Of a stretch of 62,000 bases of DNA, positions 1 to 62,000 are shown one piece after another. This stretch comes from Botryllus schlosseri. Lineage: Eukaryota. The notes under the pieces were generated by a model. The model searched no databases. It was not told the origin of the DNA and saw only the letters and a program-made list of their open reading frames with translations. The number at the start of each line of letters is the position of its first letter. Within the stretch, counting starts at the first letter, position 1. Made by a program: the position numbers and the translations under genes. The stretch spans positions 1,798,001 through 1,860,000 of the forward strand of contig CM119372.1 in NCBI GenBank assembly GCA_051294905.1, given 5' to 3'.

Positions 1-3000
1 ATGAGCTATCCGTCAATGGCCCTACCGCTGATGATGTCGGTCATGTAAATGAAAATGCTGACACTGATAAAAACAGCGTGGACAGTGGCAAGAAATCGTC
101 TCAAGACTTGAATCAAGAAACGCTGCATGAAGACGACAATGCAGAGGAGCCGCCTCCTAAAAAATTGAGGCAATTAGCGCCGATGGTGACCAGAACTGGA
201 CGTACCGTGACTTCATTCAACGGAAAAGTGATTACAGGCACTAAGCAAGTGACTGGTAGCGGAAATTTACAAAAAATCACTCTGTCGCAAGTCACCTCGT
301 TGAAAAGTAACGACAGAAACGGGACCGGGGTCAAAAATTTGATTATTCGCAGGATATCTTCGGACTCAACCACCGTGCCTACTACCACATCAAGTAACGG
401 GCGTACTTTCATCAAAGTCGAGCTGCGTAATTCGCCGAGAGTGCAGCAACACGATTCCAAATCTATCTCTTCAAAAGCGACTGCTGAATACGACATCGGA
501 AAGCTAAAGTGTTTCACATGCAATAAAAAATTCGCGACCCCCCCGGATATTAGAAGGCATCTTATCACGGTGCATTCGTTTACAACCGAAGAAGCTCTAG
601 CCACGTGTTACGATTCTTCTAGCGTCGATTCAGCGGCGCAAGTAGCCGGGTTGAAACACGGTTTTGACATCACAAACGCAAAGTGCATGATTTGCAAGAG
701 GTTTTACTTCTCGAGAGAGAATCTCTTAAGGCACTTGTCGAGGACGCATCATATGGAGCCGGATATACTGAAGGATTTGAAAGTGTCGTGTGGTTTGTTG
801 ACGTTGGTTGATGTAGAGAAGGCTGACTCTAAGCACGACGTCAAGTCAAAGGTAGCTATCAAATCATTTTGTTAATTACAAAATTTCTTCATTTTGGTCC
901 CTGAACATATGACCGTACCGAAAGCGTGCAATATATAGGTAATTAAACATGTGCGTAATCAACAGAAAAAATGATGAGATAAGAGGAAACAGTAATCACC
1001 ACAATTAGCATGCAAAACTTGAACATTATTGGAGCATGTTAGGGTTTGGGTTAAATTAGGGCTAAGATCAGATTAGGATTAAGATCAGGGTAAGGTTTAA
1101 ACTTCTCACTCTCCCCTAGCTGTAAGTGTCGGCTTGATCAAGCCACTTTTTCGTTTCTTATAAGATGCCTTCATTTTACGCGTAATTTGAAGGGGCTTTT
1201 TGTGGTAGAGAACTTCAATTTACAATCGAGTAATATATTCATATTGAAACATGTTTCAACATCAATGTTTTTTAAAATTTTATTTTTCCGTTATGCTCAA
1301 AAACTTCTCACTCTATGAGATAAAATGTGTCTGCATACCAGACTGCCATCTACTCTAATATCAAGACTGAATTGTTGTTCATGTTGAGCTCCTTGTAAGG
1401 TGTATTCTTTATTCATTTCAGCCTCCAACGCAAGCTGTCAAAACGGAAAGCGCACCTCCCGAAAGCGCTTCCGCAGAAGCCGTGGATGCCGTGTCCTTCA
1501 AGGCGACGATCTCCGAGAAATGCACGAAGGAACAGGCTGCTGAAGCAATCAAGTTTTTTCCAAAGCACTATATCAATGCAAACACCCTTCGGTGCTCCAA
1601 ATGCAAGCAAAGGTAATTTTCTTCATTACGTCTATTTTGTTGTTAGCTTACTATAAGGATGCAAAGATGATATTGGTGGTGTGTGTGTGAGTGTGAGAGT
1701 ATTTATTGTAATCTGGTACCTGAGTGATTCGACTTGGAACCAATAAGAGTATCACTCATTAAGCCATGGTAACATACTAACAGTATTGATGATGTGGAAA
1801 GTTGGAATATGTACTGGTACCTTAATATGCGACTGCAATGAATATAGTGCAAGTTCTACACAGGGTTCTAATGACTCCGAGTCACAATTTTTTGGTGACT
1901 CGACTTGAATCAAGTCATTTTTTCAGATGTGTAAAATGACTCGAGACTAGGATAGCCAAGACAGACATTTCAGTGTAACTTCGACGAATAGTAAAGTTAC
2001 CACACGGTTGATATTTCGTCTATCTGTCCTGATACTGGGAAAATAGGCCCAGAAACTGGTAATGAATGAGGAAAATTAGTAGCCTATATTATGAATGCGA
2101 GCCACTCGAGCAGAGTTAAAAAACGTGGGTTGAACCGGTTTGAACTCAAAACTAATGAACAGTGTACATAATGACTTAGGACTCGGACTCGCCCCCATAC
2201 TCACTGACTCGGACTTGACTCGGTGCTGAATTGAAAATGACTCGACTTGACTCGTGTCAAAACTATAAAAGTGAGATTGACTTGTGAGTCGGAACCTTGT
2301 GACTGAGTTAGGACCCTGGTTCCACATCGCATTAAACGTGATTTGGTATTTTTTCGACCATACATAGTATGTTATTGCAGTTTGTGACAATGGTTGGGAG
2401 TGATCACGACTTCGCAGATATGTCATTTTCGCTAACGTGCGTAGATTTGTATTACATGTTTCGTATGCTGTAGTACGACCTGCGGTTTCAAGGCTACCAC
2501 AGTAACAGTATCGGAGTTATAGTTTTTGTTGATACATTAACTCTTACTGGAAAGGAGCGTATATTTTCAATACTCGATAAAATCATTTATCAATACCCAA
2601 CTCAAATCAATAGAATAGTACTCGATTCAGATTTAAGTAATCAAATCATTGTGCTCAGCCCGAACGGATATGAAACATATCAGTACCAGGGTTGTAACCT
2701 AGTCACAGAGGGTTCCGAGTCACAAGTCAATCCCACTTTTATAGTTTTGACTCGAGTCATTTTTAATTCACGACCGAGTAAGTCACTGTGTTGACTGCTT
2801 AGTTTCGTGTTGAAGTCTTGTTAAACCCACGTTTTATAACTCTGCTTGGTGATATCGAATGATTCGCATTGTGAATATACTAATTTCCCTCGCTTTTATC
2901 AGTTTTGGATCGCTTTTCCAAGTACCAGCACCAATAGGCGAAATACCAATGGTGCGATTGCTTTACTATTATTCGAAATGACAGCGAAATTTCGGTCTTG

Positions 3001-3764
3001 GCCGTCTGAGACTCTAGTCATATGTCTTGAAAAAAACTTTCTTCAGATTTCACTGGCTACTTGATAAAATTGTTAGGTTGGTTAAAATAACGCTGCACAG
3101 GTTGGTTAAAATAACGCTGCACACTAACTTTGGCTCAATTCCAACCACTAGAAGCGAAGTTATTGCAGTAGAAAAATTTGGATTCAAATAAAATAGTATT
3201 TACGGCGACTAACTCTTTAATTATTTATCATAAAATCGTGGAATTAGAAATTTTCCTACTGCAATAAATTCGCTTTTAGCGGTTGGAATTGAGCCAAAGT
3301 TGGCGTGCAACATTTTTTAACCAACCTAACAATTTTTTCAAGTAGCCAGTCAAATCTGAAGGAAAAGTGTTTTTTTTTAACAGCCCGTATGCGCAATGAC
3401 TAAGTCCAAGTCGAGTCAATACACAGCCTGAGTCAAGTCGAGTCATCAGAAAATCGCGACTCGAGTCATTACAACCCTGATCGGTACTAGTAACTCATCG
3501 CTGTTAATACTGTACCGCAGATGCCAAAAGACCTGGGACCTGAAGGTACATCTCATGAAACATCTCGGTGTTGGCTTTTTAATGTGCAAGTTCTGCTCCG
3601 GTCCGAATCGTATGGCCAGCAGCAGAAGTTTGGACATGATCAAACATCTCCAGGACGCGCACGGGATGAACGTGCGCAATCGCGACCCCGTTTTGCAAGA
3701 GTGCAGGGTGAACTATCAGCATCTATGGGAAGCGTATAACATCCCGTTAGGAAAAATGCCGTAG
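1..3764 (+). CDS. C2H2 zinc-finger protein, 3' part (gene begins upstream of the window); exons <1-851, 1422-1612, 3521-3764
   Basis: Frame is open from base 3. Fingers CFTCNKKF..RRHLITVH and CMICKRFY..LRHLSRTH. GT-AG junctions are phase-consistent (0, then 2) and rebuild a split finger CSKCKQR|CQKTWDLKVHLMKH, followed by CKFC..IKHLQDAH. Stop at 3764. Confidence 0.9.
1861..2318. mobile_element. hAT-type MITE, family A (GACTCGAGTC-rich subtermini)
   Basis: Termini CAGGGTTCTAA...TTAGGACCCTG; 8-bp TSD gttctaca/gttccaca (7/8). Confidence 0.8.
2687..3479. mobile_element. hAT-type MITE, family A, carrying a nested foldback element
   Basis: Termini CAGGGTTGTAA...TTACAACCCTG; TSD atcagtac/atcggtac (7/8). 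Confidence 0.8.
3030..3389. repeat. Long inverted repeat / foldback MITE (arms about 150 bp)
   Basis: CTTCAGATTTCACTGGCTACTTGA...TTGCAGTAG is mirrored by CTACTGCAA...TCAAGTAGCCAGTCAAATCTGAAG. The left arm has a tandem duplication of AGGTTGGTTAAAATAACGCTGCAC. Confidence 0.8.
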
Positions 3765-3830
3765 AACATTGAGGGATGTTTCACATGCCCTGTGCGTTAT
3801 ACAGTACATGATGCTGCATAGACACTCGAT

Positions 3831-3843
3831 ATTAAAGAATAAA
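3831..3843 (+). promoter_or_regulatory. Polyadenylation signals (ATTAAA, AATAAA) of the zinc-finger gene
   Basis: ATTAAA at 3831-3836 and AATAAA at 3838-3843, about 70 nt after the stop. Confidence 0.55.
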
Positions 3844-3971
3844 AAGACTAATTGGCGTTATATCTTTGCTCGATGACAGTTTGTGAGATTCAGTGCTGGA
3901 AATTACAGAATCTTGTTGCAACTGCCCTCGATCTATGATCAGCCGCTGACTGAATTTCAGATCTTCTAGAT

Positions 3972-4362
3972 CAGGGGTTCTCAACCTTTTGAAGCAGTGT
4001 CCCACTCTGAAAATTTTGAAAAATCAATGGCCCCTATTTATTCTAGTTTCTGAAAAAATTGAACGTTATTTTAAGTGAAAACAAGATTTATACAGTAACT
4101 AGTAGCTAGAATGGTTAAATGATATAAATACAACTCGCAATAAGCATGATAGTACATCAATTAGTTTTAACATATGCAATGATGTTTCCAATTCTCTACT
4201 AGTTGCTGACGATTACCCCTGACGAGTGTCTGCCGAAACTATTCGGGTTCCTTTCAATATGAATACATTATTCAATTGTATATTGAAGTTCTGTACCTCC
4301 AAGAAGCTTTTCATGGCCCTCACCCTTGCAAAGGCTCATGGCCCCCGGGTTGGGAACCCCTG
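3972..4362. mobile_element. hAT (Charlie-like) MITE
   Basis: TIRs CAGGGGTTCTCAACC / GGTTGGGAACCCCTG; TSD degenerate. Confidence 0.7.
4188..4308 (+). ncRNA. ~120-bp repeat with a minimal hammerhead ribozyme motif (copy 1, slightly degenerate)
   Basis: GCTGACGATT-ACCC-CTGACGA-G-TGTCTGC-C-GAAA-CTAT-TC-GGGT; homologous to the copies at 9245, 13098, 34555 and 41043. Confidence 0.6.
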
Positions 4363-5237
4363 TGCCTGATATACAAATTGTTGCATGCCCATCTGTAGTT
4401 TTGCCAGCAGCATCAGTTTTTATGGGAAATATGTATTACGTTAACTGTTTCTCATTGATACTTACCGGTTTGATCGATATTAATCACGTTTGTTGTGGTT
4501 TTCTACCCAGGTTTCATGATAAATTTATGTACATGTTTTTGTTTCGAGTTTTTTGGGGAGGTATTCGGTGAAGCATGGACCGCGATTGTTGCCGGTATTT
4601 CTGAGGCGTCTCTTCAGACCGCGGATTCCAAGAATTGAATCGACCTGCCATCACGTCAGAAATGTAGCGTGCTAAAATTTCGTCCTCGAATATTCAGCCA
4701 ATAAATGATCGATTTTTACAGTTATCCTGATATACTATAACCGACTATCGCAAGCCGATTTGAAAAATTGAATTTCAAGAGATTTAATTTAGACAGACAG
4801 AGAATTTATTGCTTGGTCAAAAATATGCATGAATTTGACTGGAGATGACAATCAGTGTCATCGTTTCAAAGCATCACAAGATTGCGAAACAAAAGAAAGG
4901 AACTTGTCAAAACTTGGAGTACTCTTTGAAATCACACGCCAGCCAGACCTATAGGCGATGTAGAAAGGAGGCATGCACAGTGCACACTGAATGAAAGTAA
5001 ATAAGATAATATAAAAGAACAGGTGACAGCAAGAAGTGGTATGTGTCGGCAGGCGAGATCGATATGTCAGGTCGTGGTCCGGTAAACTTGAGGGTAACTA
5101 GCATTGATTCAGTAGAAATTGTTTATATTTCGACTTGAATGTGGATGCTCGACGAGTGTCGGATAGCAATTCAATTTATTATTAATTATCCCATCATTTC
5201 AAAACACCACAGGAATGCGATACAATGAAAAGATAGG

Positions 5238-6502
5238 CAGAGGTGGTCAAAGTAGTCACGAAAGATACTCAAGTAGAAGTAGCGACGAAAAAATCTACTC
5301 AAGTACGAGCAGAAGTACTTACACAAGCAACCTAAAACTACTTGAAGTAGAGGTAGAATTTACTGACTTTAAATCTACTCAAGTAAGTAAGTAGTTGTGA
5401 AAACGATCGTAATTCGTTCGCATGGATTGTCAAAAGCTGCAAATGGTGCTATGCGGAAGGCGTAGAGCGAGCTTGATTCATATTGATGCATCCCAGGTGT
5501 CAATTTTTGACAGAATAAGCAGTCGTCCACATCATGGGATGTAAATGATAGTATTGATATGGAAATGTGATACTAATCCTTTGTTTACCCGAACACCCCA
5601 TTTTAGAGAATATCAGGGCAAGGCGCCCGCCCCCATATTACAAGGCCCCCATTTCAGTCGAAGAGCAATACGAAGAAGTTGTGTCAGATACCGCTTTAAC
5701 ACTTTGCGCGATTTGTATATGGTATTTTAAATATGGCAGATCTTAAAAATGCCATATAGTGTATAGCTTTATTTTCGAAAAATAGGCTATAAGGCATTAC
5801 TACATTTCCTTTTATATTTTAACACGTAGCCTATGTTCTGCAGACAAAAGAACTGAAACTATAATTCGAACTCAACGTATAATAGTCGTAATTGAAAGAA
5901 AACTGCAAACACTACTTCTAAAAAGCGTACAATATATTTCATGTCTTTTGTCCAGAAAGTTTCACCGGTGGTCTGCTAAAACAGGTCTAAGGTTAACAAA
6001 GTCCAAGTCCCCTTTTCCAGATTAGGACACGTCATGGCCTGTTAGATTGCTAGATTGCCAAACGGTATACCTTCAAACGTTATGGCGGCCATATACTTGC
6101 TATGATGAAATATTTAATATAGGCAACAATGCGGTGTGAACGGAACCACGCAACCCGGTATCTAAATTATATTCTGCGATACTTTCGTTGAAACATATTT
6201 GTCACTCCAATAACTACTGTGCGCGAAGCGCGATGAAAAATCCGGGCCTTACATGACTTTTATGAAAACTAAATGTTGGTACTATACGTAAAGAAGTCCC
6301 CAAATTCCTTAGTCTACCTTTCTCATTGGGGGATTAAACTACTTCTACTTGACAAACTGAAAACGAAAAGTAAGTAAGTAGTTCACCAATTATTACGAAG
6401 TAGAAGTGAAAGTAGAAGTGAAAAAATATATAGGAGTAGAGGAAAACTACTTGAGTACTTCGAAAAAGTAGAAGTAGGCTACTTCGTTACTGACCACCTC
6501 TG
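5238..6502. mobile_element. Non-autonomous DNA transposon with AGTAGAAGT-rich subterminal repeats
   Basis: 12-bp TIR CAGAGGTGGTCA / TGACCACCTCTG. Fragments of the family also lie near 13270, 16030-16510, 35526-36245 and 41460. Confidence 0.7.
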
Positions 6503-6680
6503 ATAAGGAGTCCAAACGACTTGGAGTAGTCTAGGAAACCAGATACACACTTGGGCCTAGGCGATGTAAATAAGAGGTACAGGCAATAGGCATGCACAGT
6601 GGACGGAAAGAAGTATGGAATAACATAAAATGACTAGCGATGAAAATGAACAACTCATGTGTCGATATGATCTGTAAAAG

Positions 6681-7037
6681 TAGAGTTACCATACGTCCTC
6701 TTTTAAGAGGATTTGTCCTCTTTTTTCAATAAATTGAAAGTGTCCTTGGAGGACACCTAAGACCTAAATGTTATCTTTTGGGGAATTTGTTCTCTTTTTT
6801 AGAAAAAAGTATTAAATTGTCATTAGAAGTCGACCTCGACGCAGCGTACGACATAGTTTCGTAAAAACGGGCAAAACGGAGGTCGAGTCCAAGTGATGAC
6901 CATTTTTCAGCACCACAGACGTATCGTAAAAATGCGGGTAATTCGAAAATTAACCATAATCTTTTCCGGTATTTCTTCAGCCTTCAAAGTTTTTAAAAAG
7001 TGTCCTCTTTTTCGGTTCTCAAAATATGGTGATCCAA
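6681..7037. mobile_element. hAT MITE, TAGGGTTACCATA family
   Basis: Termini TAGAGTTACCATA / TATGGTGATCCAA; TSD tgtaaaag/tgtaaaaa. Relatives at 20714, 34990 and 41533. Confidence 0.65.
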
Positions 7038-7149
7038 TGTAAAAATCTTTATTACTCGTCAGTCGTCACCCACCACAGCAGCGGAGTAACTTCTAGGCTT
7101 AGCATTAAAAACTAAAAACGTTACGCAGTCTAAACTCATACACACTTTA

Positions 7150-7330
7150 GGAAGACAAGATAGCCTAATAGTGAAGAGTCCGGCTTCTATTGGCCGGTAG
7201 GTCGCGGGTTCGATCACCGGCCGGGTAAGGCCAAAGACCTGATTAGTAACACTCGCATCCATGACTTCCCCGCTTGACGCTCATGCATAACTGGGATAGC
7301 ATGAAGGTGTAGTGCAAGACTTAGAAAGCC
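7150..7330 (+). mobile_element. tRNA-derived SINE, divergent subfamily
   Basis: tRNA-like head with B-box GGTTCGATCACC, then CCAAAGAC and a body related to the SINE at 7482. Confidence 0.6.
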
Positions 7331-7481
7331 GTACAAGGCTATATCTGCACCTTCCCCGTCCAGAGGCATATGCTCATGCTCATCATGCACTCGCCGGCAT
7401 GCATATGCACAGAACGTGTGTATGTGTGTCGTGGGTCGGTGTAGCCTATATGCCGCAAAAACATCAAGGACAAAATATGCT

Positions 7482-7734
7482 GTGTAATGGTTGTGCGTCC
7501 GGCTTCTCGGTCAGTAGGTCGTGGGCTCGATCCCCGGCTGCGTCGGACCAAAGACTCGAAAACTGGTATCCGCGGCTATCCTGCTAGGCGCTCAGCAATC
7601 ACGGACAGCATTGAGGAGAAAAAACGGGGGTGCGGACTAGATGACCTTACTATAAAGGCCGTATCGCATCTCCGTCGTCAAAGCATCTCGATGGTGCAGG
7701 CGAAAAAGAATACCATATCTCTCTCTCTCTCTCT
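7482..7734 (+). mobile_element. tRNA-derived SINE (Meta-domain-like), copy 1
   Basis: A/B-box head, ACCAAAGACTCGAAAACTGGTATCCGCGGCTATCCTGCTAGGCGCTCAGC core and (CT)n tail; near-identical to the copies at 34273 and 41605. Confidence 0.85.
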
Positions 7735-8537
7735 ATTTAAGTGGTGCAAGCTCGCAAAATCTAATTTAGAACTTTGAAAAAGTAGAAGTACATACTGACA
7801 TGTTGCGTTTTGGTGTCGCGACAGCAGTTGAATATATCCAATCCCTTCACTTTTTTTAAACAATTTATCGATATATTATTTTCGTTCTCATAATCTGTGC
7901 TTTCGAAACAGCACCACCATTCTTGATATCCGTGCTATCTTAGAGTACTGCCACTCAGCGTCAAACCCTAGGTACCGTTTTTTCGGGATGCCCTGCGTTT
8001 ACTTTGTTCAGACGACTGGACTTCACTCGAGTCACGCTGCCAAATTCACTTGGCGTTTCAGAAATGTAGATGACTCGAAGCACCTCCTCCAAATAAATTG
8101 ACCGCAAACGAAGTGATTAGAGCTCACGTTGTCCTGTGGATTTCTGTTCTATTACACTAAACTATATCGTCCTGATATTGTCTGAACTGGTATCATGAGC
8201 CATATTTAAACACATACTCTTCGCAAAAGGGTAAAAAGTAGTCTTGTGTCAAAAACTGGTAATTCAAAGCGGAAGCAGCCAGAAAACAATTGAGAAAGTA
8301 GGCAGAATCGATTTGAGTATTCCGAAAACTAATTTTACGGCGAGCATTTTAGTTCTTCAAAGCACTGGAAATCAGGTCGTAAAATAGAACTGGCAGAGCT
8401 CACAATAATACAAGTCAAAAGTCAAATGCAATGTGCAGTCAACCGAAATCTCATGGTCGCCTGTGTCATCTTCAACCAGCTTCGTCCGATTGCGTATCGA
8501 ATGAGACGGAACAATTCGATCTCTCGCCAGCGGGGCC

Positions 8538-11500
8538 TCATGTCACTTTAAATGCGAGTAACGTTGAATCTTTGCAGCCGACGAGAAATGAGATGTCCTT
8601 TCCGTCGTTATATTCGCAGATTGCTGAAGCCCAGTCCGGCAGTTTACGCCTTGTCAAAACCTACGAAACCAAATGTCAATAATCGCGTATATATGCAAGT
8701 AAAATAGCATCTTCACATCTTGCTATTGCCCGAGAGTTGGACAACTAGAAAACTTTCATCTCTTCCATATTAGATTAAAATCATAACCACCGAATTTAAA
8801 ATACTTGAAAATCAAAATAAATACCTAATTATAAAGAAATACATCAAAAATAAAGTTTGGTTTATATCAAATCAGAGTTCGTTATCGTACGCATAAGAAT
8901 AGTAAATGTCTGTACCGCAGGCTTAGCTCCTTTCACACTAAAAAGGTTTGTAGCATTCTCAGGAAAACCGGAAATTCGATTAGAATGGGAGCATAAAACA
9001 GCTTGCATCACAAGTCAGATTACGATTAAAGGACAGCATAGGAAAACATTACATCAGTATCCAGTATGAAAATCGACATTAAAATCCCACCTTGCCCTCT
9101 CTCAGAAGGATGAACGCAGGAAAATGACCCGTGCACAGTAGAATATCCAATTTTTCGGTGACTGCTTTATCGTGACTCCCCAAACCTAGAAAAAAAAGCA
9201 AGGAAACGTTGATATCAATAGAATATCCACAGAAACATTACACCCTTGGAGGTACACAACTTCAATAGACAGTTGAATAACATATTCATATTGAAATGAA
9301 CCCGAATATTTTCATCAATATCACTATCAAAAAGTCTGCTTACTTGTAGAGTCGCCCATCGGTGGCAATCTCCTAAGCTCTGTAATGGGATGGCCGACAT
9401 CCGCGAATTGACTGCTGATTTGAACTTCAAAGTCCACACAAATCCATATCGTACCGTCGTCGCAACCCAGAGCAATTTGAGTCAAGCTGTGTCAATATGA
9501 TTGGCTATGATTGATACCACGGAGAGGGGGGAGGGGAGCGAGTTGCTAAAATTTTCAGCCTTTTCAAAATAGATTAGAACTAGAATTACTGAATTCCTCA
9601 AGACTTGGAAATTTAATTATCAGAATTAAAAAGTGATACAAATATCAAATCAAAATTCATACTCATAAGTTGGAGAATGGCAATGTCTGTACACCTAGCT
9701 CGGCTTGTTTCGCACTATACACTTCTGTCGCGCTTTCAAGAAAACCAGATATCCGATCAGAAATTGAGCGAGAAGTGGCTGGGGAGTTAACTTATGATAG
9801 CATGCACGAATACGAACACACTCACTTTTCATCGGGGTCCGATACTTCATCAAAATGAAGAAAATATCCAGTACACATCTGAAAACAAAGTAGGTTTTCT
9901 TGAATCGGTAACGGCTAGAACAGGGGTTCTCAAAGGGTGGGCCACAGGAGCATTTGAGGTGGGCCACAAAGCTATTTAAAAAATTTTAGAATTAATACAA
10001 GTTTAGTTATATTTGTTATGTTAATCGCTAAAGATATATTCATATTATCTAATTATGTGTAGTCTACGTAAAGCTTGTCATCTGACTCTGATGAGACGTA
10101 GTGTGGCACGTATGGATTCAGCATGTACAAGTCGAAAACGATAGGTAGAAACGACGGCTTTTTCCGCTGGCTATGACAACCTACGGCTAACAGCAACTAT
10201 AATAATTTCAAGTATATAATAACTGGAAAGCAATGCTGAAGTAACCAAGCATTCCGGCAGGGTCATATGTCGTTGAAAGGGGTGTGCAATAAACTCGGAA
10301 TGAAGTGTAATTGATGTATAGATTTACTGTACATATGCAAGTCGTATTATTGTAAGATAAAAATAGCCATAATTGCAAATTATTAGCAACTTCTGGTGGA
10401 GATATACTGCACCACCGCAACGAATCATAATGGATTGAGGATTTAGCGGAGCGCATTAATCTTTGGAGTCGGTTTAAAATTTCCGCCCTGGAAATCATTG
10501 TACATAATATAAGAGTCACACGAATTGATTGTATCATAGGATTGAATATTCTGACATTTACAGAAATAGGCATATCGGCGCTGTCAATTACCACGCATTT
10601 AACAGGATTATGACTCCAAGATAAGAGGTGGGCCACAGTACATTTTCAAACCGGAAAATGGAACACGGCCAAGAAAGGGCTGAGAACCCCTGGGCTAGAA
10701 TTATCACGTCGCCAACATCTTGCAAATCGAAATCAGGAAAAAATAAGACTGCATGTAAGAGGTAAGAGGTATAGCAGGGTCACCAATGCGGTGCTAGTTT
10801 CAAATTCAGATTTGAGATACGAGCATGAGCTTGGAAAAACTTCGGACCAACGAAAAATTTTACTCGTTTTTAGGTGTGTTGATCATCACGTCACGTCAAC
10901 TTATTAGTGTCATCCGATGGTTGATGATTCACAATGAGTAGACAATAAGTCATCTACAACAGTGAGCCTGTAAAGTAGGCTACAAGCTGTGTAAAATATC
11001 AAATGATAAGTTCACCGACAGTGCAACCTCTAAGACACCAACGAAATGCAGTTTCCAAAAACGAACTTTGCGTACAAGTTTGACAACTTTTTGACCTAAT
11101 GCTACAATTTTGACCAAATTTTGTCATTTTGCATTGGTCACAAAGATCCAACTCGAAATTTCAAAAGTAGCCATCTCTGAAAGTATACCACCCACCAATC
11201 GAATCTACTTGCTGAAATTACTTATTTGAATACTTTTCACACCTATATTGTACTTCAACTTAATGTAGCTTTGACATGTCCTCGAAATTGCTACTTCTCC
11301 TTGTAGTTGCGCAGTAATTTACAGTTATATCTATTTCCACTAGAGCAGCAGCGCTGATTACTTTGATCACCTCTGATTACATAGAGTCGAAAAAATAGAA
11401 GTGAAAAACTAACAGATTTAACAATCGAAGGCGTCTTGATCGACAGCAGAGTTCTCCCATTCCTTATAAAGTGAAGGTTCTTGCTACTGTCAGCAACAAT

Positions 11501-14500
11501 CACGTAGTCCACAGCCGGGCACGAATCTGCAGCGATAGCGGTGGCGAGAATACAAGTAACGGACACAGTTGCCTGGAGACATTCAATCTGCAACGAAAAT
11601 ATGGTATACTTGGTATATGATAAATTTGGAATAGACCACCACTGCCAATACTGCAGGGTCGTAACCAACTCACAAGGCTCCGTGTCACAAGTCAATCTCA
11701 CTTTTAGAGTTTTGACTCGAATCGAGTCATTTTCAAATGACCACCGAGTCAAGTCCGAGTCCAAGTCAGCAAGCAGAGGGTCGAGTCTGAGTCATGGTAT
11801 TATGACTCGAGTCCGAGTCATTGTGTTGACTGCTCAGTTTCCAGTTAAAGTCTAGTTAAAGCCGCTTTTTATAACTCTGTTTGGTGATATCGAATGGTTC
11901 GCATTTATACTATATTATTTTCCCCACTTTTAGCAGTTTCTGGTCGCATTTTCGAGTACCAGTACCGATAGTCGAAATCCCAATAGTGTGGTTACTTTAC
12001 TATTCTTCGAGATTACAACGAAATGTCGATCTTGGCTGTCTGAGTCTCGAGTCCTATGACTTGGTTCGAGTCATGCGCAATGACTCGAGTCCAAATCGCC
12101 TCAATACACAGATTGACTTGAGTCGAGTCATTTCCGTATTTTGAGAAATGACTCGAGTCAAGTCGAGTCATCGGAAAATCGTGACTCGAGTCAAACTCGA
12201 GTCGAGTCATGACCCGAGTCATCACAACCCTGCAATACAGTAAACATATTATTCTTGTGCATAAGTGCTCTAGTATTGCAGAGATTTTTCAAAATTACAT
12301 CAGAATCATAATTGCCGAATACGCAAACAATTGAAAATTGAAATAAATTCCGAGTCAGAAATAAGACAGATGTCAAGTTCAGCGAATATTAAATCAGGGC
12401 TGTAGTGACTCGAGTCACGATTTTCTGATGACTCGACGTGAGTCATTTTCTTTAAACACAGAAATGACTCAACATGACCCGAGTCAATTTGTGTATTGAC
12501 TCGACTTGGACTCATATGACTCGGGACTCGAAAGGCCAGGACCGACTCGAATCGTAATACCACGACTCAAGACTCGGCCCTCTGCTCGATGATCTGGACT
12601 CGGACTTGACTCGGCGGTGAATTGAAAATGACTTGAGTTGAATTGAGTCAAAACTATAATAGTGAGATTGACTCGTGACTCGGAGCCTTGCGACTTGGTT
12701 ACAACCCTATAACAAATCAGAGAATGCACTGCATCATTCTCCTGTAGGATTTTCAGGAAAAATAGTAATGAGATCAGAATTGGATCACAGCGTAGTAATA
12801 TTCCCAGATTACATTACCGGCTTTCCGCTCTAATCAGTCTAAATTTGACAACAAGAATGATCTAATTGTCCAAGTCTGCTAGTATGACGTACATTTCTGG
12901 AACCGATGTCTTGCAGCCTGATCTTCCAATTGTCATTAAACGCGTTGAAGCAATTCACCATACCGTCCTCGTTGCCGGTAATGATAGACAGATGACCAAC
13001 TGTCAGACAAATGCAGGTTGAACGAAATTAGCCATATACCTAATTTGTTACGTCAGATTATGTGCTACGATTGTTGATTTACAATGTCCTTTTTAATTCC
13101 CTACGAGTTGCTGACGATTACCCATGACGAGTGTCAGCCGAAAATATTCGGGTTTATTTCGATATGGATATACTATTCAATTGTATACCTAATTGTGTAA
13201 CAGAACTTCTAAATTCTGATGTGTTCGCATTCAAGACCAAACTACAAGTCGCTATATAGCACCAGAGCACAGAGGTGGTCAGTGACGAGATACTTCTACT
13301 TTTCAAAGTACTCAAAGCAGGTTTTATCTGCTTGCACTACTTACTCAAGTGGTTATGATTTAAGACTACTTCCCCTTAACAATTTTCAGTTTTGGTAAAA
13401 CTAGGCCTAAAATAATTACTTTATTACATACTTGGACATCGCTACATTGTTACATATACGTCTACTCGTATACCAACTATGAATACTTTGATCAACTTCA
13501 CTCTGAACAGGTTTATTCAGACAGATAAAAGACAGTTTCCGGCCTAATTTGTCTCGTGTGATATGACTTGGTAGAGTCATACGTACCGACTCGTGTAGGC
13601 CACAAGTCGAGTCCATGCGCAAAGTGACTGAAGTCATTGTAACCCGGGTGAGTAGTTCAAGTTGTGTATTTTGAAAAGTAAGTTCTAGTCGTGTAATGCG
13701 TGTCCGGTATGGTGAAAAGTGAATAGTTCTAATTCAAGTTGAATATTTTGAAAAGCGAGTAGTTCCAGTTCTAATTCTACTATTGGATTTTGAAAAATGG
13801 ATAGTTTTGATTCTAGTTGCGAGTTTTCGAAAGAGAGAAGTTGTAGTTCTAGCGTGAACCGTGAAAAGTGAGTAATTCTAGTTCTAGTTGTGAATTTTCA
13901 AAAGAGAGTAGCTCCAGTTCTAATTCTATAGTTACGAGTTTTGAAACTCAGTAGTTTGTAAGTGTCTAACTAGGGTGGGGCAAGTACAATGCCATCGTAT
14001 TAAAGATTATTTGGTATTTTTTTTCGACCATGTCGATTTCATTGCACTTTGTGATATATGTTATATTCGGCACGCTATAAATTATTATATTAGTATCAAT
14101 ATTTCAGTAACCGAGAAATGATCTCTCACTAGTTCACTTGCACCATTAAAAGTAATACTGTATTCGGATTTGAGTGCTCGAATCATTGCGCCTAGCCCTA
14201 GCAGTAAGTCACTTACGTTCGGTTTCGTGGATTTGCAGATCCGAGATTCCGGCCGGTTTCTGCAACATTGTCCTCATGAAAATTTGTCCGTTACAGAACA
14301 CAGTGACGGAACCTCGGGAATCTGCTGCGATCAGGTCTTGCGATTTCAAACGAATGATGTCGTGCAGACGAAGATGAAATATCGGACCGCATTTTGTCTC
14401 CAGACTTCTAACTGGCTGAAAGGTCAAAGGTCACAATATCACCAATCACCATGACACATTGCTTGATTCATACCTATTTGTGTTTATCCTGACTTTATTA

Positions 14501-16744
14501 ATTATTAATTACCGGTAATCATGGATTAAATTTTATTCAATTGATGTGCTGTGATTCAAACCAATACGCTATGGATACACGGGTTGTAACCAAGCCGCAA
14601 GGTTCCGAGTCACAAGTCAATTCGACTTTTATAGTTTCGACTCAAGTCAAGTCGAGTCATTTTCAATTCACCACCGAATCAAGTCAGGGCACACCGGATC
14701 GAGTCTGAGCCATGCTGTTAAGACTCAAGTCCGAGTTCAAGTCATTTTGTTAAGGCTACTCTTCAGTATCGATTTCAAGTCAGGTTCAACTCACTTCTGT
14801 GAAGCTCTTGTGGGATATCGAAGGCCTTGGATAAAGCCTACTCCTTTTTCTCACTTTAAACATGTTTCTTCAAACAGGTAAAAGACGGTTTCTTGGCCTA
14901 TTTTTAAATTATGAATAAGATATGAATAAGTCATATAGAATGAGTCGAGTCATGCGCTAGCCATTTTATGTTAGGCATATCCCTTAGGTCAGTGGTTCTC
15001 GAACTTCTTCAGACACGCCCCCCTTTTTGTTGATAAAATATTTCGCGCCTTTCCTCATTGCGGTATCACAAAATATCCAAGAGAACAATCAGAATTCCAG
15101 CAATCCCAACAGAAAGTTTGATGGCATTGAAGGTTATAGCTGTTCATGAGTAGGGCTGGGCAAAATCGAATACTTGAGTGATTCGATTCTGAATCACGCA
15201 ATATGCTTCGAGTCGAGTCGAGTAATCGAGTATCACTCATTATGACGTCATAACAGAATGTAATACGTCAAAGTTCAAATATGTATCGTTTATGCCACCA
15301 AAAAGAATATGATGACTGTTATCCATCTCATAAACGATAATTTGGTATTTTTTCAACCATACCGATTTCATTCCACTTGGTGACAATGTTGTGGGATAAT
15401 CATGACTTCGGAAATGTGCTACGTCCGGTAACCTTCGTAGCTTTGTACTATATGTTGCGTATGCTACGATACCACCAATCACGGTTTCATGGCTTCAACG
15501 GTCAAAATTAGTATCGCAACTATAATTCTCGTTGATAAATTAACTTTTAAGTAGTGAGAAGCTTATAATTTCAGTACTCGAAAAAATAGTCTTTTACTAC
15601 TCGACTCGAATCATTAAAATTATTACTCGATTCAGATTCGAGTACTCGAATCATTGTGCCCGGCCCTATTCATGAGAGAATTCTCAAATATGAAATTCGG
15701 AAACTAGACAGAGCAATAATCATAAGGTAGAGGTAAATCGCTCAAAACGCGAAAAAAATTTCAGTTAACCGCGGCTTTGCGCCCTCTTCAGGTGCTTCCG
15801 CGCCCCCCAGTTGGAGAACCACTGCCTTAGGTCTATTTCTTTCCATCCTGTGTGCATGCCTCTTATTTTTATCACCTAGGCCCAGGTGGGTGTCTGATTT
15901 CAAAGACAACTGCAAGTCGTTTTGAACCTTCTCTTTTCATTGTAACGCAGTCTTGCAGTGTTTTCAAACCGATACTGGACTACTTACAATTTTTAAGCTA
16001 GAGATTTCATCAGGACAGCGGAATTGAATTTACTACCAATAGCGCAACAAGATAGGGCAGAAACGAAGACTACTTCTACTTTTTTCTGACTACTCCGAGA
16101 TTTTGTCTACTTGTAGCCTACGGCTTACTCAAATGGTTGTTTCTAGACTACATCCACTTCTACAGTTTTATTAGGTGAAACTGTTTACATTATTACATCA
16201 AGAAAAGTTAAAAGTTGTTTTTGGATTCACTTCTTCGCGTGAAACTGTCATGACACCCGGGCAAAAGAGCCTACACCCTGCTATTTCATAAGTGGCCACC
16301 TTCCATTGTAGCTGCTAAAATTAAACCAAATCTACCTTTGAAAGTAGCCTACGTGTTCGAGTACTTTTCAAAATTTCATTCTCTAATTCTACTCGGAGTA
16401 GTTTTGACATTGAAATAGCTACTTCTACTTGCAATTCAATCAAATTTACGGTGTTAACTTCTATTATACTACTACAGCAGTGGAAAGGCCGACTACTTCC
16501 ACCATCTCTGCTGAGCATAACACCATGTCGTAGATTACTCATAATACAAGGACTTTTTTCACCGTTAGGCCTCCCTTACCTGTATTTCCTTGGCTCTTCT
16601 AGTGGGCGTTTCATAGACTTGTATGACGCCGTCTTCTCCTCCAGTCACAATGAAATAAGGATCCTCTTGAAAAAGTTTGCCATAGGTCAAAGTCAGGAAT
16701 GGCCTACTGGTTTTTGTCTCCCACAATACCTCAGCCTGAACCAT
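8538..16744 (-). CDS. Uncharacterised WD40/beta-propeller-like protein, 352 aa; exons 16580-16744, 14217-14415, 12893-12999, 11414-11587, 9826-9878, 9344-9486, 9091-9185, 8538-8660
   Basis: Eight GT-AG exons with consistent phases (0,1,0,0,2,1,0), total 1059 nt, ending in TGA. Repeated blade-like motifs IVTGGEDGVIQVY, LIAADSRGSVTVF, IITGNEDGMVNCF, VIVADSSKNLHFI, IALGCDDGTIWIC, FLVGCKDSTLLAF. Confidence 0.88.
9245..9313 (-). repeat. Truncated copy of the hammerhead-bearing repeat (3' half only)
   Basis: Matches GAAAATATTCGGGTTCATTTCAATATG...GTACCTCCAAG of the other copies. Confidence 0.6.
9921..10692. mobile_element. hAT (Charlie-like) MITE in an intron
   Basis: TIRs CAGGGGTTCTCA / TGAGAACCCCTG; perfect 8-bp TSD GGCTAGAA. 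Confidence 0.88.
11654..12232. mobile_element. hAT-type MITE, family A
   Basis: CAGGGTCGTAA...CACAACCCTG; TSD caatactg/caatacag. Confidence 0.8.
12395..12709. mobile_element. hAT-type MITE, family A (short)
   Basis: CAGGGCTGTAG...TTACAACCCTA; GACTC repeats; TSD 6/8. Confidence 0.7.
13098..13210 (+). ncRNA. Hammerhead-bearing repeat, copy 2 (core C3 mutated to A)
   Basis: GCTGACGATT-ACCC-ATGACGA-G-TGTCAGC-C-GAAA-ATAT-TC-GGGT. Confidence 0.55.
13648..13960. repeat. Degenerate minisatellite (unit of about 30-45 bp, GAAAAGTGAGTAGTTCTAGTT...)
   Basis: Several imperfect tandem units are visible. Confidence 0.65.
14990..15824. mobile_element. hAT MITE hosting a nested MITE
   Basis: TIRs CAGTGGTTCTC / GAGAACCACTG; perfect TSD CCTTAGGT. 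Confidence 0.88.
15151..15668. mobile_element. hAT MITE, TAGGGCTGGGCA family (nested)
   Basis: TIRs TAGGGCTGGGCA / TGCCCGGCCCTA; perfect TSD TTCATGAG; sister copy at 47505. Confidence 0.9.
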
Positions 16745-18202
16745 AGCCTTCCGACACTGAAATAAAGTATATCTCGCTGGAAATGAAGAGAATACCACAC
16801 ATTCACATTAATAACATTCTCAAAGTCAGTGTAGAATTTGGTATGAGTGTTAACAACCTTTACACAGTACAGGCAATAGGCATAAAGCAGCATGTTCAAT
16901 GACTATATAAGTGTTTTTTAGAGGTTCGTAAGACAATAATAGTGGTGGTATCATTGGATATGAATCTCAATCACTATTAAACTATTTTTAAAAAATGTGA
17001 AATGATTTGAATGATTAGCAATCAATGATGCTATCAAACCCTACCGTCAATCTGGGGTAAAGTAGATTGGAAAATGTATTGTAAATTTCGTTTCAGCATT
17101 ATCGTAGCACTGATTTTTAATAAATAACAGATATATGGAAACTCGAATACTCTTGAAATGTCATATGTAACAAAAATAACATCTTGTGAGAAACATTAGG
17201 GCAGACTTCATTCTGCTGTTCGTCTACTCGAGCCATTAACTCAACTGAGGGTTCAATGCCAACTATAAAACCTGCAAGCCGTCAACTCAAGGCCATCCTA
17301 TTCAGAAAACAATATCCAGATATTTTAGGACTACCATTACGAAATGCTATCCCATATCTGTAGTATATGTCCTGAGGAATGCTGCCAATAGTGGCCATGA
17401 ACACAGCGAACCAACCTGTCTCGATAGTCGTTACAAAACATCAACACACGACAGCCTAGAAATGGTATTTAATGGAAAATGCCACTATGAAACGCAATAT
17501 AGATACTCTCAAGTAGCTCCTTCCATCTACGTAGATGCAGAACAGAGATAGGCTGGTTGATAGTTGCAAAACTCAACATATTAGGCATCAGTATCCAAGA
17601 AAAACTGATATTGTTGCAGTGCAGAAAAATGTTAATTTATAGTTGGAAAACGCAGAACATGTAAGGCATCAGTAATAACTAATCACACCTGATATTAAAG
17701 TTGTTTCAATGCGGAAATAGGCTAATAGAGAATTGGTAAGCACATACCAGTATCCGAGACTAACCCTCGATTTCTATTATGACATTGATGAGAGGTTCTC
17801 AACCTGGGGCCATGAGCTATTTTCAGAAAGTCATGAAAAATTCGACAAATATTTTTTGAAATATAGATACCATCTCTAAATCTACTCTATAACCTCACAG
17901 ATTATTTCATTCCGACGAAAACGATGTTTATTACTTTCTTCCAAGGGTTGGACAATTGATTTTTAAAGGGGGTCAAGGGTTGGGAAGCTCTGCCGTAGCA
18001 GAACAGAAATAGGCTCAACGCAGAACATATTATCCAATTTTAGATTGTCAACCACAGGTAAATATAGAACAAAAACACGCTCACAATGCAGCTATATATC
18101 ATTACAGGTCATTTTGTTCTTACATAAAGTACAAAAAACATATTCAATCCTAGGGTAGATGGCAAACCAGGCTTCAATCATCAATCAACCTCAAACTTTA
18201 GA

Positions 18203-19555
18203 TTACATTTCCTGCGCGCCGATACTTTGTTGAAGATATTCTTTATACAACGCTTCTTTTTTACTTTTAACCTTCGATTGCACGTATTCCCGCCTTTCCA
18301 ACAAGGACTTTTTCAACCGTCTTCCGAGCGTGGGCCTTGTTTTTGAGGACAAATGAGCCAGAAGCAGTAGAATCAACGTGAGAACCGCCACACCGCCGAG
18401 GAAATGCCAATGATACGTCTTCGGGACAGCGGTCCATATCGAGGAAACGGGTGAAGTGTAATGACGCAGGTTGGCGGTGCCGACTTTGCCGAGAGTTGAA
18501 TGGAGGATATCATCCGACAAGCCAACGGCAAGGAAGTTAGCCAGAAACACCATCGGTACGAACAATCCGAACATAAAGAACAGACAACGGCGGCTTTTTG
18601 CTCTCAAATTATAGGATCTTGCTTCATCGTCAATGCGTAGTTTCTCATTGATAGCGTCAGCGATTTCAGTGCAGTCTTTTTCGAGCTGGTTCAAAGTATT
18701 TTGAATAGTGGCGTTGATGGTTTTTTCGATTTCCTTGCAAACCTCTTCAATTTGATTCACACAGCGACTTTGTTTACCCAACGTAGGTACATAGATTGTT
18801 GGCATTTCAAACCCGGTTCTATTCAAATTAGGTCTTTTACACAATTCTTGTACGATTTGCATCATAACCCGCTGACGATCGCTTTCATGACCAGCCTCGT
18901 CTGCCTTGCTGAGATAAAACTTCATTCTCTCAGCGTGTTTATCGCATAAATTTTCGACAATATTAAGTGTACGCTTGCACAGAGCTTGACCGATCGGATC
19001 GAAGAACACAAATATCAAATCGGCTATGTTGTTACCGAGCCATAAGATAGATTCGTTTACGTCGAAAGGATATTTCATATCACCATCGACAAGGCCTGGA
19101 GTATCAATGAAAGTTACCAGGCTGAATTTTTTCTGCTTCGAAGTTGATATCTCCGTTCCGATGTAATCAATTACGCCTTTCATGTCTTGAAGAGGTTTCA
19201 AGTGCTGGTATAAATGCATGGTCGCGTTTCCAGTCAAGGATTCTCTCTTACGGCCACTGGTGACTATAGTAAAGCCTTGCGTTTCGATAGCTACGCCTGT
19301 TCTTTGAACGTGTTCTTCTACGTACCAGTTGATAAAAGTGCTTTTGCCGGCGGAGTGATTACCTATCAGCAGCACTGTGATCTTTTTACGCGGTTCCAAA
19401 AGTTTGATGTCGAGGCTTTTCGCGATTTCGATCAGTCCGGTGGTTTCCTCCACGTATAAACGGTTGCATTCTTGCAGGATTTTTTCGTTCGCGGATAGTG
19501 TCGAGCTCGCTAATGCAGCAGAGCCACGAGCTTTGCCTTTGAGTTTTTCAGGCAT
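18203..19555 (-). CDS. Intronless dynamin-superfamily (EHD/sarcalumenin-like) P-loop GTPase with coiled coil and two C-terminal TM helices, 450 aa
   Basis: G1 GNHSAGKS, G3 DTPG, G4-like SKAD. Helical region IEEVCKEIEK..LEKDCTEIADAINEKL. Hydrophobic segments CLFFMFGLFVPMVFLANFLAVGL and FLGGVAVLTLILLLLAHL. Confidence 0.92.
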   Translation of the reverse strand: MPEKLKGKARGSAALASSTLSANEKILQECNRLYVEETTGLIEIAKSLDIKLLEPRKKITVLLIGNHSAGKSTFINWYVEEHVQRTGVAIETQGFTIVTSGRKRESLTGNATMHLYQHLKPLQDMKGVIDYIGTEISTSKQKKFSLVTFIDTPGLVDGDMKYPFDVNESILWLGNNIADLIFVFFDPIGQALCKRTLNIVENLCDKHAERMKFYLSKADEAGHESDRQRVMMQIVQELCKRPNLNRTGFEMPTIYVPTLGKQSRCVNQIEEVCKEIEKTINATIQNTLNQLEKDCTEIADAINEKLRIDDEARSYNLRAKSRRCLFFMFGLFVPMVFLANFLAVGLSDDILHSTLGKVGTANLRHYTSPVSSIWTAVPKTYHWHFLGGVAVLTLILLLLAHLSSKTRPTLGRRLKKSLLERREYVQSKVKSKKEALYKEYLQQSIGAQEM

Positions 19556-20713
19556 TTCTCAGCTGTTTGCTTTGAGACCGTTGAGAGCAAAATAAATTAC
19601 GCGAAAGCTGCAAACGAAAAAGGACCAAGCGACAGACTCGCAAAGATTGTGCAAGTGATGACGTACACGAGTCACTTTTGAGTCGACTTTCAATCAAATA
19701 TGCACTGAGGCGTGCTACCGTGATGTCGTACAGCATAAATATAAGGTTCGGTTTGCGTTCGGTGTATTGCAACTTTTGTCAGTTCAATACACCACATAAA
19801 TTGCGATACAATGAAAAATATTGGAAAAGGTGTCGAAACGTATTGGAGTAGTCTTTGGAATCAGACACCCAACTAGGCCCAGACCAGTGGTTCCCAATCT
19901 TTTTCATCTCGTGGACCCCTTCGCCGACATTTAAGCCAAAATCCCCACCCCCCAGAAGAAATCAGCCCGATGAGTAAAAGAGGTCAATTTTTCGCGCCAA
20001 CACCCGAGAAATAAGACAGGCGCTACAATGTTTGTTTGAAGCAATGCCGCAACAAAATTCTGTCGACCTACAAAAAACATTGGTCTTGCAGTAGTCTTTG
20101 GAATTAGACACCCACCTTGGTCTCGGCTTCAGAATATCTAGCCTGTTGAAGTGTTCGAGGTAACGAGAACTCCTAATCGTCATCTGACTCGCTTAAGTAC
20201 TGTCTCATGAAGGCCTGCATAGGAAGTGGGCCTGTTTTTACTATTTATCTCGTGGATTGGATTCATACTATAGGTATCCCTCAAGATTACATGGACCCCG
20301 ATCTGAAATATCCACTTCTATACCGACACATATGCCACATCCACATTCATTTTTATCGCTACTCTTTTCATGTTATCCTTTATTTCTTTTCATACGATGT
20401 GCATGCCCTTTATGCTCCAGGGAAGTGGTCCCCAAAATTTTTGTGGTCGCGGCCCAATTTCGGATTTCAAAATGTTTAGTGACCCACCTCTAAATTTAGT
20501 AGGGTGATTTCTCCGGAAATTGGGGGAAGCTAATCCCTGAGTAAAGAGTCAGCAGCCCTGGGTCTCCTAAAAGAAGAAAACGACCTTCCGATTGAAAACC
20601 ACTGCTCTGTCGTGAATAAGGGTTGCAACGCTCTGCTATATATCCGCTATGGAACAACAATACCACATCACGTGACTTATATTCACCCTTGGAATAAACG
20701 CAATAACCAAGCG

Positions 20714-21284
20714 TAGGGTTACCATACGCCCTCTTTTAAAATAGGGTTATCATACTTTGGAATCGGGAAAGGAGGACACTTTTTCAAAATTTTCAGACAT
20801 AGAATTGTGGAGTAAAATTCGGAAAAGGTGGTAAATATTTCCCGACTTTGGGGTTGGGTGATTAAAAAACTTTGCGGCTCAGCTCCCGAAGTAGCCGCCG
20901 GCGCGTTACTTCAGTGCTGATTTACTGTAGCTCAGTGGAATTGTTCTCTTTTGTGACTTGTTTGAAAATTTCCTCTGAGGTCGCCCAGATGTCATATTTT
21001 TTGAGAATTCTTCATGTATTATCGGTCCCACTATCTCATCGATAGGCTACCACATCACCCCTCCGTGAAAATGGAAGTGAGAGGAGTGAGTTATAGGAAA
21101 TCAGCACTCAAGTAACCGTCCGACGGGTCTTTCGGTAAGTCAGTCAGGAAGACGACCTTTTTTAGTCAACCAACTACAAAATCGAAGTAAATTTACCAAA
21201 TTTTCCGCATTTTTTCCGGTATTGTAAGTCTGAAAATTTTGAAAAAATGCCCTCTTTTCAGATTCCCAAATTACGGTAACCCTA
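20714..21284. mobile_element. hAT MITE, TAGGGTTACC family
   Basis: TIRs TAGGGTTACC / GGTAACCCTA; perfect TSD ACCAAGCG. Confidence 0.85.
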
Positions 21285-22080
21285 ACCAAGCGCATATCGC
21301 GTATTGATTTAGGAAGAGACACATGTGTAATACAAAATATATCTGGAAAGGGCAATGGTCGTCTGATGTTGAACTGCTGGTAATCACTCGTCAGGATTCC
21401 AGTGTTGGGATCAAAGTCACTACCTTCGAGTCACGAGTCATCTCGATTCATTGCACATTTTGACGCGAGTCAAGTCATGTCGATAGATTTTGTACGGTGG
21501 CTCGAATCAAGTCAAGTCACGAGTCAAGTCACCATTTAAGTTATTTTTAATTTTCGAAATGCGTGGCATGATTCAAAGTCGAGTCATTTTCCTAGCTGTT
21601 TCAAACACAGATTGGGTGGGAATTCATTGTGAATCGAGAAACGAATATAGAGGTAAATCTAAGCGAAGCAGCGCTATATCGCCCAAGCGTAGGACTTATA
21701 GGGTTGCAGTTGAAACAAAAATCAATTTAAAACATACATGTTAAAAACAAGGCCCCACTTCACAAACCGACCGTGTATTATGAATTGGCGAGTTGCGACT
21801 GCCAAGGCGGGCTAACATGCAGATTGCAGTGCAGAGCAAATGCATTCTTTCGATGATTTAGCTCTTATGTATGTGACTGGCAGATCCATTTTACATACCG
21901 AATGCAAGTTGTGAATTTGTAGTATAGGCTGCTTTCTTTCGTAGCCTACGTGCGAAAGATGCTGATGAGCTTTGAAGTAACACAAATCGTCAATTCATTA
22001 AGCTATACCATTTTGGGTTTATATATTTGTAACTCCGACTCCATGGGAGTCTGTGCCTCACCAACCATGAGCCTCACCGC

Positions 22081-22371
22081 GGTTCTATACCAACACCGAG
22101 AAAACCGTTGAAAAACCCAAGAATGGAAATTACCGAGAATGCCATTACCGAGAATGGCTAATGCCGAGAATCTAACTTACTGAGACGGACGTTGCCGATA
22201 AATTTATACGTGAGAATCGACAGCGAATGTGGCAACGCCGTGATGCACGTTAGGTTCTCGGCATATGTCCATACTCGGTAATACACATTTTCGGTAATGT
22301 CCATTCTCGGTGGTGTCCATACTCGATAATGTCATTCTCGGTGATTGCTTTCTCGGTATTGACCGGACACC
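22081..22371. mobile_element. MULE-like palindromic MITE with TACCGAGAATG subrepeats
   Basis: GG...CC termini, inverted arrays CCGAGAATG / CATTCTCGG, 9-bp TSD cctcaccgc/tctcaccgc. Confidence 0.7.
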
Positions 22372-22627
22372 TCTCACCGCACGTCACCCGTAACCACATG
22401 TTCTATAGTCACATATTATGTACACATGATATTTACAAGAACAGGGTGAACAAATTATTTTATTGCATATTATACTGTTCGACAATTCTTGAGAAGGGAC
22501 CCCGAAGGGTTGGATGGAGGTAAACATTTCTCAACACACATCGTTGTACACTTTTACAGTTACACTATAAATAACGAACCTGAGGGTATAGTTATTTATA
22601 GGGACACACGGTAATGAATATTTGTAT

Positions 22628-24195
22628 TTACACGCGACAGTCACTGTCATTCAAAGCGTCCACCTTATATTTCATAGCATTGAACAAAAAACTTTCTGAC
22701 AGTTCGCCTTTCGTTTCTGACGAATGCATTTGAGAATTCGCCGCTGCTGTTGCAGCTGCTTTCGGAGGAAGTTTGGCACGAATGGGCGCGCTCTGTCTAC
22801 CACTAGTTTTCGTGGTCTTCTCGTCGAATTGTGCTCTTAACGCGTCCACGTGCCCTCTCGAAATGCGGGACTCTGCTCTGTTAGTTTTGTTATCCGAGTT
22901 TGACACGGCTCTCAGATAGGTTATCGCTACTTGTTTTGTCTTTGGCTCCAACGGAATCATGGGCCGTCTAATAACTCCGGTTCCGCTGTACGGTCTGTGC
23001 CGTCTGAAGTTTCTAGGTTCGCATATAGTCAACGATTTCTTTACGACGGCAGTGCCAGGCGGGTCTAATCGGAGGATATCCCTGTTTACTATATTTTTAT
23101 GCCCGAGAGTTTCTCCCCGCGGCGAACTGCGTACCTTTCGGTTGATGGTCGAAGGACGCATGTTGACTTTGCTGAAATAAATGCTGTTTGCTCGAATATC
23201 CATCTCTGATTTACACTTTTGCATCACATCGGGGTAGCACATGTCCCTTATCAATACATCATATTCTCCGGTATTTCTGTTGTGGTCAACAAAACCTGTG
23301 AGATGATTATAGTTTCCCGTGTAATTCGCACGGTGCAGAGAAACTGTTTTCTCGATTTGTCGCACAAGTGTCCAGTCTACCATGTCTTGAATATCTTCAC
23401 ATTCAAACTCATCGTATCGATCGATTTCGTTTGAATGCGTACTCTCGAGATCGCTACTCCCCCTTGCTGCAACGGCAGGGTTTTCTGTGGAAGTTGCCTG
23501 TTTACATTCGACTGATTCGTATAAATCGTCAGACGCCAATACGGTTACATCGTTTCGGTCTTTATCAAAGATGGCTTCGGATTTCTTTCCGTCGAGAGTA
23601 TTCTGCTTGTTTGATTTCCTTCCGAATATTTTACGCCTGGAATTGATCAGATTCTGTGGTCAGCGTGAAAAGTCGATCTATTACTATGATACACACTTAT
23701 CAATATATGTTTAATCATATTATGACACAATTGAGAATCGCAGTAGTTTATGTCCATTTTACACATTTTGAGAAATTAACTTGACGTAAAGTTTTCATTT
23801 TCTTTCGGCCCTATCTTGGCCATGATTAACTTTGAAATACGTGATAAACAAAAACATGGTGGAACAACAATAGAAAAAGTAAAATTGGGAGATTACGATT
23901 ATACTTACAATAGTTTCAGCATTTCCGTAAATGAAGTATATTTTTAAATTCTGAAAAAGTAAATGTACTTTGTCACAAAAAAAAACGCAGCTGGCAATGC
24001 CTACTATAGGCTACTATGAAATCTATATATAACTCTAATCGCCAATCGAGCAATCTAACGATTTCAATTCTATCGCATGGTGCAAAATCAGCTAACTATT
24101 TTGCATTTACTTCGGTTTTGGTCGGTGTAATGAGCCAAACGCACCATCTCATCAGGAGATCTCAGGAATGTGCAGTGGATTACGTTTTCGTGCAT
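22628..24195 (-). CDS. Uncharacterised protein (about 388 aa, no recognised domain); exons 24097-24195, 23909-23950, 22628-23653
   Basis: 1026-nt terminal exon open after the acceptor at 23654. A clean 42-nt internal exon (tttttcag / gtaagt). All junctions are phase 0. The start codon is uncertain. Confidence 0.6.
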
Positions 24196-25635
24196 CGTCG
24201 CAAGAAGACGCAACAAGTCGGTTCACGTAAACACAACTAACGACATCCATGGATACATCTCCACATGAAATGGTACATTACAGTGATTGATACCGAGTGG
24301 AAACGGTATAATGCCGCGCAGCATTAAGTGCCGATAAAATCGTCTGTTCTCGATATCAATTGCCACACTGCGACTAAACTAGTAGCGCTGGTACTCTACG
24401 CGCGACTGACGAGGGACGGAGTAGTATTGCTTAATCCAAATTTCAAATAAATCTAATTATTCGCCTTCACATGATTTACTAATTCTTATCCTATTTGTAG
24501 AGTAGATATAATTTCAAGCCGCATTATAGTCTACCACATGCATACGATTACTCCCTCGATACATCACGAGGAGCGATATGAGGATATTTACTTGTAGTGC
24601 GTGTCACATGATTGCTTTTACAGGTCTTACACTCTGTCTTGGACAACTTGTTGTATAATTAGACTAATTCGAGCGAAATGCCGAATTCAGTAATTCTACA
24701 ATTTCTAGTTGACCAACTAAACTTACGCTATGGCTATATGCCAATTAGTCTCCTGAGTATTAGAAAAATAAACAATTCCCGCTCTGAAATAAAATCCATT
24801 TGATCGCAAAATTACGAGACGCTGTTTATTCCCAACTCTTTCCAATCGAAATTTGCAAATTAGCAATTCGTACAGTAATTACATCAGATATCTCTTTCCA
24901 TGTAAATTGTAGAGTAACGGATGAAATAACAGTGTTGCCGCTTAGAATTCCCAGTCAGAATATTCGTTGCCGGTTTTCTCAGACGCACATCAGGCGCAAT
25001 GTGCGTATGCGTCCAGTTAATGAACATAACTATACCGTTTCCTCACATATCACATTCACCGGGCGCTGTAATAGCTTTTTTTACGCTGTTACTATACGTG
25101 TTAACTATAACTCTCTCCATCTCTGCTAATCAATATTGAACCCATATCAACAAATGCTTTCTGCAGATATTCTCCGATTTTCTACGTATATTATGAACTC
25201 GATATTTATTGATCAATTCGACAGCGTTATCTGCATTGTAGACAAAGTATGCCTGCGCTTGCCGACCGTATCGATAACTGACGTTGAAAAGATAGTCACG
25301 ATGCAGATGAAATAGTTTCAATGCGTGTGCGAGCCTGTGGTTACGAGAATCGGATTTGCGAGTCTTGTAAAATTAACCTAGTAAACTATATTGATTGATG
25401 CTTGATTGACATCAATGAAATTTCCATCCGCATTTCCTGTTGTTTTTTCGAAACTAATTCCGCGAGGTGCTGATATGTCGAGACACTTTTACTATACAGA
25501 CAGAAGCGAATCGCAGGTATTGAGCGACCATGGTGAATTACTTTCATCGAACTATGCACGCGGTTGAAACTATTTCGTAGAATATTTACAAATCTAAAGT
25601 ACAACATGATGGTGTCCAAGGCGTATAGGCTATAC

Positions 25636-27448
25636 CAGTGGTCGGGAACCTATGGCTCGCGAGCCATATATGGCTCTTTTGGGTATAAGATATGGCTCTT
25701 TGCCAAATATTTAATTTTGTACTGAATTGATCAATATCGCAGCGACTTGTTGGTAAATTTTCATCACGGCCAAAATAACTATCCTGGTGGCAGTATAAAC
25801 ATGTCTTTCAGAGGTAAAGACAATGCCGTCTTCAGGTTTAGGGGCTCGGACCCCCTCTCTTCAAAATCATCAAATTTAATTTACTGTCACGCCGGCGGCC
25901 AATATCACTCGCAAATTCCATGCGCCAGTATTGTTTGTGATATACTGGAACCGAATCTCGGCACCTGTTAATTGGCACGCTAATGATTACTTCTCTGATT
26001 GCGCCGTTTATTTAGTTGCCTGACATAACGACTACTCGTGCTGTTGAGTACAGGCTCTGTATCCTGGCGTGGTGGCAGCGATGGGATTCGAACCCACGCC
26101 ATCGAAATGACTACTGACTCAAACCTCCTGGCGATGTATCCGAATCGAAATCATGAATTGTGCGATACGTTGAGTCGAAGAGCACAGCAGATATGGCGCC
26201 GCCCATTTCAAAACGCAGTTTTCAAATACACATTGTCGTCCTGATCTACGGCGCGAAATGAACTGTTGTGGATGTGACATTCACAATTACAAACTCGAAT
26301 TACAAACAACGCCATAGCTATCCACGTTCCGTTTTCTCCACGTTCTGTGTAGTAAAACATTTATGGGTGTAGCGCAACGTTATGTTACCGCCGAATACTT
26401 TGAGAATGGAGAAGTCGGTAAGTATTTAGGGCGAAGATAATAAAGTTGGATTAGCAATAAAAGTCGATTATCGCGTTCGTCAGGATTTATCAACCTAGGA
26501 TTAAGGAAACCGGTTGATCGCAGCGCATAACGTGAGTGTTAATCTCTTGATTTATCAAACAGGAACAAACTATAGATAACTAGTTATCTATAAAAACTGC
26601 GTACCATTCCTACCCACCAATATTTCCGATAATGACCGTGGCGATGGTCTCCTAGGTAATAGCTTCACTAATTATGTACCCGCCATTGCATAGCGATACC
26701 AATATTCTATAATCCATTTCTTAGCTGTACCGAACGAATTGGACACGACCTTCATTTCGCTATGATGATAATTCGACATATTACAGTGCCAGTGTCGCTA
26801 TCAGCAGGCTGCTGTTTCATTCAACAAATTGACAACTGATGGCATATGACGCGTTTTCGCATTATGATGCAACAGATTACGCCACTTGATTGAAAACTCG
26901 GGACACCTCGACTAACGATCGGGCCTTCGGGCGTAACCTTTCCAACTTGATGAGTCGCGATTAGCAGTATTTAATCACACGATTAGCAATATTCCGGGTC
27001 AGCTAACTTTATTATCTCCGCCTGAGATGCATCCCGATTAGCAGTTTTTAATCACATGATTAGCATTCTCCCGGATCAGCTGACTTTATTATCTGCGCCC
27101 TTGGATTTTCGGAATCAGTGTGACAGTCACGTTCGATTAATATCAGTTATAATAAATTCTAAGCTACTTATACAAGGACTTGCGTTATCCTTGGTGGATG
27201 CTTGACCCGTCTGCGTCTTACCTCTCGTTTCGAGCTTTATTTTCGAGCAATAAATACCAGTTTTTACTGAAAAAATGTGGAGCACACGAGGAATCATATG
27301 TAGTGAGTTCGAATTAGTGCTACCATGACGTCACGAATTTCCAATTGTGACGTAACAGTTGATTGACATGTATGGCTCTTTGGGAGTTGAGATGGGAAAA
27401 ATAGGGCCAATATATGGCTCTTCGGGCAAAAAAGGTTCCCGACCACTG
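25636..27448. mobile_element. Non-autonomous hAT element (Charlie/SPIN-like ends)
   Basis: TIRs CAGTGGTCGGGAACCT / AGGTTCCCGACCACTG; ATATGGCTCT subterminal repeats; perfect TSD GGCTATAC. Confidence 0.9.
26070..26125 (-). pseudogene. Retroposed 3' fragment of mature tRNA-Leu (ends in CCA), flanked by an 8-bp direct repeat
   Basis: Minus strand reads GGTTTGAGTCAGTAGTCATTTCGATGGCGTGGGTTCGAATCCCATCGCTGCCA-CCA (variable arm, T-arm, acceptor strand). TCCTGGCG at 26062-26069 and 26126-26133. Confidence 0.75.
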
Positions 27449-28956
27449 GGCTATACAGTAGGCCTATACATAAATGGTTTTCATCGCTTTTACGCAGCCA
27501 AAAAGCAATTCTACTCGTGTGTATACATTGATATCATATAATATTTTTGTTTTCTTGTAAGTAAATCCTAAATTCGGAGTTCAATATATTCAAGCGAATG
27601 GTCAGCCTAATTCATACTTTTAGCAGACAGATCTGAACAACTATAATTCTGGCTGTCTAATTAGTCTTATTAGAGCGAAACATACCAGTAATCTAATTAT
27701 AATTAATTCGTGAAGTGTCTCTATGCTCGAATTCGAATTCTAATCTAATATCTGTTTTCTTGAAAATGCTACAGGTGAACTGTATACCGTGCGAAACGAG
27801 CCAAGCTCGGTGTACACTGTACACAAATACAGGCATCTACTATTCTCATGCCGGTGTGAACGAATCCTGATTCGATATGAGCTGAACGTGATTTTTGTTG
27901 TATTTCTTTATAATTCGGAAGTCTTGTTTATGATAGATGTGGTCGTGAACTCAGCACGTGGTTTCTTGTTATCATGAGATTCCCTCTTTTTCTGGTTTGG
28001 CATCGTGCCAGCCGGTCGTATATGACCGCCGACTGACGGCCGTTTTATGCTGTGGTGTCGATGAGCTGCAGTTTGCGTGTAATTCTCCGTACTGAAGCAT
28101 AGCCATCATGAAGAGCGGGACGCTACATTGCTCTATACTTTTCCAAGCTGACTTAATCATCGCATCAACAAGTGTATAGCCTAAGAAAATGCACAATGCA
28201 TATTCGTAAAACAACAGGGATTCGCACAACATTAAGGTCCGCAGAGTTTCCCGTACGAAACGCAGGTGATCATTAGAAAGCATCAATGATGCCACGCTGA
28301 GCTTCTAATAAACTTTCAACCTTCCCCGTTACATCTGTATCCTGTGGTGGATATTTGTTAAATCAGCTTCTCAGCTATTTTTTTAGAAACTTCAATTTTT
28401 TCGGCCATATTTTGGTCGTGGTTTAGTTATGATCGTATTATTGTTTCAAAGTTAACCGTTACCAAGATATGGCTGAAAACTTTACGTAAAGTTTCTCAAA
28501 ATGTGTAAAACGGACACAAGCTAGTCTGATTCTATCTCGACGATATACGTTTGCACGTTAGCTAGAGTGTTATTTAAATTGGGCGCACCGTGAGGGATGA
28601 CTGTACACTGTACAGTGTAGGGGTCTGTAGCCATTTAAAGCGAAGTCTAGACGAAATTCAAGTAGATTGAGACAAGGCTGAGCGCCACCTTACAATGTTA
28701 CATCAGAAGATGAAATTATTTTCAACAGTATGTGATGAATATATGAAGATATAGTTAACTAGTGTATTGCATATAGACCAAGGGTGGGCAAACTACGGCC
28801 CGCGGGTCGCATGCGGCCCGCAACACGGTTCTGTGCGGCCCGCGAGAGTCTAAAGAAACTTGGTAAAAAATATTGATAAAATTCGTAATAAAAATCGAAT
28901 TAATGCAGGGACTTATCAGACTTTTCTTAGTTCATTTCGCCATGATAATTCTGAGG

Positions 28957-29091
28957 CAGTGGTTCTCAAACTGGGGTCGCGCCCCCCTTTGGGGACGTGC
29001 AAGCATCTGAAGCGGGGCGCGAAGCTGAGCTAAACAGAACTTTTTACGCGCTCCCCGCGATTTCCACCCCATTCTTCATTAAGAATCACTG
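28957..29091. mobile_element. Small hAT MITE nested in the 28779 element
   Basis: CAGTGGTTCTCAA / TTAAGAATCACTG; TSD ttctgagg/ttctaagg. Confidence 0.7.
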
Positions 29092-29636
29092 TTCTAAGGT
29101 AAATACTTCTTCCTATATTGTTTTTTATGTTTAATTTCTGGCGCGACAGCCCGATCTCAAGGCCCGCGCAGTTTGAAAGGTTTCAACTGCTAAACATCAC
29201 AGAAATCCTAAACGAGATTGGCATAATTCGGATCACGATTGTGATTTCAGATTGGCCCCTCCAGTTTTAATTATTTCAGTGATGTGCTCATTAAAAACGA
29301 TTCGCGCGTGTCTTAAGTTGATTCGTTCTCTGTATGCATAGAATTAGGGTATTTATATTTAATCTACACATAGTAGAAGCGTGTTTGAAGCTAACATGGT
29401 TATGATGCTGTCAGCATTGTGTGTCCTGGAACCGAACCAAAAGTGGAATTGGTAAAGATCGTTTTTCACGGATTTAAATTTCAATCCTGTTGTAAGAATC
29501 GGGAAAACGACTTTCATCTCTATAGTTTTGACAAATTGGTTATTGAGGTTGACAAGCCTAAAAATCTCGCCACTGTTTCTGACGCGTGTACGATATCATC
29601 AAAGCAATGCTTGGTTTGTTTTAAATACCTCACTAT

Positions 29637-32600
29637 CAAGGGCGTAGCCAGAAAAAAAATTTGGGGGGGGCGAAATTTTTGATGAGTCAAAGGGAGATAC
29701 AGAACGTTTGTTTCAAGATACCGCCAGCCGCCACCTGATGTAGAAGCCTCCTACTTTCCCACGAATTTGTGTCGGTTCACTAAAATTAAGATGAACGTCA
29801 CATCTGCATACTTTATCGCGGCGTGTCTGGTGTATCGTTGTAACAAAGATTAAAGATATCGCTATCTAGAGTATTACGCCATCGAAACAGCTATCCGCAA
29901 GAGGTATCATCGGGCTATGGGCATTTTCGCAATATTTAGTTTTCTTTGGTAAGTTTGTTTTTATGACTCCGGGTGTTTATATAGCTCAGTGGGGTGAACT
30001 CTCGTTGCGGTCTCAAAAATGTTGCTACTTGAAAAGATAGTGATCTTTCTTCTCAGCAAAACATCAGTGATTGCTTTAGTGTTATTCGTCTCATAATAAT
30101 CTGGTAACTTCTGAGTTCTGACCTGATGCCGGCCAATCACGGCTGAGTGGACACGACTTTCAATAGGCTAGTGATAACACAGTGTCTATACCCAATATCC
30201 GCAACCATTGGCTAGCTTTCTTGCAACAACATGGTCATTGAAAACAAATCATAAAACAGATGTGAGCAAAATTTGAATGTATTGCCAAAAACTATGAATC
30301 AATTCTATTTCAACTCTATTCGTCGCCTCGCGCCTGCCATATTCGTAACAACTCGATCGATCTTGTCCTCGGTCATCCTTTCGCGATGGCAATGAATCAC
30401 ACATAAATTTGAGAGGCGATCGGAAGTCATTGTTGAGCGTAGCCAGGTCTTGACCCGCTTCATGGAGGAGAATGACCTTTCAGCCTCCACCGTTGTTGCT
30501 GGCAAGGCCAGGATGACCTGGATCGCACTGTGCACGCTTGGATAATCCTTATCACTCAGAAGAAGGTCAAGCAAACTTTCCTGGTTAACTTGGGAGTTCA
30601 AAGACGATCTCCAGAGAATTACTTCGTTACCAAGGTTATCCAAAGAATACAAACGCTCAATCTCATCTAACTTGGCTGGCTTGTTTGGTGGAAGGATGGA
30701 TAGCAACGCAAGTAATGAGGGGTTGTCCCTGAAACGTTCCCGGAGAGAGTTACTCAATCCGTCGATGTACGGGACATATACCGAACGCCGGAAATATTCC
30801 AAAGCCGATTCAGCACAGACGTTAGCACGGTAAACTTGTACCTCAACTATTCTATAGGCATTCTCAGCTCTTCTACTCCGAGTACTTCACAGGTTTCTTT
30901 GTATATCTGCAGCGAAACTTCCGGGTCGTTGCGGTCGCGGTCAAGAATGCTCTGTAGAGAATTAAACAAGCTCTTCACGCATGGCATGCTGATACCAACA
31001 GTCTGGAGCTTGCGTGCTAGTGGTTTTATAAGAGCCGAAAATCTTCCAATCAAGCAAACAGCATAAGCGACCTCAGATCTTTCTAAAGCAGTTTTCAAAG
31101 AGAATGCCTTTCTCCTAGTCTCACTGCTTGTTTCCCTCGACAAAGAACCAAGAGCATCTAGTACACGCAGAAAATTAGACTTGAAGGTGCGGATGCTCTT
31201 ATATTTCTCGGACCACCTGGTTGGGCAGAATAACGGTATCTTAATCCCCAAAATGCTGCGCCTTTTGGGACTATCTCTGAAAAAACGGATAGTTTCCCTG
31301 ATGATGTCACAGGTGTTTCTGATTACAGGAACTTTACTTTGGTCGTTAATGACCAAGTTCAAACAATGAGAGGCACAGTGTACAAAGATTGCTCGAGGGT
31401 ACTTATCATGAATGCGTTTTTGTACACCACTCACGTGACCTGCCATCGTCGATGCCCCATCGTATCCCTGCCCGACCAATTTTTGAAAATCCAGCCCAAT
31501 GGTAGAGAGATGAGATAAAATAGGCTACTCTGCGGAAACGGAATCCATTTCAACAAATCCCGTGAAACTTTCGTGTACTTTATCACCTTTCACATACCTC
31601 AAAACAATGCTGAGCTGTTCTTTTCCGGCGATATCGCAAGACTCGTCGGCTATTACAGACACGAACGATTCGTTAGCCTCAGCGACGATCTCTTCAACAA
31701 GCATATTGCCGGCAATCCTGAGCATCTCATTTTGTATGGTAGGGCTAGTGGACTTGGCATTCCCGGACATTCGATCAAAATGTTTTATCAAATATTCGTC
31801 CCCAGCGTCCATGCGAAACTGAAGGAGCTTCATAAAATTTCCTTCGTGTTGGGAATGCCCACGGAAAGCGATGTTATTTGAGGCACAGAACATCACCATC
31901 TTAACTATCGAACTCATTATATTTCTATTTTCTCTCACTTGCACGCCATGTGCAGTGTTCAAGCTTGTGCACACATTTTGATCATTTTCCATACTTTCGA
32001 GAAAAGTTTTTGCAGCCGCAGTTGCTTCTTTATGGTAAGATAAGAAGTCTCTCGATGAGCCGTAGCCTTTTCAATAAATTTCTTGAAATCGATGCATGGC
32101 TTTTTGACAAAAGCAGCATTTTTGAGGTTACCATGCTTAAGACGTGCTTGCATTACAATGCAAATCTTGCACAAACCTCCTCCATCTGAGAGCTGGGTAT
32201 AGACCAACCATCTGGAATATCTATCATCATCGAGCCACACTTTAAGAAACTTGCGGCGATCTTGCCTCGTAGTATCAAGAAGTGGCACGTTTCTCAAAGC
32301 ATCCGAAGTCAGAAGTCTATATCTCTCAGCATCGCCAAGCTGCGAATGGTGGTCAAGAATATATCCAATATCGTTTGTTTTTCCCACCTCATATGATTTT
32401 TGGGGCTCTGGTATATCGGCAATTACATCTGACGCTTCTACTAGCGAAGGAACACAACTCACTATTCCTTCTGTTGGCTGCGCATCTCGACTCCTCGCAG
32501 GGAAAAAGCTGTCCAGTCTTGCTTGTTTCGATTTTGACATTGAAACGTAATGCGGAATCCAAATCAATTACAATCCTTAAGGCCTCTCTACACGGCACCG

Positions 32601-33714
32601 AATGCTTCACACCTCCTGTCTACACCGCAAGCAATTTGCTTCGTGATCTTTAGTAAACAAAATATCTCACCACAACAAACCCACAATTTAAACTACCCAT
32701 CAGATAAATATACTATACTATGTGATACCCATCCACTTTAATATAACCTATAGTCATTACGTAGCATTGTTTTGTGTAGCTCATTGAACAATGTGTGTCT
32801 TAGGTGGGTTAAAATAATAGAACCACCAATTATATCGATTATACCCAACAAAGATCCTGATAGTCTGCGGTCGCGCTCAGCGAACCATATACATACATAC
32901 ATAATAAAACAAGCTAATGGCATCGCTGTAAGGTGGCAAGTGGCCTGTTGAGAGGCCTTTAATATCGCACCTCGCAATGGTATAGTTATATTAGTAATTC
33001 CATTCTTAATAATTACTTCGTTGAAGCACGGTTATTTAGTGACCTCTGGTAAAGATTGATGCTAGTTTAGAGATTGGAATTGCTGATATATATACCAGAC
33101 CAAATTACAAAACTCCTTTGATCAGACTCGTGCGATTTCAAATTAGCACTTTTTAAAGGGAGGTGGCGATATTTTCCTGTGCCAGTCGCATTCATGTCGG
33201 AGAAGTCTGATTGCAGGGACAGGATCATTAGGCGCCAGCCATTTAAGTACCCGAAAATCTATATCGAATACATGCGTCGGTTTTATGGCCGTCAATCATT
33301 TTGGGAGCGCACTTTGCGGAGTTGCATGTAACCTACTTTATATGTCTTCGTGTGTCCCGTAACGGGAATTGTCGGAGCTAACAGTCCCCAATCCCCATAC
33401 TAAACTGACAGCCTTAAAATCAATCAACCCAACGACCTTACTCTCGTGTGTCTAGTGGTACTGTTGTATTCTCATAATTAAGAATGCAGCTAAAATCAAT
33501 TGTGGGTATTTGCGGAAGATTTTTTTCGGAACACCGATAATAAAAGCAAGACTGTTATGATCATGGACACTAAATCGCGCGAAGCGCGAAGAAATTTTTT
33601 AGGTGGCATTCCTCTGCCCTAAAATAATGTCATATTTATTGATTTTACGAAAAATTTTCCAAAAATTTGGGGGGGGGCGATCGCCCCTTTCGCCCCTCGC
33701 TGGCTACGCCAGTG
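29637..33714 (-). mobile_element. Full-length hAT DNA transposon (Tip100/Zaphod-like), 4078 bp
   Basis: TIRs CAAGGGCGTAGCCAG / CTGGCTACGCCAGTG (13/15); perfect TSD CTCACTAT; internal transposase. Confidence 0.93.
30305..32540 (-). pseudogene. hAT transposase (ZMYM1/THAP12-like, DUF4371 plus hAT C-terminal dimerisation domain), disrupted
   Basis: Motifs IADESCDIAGKEQLSIVLRYV, GQGYDGASTMAG, HCASHCLNL, CPTRW, PATTVEAERSFSSMKRVKTWLRSTM. Frameshift near 32040, in-frame TAG at 31525-31527, frameshift near 30855. Confidence 0.92.
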
Positions 33715-34272
33715 CTCACTATATAATCAAATACCAATATTGCGTTTTGGTTTTCCCAATTTTATATTGTGCGGCCCGCGAATGGATTCAGATGTTGAAT
33801 GCGGCCCGCGAGCTCAAAAGTTTGCCCACCCCTGATATAGACTCTTTACCTCGCCTAGGCCAGGGTGCCTCATTTCAAGCACACTCCAAGTCGTTTCGAC
33901 ACCGTGCTATCTTTTCATTGCATCGCAATTTTTGTGGTGTATTGAACTGATAAAAAGTGCTAATAAACCGAACTGAGGCCGAGTGGTATAAACGAAGACG
34001 TATAAGCGCATCCGTGAGGCGTCGCTGTATAGCTTCCTTGAAAGATATTAATGCCAACATTATGAAGATGAAATGACCAATGAAACAGTTTATCTTTGGA
34101 GTTATAACCATAATCAGCGGTTCCATTAATTTCATCCACGCCGGAGGGATATACGAATGTGATATATACAAACCTCTCCAGACTTCGATCATTTACAGCA
34201 GAGGCGTCAAACCCATTTTGATCGCGGGAGAGGCATCATGCAGCAGATACAAACTTTCTGTTGCCTATAATC

Positions 34273-34534
34273 AACCGAGCGAGATAGTGTAATGGTTGTG
34301 CGCCCGGCTTCTCGATCGGTAGGTCGTGGGTTCGATCCCCGCCCGGGTCAGACCAAAGACTCGAAAACTGGTATCCGCGGCTATCCTGCTAGGTGCTCAG
34401 CAATCATGGATAGCATGGAGGAGAAAAAACCAGGGGTGCAGACTAGATGACCTTACTATAGAGGCCGTATCGCATCTCCGTCGTCAAAGCATCTCGATGG
34501 TGCAGGCGATAAAGAATACCATCTCTCTCTCTCT
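34273..34534 (+). mobile_element. tRNA-derived SINE, copy 2 (full length)
   Basis: A-box TAGTGTAATGG, B-box GGTTCGATCCC, (CT)n tail; TSD CTATAATC. Confidence 0.88.
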
Positions 34535-34554
34535 CTATAATCTAAAAGAACGGT

Positions 34555-34668
34555 TTCTTGGAGGTACAGAGCTCCAACATATAATTGAATAGTTTATTCA
34601 TATTGAAACGAACTGGAATATTTTCGGCTGACACTCGTCAGGGGTAATCGTCAGCAACTAGTAGAGAG
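34555..34668 (-). ncRNA. Hammerhead-bearing repeat, copy 3 (3' strand of stem I mutated)
   Basis: Core CTGACGA..GAAA and the pseudoknot are intact; GGGT is replaced by CAGT. Confidence 0.55.
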
Positions 34669-35705
34669 TTCACAAGAGCATCGTATATCAACAATCTTAT
34701 CAAAAAATATGACGTCACCAGCATGAAATTTTGAATACGAGGGCGTTCAATGTACTATTTTTAGATGATACACGAACTCTTATTATTGACACAGCCTTCG
34801 GCAGACGTATTTTGATAAAAGTCGACTCGAAGGCACACAAATGAAAGTGTGAACTGCCCTCCCGACGACACGAAATCCAAAAGACTAAAAATAACATGGA
34901 TGGTGACGCAGCTCCTGTGTTGGCAAGTTTACGAAGACTTTCGACACGGCACCATAAAATGATTGCGATGAATCTAAGGCGGTTTGTGTGGGGATACCAA
35001 GTGTCCTTTTTCCGAGGATTTGTTCTCCTTTTTTCAAGAAAACCGACGCCCAAATGTCCTCTTTTTCGCCAATCGGCTGGCTTTCTATACAATTGGACAG
35101 AAGGACGACTAAAAAAAGGTCTGCCCAACGTGAATTAGCAGCGGGAACTGGTTTTCAGGCACATGCCCGGAAAAATGACCTTTTTTAATTCAACCAACGA
35201 TCGATCGATTACCATTTTCCATAAAAATATCCCGTTTCAATGTCTGTTATTACCACCCGCAAAAGAAACCTCTGTCTCGGATTTTAGTATATGGTATGGT
35301 AGCCCTAGGTTAATGACAACATATGACCGTGATAATATAAAATTGTCCTTTCGATACACGTGAATCCATGACAAGGCGGGGTTATGACTAGAGCCTTACC
35401 TATATCGGATTTTGAGTCGATACCGATAACTAGAACCCTCGTCGATAACCCCAATATATTCAAAAGACACTGTGTCTAGCTTCAGGCACATTTCCCGAAC
35501 ATCAGAGTATTTAGACGCCTATAATCAGATGGGGTCAGTAATGAAGTAAATCTACTTTTTCATAGTACTCGAGTAGGTTTTCCCTACCTGCACTAATTAC
35601 TCGCAAATGGCTAGGATTGTAGACTACTTCTATTTCTACTAAACAGTTTTCAGTTTTTTAAAGAATACTTATTGTTTTACTTAATCGCAAATCGCTACTT
35701 CCACT

Positions 35706-36174
35706 CAGGGTTCTAATGACTCGAGTTTGTATTCGATTCATTATGTATGACTCGAAGCAAATCATATCACTCCAGACTAGGACGGTCAAGACAGACATTT
35801 CATTGTAACTTCGAAGAATAGTAAAGTCACCGCATTATTGGTATTTCGTCTATCAGTCCTGATACTTGGGGAGTAGTGCCTGAAACTGTTAGGACTGAGG
35901 GAAATTTCGATATTATGAATGCGAGCCATTCTATATAAATCAAACAGATTTGAAAAAAAGTGGGTTGAGCCGAATTGAACTCAAAGCTGAACAGTGAACA
36001 TAATGACTCGGACTCGGGTCACACTACTATGTCTCGGACTCGGTCCTCTACTCACTGACTTGGACTCGGACTTGACTCGGTGGTGAATTGAAAATGACTC
36101 GATTTGACTCAGTCAAAACTATAGAAGTAAGATTGACTTGTGACTCTCAACTTTGTGACTTGGTTACAACCCTG
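35706..36174. mobile_element. hAT-type MITE, family A, nested in an AGTAGAAGT-family element
   Basis: CAGGGTTCTAA...TTACAACCCTG; perfect TSD CTTCCACT. Confidence 0.88.
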
Positions 36175-37580
36175 CTTCCACTTGTACTTCAGTAGTAATT
36201 TACATTACCTCTACTTCTACGATGACAACTTTCACCGCATATGTCAGTAAGCTATAAGAAATAGATGGATATTCCCAATCGCTGATTATAGTTCTCCGAG
36301 TACCTACTACCATATGCTATGACTTCACGAAAGTTTCCGATATTTTTTGGCATCTAATGGCCGATACCGATATTCGTTTCATAGTCCGACATCGACTCGA
36401 TATTATAGGCGAACCGATATTCGGTCGGGCAATAGCTGTGATTGCATTCTGGAAGAGATTTCAATTTACGGCAGTGTTATTTTCTTTCACTGCACGTGAA
36501 TGCTGAGCACGTGGATATGTTACTTGTAAGTATATAGTATACACAGTATACACACTATGGTGTAATTCTATCGTGATATACCTGATGGCAATAAAGCTGG
36601 GAACATAATCACGCGAAACCCAACGAAAGGAAATGACGTCTAAGTGACATATATGCTGCTTTCAGCTCTCGTCATCAGCAGCATGTTCGTCATGACGCTC
36701 GCGTATTTTAACTAATGAAACTATTATGACCCACGAACTCGCATGCATTTAAATCGCAACCACTTCCTGTTAAAGAAATAAGAGAAATTACCGTACTGCA
36801 GAATGCGCTGGATAGTGTTATGCTTGGCAGGAAAGCTGCTTCTTAATCGTATAATTGAGCTTTTAGAAAGGAGACGCACATATATACTATTAGCAATATG
36901 AATATTTATTGAAGTCATTAGAACGTTAATCAAAGAGTGCACCACTTTGGTGCGATGCACTGGGGTGTACCAAATACCGCATTACAGTAGGCCGATACTT
37001 TATCACAATAATTAGGCAAGTTAATGCTTTGGAACAAATTAACAGGATATAGGCCTACTATATATGCTACAATGATCATAGCAAGTGTACGCAGCTTCGC
37101 AGCTTATGAATTTCATATGCAAATGTTTCTCATATAATTCAACCGTTGTTAAATACTACGGATTCGATGTACTATGTGGATCAGGGTGCACAAGTTTTGA
37201 ATAAATGTTAAAAGGGTATACCATTCCGGAAAAGGTTGAAGATCACTGCTCAGTGCTCAATTTGAACTGCAAATTACCAAACAAAGTTGATTTCTGAAGC
37301 GGATATTACGACATTCATATGCAAGAGCTTATAGGCTAGGTTTGCATTTAAAACAATAGTGTTCTAAAATACTTTGTTTGAAACATGTTTTAAGCAGTGT
37401 TGAAAATGCATTTCAAACAATTGTTTTTTTTCAAACGTTGCATAATTATGTAAATATTTTCGAAAAAACATGCCTACGAACGATTTGCACCCAATACAGT
37501 CGACGTATATACGATGTCGGGTGGCTGGAACCCTCGAAATCGCCTTCAGTTCAACAGTTATAGCATTGTTTATATAAGAT

Positions 37581-38300
37581 CAGTGCTTTTCAAACTTTTT
37601 GAACTCCATTCGCACTTTTTTTGTGAAATAAATTTCCTTCACACAAACTAACCGAAAATAGTTATACAAAAATAAGATGAAGATACGGTCTTTCTGGTTT
37701 ATCTGGAAAACGGACATCGTCCATGTTTTCCAGAAAAACCATTCGGACAAATCTTATCATGATTTCAAACCAAAAGTCGGCAGATTCTAATGATCAAGTC
37801 ATATTTCTGCGTGTCTCGCTTATTGGCTACAGTACCCAACATAGTGACCTTGGATATGTAAATACTATCGCAGGATATTTTGTAATCAGTTCAACAAAAA
37901 TATGACGATTGTTTAGAAAAAAGTCAATTTGACGTCATTTTTTCAGCCTGTCACGGGCTCAGACGGACTATGTCTGCCATACTACACCATTGTGTGTGTA
38001 GCTGCAGCTTCCGAACCAGGCTCTTCGTTACGTAATAATTATAGGGCGGAAATATTAATTTACTACGGCATGTGATAGCTACGATTAGTGGTGCGTCGTA
38101 AGTTAAACAAGTTACAATTGCGTCGCAACCACAAAAGTTACACTGCCCTTGAATTTCCATTACGTTTTCTCGAATTTCCCATTACGTTTTTTTAAAAATA
38201 TTCCACGACAGAAAAATTAAAAATATTCAGAATTTTCATTCGCACTGCAATTTTTTTCATTCGCATCAGTGCGAACCGTCACACAGGTTGAAAAGCACTG
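37581..38300. mobile_element. hAT MITE just upstream of the CUB receptor gene
   Basis: TIRs CAGTGCTTTTCAA / TTGAAAAGCACTG; perfect TSD TATAAGAT. Confidence 0.88.
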
Positions 38301-38654
38301 TATAAGATCATTGCTACGAATGGGTGTTCCGATCAAGATGATCGTCGACCGTAAAAATGCTGCATAACGATGTATAGTCCCAGTTAAGAATATTTTCGGT
38401 CTGTTCATGACTCTGGTCTGAAGCCTTTTACGTCGAAGGGTCCATATTTAACCGACATTTTCAATTGTCAATGTCAATCCACTGTGACGTCATGTGGGTC
38501 CAGTTTTAAACATGTTCGTTTCAAATTGCTTTTTGTTTTAAATGCAAACCTAGTTATAGCTAATTAACTATAAGCTATGATTCAGTACAAAGCAAGATCA
38601 TTTCTGTTAAATATTTTATACAGGCATAAGCATAACATATAATTGCTAATTGAG

Positions 38655-41600
38655 ATGCGAAAACATTACAAACCTGCACTATTCGTCGACTTACTCCGGA
38701 TGATTTACTTCATAACAACGTGTAAGTTATTGGCCAATACACTATTGGTCCGCGAAGAAATCTATTCACACACACGGTCATCTTTTGATTCGTCTGTTGC
38801 TGTTTCAGGGTCCGATCATGCGTCGGCAAATTGTAGATACAGGATAACAAAAAACTCGGGAGCGATTCAATCGCCCGAATTTCCAAGAGTGAGACAAGAA
38901 CACAACTGCGTGTGGGACGTTACATTGGAAAAGGGAACGTATTTAAGATTAGATTTGGATACAGTACAACTTTTTTACAAAGATGAACCGTGGTGGTCCG
39001 ATGAGACGGAAAACGTTTGTTCACAGACGCTCAAGATTGGCCAAGGTATTGTTCTTGTGAAAACATCCTTCATAGGCGAGCAATAACGATTTATTCTACA
39101 TGAGTGGTTATTGGCTTTTTCTAACCCGGGAACACTAATCTAATCTAATCTTCGAGCATTCGCGGAACCCCAAATTCTCGCCGATGCACAAAAACGAAGA
39201 TCTACAGCATTGTACATCACAACGTTACTACATAACACTAATTTACAAAATGTACTGTGCATCAACATAGTATTGAAAGAACAAAATCATTAAAGTATGA
39301 TTTTCACACAAACGAAAGCATTATAAGATTATTGCGAATCAGTGCAACGTCTGCTGCTGCCTTTTTTTATTCCAGTTATAAATGACAGGCTTCAACTTGG
39401 AACGTGTCATCGTGGTGTACAGTCGAAGCGCAACAGCGTGATACCAGTTGATTTATTGCAAATTAATTTATAAATATTGAAGATAGAATTGGCATTCAGA
39501 AGGACGAGGTTTCAATTTGGAATCCCGACTACTGCTGCGTTCGCCAATGAACACGACGTGCCACCCCGTCGACTAGTAATCGGGCTAATTGCCTTCAAAC
39601 AATGATGACCAAGACAGGCGTGTCATCACATATATACATGAGTTGAGTTTAGGGTTGCATTTAAAACAAAAATCAATTAAAAACAAACATATTTGAAACA
39701 AGGCCAATTTAAAACATGTTATTTTAAAGTCATGACGTCACGAATATTCGGTTGTGACGTCATAACGAATCAACATTGACAGTCGAAAGTATAGGGTAAA
39801 TGTAGCTCCTTAGACGAAATTTCTATACTATTAAGTGTTGAACCGACTATTTTGAGTGTTCCAACCATCCCATATCGATATACATAGTTCGATAGTTCGA
39901 TATCCCACTCATGAAAGTAATGAAAATGAATTATCCTTCCTTGTGTATAGTGCATCAGGTTGACAATGATCATGCTCAATTGCTCATATCAAGCGGAATG
40001 ATCCATAATTCTGTAATCTAGTGATGTGATCGAATTGACATCTGTGCTGAATTATATCGATTGAGATTCCGTCTCCTACATACATTTTTCACGCTGCAAT
40101 TACTGATTTTGCAGAAGACGTTGTTTGCCATACAACAAGTCAAGAATGTTTCATCTTCCACCTCGACAACGGATGTACCATCCCAAGCAGCGTATATCAG
40201 AAGTGCAATGTATATAAATGGAGTTATCCGTCCGTCCGAATAAGGTTCACATCTGATGGAGAAACTGGATGGATTCGTTATAAAAGGAATTATCCAAAAG
40301 GGTTTAGGATGCTGTACTCCAGAAATGACTGCATTGGAGGTAAATACTATATATGTTCGCCCCGGGAAATATTTTTGGCCGTGATTAAATCACAAATCGT
40401 AAATAAAATTATCAACAAAAAGTAGTTTACAAAGTCTGGTTTGAATCAATTATAGTAAAAGGGGTTTGGGATGCTTGATGGCAACTTTATCTAATATCAG
40501 TCCGATACAGAACAATGCACGCGACAGCATTCGGGTTGCTTTCTAGAGGCGCGATTTAACTCTTCACTTTCAGGCACTACCGAAACCACGCAAACTACGT
40601 TATCCAAAGTAACCACAACGCCGGAAATATTAACAAGTTCCAGTCGTGTTACCACATCGCCACTCACAACGTCACAGCACGCCACGGCGTCGAAAGGTCG
40701 CACGAAGCAACCAATTGCTACCACAAACCAACCCACCTCGAATGACGCATCAATTCAAGACACAACACATGCGTCACCACATAATGGCGCCGCTCAAAAA
40801 GGAATGGGAGACGGTGCCTTGGTGGCGCTAATTGTATCCTGTTTCATTTTATTATTGCTGACTGTAGCCTTCGTCATCCTCCTAATTTCTCGAAAGCGGT
40901 AAGTTCGTAAATATTTTAATGCGATAGCAATACACACTCTCGTTCATCTTATCTTAGGAGAGAGAGATGACTCCACAAATTGTGAGATATTTGCTATGTA
41001 CAGTGCAAGCCCTAAAGTTAAGATGGTAGAATGTATTAGAAGAGCTTCTTGGAGGTACAGAAAATCAATATACAATTAAATAGTATATTCATATTGAAAT
41101 GAACCCGAATATTTTCGGCTGACACTCGTCAGGGGTAATCGTCAGCAACTAGTAGAGAATTGGATGTATTAGGTCATCATAACACGATCGCTTTCTACAA
41201 ACGCGTACAGCATCATGATCCAGCATGACCTAAAAGGTGACAAACCAATTAGCTTGTGTAAGAGGCTGTTAGATTGAAACTAATTTGCAATAAGCGCGTG
41301 ACAGGGGAAATGTGCTACGGCGTGGTCATGTGGACTGCTACCCAAATAGTAATCCTTTAGGAATTTATATATATATATTCGTAACCTTTCGCACAGGACG
41401 ATATGAAATCAAGGCAAATCTATGTGACTTTTTTCATTTCGTTACTACCATCAATCCAGCAGAGGTGGTAGAAGTAGTCATCGATGATAGTCAAGTCAGA
41501 GTAAAAGTAACGCCATAACTGTATACCTAATCTAGGGTTACCATACGTCCTCCTTTGAGAGGATTTGTCCTCCTTTTTCAAGATATTTAATCGAAAATGT

Positions 41601-44343
41601 TTCCCGAGAGAGAGAGAGAGAGAGAGAGAGAGATATGGTATTCTTTTTCGCCTGCACCATCGAGATGCTTTGTCGACGGAGATGCGATACGGCCTTTATA
41701 GTAAGGTCATCTAGTCTGCATCCCCGATTTTTTTTCTCCTCCATGCTATCCGTGGTTACTGAGCGCCTAGCAGGATAGCCGCGGATACCAGTTTTCGAGT
41801 CTTTGGTCTGACCCGGGCGGGGATCGAACCCACGACCTACCGATCGAGAAGCCGGACGCACAACCATTACACTATCTCACTATCTCGAGGTAGCCCAAAT
41901 GTCCTCCTTTTTGGCGATTCGTCTCTAGGCGATTGTATACGGACAGCAAAAATGCCATAAATGACACGGAATCTGGATTTCGACACAAGTGATGGCAAGG
42001 TTGACTAAAAAAGGTCAACACCAACCGATTTTATTTGGGAGCGGGTCTTTCGTGAGTAGAGTTGAAAAAATGATCTTTTTCAGTCAACCTAGTAATAGTA
42101 CCTGTAAAAAATTGAAATTACCCGTTTTCTGGTCCGCTATATTGTATCTTTTGTGACTTGTACAAAATGTCCTAATTTCGGATTTCAAAGTATGGTAACC
42201 CTAACTTAAAAAGTCACATTGCACATTATCTAATTTACGTCACTATAGAATACTGGTGCGCAAAACGAGCTGTGCACAAACAACAGTGCTCAAAGAACAA
42301 AACATGATTTTCATACATACAATAAGATTAGAATGAATGTGCATATTCTGCAATGTGCATGCGTGCCTTCTATGTGGAACCGATGGGGTTCGTTCGAACT
42401 CCAGTTACCACTGTACTAGAGCAGGGGTATGCAGTTTACATGGAAAATATATTAGCTACACAATTATATAATTGAAATATCTATGGTCGAACTGCTGTGT
42501 CACTTCCGACCCAATAGATCCCCAGACATGAGAGAAACCGAAGTGATGGAATGATGAAATTTCATGAATAAACTTGAACTTGAAATTGAGATCCATTTTA
42601 TAGAAGACAAAAAGTGCACACTAAGAGTTTTATACAAATAGAGACAAAAAGTAGTTATTCACAGAAGCGAAAGTGCCAATGCGGAACAGTTATATGCAGT
42701 TTACATGGAAAATATGTTAGTTCCACAAATATATAATTGAAATATCTATGGTCGCACTTTCGGCCCAATAGATTCTCAGATACGAGAGAAATCGGACTCG
42801 CGGTTCAATAGTAATAAACCAAATTCCGACGTCCGCGTTTCCAATGAAATATCCTGTATTCCTTAGAACGCATATGCAGGGCTAACACCAGATTACGACT
42901 GAATCAAAGGGAGCCTAGAACATGCCAACTTATATCGTCGTTAACCTACGCCACTGTTTTAGCTGTTCTTAACTGTATTTAACCGGACAATGATCGTATT
43001 TTGCCAATTTCATTGTTCGCGAATAAATGTGTTTCGACTTGCCACTTCATAAACCCTATGATCTGTGTATTATCTATATTCAAGTGAAAAGCGAGAGCAC
43101 GAGTTAACATTTAGGAATCAGCTGACTGGTCCGGCCCGCGAGCGATTTGAAGGCTTGAATCCGGCCCGTGACGCAATTTGAATTTGACACCCCTGCAGGC
43201 CTGCAGTAGACCAACCACGTTTTGAATATTCACGTCAGTACAACGCTGTGCTCTCTGGCATGGGCAATGGGCAGAGTTACCACAAAAGAAGTGATATTTT
43301 TTTAAATAAGTACTAATACAATACCAAATATCATGATCATAAATTTCAATATATTTTGAACTATGAGATGCGCACGATACCTGACACCGATATTGGGGAT
43401 AGCAAGACACCTTACTTGCTGAACGACTATCTCCTCCTAAACCTAAAGCTTGATCTAGTGGGGGCGCTCCAAGCCCCGTTTTCTGAGTATCTCGGTCTTG
43501 GCATTCTCTGAGCCACTGCACGTCAAAGCAATATGCCTAATTGCCCAAATGCCCATTCATATATCAGCTGATTTTTCCTCGATGGAATGATATTGCTAAC
43601 GCCGAAGCTGTTTTAGCTGGTGCGGAATAGTGATGTTGAGCACAGGCGAATAGCTTATTTTTAAACAACAACAATATTTTTGAAACTGAAATCAAATACA
43701 GCATTTCGAAATGCTTTACTTAGCGTTCTCCCGCCATCTCAAATCAGATCGCGGGCGTCATGCAGCCCGCGAGTTGGTGACCTCCGTACTAGAGTAATTA
43801 CTGCATGTAGTAAAAGCCTAACTGGTTATTTCGAGAACGTAGGCGATTTTCGTTACTGAACGCTTCTACAATCCGCTTCGCATATATTTGACAGCACGAG
43901 TGCCAACCCTAACCCATTATTGCACACGCAGAGCTATGGACAGAACGGAAGCTAAAAGCAACAGCAAAGACGCGGAGATGGTATATTCCGTTGCATACGG
44001 TCGACTCGATGTTGGCGGATCCACTGAAAGTCTCGGCAGGTCTACTGTCGCTTCGCAACAGAACATAGAAGACGAAGGTTTCATATATTCAACAGTAGCT
44101 GTGAATCAGATAAACGGCAGCTCGCAGCAGACCAACACGGGCCTCAAATCTGACAACGCGACTTACGAAACAATGCCAGACATTGTTCACGTCACTTCTC
44201 ACGCGGACTGCGACACGTACGCTAGCGTAATCACGACCAGCGACAACAAAACGAAGCGCAAAACAACCTTCAGATATAAAGTGGATTCACCGGCTCCCCA
44301 CCAGAGCCGACAGATGGTAAACAATGTCCTCTATGAATACTGA
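38655..44343 (+). CDS. Type I membrane protein: signal peptide, CUB domain, Ser/Thr-rich stalk, TM helix, tyrosine-motif tail, 421 aa; exons 38655-38721, 38809-39045, 40115-40339, 40574-40898, 43932-44343
   Basis: CUB motifs CRYRITKNSGAIQSPEFP..NCVWDV and VRIRFTSDG..KGFRMLY. TM ALVALIVSCFILLLLTVAFVILLI followed by SRKR. Phases 1,1,1,2 are consistent; 1266 nt. Confidence 0.88.
41043..41163 (-). ncRNA. Minimal type I hammerhead ribozyme with pseudoknot, intact copy (predicted cleavage between 41107 and 41106)
   Basis: RNA: GCUGACG-AUU-ACCC-CUGACGA-G-UGUCAGC-C-GAAA-AUAU-UC^GGGU. Stem I 4 bp, stem II 1 bp, palindromic stem III AAUAUU, loop II complementary to the 5' GCUGACG. Confidence 0.72.
41533..42203. 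mobile_element. hAT MITE, TAGGGTTACCATAC family, interrupted by a SINE
   Basis: TIRs TAGGGTTACCATAC / GTATGGTAACCCTA. Confidence 0.8.
41605..41880 (-). mobile_element. tRNA-derived SINE, copy 3
   Basis: Reverse complement of the SINE at 34273; (GA)n on the + strand. Confidence 0.88.
42422..43786. mobile_element. Degenerate hAT non-autonomous element with an internal duplication of about 110 bp
   Basis: CAGGGG start, GGTGACCTCCG end, perfect TSD TACTAGAG; 42428-42540 is repeated at about 42693-42790. Confidence 0.6.
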
Positions 44344-44879
44344 CGACTGATTCGTTTCTTAATACCCGGCATTATTAGTTGCAACATATAAATTCTGTTA
44401 TTTGTGACAAGGCCTGGGAGAAGTCGAGTATCAGACTTCGAGTCGAGTCCAACATCAGTCATTAGGTGGTCAAATGAGCATGAATACCGTGAAATGTTTA
44501 AATATGTACCCTTAATATGCGTCCACAAAGACTATACCGCCGGTGCTATAACAAAGATAATTTGATACTATTATTATTTCGACCGTACCTATTTCATTGG
44601 AGTTTGTGACAGTGCTGTGGATTGGCCACGACCTCACGGAAGCGTCAATTCCACTAACGCGAGTCGAATAATTAGAATTAATACTCGATTCGGATAAGAC
44701 TACTCTAATTCTTATGCCCAGCCATATTTGCGACCCCTCTTTCGCAATTATATTTATTCGCATTTCATAAAATTGCACTTTCAGTTCGTTTTACTTTGAA
44801 ATAAGAAGCACCATATCACCAATTGTTTTTCTTGAGACTCAGTGACTGTCAAAGTATTGGAAGCTGCCGATACGTGTCC

Positions 44880-47800
44880 TCATAACTTTGTTTCTTCGAG
44901 GTAATAGTCGGACTGCTCTTGTTTGGTGAATAGCAAGGTGAGTTGAGCAAATAGGAAGAAAACCGAGCCTGGAAATTGAATGTGTCATACCGATGAATAA
45001 TCCATCGGGATTGAATAGATATCCGAGAAGATAAATAGTACAATTAATATACTCAATACTATTTTTAGTAGCACATAATCTTTATGTGTGAACCTGTATA
45101 AGTATATGAAAGGATATGTGCAAATGATTGAAGACGATGGGGTTAAGAGCGTCCACCGCTCATATACTCACTACTCAGTTATCACGAAACACCGACACAA
45201 GATACACCGACACAAACAGGCCAAATGTACACACGAATCGGCGTATAAAGCGGGTACAAGGTTACGGACCTCAGATGGACGACAGGAAAAGATTTCAGCC
45301 TTTTCAAATTAGATTAGACGTAGAATTACTGTATTCGCAAAAGCTTGGAAATTGAATTCAATTGCGAATTAGAAAGAAATACAACGAACCAGGAAACAAG
45401 AAATCAGATTATAATTAAACTTGTGATATGGAAGTATTAGATTACCGGCATTTCACTGTGGCTAGTCAAGTTAGACTACAATAAGTTTTCCAAGTCTGCT
45501 GCCGACTTACTCGTCAAGTAAAATCCAGGATAAACTAAAAACAGAGCTTCTCTAAATCCTATCGCGTCGGCGATCGGCGGCACGATAAGCTGAGCATTCC
45601 CGCCGATGTTGTTGATCACAAATATGAAGCAGGCGACGGCTGTGGCTCTTGCGTGGGCCGGATAGAATTCGACCAAGATTGTAAAAAGAACGCCAAACCA
45701 CATTTCAGCTGAAAACACATGGCGCCCTTCAACATTGTAACATGCGAAAGCTGCATACACAAAATTACGCATACGCACAACCTACCAGTGACATACAGTG
45801 ATCTTCCTGATTGGTGAGGCCCTGATGACCCCTTTAGAGTCAGATTTACAGATGTATAAATGCAAAACGGTATAACTGATTCGGTTGGCGACTTGTTTCT
45901 GATCACATTAGCAGTCTACCTCTATAGTTTACATACGCAGGCTAAGCAAGTACGACAAGATAGATATGGATGGAAATTACATAGCAGCTACACCTGTAAG
46001 GGAACATATGTACTTGCTGTGTAGTGTGTAGTACATGCTGGCCGTCGATACACCGCCAATTTGCGAAGTCGATAGCGCATTGTTCTACTACGCTGCGATT
46101 GTCGGATTGTTAGCCAATGATCAGCGATGCATATTCATTTGTGCCTCATTTGGTAATTGTTTCTCTGCGCTGTCATTGTACATAACAGAGCCGAATTTCA
46201 CCTTCCCTGGCTGCTGTGTGGTAGTTCTCGTGCTCTGACATTATTAATGTTCAGATTTTCGGAAACAGTGTGACAGTAGCATTCGATTAATACCAGTTAT
46301 TTTAAATTCTAAGCTGTCTATGATGAATTGGGCCATCACCGGCGAGGCTTGACCCGTCTCTGCTTCACCTATGAATCACCTCTCCTTTGCGCTATAACAA
46401 ATATGCAACTGGCGTGATTTTGGTGTAAAATGTTCACAATTTGTTCATCCATGAACATGAACATCAATGGAGAATAGCGATAAAATCGTTGAAGTTTTTC
46501 ACAATTTTCTTTTGCTCATCCTGATGACAAGTGAGGCACTGCCTCAATTGCCTTCCCTCACCGATAATACGCACGTACAACCTACAAAGATTGCATATAG
46601 CTATCAACGTACCGAATAAATATGCCGCTAGCAGCGATATGAAGCACTGAGGTGGTTCGGCGAGGAGAACGCCAGCCGCGCACGGTGCAGCCAATGCCTG
46701 CGACACTACTAGCACCCACAGACGCGTTTTGACACCTGAACGAACAAGCGCTGTAAATGTGGTCGACGCAGCATACGATGTATAAGCCACAACGAATCTT
46801 CCATCTCACCGTATCTTTTGGCCAAGATATCAGACGCAAGGCCTCCGACGACAATACCGATAGTACCGCCGACGATGGATGTTATCGACATGAAGAACCC
46901 CACTTCGGTACCAGGGAAATAGTCGTCAAAGTACAACTGAGCGTTGTACGACCAGCAGAAGCTCGCTGTCAAGCAGTTGTAAGTTATCAGCATCTTTCAG
47001 ACAGGATAAAGCGATGTGGTTCACAAGCGGTTCTATTCAGACGGTTAGATAGTCCTACTTGTTTAATGAAACTGATTTAAGGGGAATGCCGGTAAACTAA
47101 TTCCAATCTAATTTGAGATATGTTTCTATGTTTCTGGTTTTCCTGAAAATGCTACAGGAGAACGTCACAGTGCGACATCGGTCAAGCGTGGCGTACATTT
47201 GTACAGACATTTGACGTAATCATGCTTACCAGAATGAACTGTGATTTGGTATGAACAGAGTTTGATTTTTGTTGTATTTCATTCTGATTCGGATTAAACT
47301 GGATCACCAAGTTCTTGTGAATTCAGTAGTTTTAAATCTAATCTAATTTGGCAAATAATGCGTAGTTACTAGCTATAGCTCTAATTATAATCTAATTTGG
47401 AAAAGCTGAAAACATTCTGGTTGTTTAAATCTGTGGTTCTATTGTTCTATTATTGTCGTCTGCCCATCAGGACATCTAGTACAGTCTATTCATCTACTAA
47501 CATCTAGGGCTGGGCAAAATCGAGTATACCTGAGTGATTCGATTCTGAATCACGTAATATGCTTCGAGTCGAGTCGAGCAATCGAGTATCTCTCATTATG
47601 ACGTCATAACATTATCTAATAGTCAAAGTTGAATTATGTACCGTTTATGTCACCACAAAGAATATAATGCCTATTATCCATCTCATAAATGATACTTAGG
47701 TATTTTTTGACCATACCGAATTCATTTCACTTGGTGACAATGTTATGGGATAATCATAACTTTCGGAAATGTGCTACGTCCAGTAACCTTCGTAGCTTTG

Positions 47801-50800
47801 TACTATATGTTTCGTATGCTACGATACTGCCAATCTATAGGTTCCAAGGCTTCAACCGTGAAAATTAGTACCGAAACTATAATTCTGGTTGATAAATTAA
47901 TTTTCAGTGGCGAGAAGGGCAGATTTTCAGTACTCGAAAAAGTCGTCTTTTACTACTCGACTCGAATCATCAAAATTCATGCTCGATTCAGATTCGAGTA
48001 CTCGAATCATTGTGCCCAGCCCTACTAACATCCAGTCCGACATGCCCGTATAAGAATATGACACTTACCGGAATGGCGGAAACAAGCTCCTACGAGAAGC
48101 AGCGGCACCGTCGCATTTTTGCAAGTCAGTGCGGTGACTTCGCGGAATTTCTCGCCGTTACTTTTCCGAATTTTCACATCACCTGATATAAAGCAGTGCT
48201 TAATGGTCAGATACATATGGACGCTTGGCGATCATGTGGAAAAGTGTGGGCTTGGCTACCTAATTCATGACTTCACTGTTGACAATATTCTACTGCGGCG
48301 GCGGCGCAAGAGTTTGATTCACGAAACACACGATTCGTTTTCGCAATCAATCAACCAATCTATTATTCGTATTAATTTTATCCGTTCAAGACACACCATG
48401 TACGGCTCGATACACAGCACACAACGCGATGTAACGGAACAGATAGGATGATGTCGAATCGGCCATGTAAAGACTCTCCATCTGACATCCATCTCATCCA
48501 AATGCCTGGTGTATTGGTCAAGGCCTTATTGGTAGATGGAGAATATGAACTTTGCGATGAGATGATTAGCTGCTGGACTGACGATCCTATAATCGCTGTC
48601 GTGTCATTAGTTTGGACCATACAAGTTTTGCATTATACGATAAGAAAGAACGGTTGGTGAAGATCATACATAACCAATTTTCCCTCTAATTTTTCATGAG
48701 TCTGCTGCGCGCACTAACCAACTCACTGCGCGGTCCCCTGGACAACAGTGCGTAACGACTAAAAAAATGTCATCACTTCGGCTTTCTTGTGCACGGCACA
48801 CGTTTCTCTGCGCATATTGATCATAACTACGGGATGCCACGGTGTTTCGGGAACACTGCACTTATCGCAAAATGGAGGCTACATTCTTACCGAAAAGAGT
48901 GTGTATAAAGTATATTCACACCCGAAAGGTAGTACACGAACACACCTCAGACTTTAACCGCGGTATAAATCAGCTACAACATATTAATCCAAATTATTCT
49001 TGCTCCTAGGAACGTTAGAAGGTATGCACAAGCACATAGGCTATGCACGTAGGATTTATTACCGCGACATAAATCCGAGTTAGGTGCCGTGTGTATACAT
49101 ACTTTTTTAAAGCTAAGGGTGTACCCCCTACTACACGTACAATCGTACAGTGTACACTGTACGTATACATATATACAATTGTACATAAAGGCGACGTGGA
49201 ATGCACTTTCAATGAAGAGAAACGTCGTTCAGACTATTATACAGCAACTTACCGTGTCCACTTTTCCCGGTGAATTCCACATCGTCGTTGCCGCGTGTTG
49301 GCTCACGAACTGTGCCTATGACTAGAACCGCCATGAAGAAACCAGCGATTGCAGTTATTACGTAACAGCTCCTCCATCCCTATTATATTATATATTATTA
49401 TATTTATATTAATTCATGATATATTCTTTTATTTATTAATAATATTCCCGACTTCAGCAAATTGAAGAGCGTGACCACAACGTTCGCGAGTACCTAGCCC
49501 TGGTCCTTATGTGGAGCAATTGGTAAAACTATGTTAAAGAATGTCCGATGCAGTGAATAGACAAATTAGCATGCGGCGCAGCTGGGTTCGAAATAGATTC
49601 TATGGACACACAACCTCATTGATATTATGGGCAATAGGCAATTGGACATATCTGTCAAGATCAAGAGGGTGGCGAACGAGATTTAGAGGCCACAAGTTTT
49701 GACACGATTCGACTTAATCGAGTGCTTTCAATTATTCTCAAGACTTTTGTCGCAATATTCTCAGAAACCAGAATATTTCAGCGCAGAGTCATGTGGCGCT
49801 AACAGTATGATTCCCGCATTTTTGGAGTCGGGAAAGGAGTACACTTTTACCAAATCTTAAAATTTAGTTGACCTAAATTGAAAAAAAGCTGATTTCCTAT
49901 TATCGACCGTGATGACTAAAAAATGATCATCACTACGGTTCGACTCCCGAAATATCCGCTTTTTTACGATAATGCCCAGTGTTGACTAAAAAAGGTAGCT
50001 AACTGCAACACAGCTCAAGATGCATATCAAATTAACAATCACACCAAGTTATGGTGTATGATAAATGTTCACTGTTCATCCACGCCCTTCAAAATTAGGT
50101 ACCGCAAAGCAGACCTACTGCCGAATACTGTATATTGGCTTGGTGGCTAATAACCGGTTCATAATCCAGTGGTTTGGAGTCCGTTGGCGGAAGGATTTGG
50201 TGGAAAAGACGTCACTACAGTCAGTGAATCACCAATCTCTAGCTAGAACTACAATACTATTGAACGCAAAGCGTCTGTTGCACATTATGGAACATATATT
50301 ACTTGCCGATCCGAGTATATCCGCCTCCGTCACATAGTTCCCAACGGCAAAGGCCAGGCCATATCCGAGATAGATTCCCCAATTGTAAACGCTCATTGCC
50401 CTGCCGCGCGATCTCGCAGGGAACCAATCTGCTACCAAGCTGGAAGCCAACGGAGTGCAAGCAGATTCCCTGTCATGACATGATGAAGTTGATAATCGTG
50501 CGATTTTTGCATTTTTGTCCGAGATTCTTTCCCATGATTTGAAATTGTATCTGTAACTTACGCCGAAGCATCGAATAGCTACATAAACAGGTCATGGTCA
50601 AATTTAAACCAAAGCACAAAGTCGTGGTGTGTTTTCAATGTATTTCTTTCGCTAAAGTGCGTTTACGTCAACAATAGGCTACTAGTCCTAGATCTCGGAA
50701 CGCTAGCATTTGTCTAACACAGTGGTTCTTAACCGTTGTTCCCGGAAACCGCATATGGGTTCCCTGAGCCATGCAGTCTCAGGGGTTCCTTGAAGGCCAA

Positions 50801-53800
50801 GACACAAACCTACATATGATTTGTGATGACACACCTGTCTTGGTCGCCATTGGTTGCATGTTATTAGGCAGGATCAGTATAGTCCAGTGCTTTTCAACTT
50901 TTTGAGCACTAACCTCACCTCTTTTTTGCAAAAAAAAAATAAATTCATCCGCATAAACCAACCGAAAATGGTTGGAGAACGCGCAGACAGCAGTTGTACG
51001 TAACGCAGCTCTAAGAAAGATCCTGACGCACGCGATTTCAAATTTGGGTACATCATTTTCCTGCGCGTCGCATTTCTACTGCACTTGTTGTACTAGTGTC
51101 TACTCAGATTGCAACAGCGGGCTATTCGGTGACCGGGCATATCAATATCGAAGGTTTTCTGGTTTTGGCCAACTATAGACGGTTATTTTTTATCATGGTT
51201 TCATCGGCGCCGATCATTTTGACCCCTCACTTTTCCCAGCCGTATATGAGACCCATAACGTCATGTTTTTATGTGACCCGGCGCCGTCAATATGCTCTCG
51301 GGTATGATGACTAAGATCAAAAGTTCTCAAGCGAGTGTACTATTTACCTCTCCAATGGGTCAACTAATAATACAACTGGATTTAGTCACGGAATTGCTGT
51401 GATTCTGGCAATATAAGTATTCTAAACATTGATCAAGTTCACAATAACTTGTCGAACTACCAATATATATTACACTGGTCAACAAAATTAAAAAAATTTT
51501 TTAGGCAGAACATCTGAGAGCCGTTTCTGGGGTTTTTGAGGTTGCTGATTACGAATATCACATTAGTTTTGTCAGATTGGCTCTCTGTCAGAAGATATTT
51601 ATACCCCTAAAAAAGCCCAAAATTACTGTATTTACCCTTAAATATTCCACTTGGTGGGAAGAAAATCGTAGTTTTTTCTAATTTTATACTGCGCATAAAT
51701 GGCTAATTGACTATGAAGAACCCTCATGTCATTCTCAGTCATTTTATCAATATTAACATGGTATGATGCGAAATATCTGTTTGTCAAAAAAGCAGTTTGT
51801 CAAGCCTAAAAATTGTACTTTTCCAAAACGGAAATTCATCTTCTCCTGTATCAATTGGTCATCCTACCAAGATTAAAGAGGAGTAAAAATCTATAAAATT
51901 TGTCCTTGAAAGGCTTAACTACAATACTCATATGTGTCTCATTTCTTTTGACTGGTAAATGGATAATTTTCCACTGAGTCAACGAAGTGGGTATACCTAG
52001 TAACCCTGTAAAACGAGAAGCTTAAATCTGGTATCTGGTATATTCGAATACCGATGAAAGATTCCAATTTCACATTAGGAGGAGTTGACAGCATGTAATT
52101 TCTCCTAAGACGTAGTAAATAAAACTTTTTAGCTGATCACAAAGCACCCAACTACAAACAGTTGGTCCGAAAATTCGTATCTGCATATCGAAAACTTGGA
52201 ACAAACATGAGCATAAAAGTTCACTTCCTGTTCAGTCATCTTGATATATTTCCCGATCTTCATGTTAATTAGCAAGGGGAGAGGTTCTAAGAAGACATCA
52301 GAACAACAATAGAAAGATACCAGGGCAGATGAGATGAACCATTGATCATATTACGTCAGACCGTTGCCGGAACCTTTCGAGAAACTGCACTAAATAGCTT
52401 ACGGGCGAAAATCGTACAAAAAATCAATTTCGACTTAAAATATATCAATAATATTGTATTCCAACTGATTATTTCAAATTTACAATGGGTGGTTGACGTA
52501 AAACTGATTGAATTAATGCCACGTTATTTGAGTATCTAGGTAAATACTTCTATACATGACTGGAGTTTATTTACGTACATGATATCCGTGAAAGTCTGTA
52601 ACTATGATAAATCTAATACCCCAAAATATAGTGCTGTTGCTGTATTTTGATTTAATATAGTCTTCTGTGCGTAAAAATAACAAGTAGATTGAAGTTCTAA
52701 CCTTTATAGTATCACTAAACCGATTTTATATCTAGTCATTACCGCAAAAATGGGAGATTTTGGTCAAAACAGCCCCATGGGTTATCTCCACAACAAGAGC
52801 CAATTTCAAAAAAACTAAGGTCATATTCGGAATCAGTGCCCTTCAGAACCCCCAAAACCACTCTTACTTTGTTTGCCTAAAAATACGTGTTGACCAGTGT
52901 TATATATCAAATATGTGAAGGCTACCAAGGTTATTTCTGACAGTTTTGAGAAAAATCACTGCCTTTGAGTCAAGTCAAGTCACTCGATTTCTGGAGATGA
53001 CTCGAGTCAAATCAAGTCAATTTTTTAAGGTGACTCGACTTAAGTCAAGTCATGATTCAAGCCAATCAGTATTGAAAGATGTGTGAAGTACAGATCCAGT
53101 CGCTATTTATTATCAATCAAGTTACGAAGAACATTGTATCGCTCACACAAACGGAAATGCTAAACTATAAGGAGGTATGTGATGAAATATGATACGATGA
53201 AATACGCAACCCATCTGCACATCCATAATATACAATTCAAGCCCGAGCCAAATGTTCACAAGTAATATAAGTTATAGAAACTATATATAGAAATATAAAT
53301 TATATCCGTTCGATTTACATCATACAGAAGGCTTGTTCTGAGCAGTTTATAGAAGAGAAATAAGTTGCTATATAGATTATAGAACATAGATTGATTACTA
53401 CTAGCCAACGTATGGTTTGCGATAAATTTATTTGTGACATGACATAAAAATGAAGGTTCAGGTAAACCTGTACGTGCAATCGATAAATGACTGATTGCTC
53501 TCACAGGACACACAGGTCGCCAACAGTACAACCACGAAGTCGACACCGATTACATAATGACATGACTCGAAAATTTCACTTCGAGTCACAAGTCAATCCA
53601 AATTTTTAAAACGCAGAGTCAAGTCATTTTTGCAAAGTGACTCGAGTCAAGTCAAGCCATGTGAAAGAGTTGACTAGAGTCAAGCAATGGATCGAGACGA
53701 TACGACTAATGATGCAGGGACTTTAGAGAGCGTCTGACCACCGAAGCAGCCAGACGCAAAAAATGAAGTTAACAACTTGAGGCATCGATACCCTGTAACT

Positions 53801-56800
53801 GCATATATGGGGTAGTATTGAGTACGGCTGCTACGAATAAGTGCAGACAATTTCCCGTTTCATCGCCATATTAATTCTTCATAAGTTATCGGTGTTCGAT
53901 TATTTTATGCCCCATGTTCACCGTCAAATATATTTTTCCATGATATCAGATATCAATTATAATTAAATAGGAGATTTTGTACATTATGAAAAGTCATCCA
54001 TCCATCGGATAACCGATTGCCGGGGCTTGTTCTAAGCCCGTTTTCGATTTATGAACTTCAAATCTTGTTTACATCTGAATTCTATGTAGTTAAAGCCCAT
54101 AAAGACCAATAAGAAAAGAAGAGAGCAGCTAATTTTGTGAAGCATTTGATTTTGTGATTTTTTTCACCTATCTGAGTGACATCGTTGTTAAGTGTTGATA
54201 CGAATTCCTTGAGATCTAAGATTCGTCTGTTCGTCGTGGAAAACAGGCCTTCGTGACGTGAAACGGTTTCTTTCATGTTGGCGATTCCCTGAATCGCGCT
54301 TTTGATTCGTCTTCCATGCGATGCCACGTCTTCATCTGTTTTTGTTATCCGCTCTGCGACGTATTCTTCCAAGTGTATTCGATTACAAGTCAGTTCTCTT
54401 TGCATTCGAGACATTTTTTGCTGTACTTCAGCAGAACACACTGCTTTAGATCTTTTGTGGCTTTCAAATCTTTCCAGCAGATATTGGAAATTTTTTTGAC
54501 AATTTTCTTTAAATTTCTTTAAATTCTTCTTAGATCGTAAAAACTTCTCGCGCCAAAATACTTCGCGATTCAAACCCTGTTGGCGTAGATCATTCAATTT
54601 CCTGTCGGTATTGAGAACTTCCTCTTCGAATCGACTGACGGCTGTAGTGTGAAGTTCCGATAACGCACCCATTTTTGAAAATATAATGTCGATAAGACTC
54701 GCTAAGCATCCTGGCGATTCCCGAACCATTTTATACATGCTGATATCACGTAGTGAAGCAACGGAAAGCCGACTGAAGGCAAGGGAACGAAAGACATCCT
54801 CGAAATGGTTCTCATTCATCCCAGGGCCATTGTCAACCCACATCTTCACCGCTTTCCACATTGTCTCTTCCCCGTGAGATTGATAGAGAAAGTCTTCGGA
54901 AATATATCCAGTCATAGTATTCACAGACAGATATGAGATATCCACGCTGTACGCAACGGAGTCAAAGTTTGACAAAATATAGCCGTCCGTCTTCTCAATG
55001 ATATCTTGACACGAGTGTCGTTCACCCATACTTCTCATGTAACAGCAGTTTGTTTCATCGATTAAAAAGTATTGTGGTCCCTGTTCGCTCAGTTCTACAA
55101 GACCTCGCAAACTATTTGCGAACTTGCCGGCACCATTATCTGATGAAAATATCTTAGGGAATGAAGCTTCCCGCTCCGTACACGTTTTGAACCACTCGAC
55201 AATGCGCCTGAACTCGAATCGGGTGGACGGTCGTTCCTTGATGATTCCAACGTAATTTATGAGATGTTCTTGCGTTACTAACGTCAAAAACTCGTCTCTC
55301 TGGCAGGCTGTTTCGAAGTTGGACGCTATATATTTATCAACAGCAGATATCACACCGTTTCTCACTCCATACCTGGTAGCGAAATCCTTGATACGAAAGC
55401 AGTTGGTGATCTCGAAATCGGCGGTCTCGTAAGAATGCGCCTCTCGTCTTTCAGTCACAAACCGGTGACAGTTGGGGCACGATGCCACGTGATCATTCGT
55501 GAGAACAGACGATTTGAACTCGCATTTTGAGAGTCTCTCCATGGAAAATGATGAAACGAGGTCACAACGCAATCCAGTATCATCGCTCGTAATCTGCCGC
55601 ATCTTACATATTATTATATTCCACTCGATTTTCGCTACGTGGTGAGATCTCGCGATCGTTTTCAACAAATCCCGCAGGGCGGCAACTCCCAATTCATGGG
55701 CGTTATCGATTCCGGGCACATGCTGCCGAATGAACGACATCGCAGTGGATTTCAATGAGTTCAAGTCGAGCATCATCGACAGATTGGCCCACTCTACGCA
55801 GTTGCTCGTCGATAGATTTCCCTGCATGAACTTGGAACAAGCCTCTACAGCTCCGTTGAGCAGCCAGAGATGTGACAGCTTTAAAAGCTTGGCAACGTTT
55901 TTCAACGTTAGGTTTATATCTCCAGTGTACATGAAATCGATGCACTGTTCGACTGTGTCTTCGTCCTGGTCAACCGTTTCACAAAAACCTTGATGAGCAT
56001 CTTTCATTTGGTTCGATAGCATAGTTGAGAAATAAGCCGACGCTGTCCGTAGTATAATACGATGCGTCGGGAAGGCCTTGTTCGAGACAATAATCCTGAA
56101 GTCGCAATCTATACCTTCCTTGCGACTTCTGTTCATAGCACGCCGCTGCTTATCCCATGTATCAACCATTTTCTCATCTATCAGTTTCAGTTGAAAGCGA
56201 ATCAATTATGGGAGGTAGATTTTGAATAACGATATGCTTTGCAGTTTGCACGCTCTTTCGAGAATTGGTCGTTGTATCCGAACACTCACTGCATTGAATT
56301 TGGAGATAGCAGTACATAGATCCGCTAACGCCGTGTTCAACGTATATATAGAACGGTTGGACGGTTTAACAGTTTTACAAACAACAAAAGTTGATTCTAT
56401 CTGGATTAATTCATTCGTACCAAATTTATCCTATACATGCTCATTGGTCAGACACCTCTATACACACACATATGAGGTTGGCGTTGCCCATAGCTTTCAG
56501 AGAACATTTCAGTCAATAAACGTTACTTACTTCGAATTAGCCTATTATATTTAGCATGGAGTATACCATGTGAAAAGAATTCTCAGCAACTTTCCTAAGT
56601 GACCCGTGACTCGTAACTAAGGCTGAGCACAATGATCTGAGTCCAGTAGCGAGAGATGATGTTTTCTAGTACTGATACGAAACGCTCCTCGCTACTAAGA
56701 GTTAGTTAATCAACGGAAATTATAGTTTTGACTGCATTTTCCACTGTGGAAGCCTTTTAACCTCATTGGTTGGCTTAAACGAAACATGTAGTACAAACAG

Positions 56801-59176
56801 GGATAGCTAGATATCCTTGAGTACAAAGCTGAGTGCGTTACAGGAAATGACATTCTGTGCGGTTGTGATCAATACACAGCACGGTCGCGAAGTGCAATAA
56901 AATAGACATGGTCGATTAGGTACTAAATACTTTATTGGCATTATATTATTTGTGTTCGCTGTAGATGTGCAATGAGGAAGATTTATCTTATGACATAGCA
57001 AAAATATGGGGTTCCTCGAAGGCTTGAAGATTAGCGTGAGTGTTCCCCAGGTTAATAGAGACTAAGATCACCTAGCCTGAATCAACAATACGCTCACCCT
57101 GCCCCGAACAAGAATCTCAAAGTTAGGAGCTGCCAGTATTCCTTTGCAAATCCAGTCAATAAGGTGGCCAAGGAAAAGAATGCGACACTGGCTGAATACA
57201 TCCACACCCTGAAAAATTACATAACACGAATGTACAATTGTACATGGTAGGCATATGTAAATATTGTCTCAACGTGTGAGGCAGCGATACAATTTCTGTA
57301 ACGACTGCCATGCCATACTTTTGAATCACTCACCTGTTGTATAAATCGCCTAAAAATCCAAAAACAACTCCCACGATCGTGAAAATAACAACATACGTCG
57401 GCCCGGCTAATAGCTGATATTGTATTCCTTGCCCTGTGTAATCCCACTTGCACACTTCTGATATATTGGACGTTACACACCTGTAATGTTTTCATAATTG
57501 ATCACAAATTGACACCTGAATATGTTGAAAATAGGCTGATTCAGGACTACTCAACTATATTTGCCTCCAAGAGTGCTCGCGTGTTCGCGCTTCAGTCACA
57601 GAGTCGTAAATAGACGATTGGATTCATTTCACTTTGTTCTTTCTATATTTGTTAGTATATTGCAGTATGATTTGATCCTGGTAAATCTACAAGTTTCTGA
57701 CCACTACTTAGTACTATTTGACTGTTCTATGTGTCATCATAAAGAAAGCTCCTTGGATTTGCGTGTGTGATCAGGACTGCAAGAGCACTCAGAGTAGTCA
57801 TTAGTCAGTCGGATAGTGCGTACAACAGGAACAGTATAGCATCGTTTCCAATCGAGCACTATACCAGCGTGTCTTGCAACCAGTCGTTGCATCGACCGCT
57901 ACAATATATCTATTTTTTATGCATATGTAACACAGATGTCTAAACAAATCAGTACATACAGGGCCGTAACAGCACTTCGTCAGCCCCCCCCCCAAAAAAA
58001 AACACTTTGGTCTTGGTCCCCCATAGGGTTATAGGCCGAACTTCTGGGGGCTTCGACCCCCAGACCCCCCTTCGGCGATACACTGTTTACCGCTATTTAT
58101 CATATTCATAGGGAGTTGGTTTAGTGAATCAGCCTTCGTCGCCTAAGCGCGCGAAGCGCGGAAAATTTCTAGAATTCGTGATTGAATCGGGCAGTATGAT
58201 CGGGAATTGCATATATCTTCTCTCTGCTCACGTAATCAGATTTGCCGGTAGAGCTGAGTGAGGTGTGTTTGAAAAGGTAGGACCACTCAATAATAATTAA
58301 ACATCTTTGGGCGTATACCCGTTGGCAGGAACGAAACAGTACCTCGTCAGGCCCCCAAAAACGTGGGTCTTAGGCTCCCATAGGGTGTTAAACGACCCCC
58401 CATCACGTTGTTCGCATTTGTCACGAAATCATCTGTACTGTATTGTGAGGCAGCGCTAAGCGCGAAAATTTTCGATAATTTATGATAAAATCGGTTAATC
58501 AGATCGGCGATTGCATATATATTATGCTATCAATTTATTGTCCTATCTACTCACGTAATTAGATTTACCGGTAGAGCTGAGTGAAGTGTCTTGAAAACGG
58601 GAGGGTCCGTAAATAATAATTAAACATCTTCGGGCGGGCGGACCCGTTGATATGACTTCGTTTCATGATGTTACTTCGTGACTTCCAGTCTGCTATATCA
58701 AACAATATAGAATCGCAATCGCCCAAACGTAGGCTTCTAAACTAAGAAACGCACACGATTTCAAATTGGTATTTCTTCACTGGCATAAAATTTTTCCCAG
58801 CGGGATGGTATTTGTCTTGTGAGGTTCAGATTGCAAAGACAGGAACATTCGGCGCCAGTCATTTAGGCGCCTATGGACAATTAAACCTATATGTATTTTG
58901 TATATATAACGATTATATCGTAAAATAGATTATATCATCCGAAATATCACGTAAAATATGATCTATGAATGAAATATCGAGTACAAACGTGGTCTTGTTT
59001 TTCTCTGAAGCGCATATGGTTTGATATTTCTCAACCAGAGAATCGTTTTTCGCCAGGCATCCTTGATCCCCAAACTCCACATCCTGCGCCATGGGGCGTG
59101 ATGTTACCGCCAGTAGATAGTGACCCAATTCACCGCACCCATACGCGAGCAAGATTGGCACTAAATATTTCCACAT
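44880..59176 (-). CDS. Major facilitator superfamily transporter (spinster-like), about 471 aa; exons 58989-59176, 57334-57480, 57098-57208, 50307-50469, 49253-49379, 48069-48182, 46810-46965, 46613-46735, 45511-45708, 44880-44968
   Basis: Phase-consistent exons total 1416 nt. MFS motifs GFLGDLYNR, LRFLFGAGESACTPLASSLVADWFP..RGRAMSVYNWGIYLG, GWRSCY, VREP, GGLASDILAKRYG. A possible extra 5' exon at 60885-60901 (MTKISV) is uncertain. Confidence 0.92.
45786..46577. mobile_element. hAT-like non-autonomous element filling an MFS intron
   Basis: CAGTGAC start, GTGAGGCACTGCCTCA subterminal palindrome, TSD CAACCTAC; homologous to 60924-61883. Confidence 0.7.
47505..48024. mobile_element. hAT MITE, TAGGGCTGGGCA family
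   Basis: TIRs TAGGGCTGGGCA / TGCCCAGCCCTA; perfect TSD CTAACATC. Confidence 0.9.
51473..52899 (+). mobile_element. Internally deleted Chapaev3-like (CMC superfamily) DNA transposon with transposase remnants
   Basis: Perfect 12-bp TIR CACTGGTCAACA / TGTTGACCAGTG; 3-bp TSD TTA. Remnant NFLADHKAPNYKQLV..MSIKVHFLFSHLDIFP..QGERF*EDI..ERYQGR at about 52120-52335. Confidence 0.8.
54082..56169 (-). CDS. Intronless BTB-BACK protein with repeated BACK-like units, coiled coil and hydrophobic C-terminus (695 aa from ATG 56169), nested in an MFS intron
   Basis: BTB CDFRIIVSNKAFPTHRIILRTASAYFSTML..IDFMYTG. BACK starts LSTSNCVEW, FEITNCFRI, IDETNCCYM. No kelch repeats. Confidence 0.88.
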   Translation of the reverse strand: MVDTWDKQRRAMNRSRKEGIDCDFRIIVSNKAFPTHRIILRTASAYFSTMLSNQMKDAHQGFCETVDQDEDTVEQCIDFMYTGDINLTLKNVAKLLKLSHLWLLNGAVEACSKFMQGNLSTSNCVEWANLSMMLDLNSLKSTAMSFIRQHVPGIDNAHELGVAALRDLLKTIARSHHVAKIEWNIIICKMRQITSDDTGLRCDLVSSFSMERLSKCEFKSSVLTNDHVASCPNCHRFVTERREAHSYETADFEITNCFRIKDFATRYGVRNGVISAVDKYIASNFETACQRDEFLTLVTQEHLINYVGIIKERPSTRFEFRRIVEWFKTCTEREASFPKIFSSDNGAGKFANSLRGLVELSEQGPQYFLIDETNCCYMRSMGERHSCQDIIEKTDGYILSNFDSVAYSVDISYLSVNTMTGYISEDFLYQSHGEETMWKAVKMWVDNGPGMNENHFEDVFRSLAFSRLSVASLRDISMYKMVRESPGCLASLIDIIFSKMGALSELHTTAVSRFEEEVLNTDRKLNDLRQQGLNREVFWREKFLRSKKNLKKFKENCQKNFQYLLERFESHKRSKAVCSAEVQQKMSRMQRELTCNRIHLEEYVAERITKTDEDVASHGRRIKSAIQGIANMKETVSRHEGLFSTTNRRILDLKEFVSTLNNDVTQIGEKNHKIKCFTKLAALFFSYWSLWALTT
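58140..58650. repeat. Imperfect direct duplication (about 58145-58325 vs 58455-58650) in a degenerate element
   Basis: Shared CTAAGCGCG..AAAATTT and CTCACGTAAT..AGATTT.CCGGTAGAGCTGAGTG..AATAATAATTAAACATCTT. Confidence 0.6.
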
Positions 59177-60923
59177 GACTCCGCTGTAGCGAAACTTTCC
59201 GATAGGAAGTGCACAGTTGCCGTGATAACAGTACGTTGGAGCCAAAACAATACAAATGTCGTTTAGCTAAATTAAGTTCCAGACAAGAAGATATGATGAA
59301 GGTAGAATGAACTCGTCAAGTATATGTATCAGTTTCTTTGCGGTCACTGTCCCATAAATTTCAATGACTATTTCACCTCGGAATCAAACGCGTACTAGTA
59401 GGCTACATCACACGAGTAGGCTCAACGAACAACTACCTCATGTGAGGAGAACAGAACAGCATCTCGCCGGCTATCCGACATGCGTCGAGTATGTACAATT
59501 GTACATGTACATTGTACAATGTACGTATATTGTACACTGTACAGTTGTCCACATTCAAGTCGAAATACAAGCAATTTGTACTGAGTGAATACTAGTCAGA
59601 CCTAAAAATTACCGGACACCTCCATCTGACTTATCAACATCGCCTATCGACACACGCGTCATTCATTTTCATCACTATAGTCGGTTTATGTTATCGCTTA
59701 TATCTTTCTTTGCAGTGTGCACGACTGCACGAGTGCACGACTGCACGTGCGTGCATACCTCTTATGTAGGCCTATCACCTAAGCACAAGTGGGTGTATGG
59801 TTTCAAAACTATACTCAAATCGTTTCGACACCTTCCTATCTTTTCATTGTATCACAGTCTTGTGGTGTTTTGAAATGATGAAATTACTGATATTGACCAC
59901 GATCTGACATATCCACTTCTCCTACCGACACATGCACTTCATTCTCGTTGCTAGCCTCTTCCTTGTTATCTTATGTCACTTTTAATTCAGTGACCATGCC
60001 TCCTTTACATGTTCTAGAGGTCCAGAGGCCCAATCTGGATATTTGATTGAACCGCGACTCCAAGTCGTTTCAACTCCTTCCCGTCTTCCACGTTATCGCA
60101 ATCTCGTGGTGTTCGGAATGATGAAATAATACCTAAACTGAACCTCGGCGACCTCAAAGAAAAAGCGAAAACTGCAGCGCAACAAAGCCTGGTACCGTGC
60201 TGGAATCACCATTATTCTGTAAATAACATAGTCCCACGTATACTCTGATATAGGTTAGGTTAGCTTGCATAATGGGAAAACCCGATAACTAACACGTCAT
60301 CGTAAATACGCAACGCCGACAATTGAACCGAATGTGCTGCCGTTTGTTAGCTGCACTTCACACGACGCTGACGCATGTTTGCGGTAACCGCAGCAGAGGT
60401 AAACAACGTGACATATTCCTATGATGTGGCACGATTTAATACACTAACTGTCTAACACCATAGTTCGACGTTATTCTGTCGATTGCGACTATCATGTTGG
60501 TTGAACACAGACCAGTTTACCGATAAATTTGAACTCAGCGACACAAGCAAGAAATATTTCTATGCTCGAATTTCAATTCTAATCCGACTTCTCGTTTTTC
60601 TGAAACTGCTTCATGAGAACTGCAGTACGAAACAACAAACGAGCCATGCCTTGTGTACATATATTTGCTGTACTAGTGCTAATGAGAACGAACTCCAATT
60701 TGATATGAACTGTACTTTATTTTGTTGAATTTCTTTCCAATTTAATGCTTCATTCAATTTCGAAGTTTTAGATTTTGCGAATTCGTAGTCCCATTTCGAA
60801 TCTAATTTGCAGAAACTGCAAATTCTCCAGATGTCAGACTCTGGATACAAGCTCGACCAGTATGTGTGACGCGGTATGACTTACACACTAATTTTCGTCA
60901 TATATGTGTCCAGCAGGCCTACC

Positions 60924-61883
60924 AAGTGACGAGCGGTAAGGTTCATAACTGGTGAGGCACGGACCCCCCCCACACACACACAAACACGCGCGCACGTACA
61001 GTACGGTAGCCTACCTGATAGAGATCTTAAATGTGAATAACAACAGCAGCGGGTATAGGGAGCATTTTCTTTGCACACTATGAAAGCCGTTGCAATTCCA
61101 CATTATACAATACATGTAGGACTGATCGCTATTGTGCTAAATTGGCAAGTTTAGACGGATAATAATTACTATTTCTTCAAGTACCGGTACAAATTATTCG
61201 AAGCATAAAGCAACGACAATGTAACCTATGCAAGTAGCTATCACATACCACAATTTAACGGAGAATAAATAACAGCTACGTAAATAAGGGAATGTATTTG
61301 CTCCGCATTGCGTATTGGCCGTCGCTACCATATATTTCCCACAAGACAGTCACGACTGTTGTATTCTGAAATCGATAGCGCGTTTCACTGCGCTGCGATT
61401 GTCCAGTTGTTAGCGAATAGTGCATGAGACAGATTCGTTTGTGCCTCACCTGGCCATTGTTTCTCTGCGATGGCATTGTCTGTGATAAAGTCGAATGTCA
61501 CCTTCCTGGGCGATTTTGAGGGGGTTTTGGTGGTCTGACGCTGTTAATATTTGGATTTTCGGAATCAGTGTGACGATAGCATTTGATTGATACCGGTTGT
61601 TATGAATTCCGAGCTATTTGTGATGAATTGCTTTGTCGCAGGTGAGGAACGGCCCGCCCGTGCCTCACCTGTGCCTCAACTCTCCTTTCGCGCTGTATTT
61701 TTGAATAATAATTATGCAAACTGATGATGTTGTGTGAAAAAATGTTCAAATTTAGTTATTTATGAACATCGATATAAAATATCAATAATCATCGACTCAT
61801 GGAGGGTTTCACAATTTTCACTAATTCGCCCTGACGATAGGTGAGGCACTGCCTCACCTGCCTCATTGGACCGCACGTCACTG
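60924..61883. mobile_element. hAT-like non-autonomous element (same family as 45786)
   Basis: Ends AAGTGACGAGCGG / CCGCACGTCACTG; TSD ggcctacc/gccctacc. Confidence 0.7.
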
Positions 61884-62000
61884 GCCCTACCGTATTGCTG
61901 GTAGAGAAAATATGTTATCCGTTTTAACACCGATAAGAGCTGGCGAATTCCCACGCAACCGAGCCTATCGTGGTACAGATCTGCAATGATGTCGCTGGCG

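Follow-up and report, generated by a model that had tools for sequence, protein, structure and literature searches.

The hammerhead ribozymes known from Penelope-like elements (PLEs) are slow, depend on dimers or on protein, and were dispensable for insertion in the one system studied in vitro. Poor in vitro cleavage of the minimal hammerheads of PLEs is reported in PMC4209133. In the Poseidon element PAc of Anolis carolinensis, according to Frangieh et al. 2024 (PMC11167929), ribozyme mutants did not impair insertion in vitro, and cleavage needed protein. Pseudoknots have been predicted for all three hammerhead types, in about 40% of the representatives, and a type II metagenome hammerhead featuring a 1-bp stem II and a 6-bp pseudoknot cleaves at >1.2 per minute (both from Perreault et al. 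2011, PMC3088659). Retrozymes are derived from PLE pseudo-LTRs according to a preprint (bioRxiv 10.64898/2026.07.22.740005), and cleavage by hammerheads of chrysoviruses and fusariviruses drives cap-independent translation (PMC13725137).

The DNA analysed here, called the window, is a stretch of 62,000 nucleotides of the Botryllus schlosseri genome. It hosts copies of a repeat which in all likelihood is the 3' end of a PLE; the pseudoknotted hammerhead that it carries may act as a dimer.

Structure of the hammerhead motif

A type I hammerhead motif of 44 nt is read on the minus strand at 41146-41103, in the repeat copy called 41043. The core (CUGANGA, GAAA, UH) is present in type I order. The 5' leader (41141..41146), which covariation identifies as one strand of a 6-bp pseudoknot, is followed by the 5' strand of stem I (41133..41136), whose pairing with the 3' strand (41106-41103) is supported by covariation in 44 copies. 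The CUGACGA core (41132-41126), G10.1 (41125), a 7-nt loop II (41124-41118), C11.1 (41117) and GAAA (41116-41113) come next, and the sequence AAUAUU (41108..41113), recognized as palindromic stem III/loop III by centre-pair counts in the 44 copies, would be the interface of a dimer. The cut is predicted between C17 (41107) and 41106. In the alignment, loop II positions 2-7 (41118..41123) make up the second strand of the pseudoknot; position 1 (41124) varies, and in most families has no partner. The earlier note had read these letters correctly, along with the core, the 4-bp stem I, the putative 1-bp stem II and the palindromic stem III. The pseudoknot was there given as 7 bp long; a seventh pair, which is G.U in the 41043 copy, forms in only 10/44 aligned copies, so that the length has to be reduced to 6 bp.

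The exact 44-nt ribozyme occurs 2,539 times in the genome, and the reversed control 0 times; the motif is therefore not due to chance. A pattern search of the genome yielded 8,197 matches with a loop II of 7 nt, versus 39 and 171 with loops of 6 and 8 nt, respectively. The pair G10.1-C11.1 and the core were imposed by the search pattern, and the matches are thus not evidence for them; stem I lay outside the pattern.

Covariation of pseudoknot and stems

Pairing was monitored in 44 related aligned copies, 40 of which had been hand-picked from the 100 listed of 1,339. The six pseudoknot pairs are formed in 87% of the cases, versus 79+/-1% upon shuffling (0/500 shuffles as high) and 6-34% when the strands are slid, the shuffle test overstating significance because the copies are related and hand-picked. 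Leader and loop of the same family form 6/6 Watson-Crick pairs in 10/11 family representatives, whereas foreign pairings do so in 0/104; in a family fetched afterwards 6/6 pairs were found in 8/12. In the leader of a family with an 8-nt loop, an A-U pair was predicted and G.U was found, one letter off. Changes on both sides are observed at position 1 (G-C, A-U, U-A), 3 (U-A, C-G), 4 (G-C, A-U) and 5 (A-U, G-C). One pseudoknot pair (C-G) never changed on both sides, and one did so only in a single copy. Stem I columns are paired in 35-41 of the 44 copies, with both-side changes in 12, 0, 13 and 15 copies. The centre pair of stem III is G-C in 31/44, U-A in 12/44 and other in 1/44, and all 11 representatives feature either AAUAUU or AAGCUU. 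The palindrome is thus kept by both-side changes, which points to dimers. Stem I and pseudoknot thus covary across several families of this genome and in two metagenome-derived relatives. The leader/loop II pseudoknot is very probably real and selected.

The same architecture, spelled by different letters, is found in a second PLE family, whose protein is 58% identical. Families whose proteins differ by about 40% have retained all the catalytic core letters as well as the palindrome of stem III, a conservation partly biased by the pattern. A metagenome repeat family features the architecture in 70/73 members, beside remnants of PLE ORFs. Similar remnants flank the metagenome-derived L226, in which the architecture is kept with a different leader/loop hexamer. 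Among unrelated pattern matches the architecture was found in 1/39, and in none of 7 matches in viral contigs. No RNA run is listed as carrying the motif among the indexed sequencing runs.

The parent element

The repeat corresponds, with virtual certainty, to the 3' end (pseudo-LTR) of an element of the Penelope/Poseidon type that is both autonomous and young. The parent unit is 2,692 bp long and occurs in tandem, with a period of 2,692/2,692/2,693 and 1 mismatch between two units. It has one ORF of 848 aa, encoding RT and GIY-YIG domains; the ribozyme is found between this ORF and the next, at 106 nt from the stop codon and 14 nt from the AUG. Inverted 5' arms, a tail of ~35 nt and target duplications complete the element, and the tail is as in the PLEs described in PMC11167929 and PMC8557442. 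In loci L004, L016 and L018 the flanks continue into an open RT and endonuclease frame. All the 109 candidates scored, out of 9,050, are 91-100% identical, and 7 have stop-free frames of 857-860 aa. The abundant Penelope-like retroelement proposed in the earlier note is thereby supported, with a parent ORF of the GIY-YIG plus RT kind beside which copies were to be sought.

RVT_1 was detected by Pfam in 17/18 aligned relatives and GIY-YIG in 5/18. In the protein P0001, RVT_1 is matched with E 7.8e-9; GIY-YIG had no Pfam match at E<=0.05, and its motif nevertheless aligns. C731, C733, H752 and H791 (CCHH) and D270-K271-G272 (DKG) are invariant in 18/18 aligned relatives. According to PMC8557442, where CCHH and DKG are also defined, the CCHH motif has two cysteines between GIY and YIG, and Neptune and Nematis carry a zinc finger, CX2-5CxxC, in the linker. 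No CX2-5CxxC finger was found in the RT-endonuclease linker of the relatives' alignment. These motifs suggest placement among EN+ PLEs, in the Penelope/Poseidon clade. A search of solved structures with the element protein gave one weak RT match (E 8e-4). No tRNA genes were found.

The ends of the copies vary. In loci selected by protein the motif was found 47 times: the 3' end is at +14..+28 from the AUG in 16 of these and at +48..+61 in 15, two clusters located within the start of the next ORF; 15 continue, and 1 behaves otherwise. The 5' ends of 30 loci form a continuum, 0 to >1,200 nt upstream, with inverted arms. Loci L001-L030, ranked with the window flank in the query, were left out for target preference.

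Copies in the window

The five copies listed in the earlier note are all real, and a sixth, at 1185-1249 on the minus strand, had been overlooked. They had been described as a repeat unit of ~120 bp; they have no fixed length, being variably 5'-truncated 3' ends of a 2.7-kb element. The best explanation, held with good confidence, is that all six are truncated ends of the retrotransposon, dead on arrival.

The ribozyme is intact in the 41043 copy only. This solo copy (41034..41164, minus strand) is 5'-truncated and consists of a 3' pseudo-LTR piece, the ribozyme, the first ~19-20 codons and the tail, with 96-98% identity to the full unit L061. The ORF start running into the tail (41036..41092, minus strand) matches the P0001 N-terminus, and the AUG, at 41092-41090, lies 14 nt past the cut site. 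Comparison of flanking words places the target-site duplication at 41031..41039 and 41164..41172, a shared word of 9 nt in which the outer letters may be microhomology. An older and longer copy (34555..34877, minus strand; 85% over 324 nt vs the unit) has a broken stem I and a remnant of the endonuclease C-terminus, matched by tblastn to P0001 residues 813-833. The other copies were aligned to the unit. That at 4172..4313 (plus strand) has an intact core, with the palindrome broken and one pair of the pseudoknot mismatched; a zinc-finger gene on the plus strand has its stop codon ~410 nt before this copy and, as judged from the sequence, probably its poly(A) signal too. The copy at 13047..13187 (plus strand), intronic and antisense, has a short 3' end without tail and C3 -> A in the core, and is flanked by a duplicated word of 11 nt. 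The copy at 9245..9313 (minus strand), intronic and sense, is truncated inside the ribozyme, begins at GAAA, and is flanked by a duplicated word of 7 nt. The sixth fragment (1185..1249, minus strand; 82-83% over 65 nt, E 6e-13) is coreless and antisense within the zinc-finger gene.

Antisense orientation of genic copies had been taken in the earlier note as a hint of selection against pre-mRNA cleavage. The gene assignments are right: 13098 is antisense and 9245 sense, both in a minus-strand beta-propeller gene, and 41043 appears to be antisense within a plus-strand CUB/transmembrane gene. Selection on orientation is not supported. The core of the antisense 13098 copy is dead, the antisense intronic copy at 1185 is coreless, the four core-bearing or sense copies other than 41043 are damaged or truncated, and RNA reads are in both orientations. 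Core loss, as in 9245, is the expected outcome of 5' truncation.

Model searches and predicted folds

An Rfam scan of the window, of the kind proposed in the earlier note, gave no hammerhead at E<=5 and only weak miRNA-like hairpins; RF00163 had no match over the genome, a silence shared by the controls and hence uninformative. A loose pattern gave 38 matches in the window, a number reached in 1/100 shuffles, and was set aside because overlapping matches were counted. In single-strand folding the 41043 motif has no advantage over its shuffles (z from -0.37 to -0.98); a pseudoknot or a dimer would be expected to behave in this way, and the result is no evidence for or against the motif. With the pseudoknot uncounted, the predicted minimum is lower than the nested hammerhead fold by 10-16 kcal/mol in 11/11 representatives. 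Strong alternative hairpins are predicted to sequester the core in the 41043 element family, and a hairpin between core and loop II is predicted in 11/11 representatives, at -0.4 to -6.3 kcal/mol, being weak in several.

RNA reads

No pile-up of read ends was found at the C17 cut site in three raw RNA runs, 3-6% of each being read, from libraries (standard and single-cell) which capture 5'-OH ends poorly. Coverage across the cut site is deep in the three runs, and uncut RNA is abundant. The motif is carried by reads in both orientations; in single-cell reads, the orientations of two ribozyme bins, summed, amount to about 820 vs 1,278 and 696 vs 779.

A model for the ribozyme and its alternatives

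By analogy with known hammerheads, the pseudoknot would replace the normal stem II and the contact between loop I and loop II, keeping the first two stems in a catalytically active arrangement. Being probably too short to work in a monomer, stem III would be formed by two motifs that pair through the 6-nt palindrome; there are somewhat better grounds for than against a dimer being needed for cleavage. In tandem or read-through transcripts the ribozyme could cut out unit-length RNA, or trim the 5' end before the AUG, probably helped by the element's own protein. As the copies extend 40-90 nt beyond the cut site, the RNA used for integration would be uncut, or re-ligated. A solo copy, 41043 for instance, has no partner in cis and should for the most part be silent.

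The Watson-Crick tertiary contact covaries and, being in other hammerheads a mark of fast cleavage, suggests selection on catalysis; the hammerhead is probably competent under some condition. The most serious rival, though clearly the less probable one, is that the knotted fold is maintained for something other than catalysis (RT/endonuclease binding or folding signal, promoter or translation element), cleavage being slow or incidental. Integrated copies always extending beyond the cut site, uncut RNA with no pile-up of ends, and the poor cleavage (PMC4209133) and dispensability for insertion (PMC11167929) reported in vitro all fit this idea; core letters and palindrome kept across families, of which a binding site would have no obvious need, argue against it, with the partial bias noted above. 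It is improbable that the pseudoknot makes the monomer active, and that sense solo copies, cutting host transcripts, are counter-selected. The rate of the type II ribozyme in PMC3088659 and the antisense orientation of the only intact copy would agree with an active monomer, but that ribozyme is independent of a palindromic stem III, reads carry both orientations, and one intact copy in the window is too few for a test.

The complementarity of leader and loop II might also be an accident of descent, as the leader repeats the first letters of the core (CUGAC) in the 41043 element family, loop II is predicted to pair with the core (-5.4 kcal/mol), and families are related. The pairs with changes on both sides are not the same from one family to another, the core being constant throughout, and the L226 hexamer is different altogether, which leaves this idea with little credit. 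Least credible of all is that the short copies form a non-autonomous family of their own, of the non-LTR retrozyme or SINE kind, spreading via small circular RNA. Short copies are many, retrozymes derive from PLE pseudo-LTRs (preprint cited above), and one read joint, in one run, steps back 92 nt near the ribozyme. Against this, the 5' ends of the 30 loci form a continuum with inverted arms, and no short tandem array was found in 65 loci, the sole array having a period of 2.7 kb. The retrozyme option of the earlier note was consequently rejected, the copies being truncated ends of an autonomous element, with variable 5' ends reaching the ORF.

A further and rather speculative idea, unlikely as it stands, is that a widespread Penelope/Poseidon subgroup uses a pseudoknot-activated, switchable hammerhead as its own mRNA start. 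The ribozyme would be off when loop II pairs with the core, and on when it pairs with the leader; once dimerised in a tandem or read-through transcript it would cut ahead of the AUG, at a distance of 3-41 nt, and translation of the RT/endonuclease would be licensed by the resulting 5'-OH end, which lacks a cap, as reported for the hammerheads of fungal RNA viruses. The idea stems from the core/loop II hairpin being predicted in all 11 representatives, and from the position of the predicted cut site, which in 12/12 representatives examined precedes an AUG opening the same N-terminal peptide (by 3, 10, 14, 19-21 or 41 nt). If true, it would answer what PLE hammerheads are for. The variant provides a construct of 44 nt, of which at least five families supply natural compensatory variants. 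Its own family is young and includes tandem copies that are intact, and the motif has about 8,000 matches, to which Rfam is blind in the window.

Comparison with known ribozymes and elements

The PLE hammerheads of Cervera and de la Pena 2014 (PMC4209133) share with the present motif the type I topology, the location in the pseudo-LTR, a stem I of 4-5 bp, the letters G10.1 and C11.1, the palindromic 15.2-16.2 plus loop 3, and the occurrence as thousands of dispersed truncated singles. They differ in their helix II, which is 6-8 bp long and has a bulge at a 5' base, and are described as lacking tertiary contacts; the long bulged helix is absent here, where a putative 1-bp stem II and a 6-bp pseudoknot are found instead. 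In the type II example of PMC3088659 a shortened stem II is likewise offset by a 6-bp pseudoknot between the stem I and stem II sides; that ribozyme lies outside a retroelement and is active without a palindromic dimer interface, whereas the present one is of type I, has a stem III of the dimer kind and belongs to a PLE.

PAc, as described in the available sections of PMC11167929, shares the single ORF, in which an N-terminal domain and RT are followed by GIY-YIG at the C-terminus, the tandem units, the ribozyme at the pseudo-LTR/ORF junction, two clusters of 3' ends 30-40 nt apart in the ORF start, and the lack of reads ending at the cut. In PAc the ribozyme contains the AUG, from which the cut is 26 nt downstream, whereas here the cut is 14 nt upstream of the AUG; ends are at about +111-118 in PAc, at about +20 and +54 here. 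Those sections mention no pseudoknot. Animal non-LTR retrozymes likewise host type I hammerheads and are related to PLE pseudo-LTRs, but are short non-coding tandem repeats, and not the truncated end of a coding element. Hammerheads in the 5' UTR of chrysoviruses and fusariviruses share the type I, a helix II of 1 bp (putative here) and the position just before an ORF; according to PMC13725137 their helix II has 1-2 bp, their helix III is long, no loop-loop contact was seen, and they cleave at ~0.01 per minute.

The variants of Lunse, Weinberg and Breaker 2017 are, according to PMC6765202, PLE-associated, have a short stem III and cleave as dimers, and may include a form with a 1-bp stem II and a pseudoknot. 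The motif letters had no relevant match in the ungapped supplement text that was searched. The association of type I, 1-bp stem II, 6-bp pseudoknot and PLE was absent from a literature search covering papers other than Lunse 2017. The element class, its link to ribozymes and each structural part taken separately are known already; their combination, as read in these sequences, appears to be new.

Hammerhead motifs in the window and in the genome

The hammerhead read by the earlier note in the 41043 copy of the repeat is found letter by letter on the minus strand (41146-41103), and all five copies that it reported are present in the window. A sixth copy, at 1185-1249, lacks the core. Only the 41043 copy hosts an intact ribozyme: C3 is lost in the 13098 copy, stem I in the 34555 copy and the palindrome in the 4188 copy, and the ends of the 9245 and 1185 copies fall inside or after the core. 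Rfam models returned no hammerhead for the whole window. In the genome (495.5 Mb in 219 contigs) the exact 44-nt motif occurs 2,539 times, its reversed control 0 times. Relaxing the core pattern while keeping the 7-nt loop raises the count to 8,197 matches (6,858 + 1,339; controls 2 and 3); with a 6-nt loop the relaxed pattern gives 39. The 8-nt loop, found in 171 pattern matches, results from an extra U before C11.1 and marks a sister family (L237-L248) featuring the same pseudoknot.

Conservation of the pseudoknot

Four window copies were aligned with 40 genomic matches, hand-chosen to span loop variants from 100 listed of 1,339; four truncated-looking rows were retained, and the core and G10.1-C11.1 were preset by the search pattern. 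The six leader/loop II pairs are formed in 87% of cases, versus 79 ± 1% in shuffled rows (0/500, a significance overstated because aligned rows are related) and 6-34% when slid. Of the 7-bp pseudoknot formerly proposed the helix stands and the length does not: the seventh pair holds in only 10 of 44 rows, and the pseudoknot is therefore 6 bp long. The four stem I pairs are kept in 35-41 of the 44 rows, three of them with changes on both sides, and the palindrome centre is G-C in 31/44 and U-A in 12/44.

Comparison at the family level is a better test of the pseudoknot than the row shuffle. Own leader and loop form six Watson-Crick pairs out of six in 10 of 11 representatives, the other having five plus a G.U; foreign leader/loop combinations do so in 0/104 (mean 3.8). 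Both-side changes, differing by family, are found at pseudoknot positions 1, 3, 4 and 5, in one copy at position 6, and never at position 2. A family fetched afterwards has 6/6 pairs in 8 of 12 members, 5/6 in three and 4/6 in one. Covariation in stem I and pseudoknot, on which the earlier note had let its proposal depend in part, is found both among copies and between families.

Metagenome and viral contigs contain at least 128 pattern matches, at least 112 with sufficient flank. Among the matches listed, pseudoknot and stem I are satisfied in 70/73 members of one metagenome repeat family, and in 1/39 of the other metagenome or viral sequences (locus L226). This family (L109 and about 70 like loci) and L226 represent two additional PLE families, from outside the genome of the window, that share the ribozyme architecture; both adjoin PLE ORF remnants. 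In 12/12 representatives the cut is followed, 3-41 nt further on, by the start codon (AUG) of a similar N-terminal peptide; in the L109-type family this AUG falls within stem I, 3 nt past the cut.

The parent element and its insertions

The best 40 repeats scored of 492 genomic candidates are 97-99% identical. In 30 fetched loci homology extends upstream for 0 to 1,208 nt, including in many an inverted arm, and leads into an open frame bearing RT and GIY-YIG motifs, the association that the earlier note had envisaged. Genomic matches to the element protein (109 scored of 9,050 candidates, identity 91-100%) include seven stop-free frames of 857-860 aa, and one locus is a tandem array (periods 2,692, 2,692 and 2,693) in which two units differ by one mismatch. 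Counted from the AUG, the ORF (P0001) encodes 848 aa. RVT_1 is recognized in it (E 7.8e-9); GIY-YIG is called in 5/18 aligned relatives, P0001 itself having no call. In the protein alignment DKG and CCHH residues are invariant, and the RT-endonuclease linker lacks a zinc finger. Judged by these motifs, the element belongs to Penelope/Poseidon, as defined by the same features in the available text of PMC8557442. Protein relatives number 3,263 out of 8,000 candidates, and identity is 40-64% for the best 120. One sister family carries a full ORF, 58% identical to P0001.

The ribozyme starts 106 nt downstream of the stop codon and the cut falls 14 nt upstream of the next AUG, so that the opening codons of the ORF are part of the repeat. 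In a set of 47 motif occurrences (protein-selected loci, overlapping ones incompletely merged), 3' ends lie at +14 to +28 from the AUG in 16, at +48 to +61 in 15 and at +216 in one, and 15 continue. The pattern corresponds to the 30-40-nt tail of PLEs mentioned in accessible parts of PMC8557442 and PMC11167929. Duplicated flank words measure 9 nt at 41043, 11 nt at 13098 and 7 nt at 9245; no clear duplicated word was found in the flanks of the 4188, 34555 and 1185 copies. Since all copies extend beyond the cut site, the integration template would have been uncut or re-ligated RNA.

The 4188 copy (4172-4313, plus strand) lies inside a short MITE-like element (3971-4360) with terminal inverted repeats of about 15 nt. 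A second repeat of about 250 nt (7482-7730, 34278-34536, 41617-41881; copies 91-96% identical) resembles in sequence a SINE of tRNA origin that ends in (AG)n, and one of its copies adjoins the 34555 element.

Host genes and orientation

The eight-exon beta-propeller gene at 16744-8541 (minus strand; matching P0122, a 359-aa protein with a BBS7-type beta-propeller match) contains in introns both the 13098 copy, antisense, and the 9245 copy, sense, as previously assigned. The 41043 copy, also correctly described as antisense, appears to be flanked by exons of a CUB/transmembrane gene on the plus strand. The selection against sense ribozyme copies suggested by the earlier note is not sustained: the 13098 copy is dead in both directions, the antisense 1185 piece is equally coreless, and core loss in the 9245 copy is explained by 5' truncation. 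Single-cell reads, summed across two ribozyme bins, are found in both orientations (about 820 vs 1,278; 696 vs 779), and the sense side depends on library type. Neither window copies nor single-cell reads show signs of orientation selection.

Window genes include intron-split zinc-finger, CUB and BTB-BACK genes, a set that points to an animal genome. Two single frames are on the minus strand: 18203-19558 (single-exon, 451 aa) encodes a P-loop GTPase of the dynamin family (Dynamin_N, E 1.6e-10) whose C-terminus bears hydrophobic segments, and 54082-56205 (707 aa) BTB and BACK domains with a coiled-coil-like tail and no Kelch match. A frameshifted hAT-like transposase remnant (30305-32567, minus) is suggested by motifs and a weak DUF659 match. 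The tRNA-like stretch at 26030-26150 (minus; weak Rfam tmRNA match, 22 bits; no ARAGORN call) probably derives from a tRNA, as a pseudogene or as the head of a SINE. An abundant repeat family with many GACTC/GAGTC palindromic words is found in both orientations (1880-3470, 11650-12720, 14580-14700, 35700-36180, 52970-53680).

Transcripts and activity

Three raw-read RNA runs were sampled (3-6% of each; 2,509, 7,068 and 5,082 reads placed). Coverage is deep over the ribozyme region and near 0-7 in the ORF interior, 68-98% of placed reads extend into other sequence, and read ends do not pile up at the cut site in any run, in libraries that show 5'-OH ends poorly. The motif-bearing RNA is therefore mostly passive host transcript, uncut. 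At L061 (3730-3821), a locus with a full unit, 12 reads of one single-cell run (X21) step backwards by 92 nt at a point just within the ribozyme, and 22 other letters intervene; a genomic partial tandem is more likely than a circle.

With the pseudoknot uncounted, the predicted minimum is 10-16 kcal/mol more stable than the hammerhead fold in 11/11 representatives; alternatives predicted in the family of 41043 include pairing of loop II to the core and of GAA to UUC. A non-catalytic role of the fold, with which uncut transcripts are compatible, is doubtful, and is the most probable of the four alternatives. Activity as a monomer, accompanied by selection, is unlikely given the orientation data. 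The leader/loop II complementarity is very improbably due to chance, given the both-side changes that differ by family. That the repeat is a retrozyme is hardly credible for a sequence leading into an RT and GIY-YIG frame, even though retrozymes originate from pseudo-LTRs, according to the consulted portion of bioRxiv 10.64898/2026.07.22.740005.

Most likely, tandem or read-through transcripts would be cleaved at unit boundaries with the assistance of the element's own protein, by analogy with PAc (Poseidon of Anolis carolinensis; excerpt of PMC11167929), and solo copies would be mostly silent. The palindrome may provide stem III within a dimer (PMC4209133 and PMC6765202, in part), and the pseudoknot would stand in for stem II and the stem I/II contact, by analogy with the fast type II ribozyme of PMC3088659. 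That a switchable ribozyme makes the uncapped start of the element's mRNA is a speculative, unlikely extension.

Comparison with published hammerheads

Earlier publications already cover the occurrence of hammerheads in PLE pseudo-LTRs, along with their copy numbers and the dimer-type stem III. In the sections seen of PMC4209133 and PMC6155905, helix II of PLE hammerheads is long and tertiary contacts are said to be absent; those of PMC10085705 add nothing further on PLEs. A pseudoknotted PLE hammerhead with 1-bp stem II was not found in the portions covered of literature and supplement text, figures aside; Lunse et al. 2017 may contain the form. Fungal viruses host, upstream of an ORF, type I hammerheads whose helix II is 1 bp long; according to the available part of PMC13725137, they lack a loop contact and drive cap-independent translation. 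A fast type II ribozyme reported in the accessible text of PMC3088659 combines a 1-bp stem II with a 6-bp pseudoknot.
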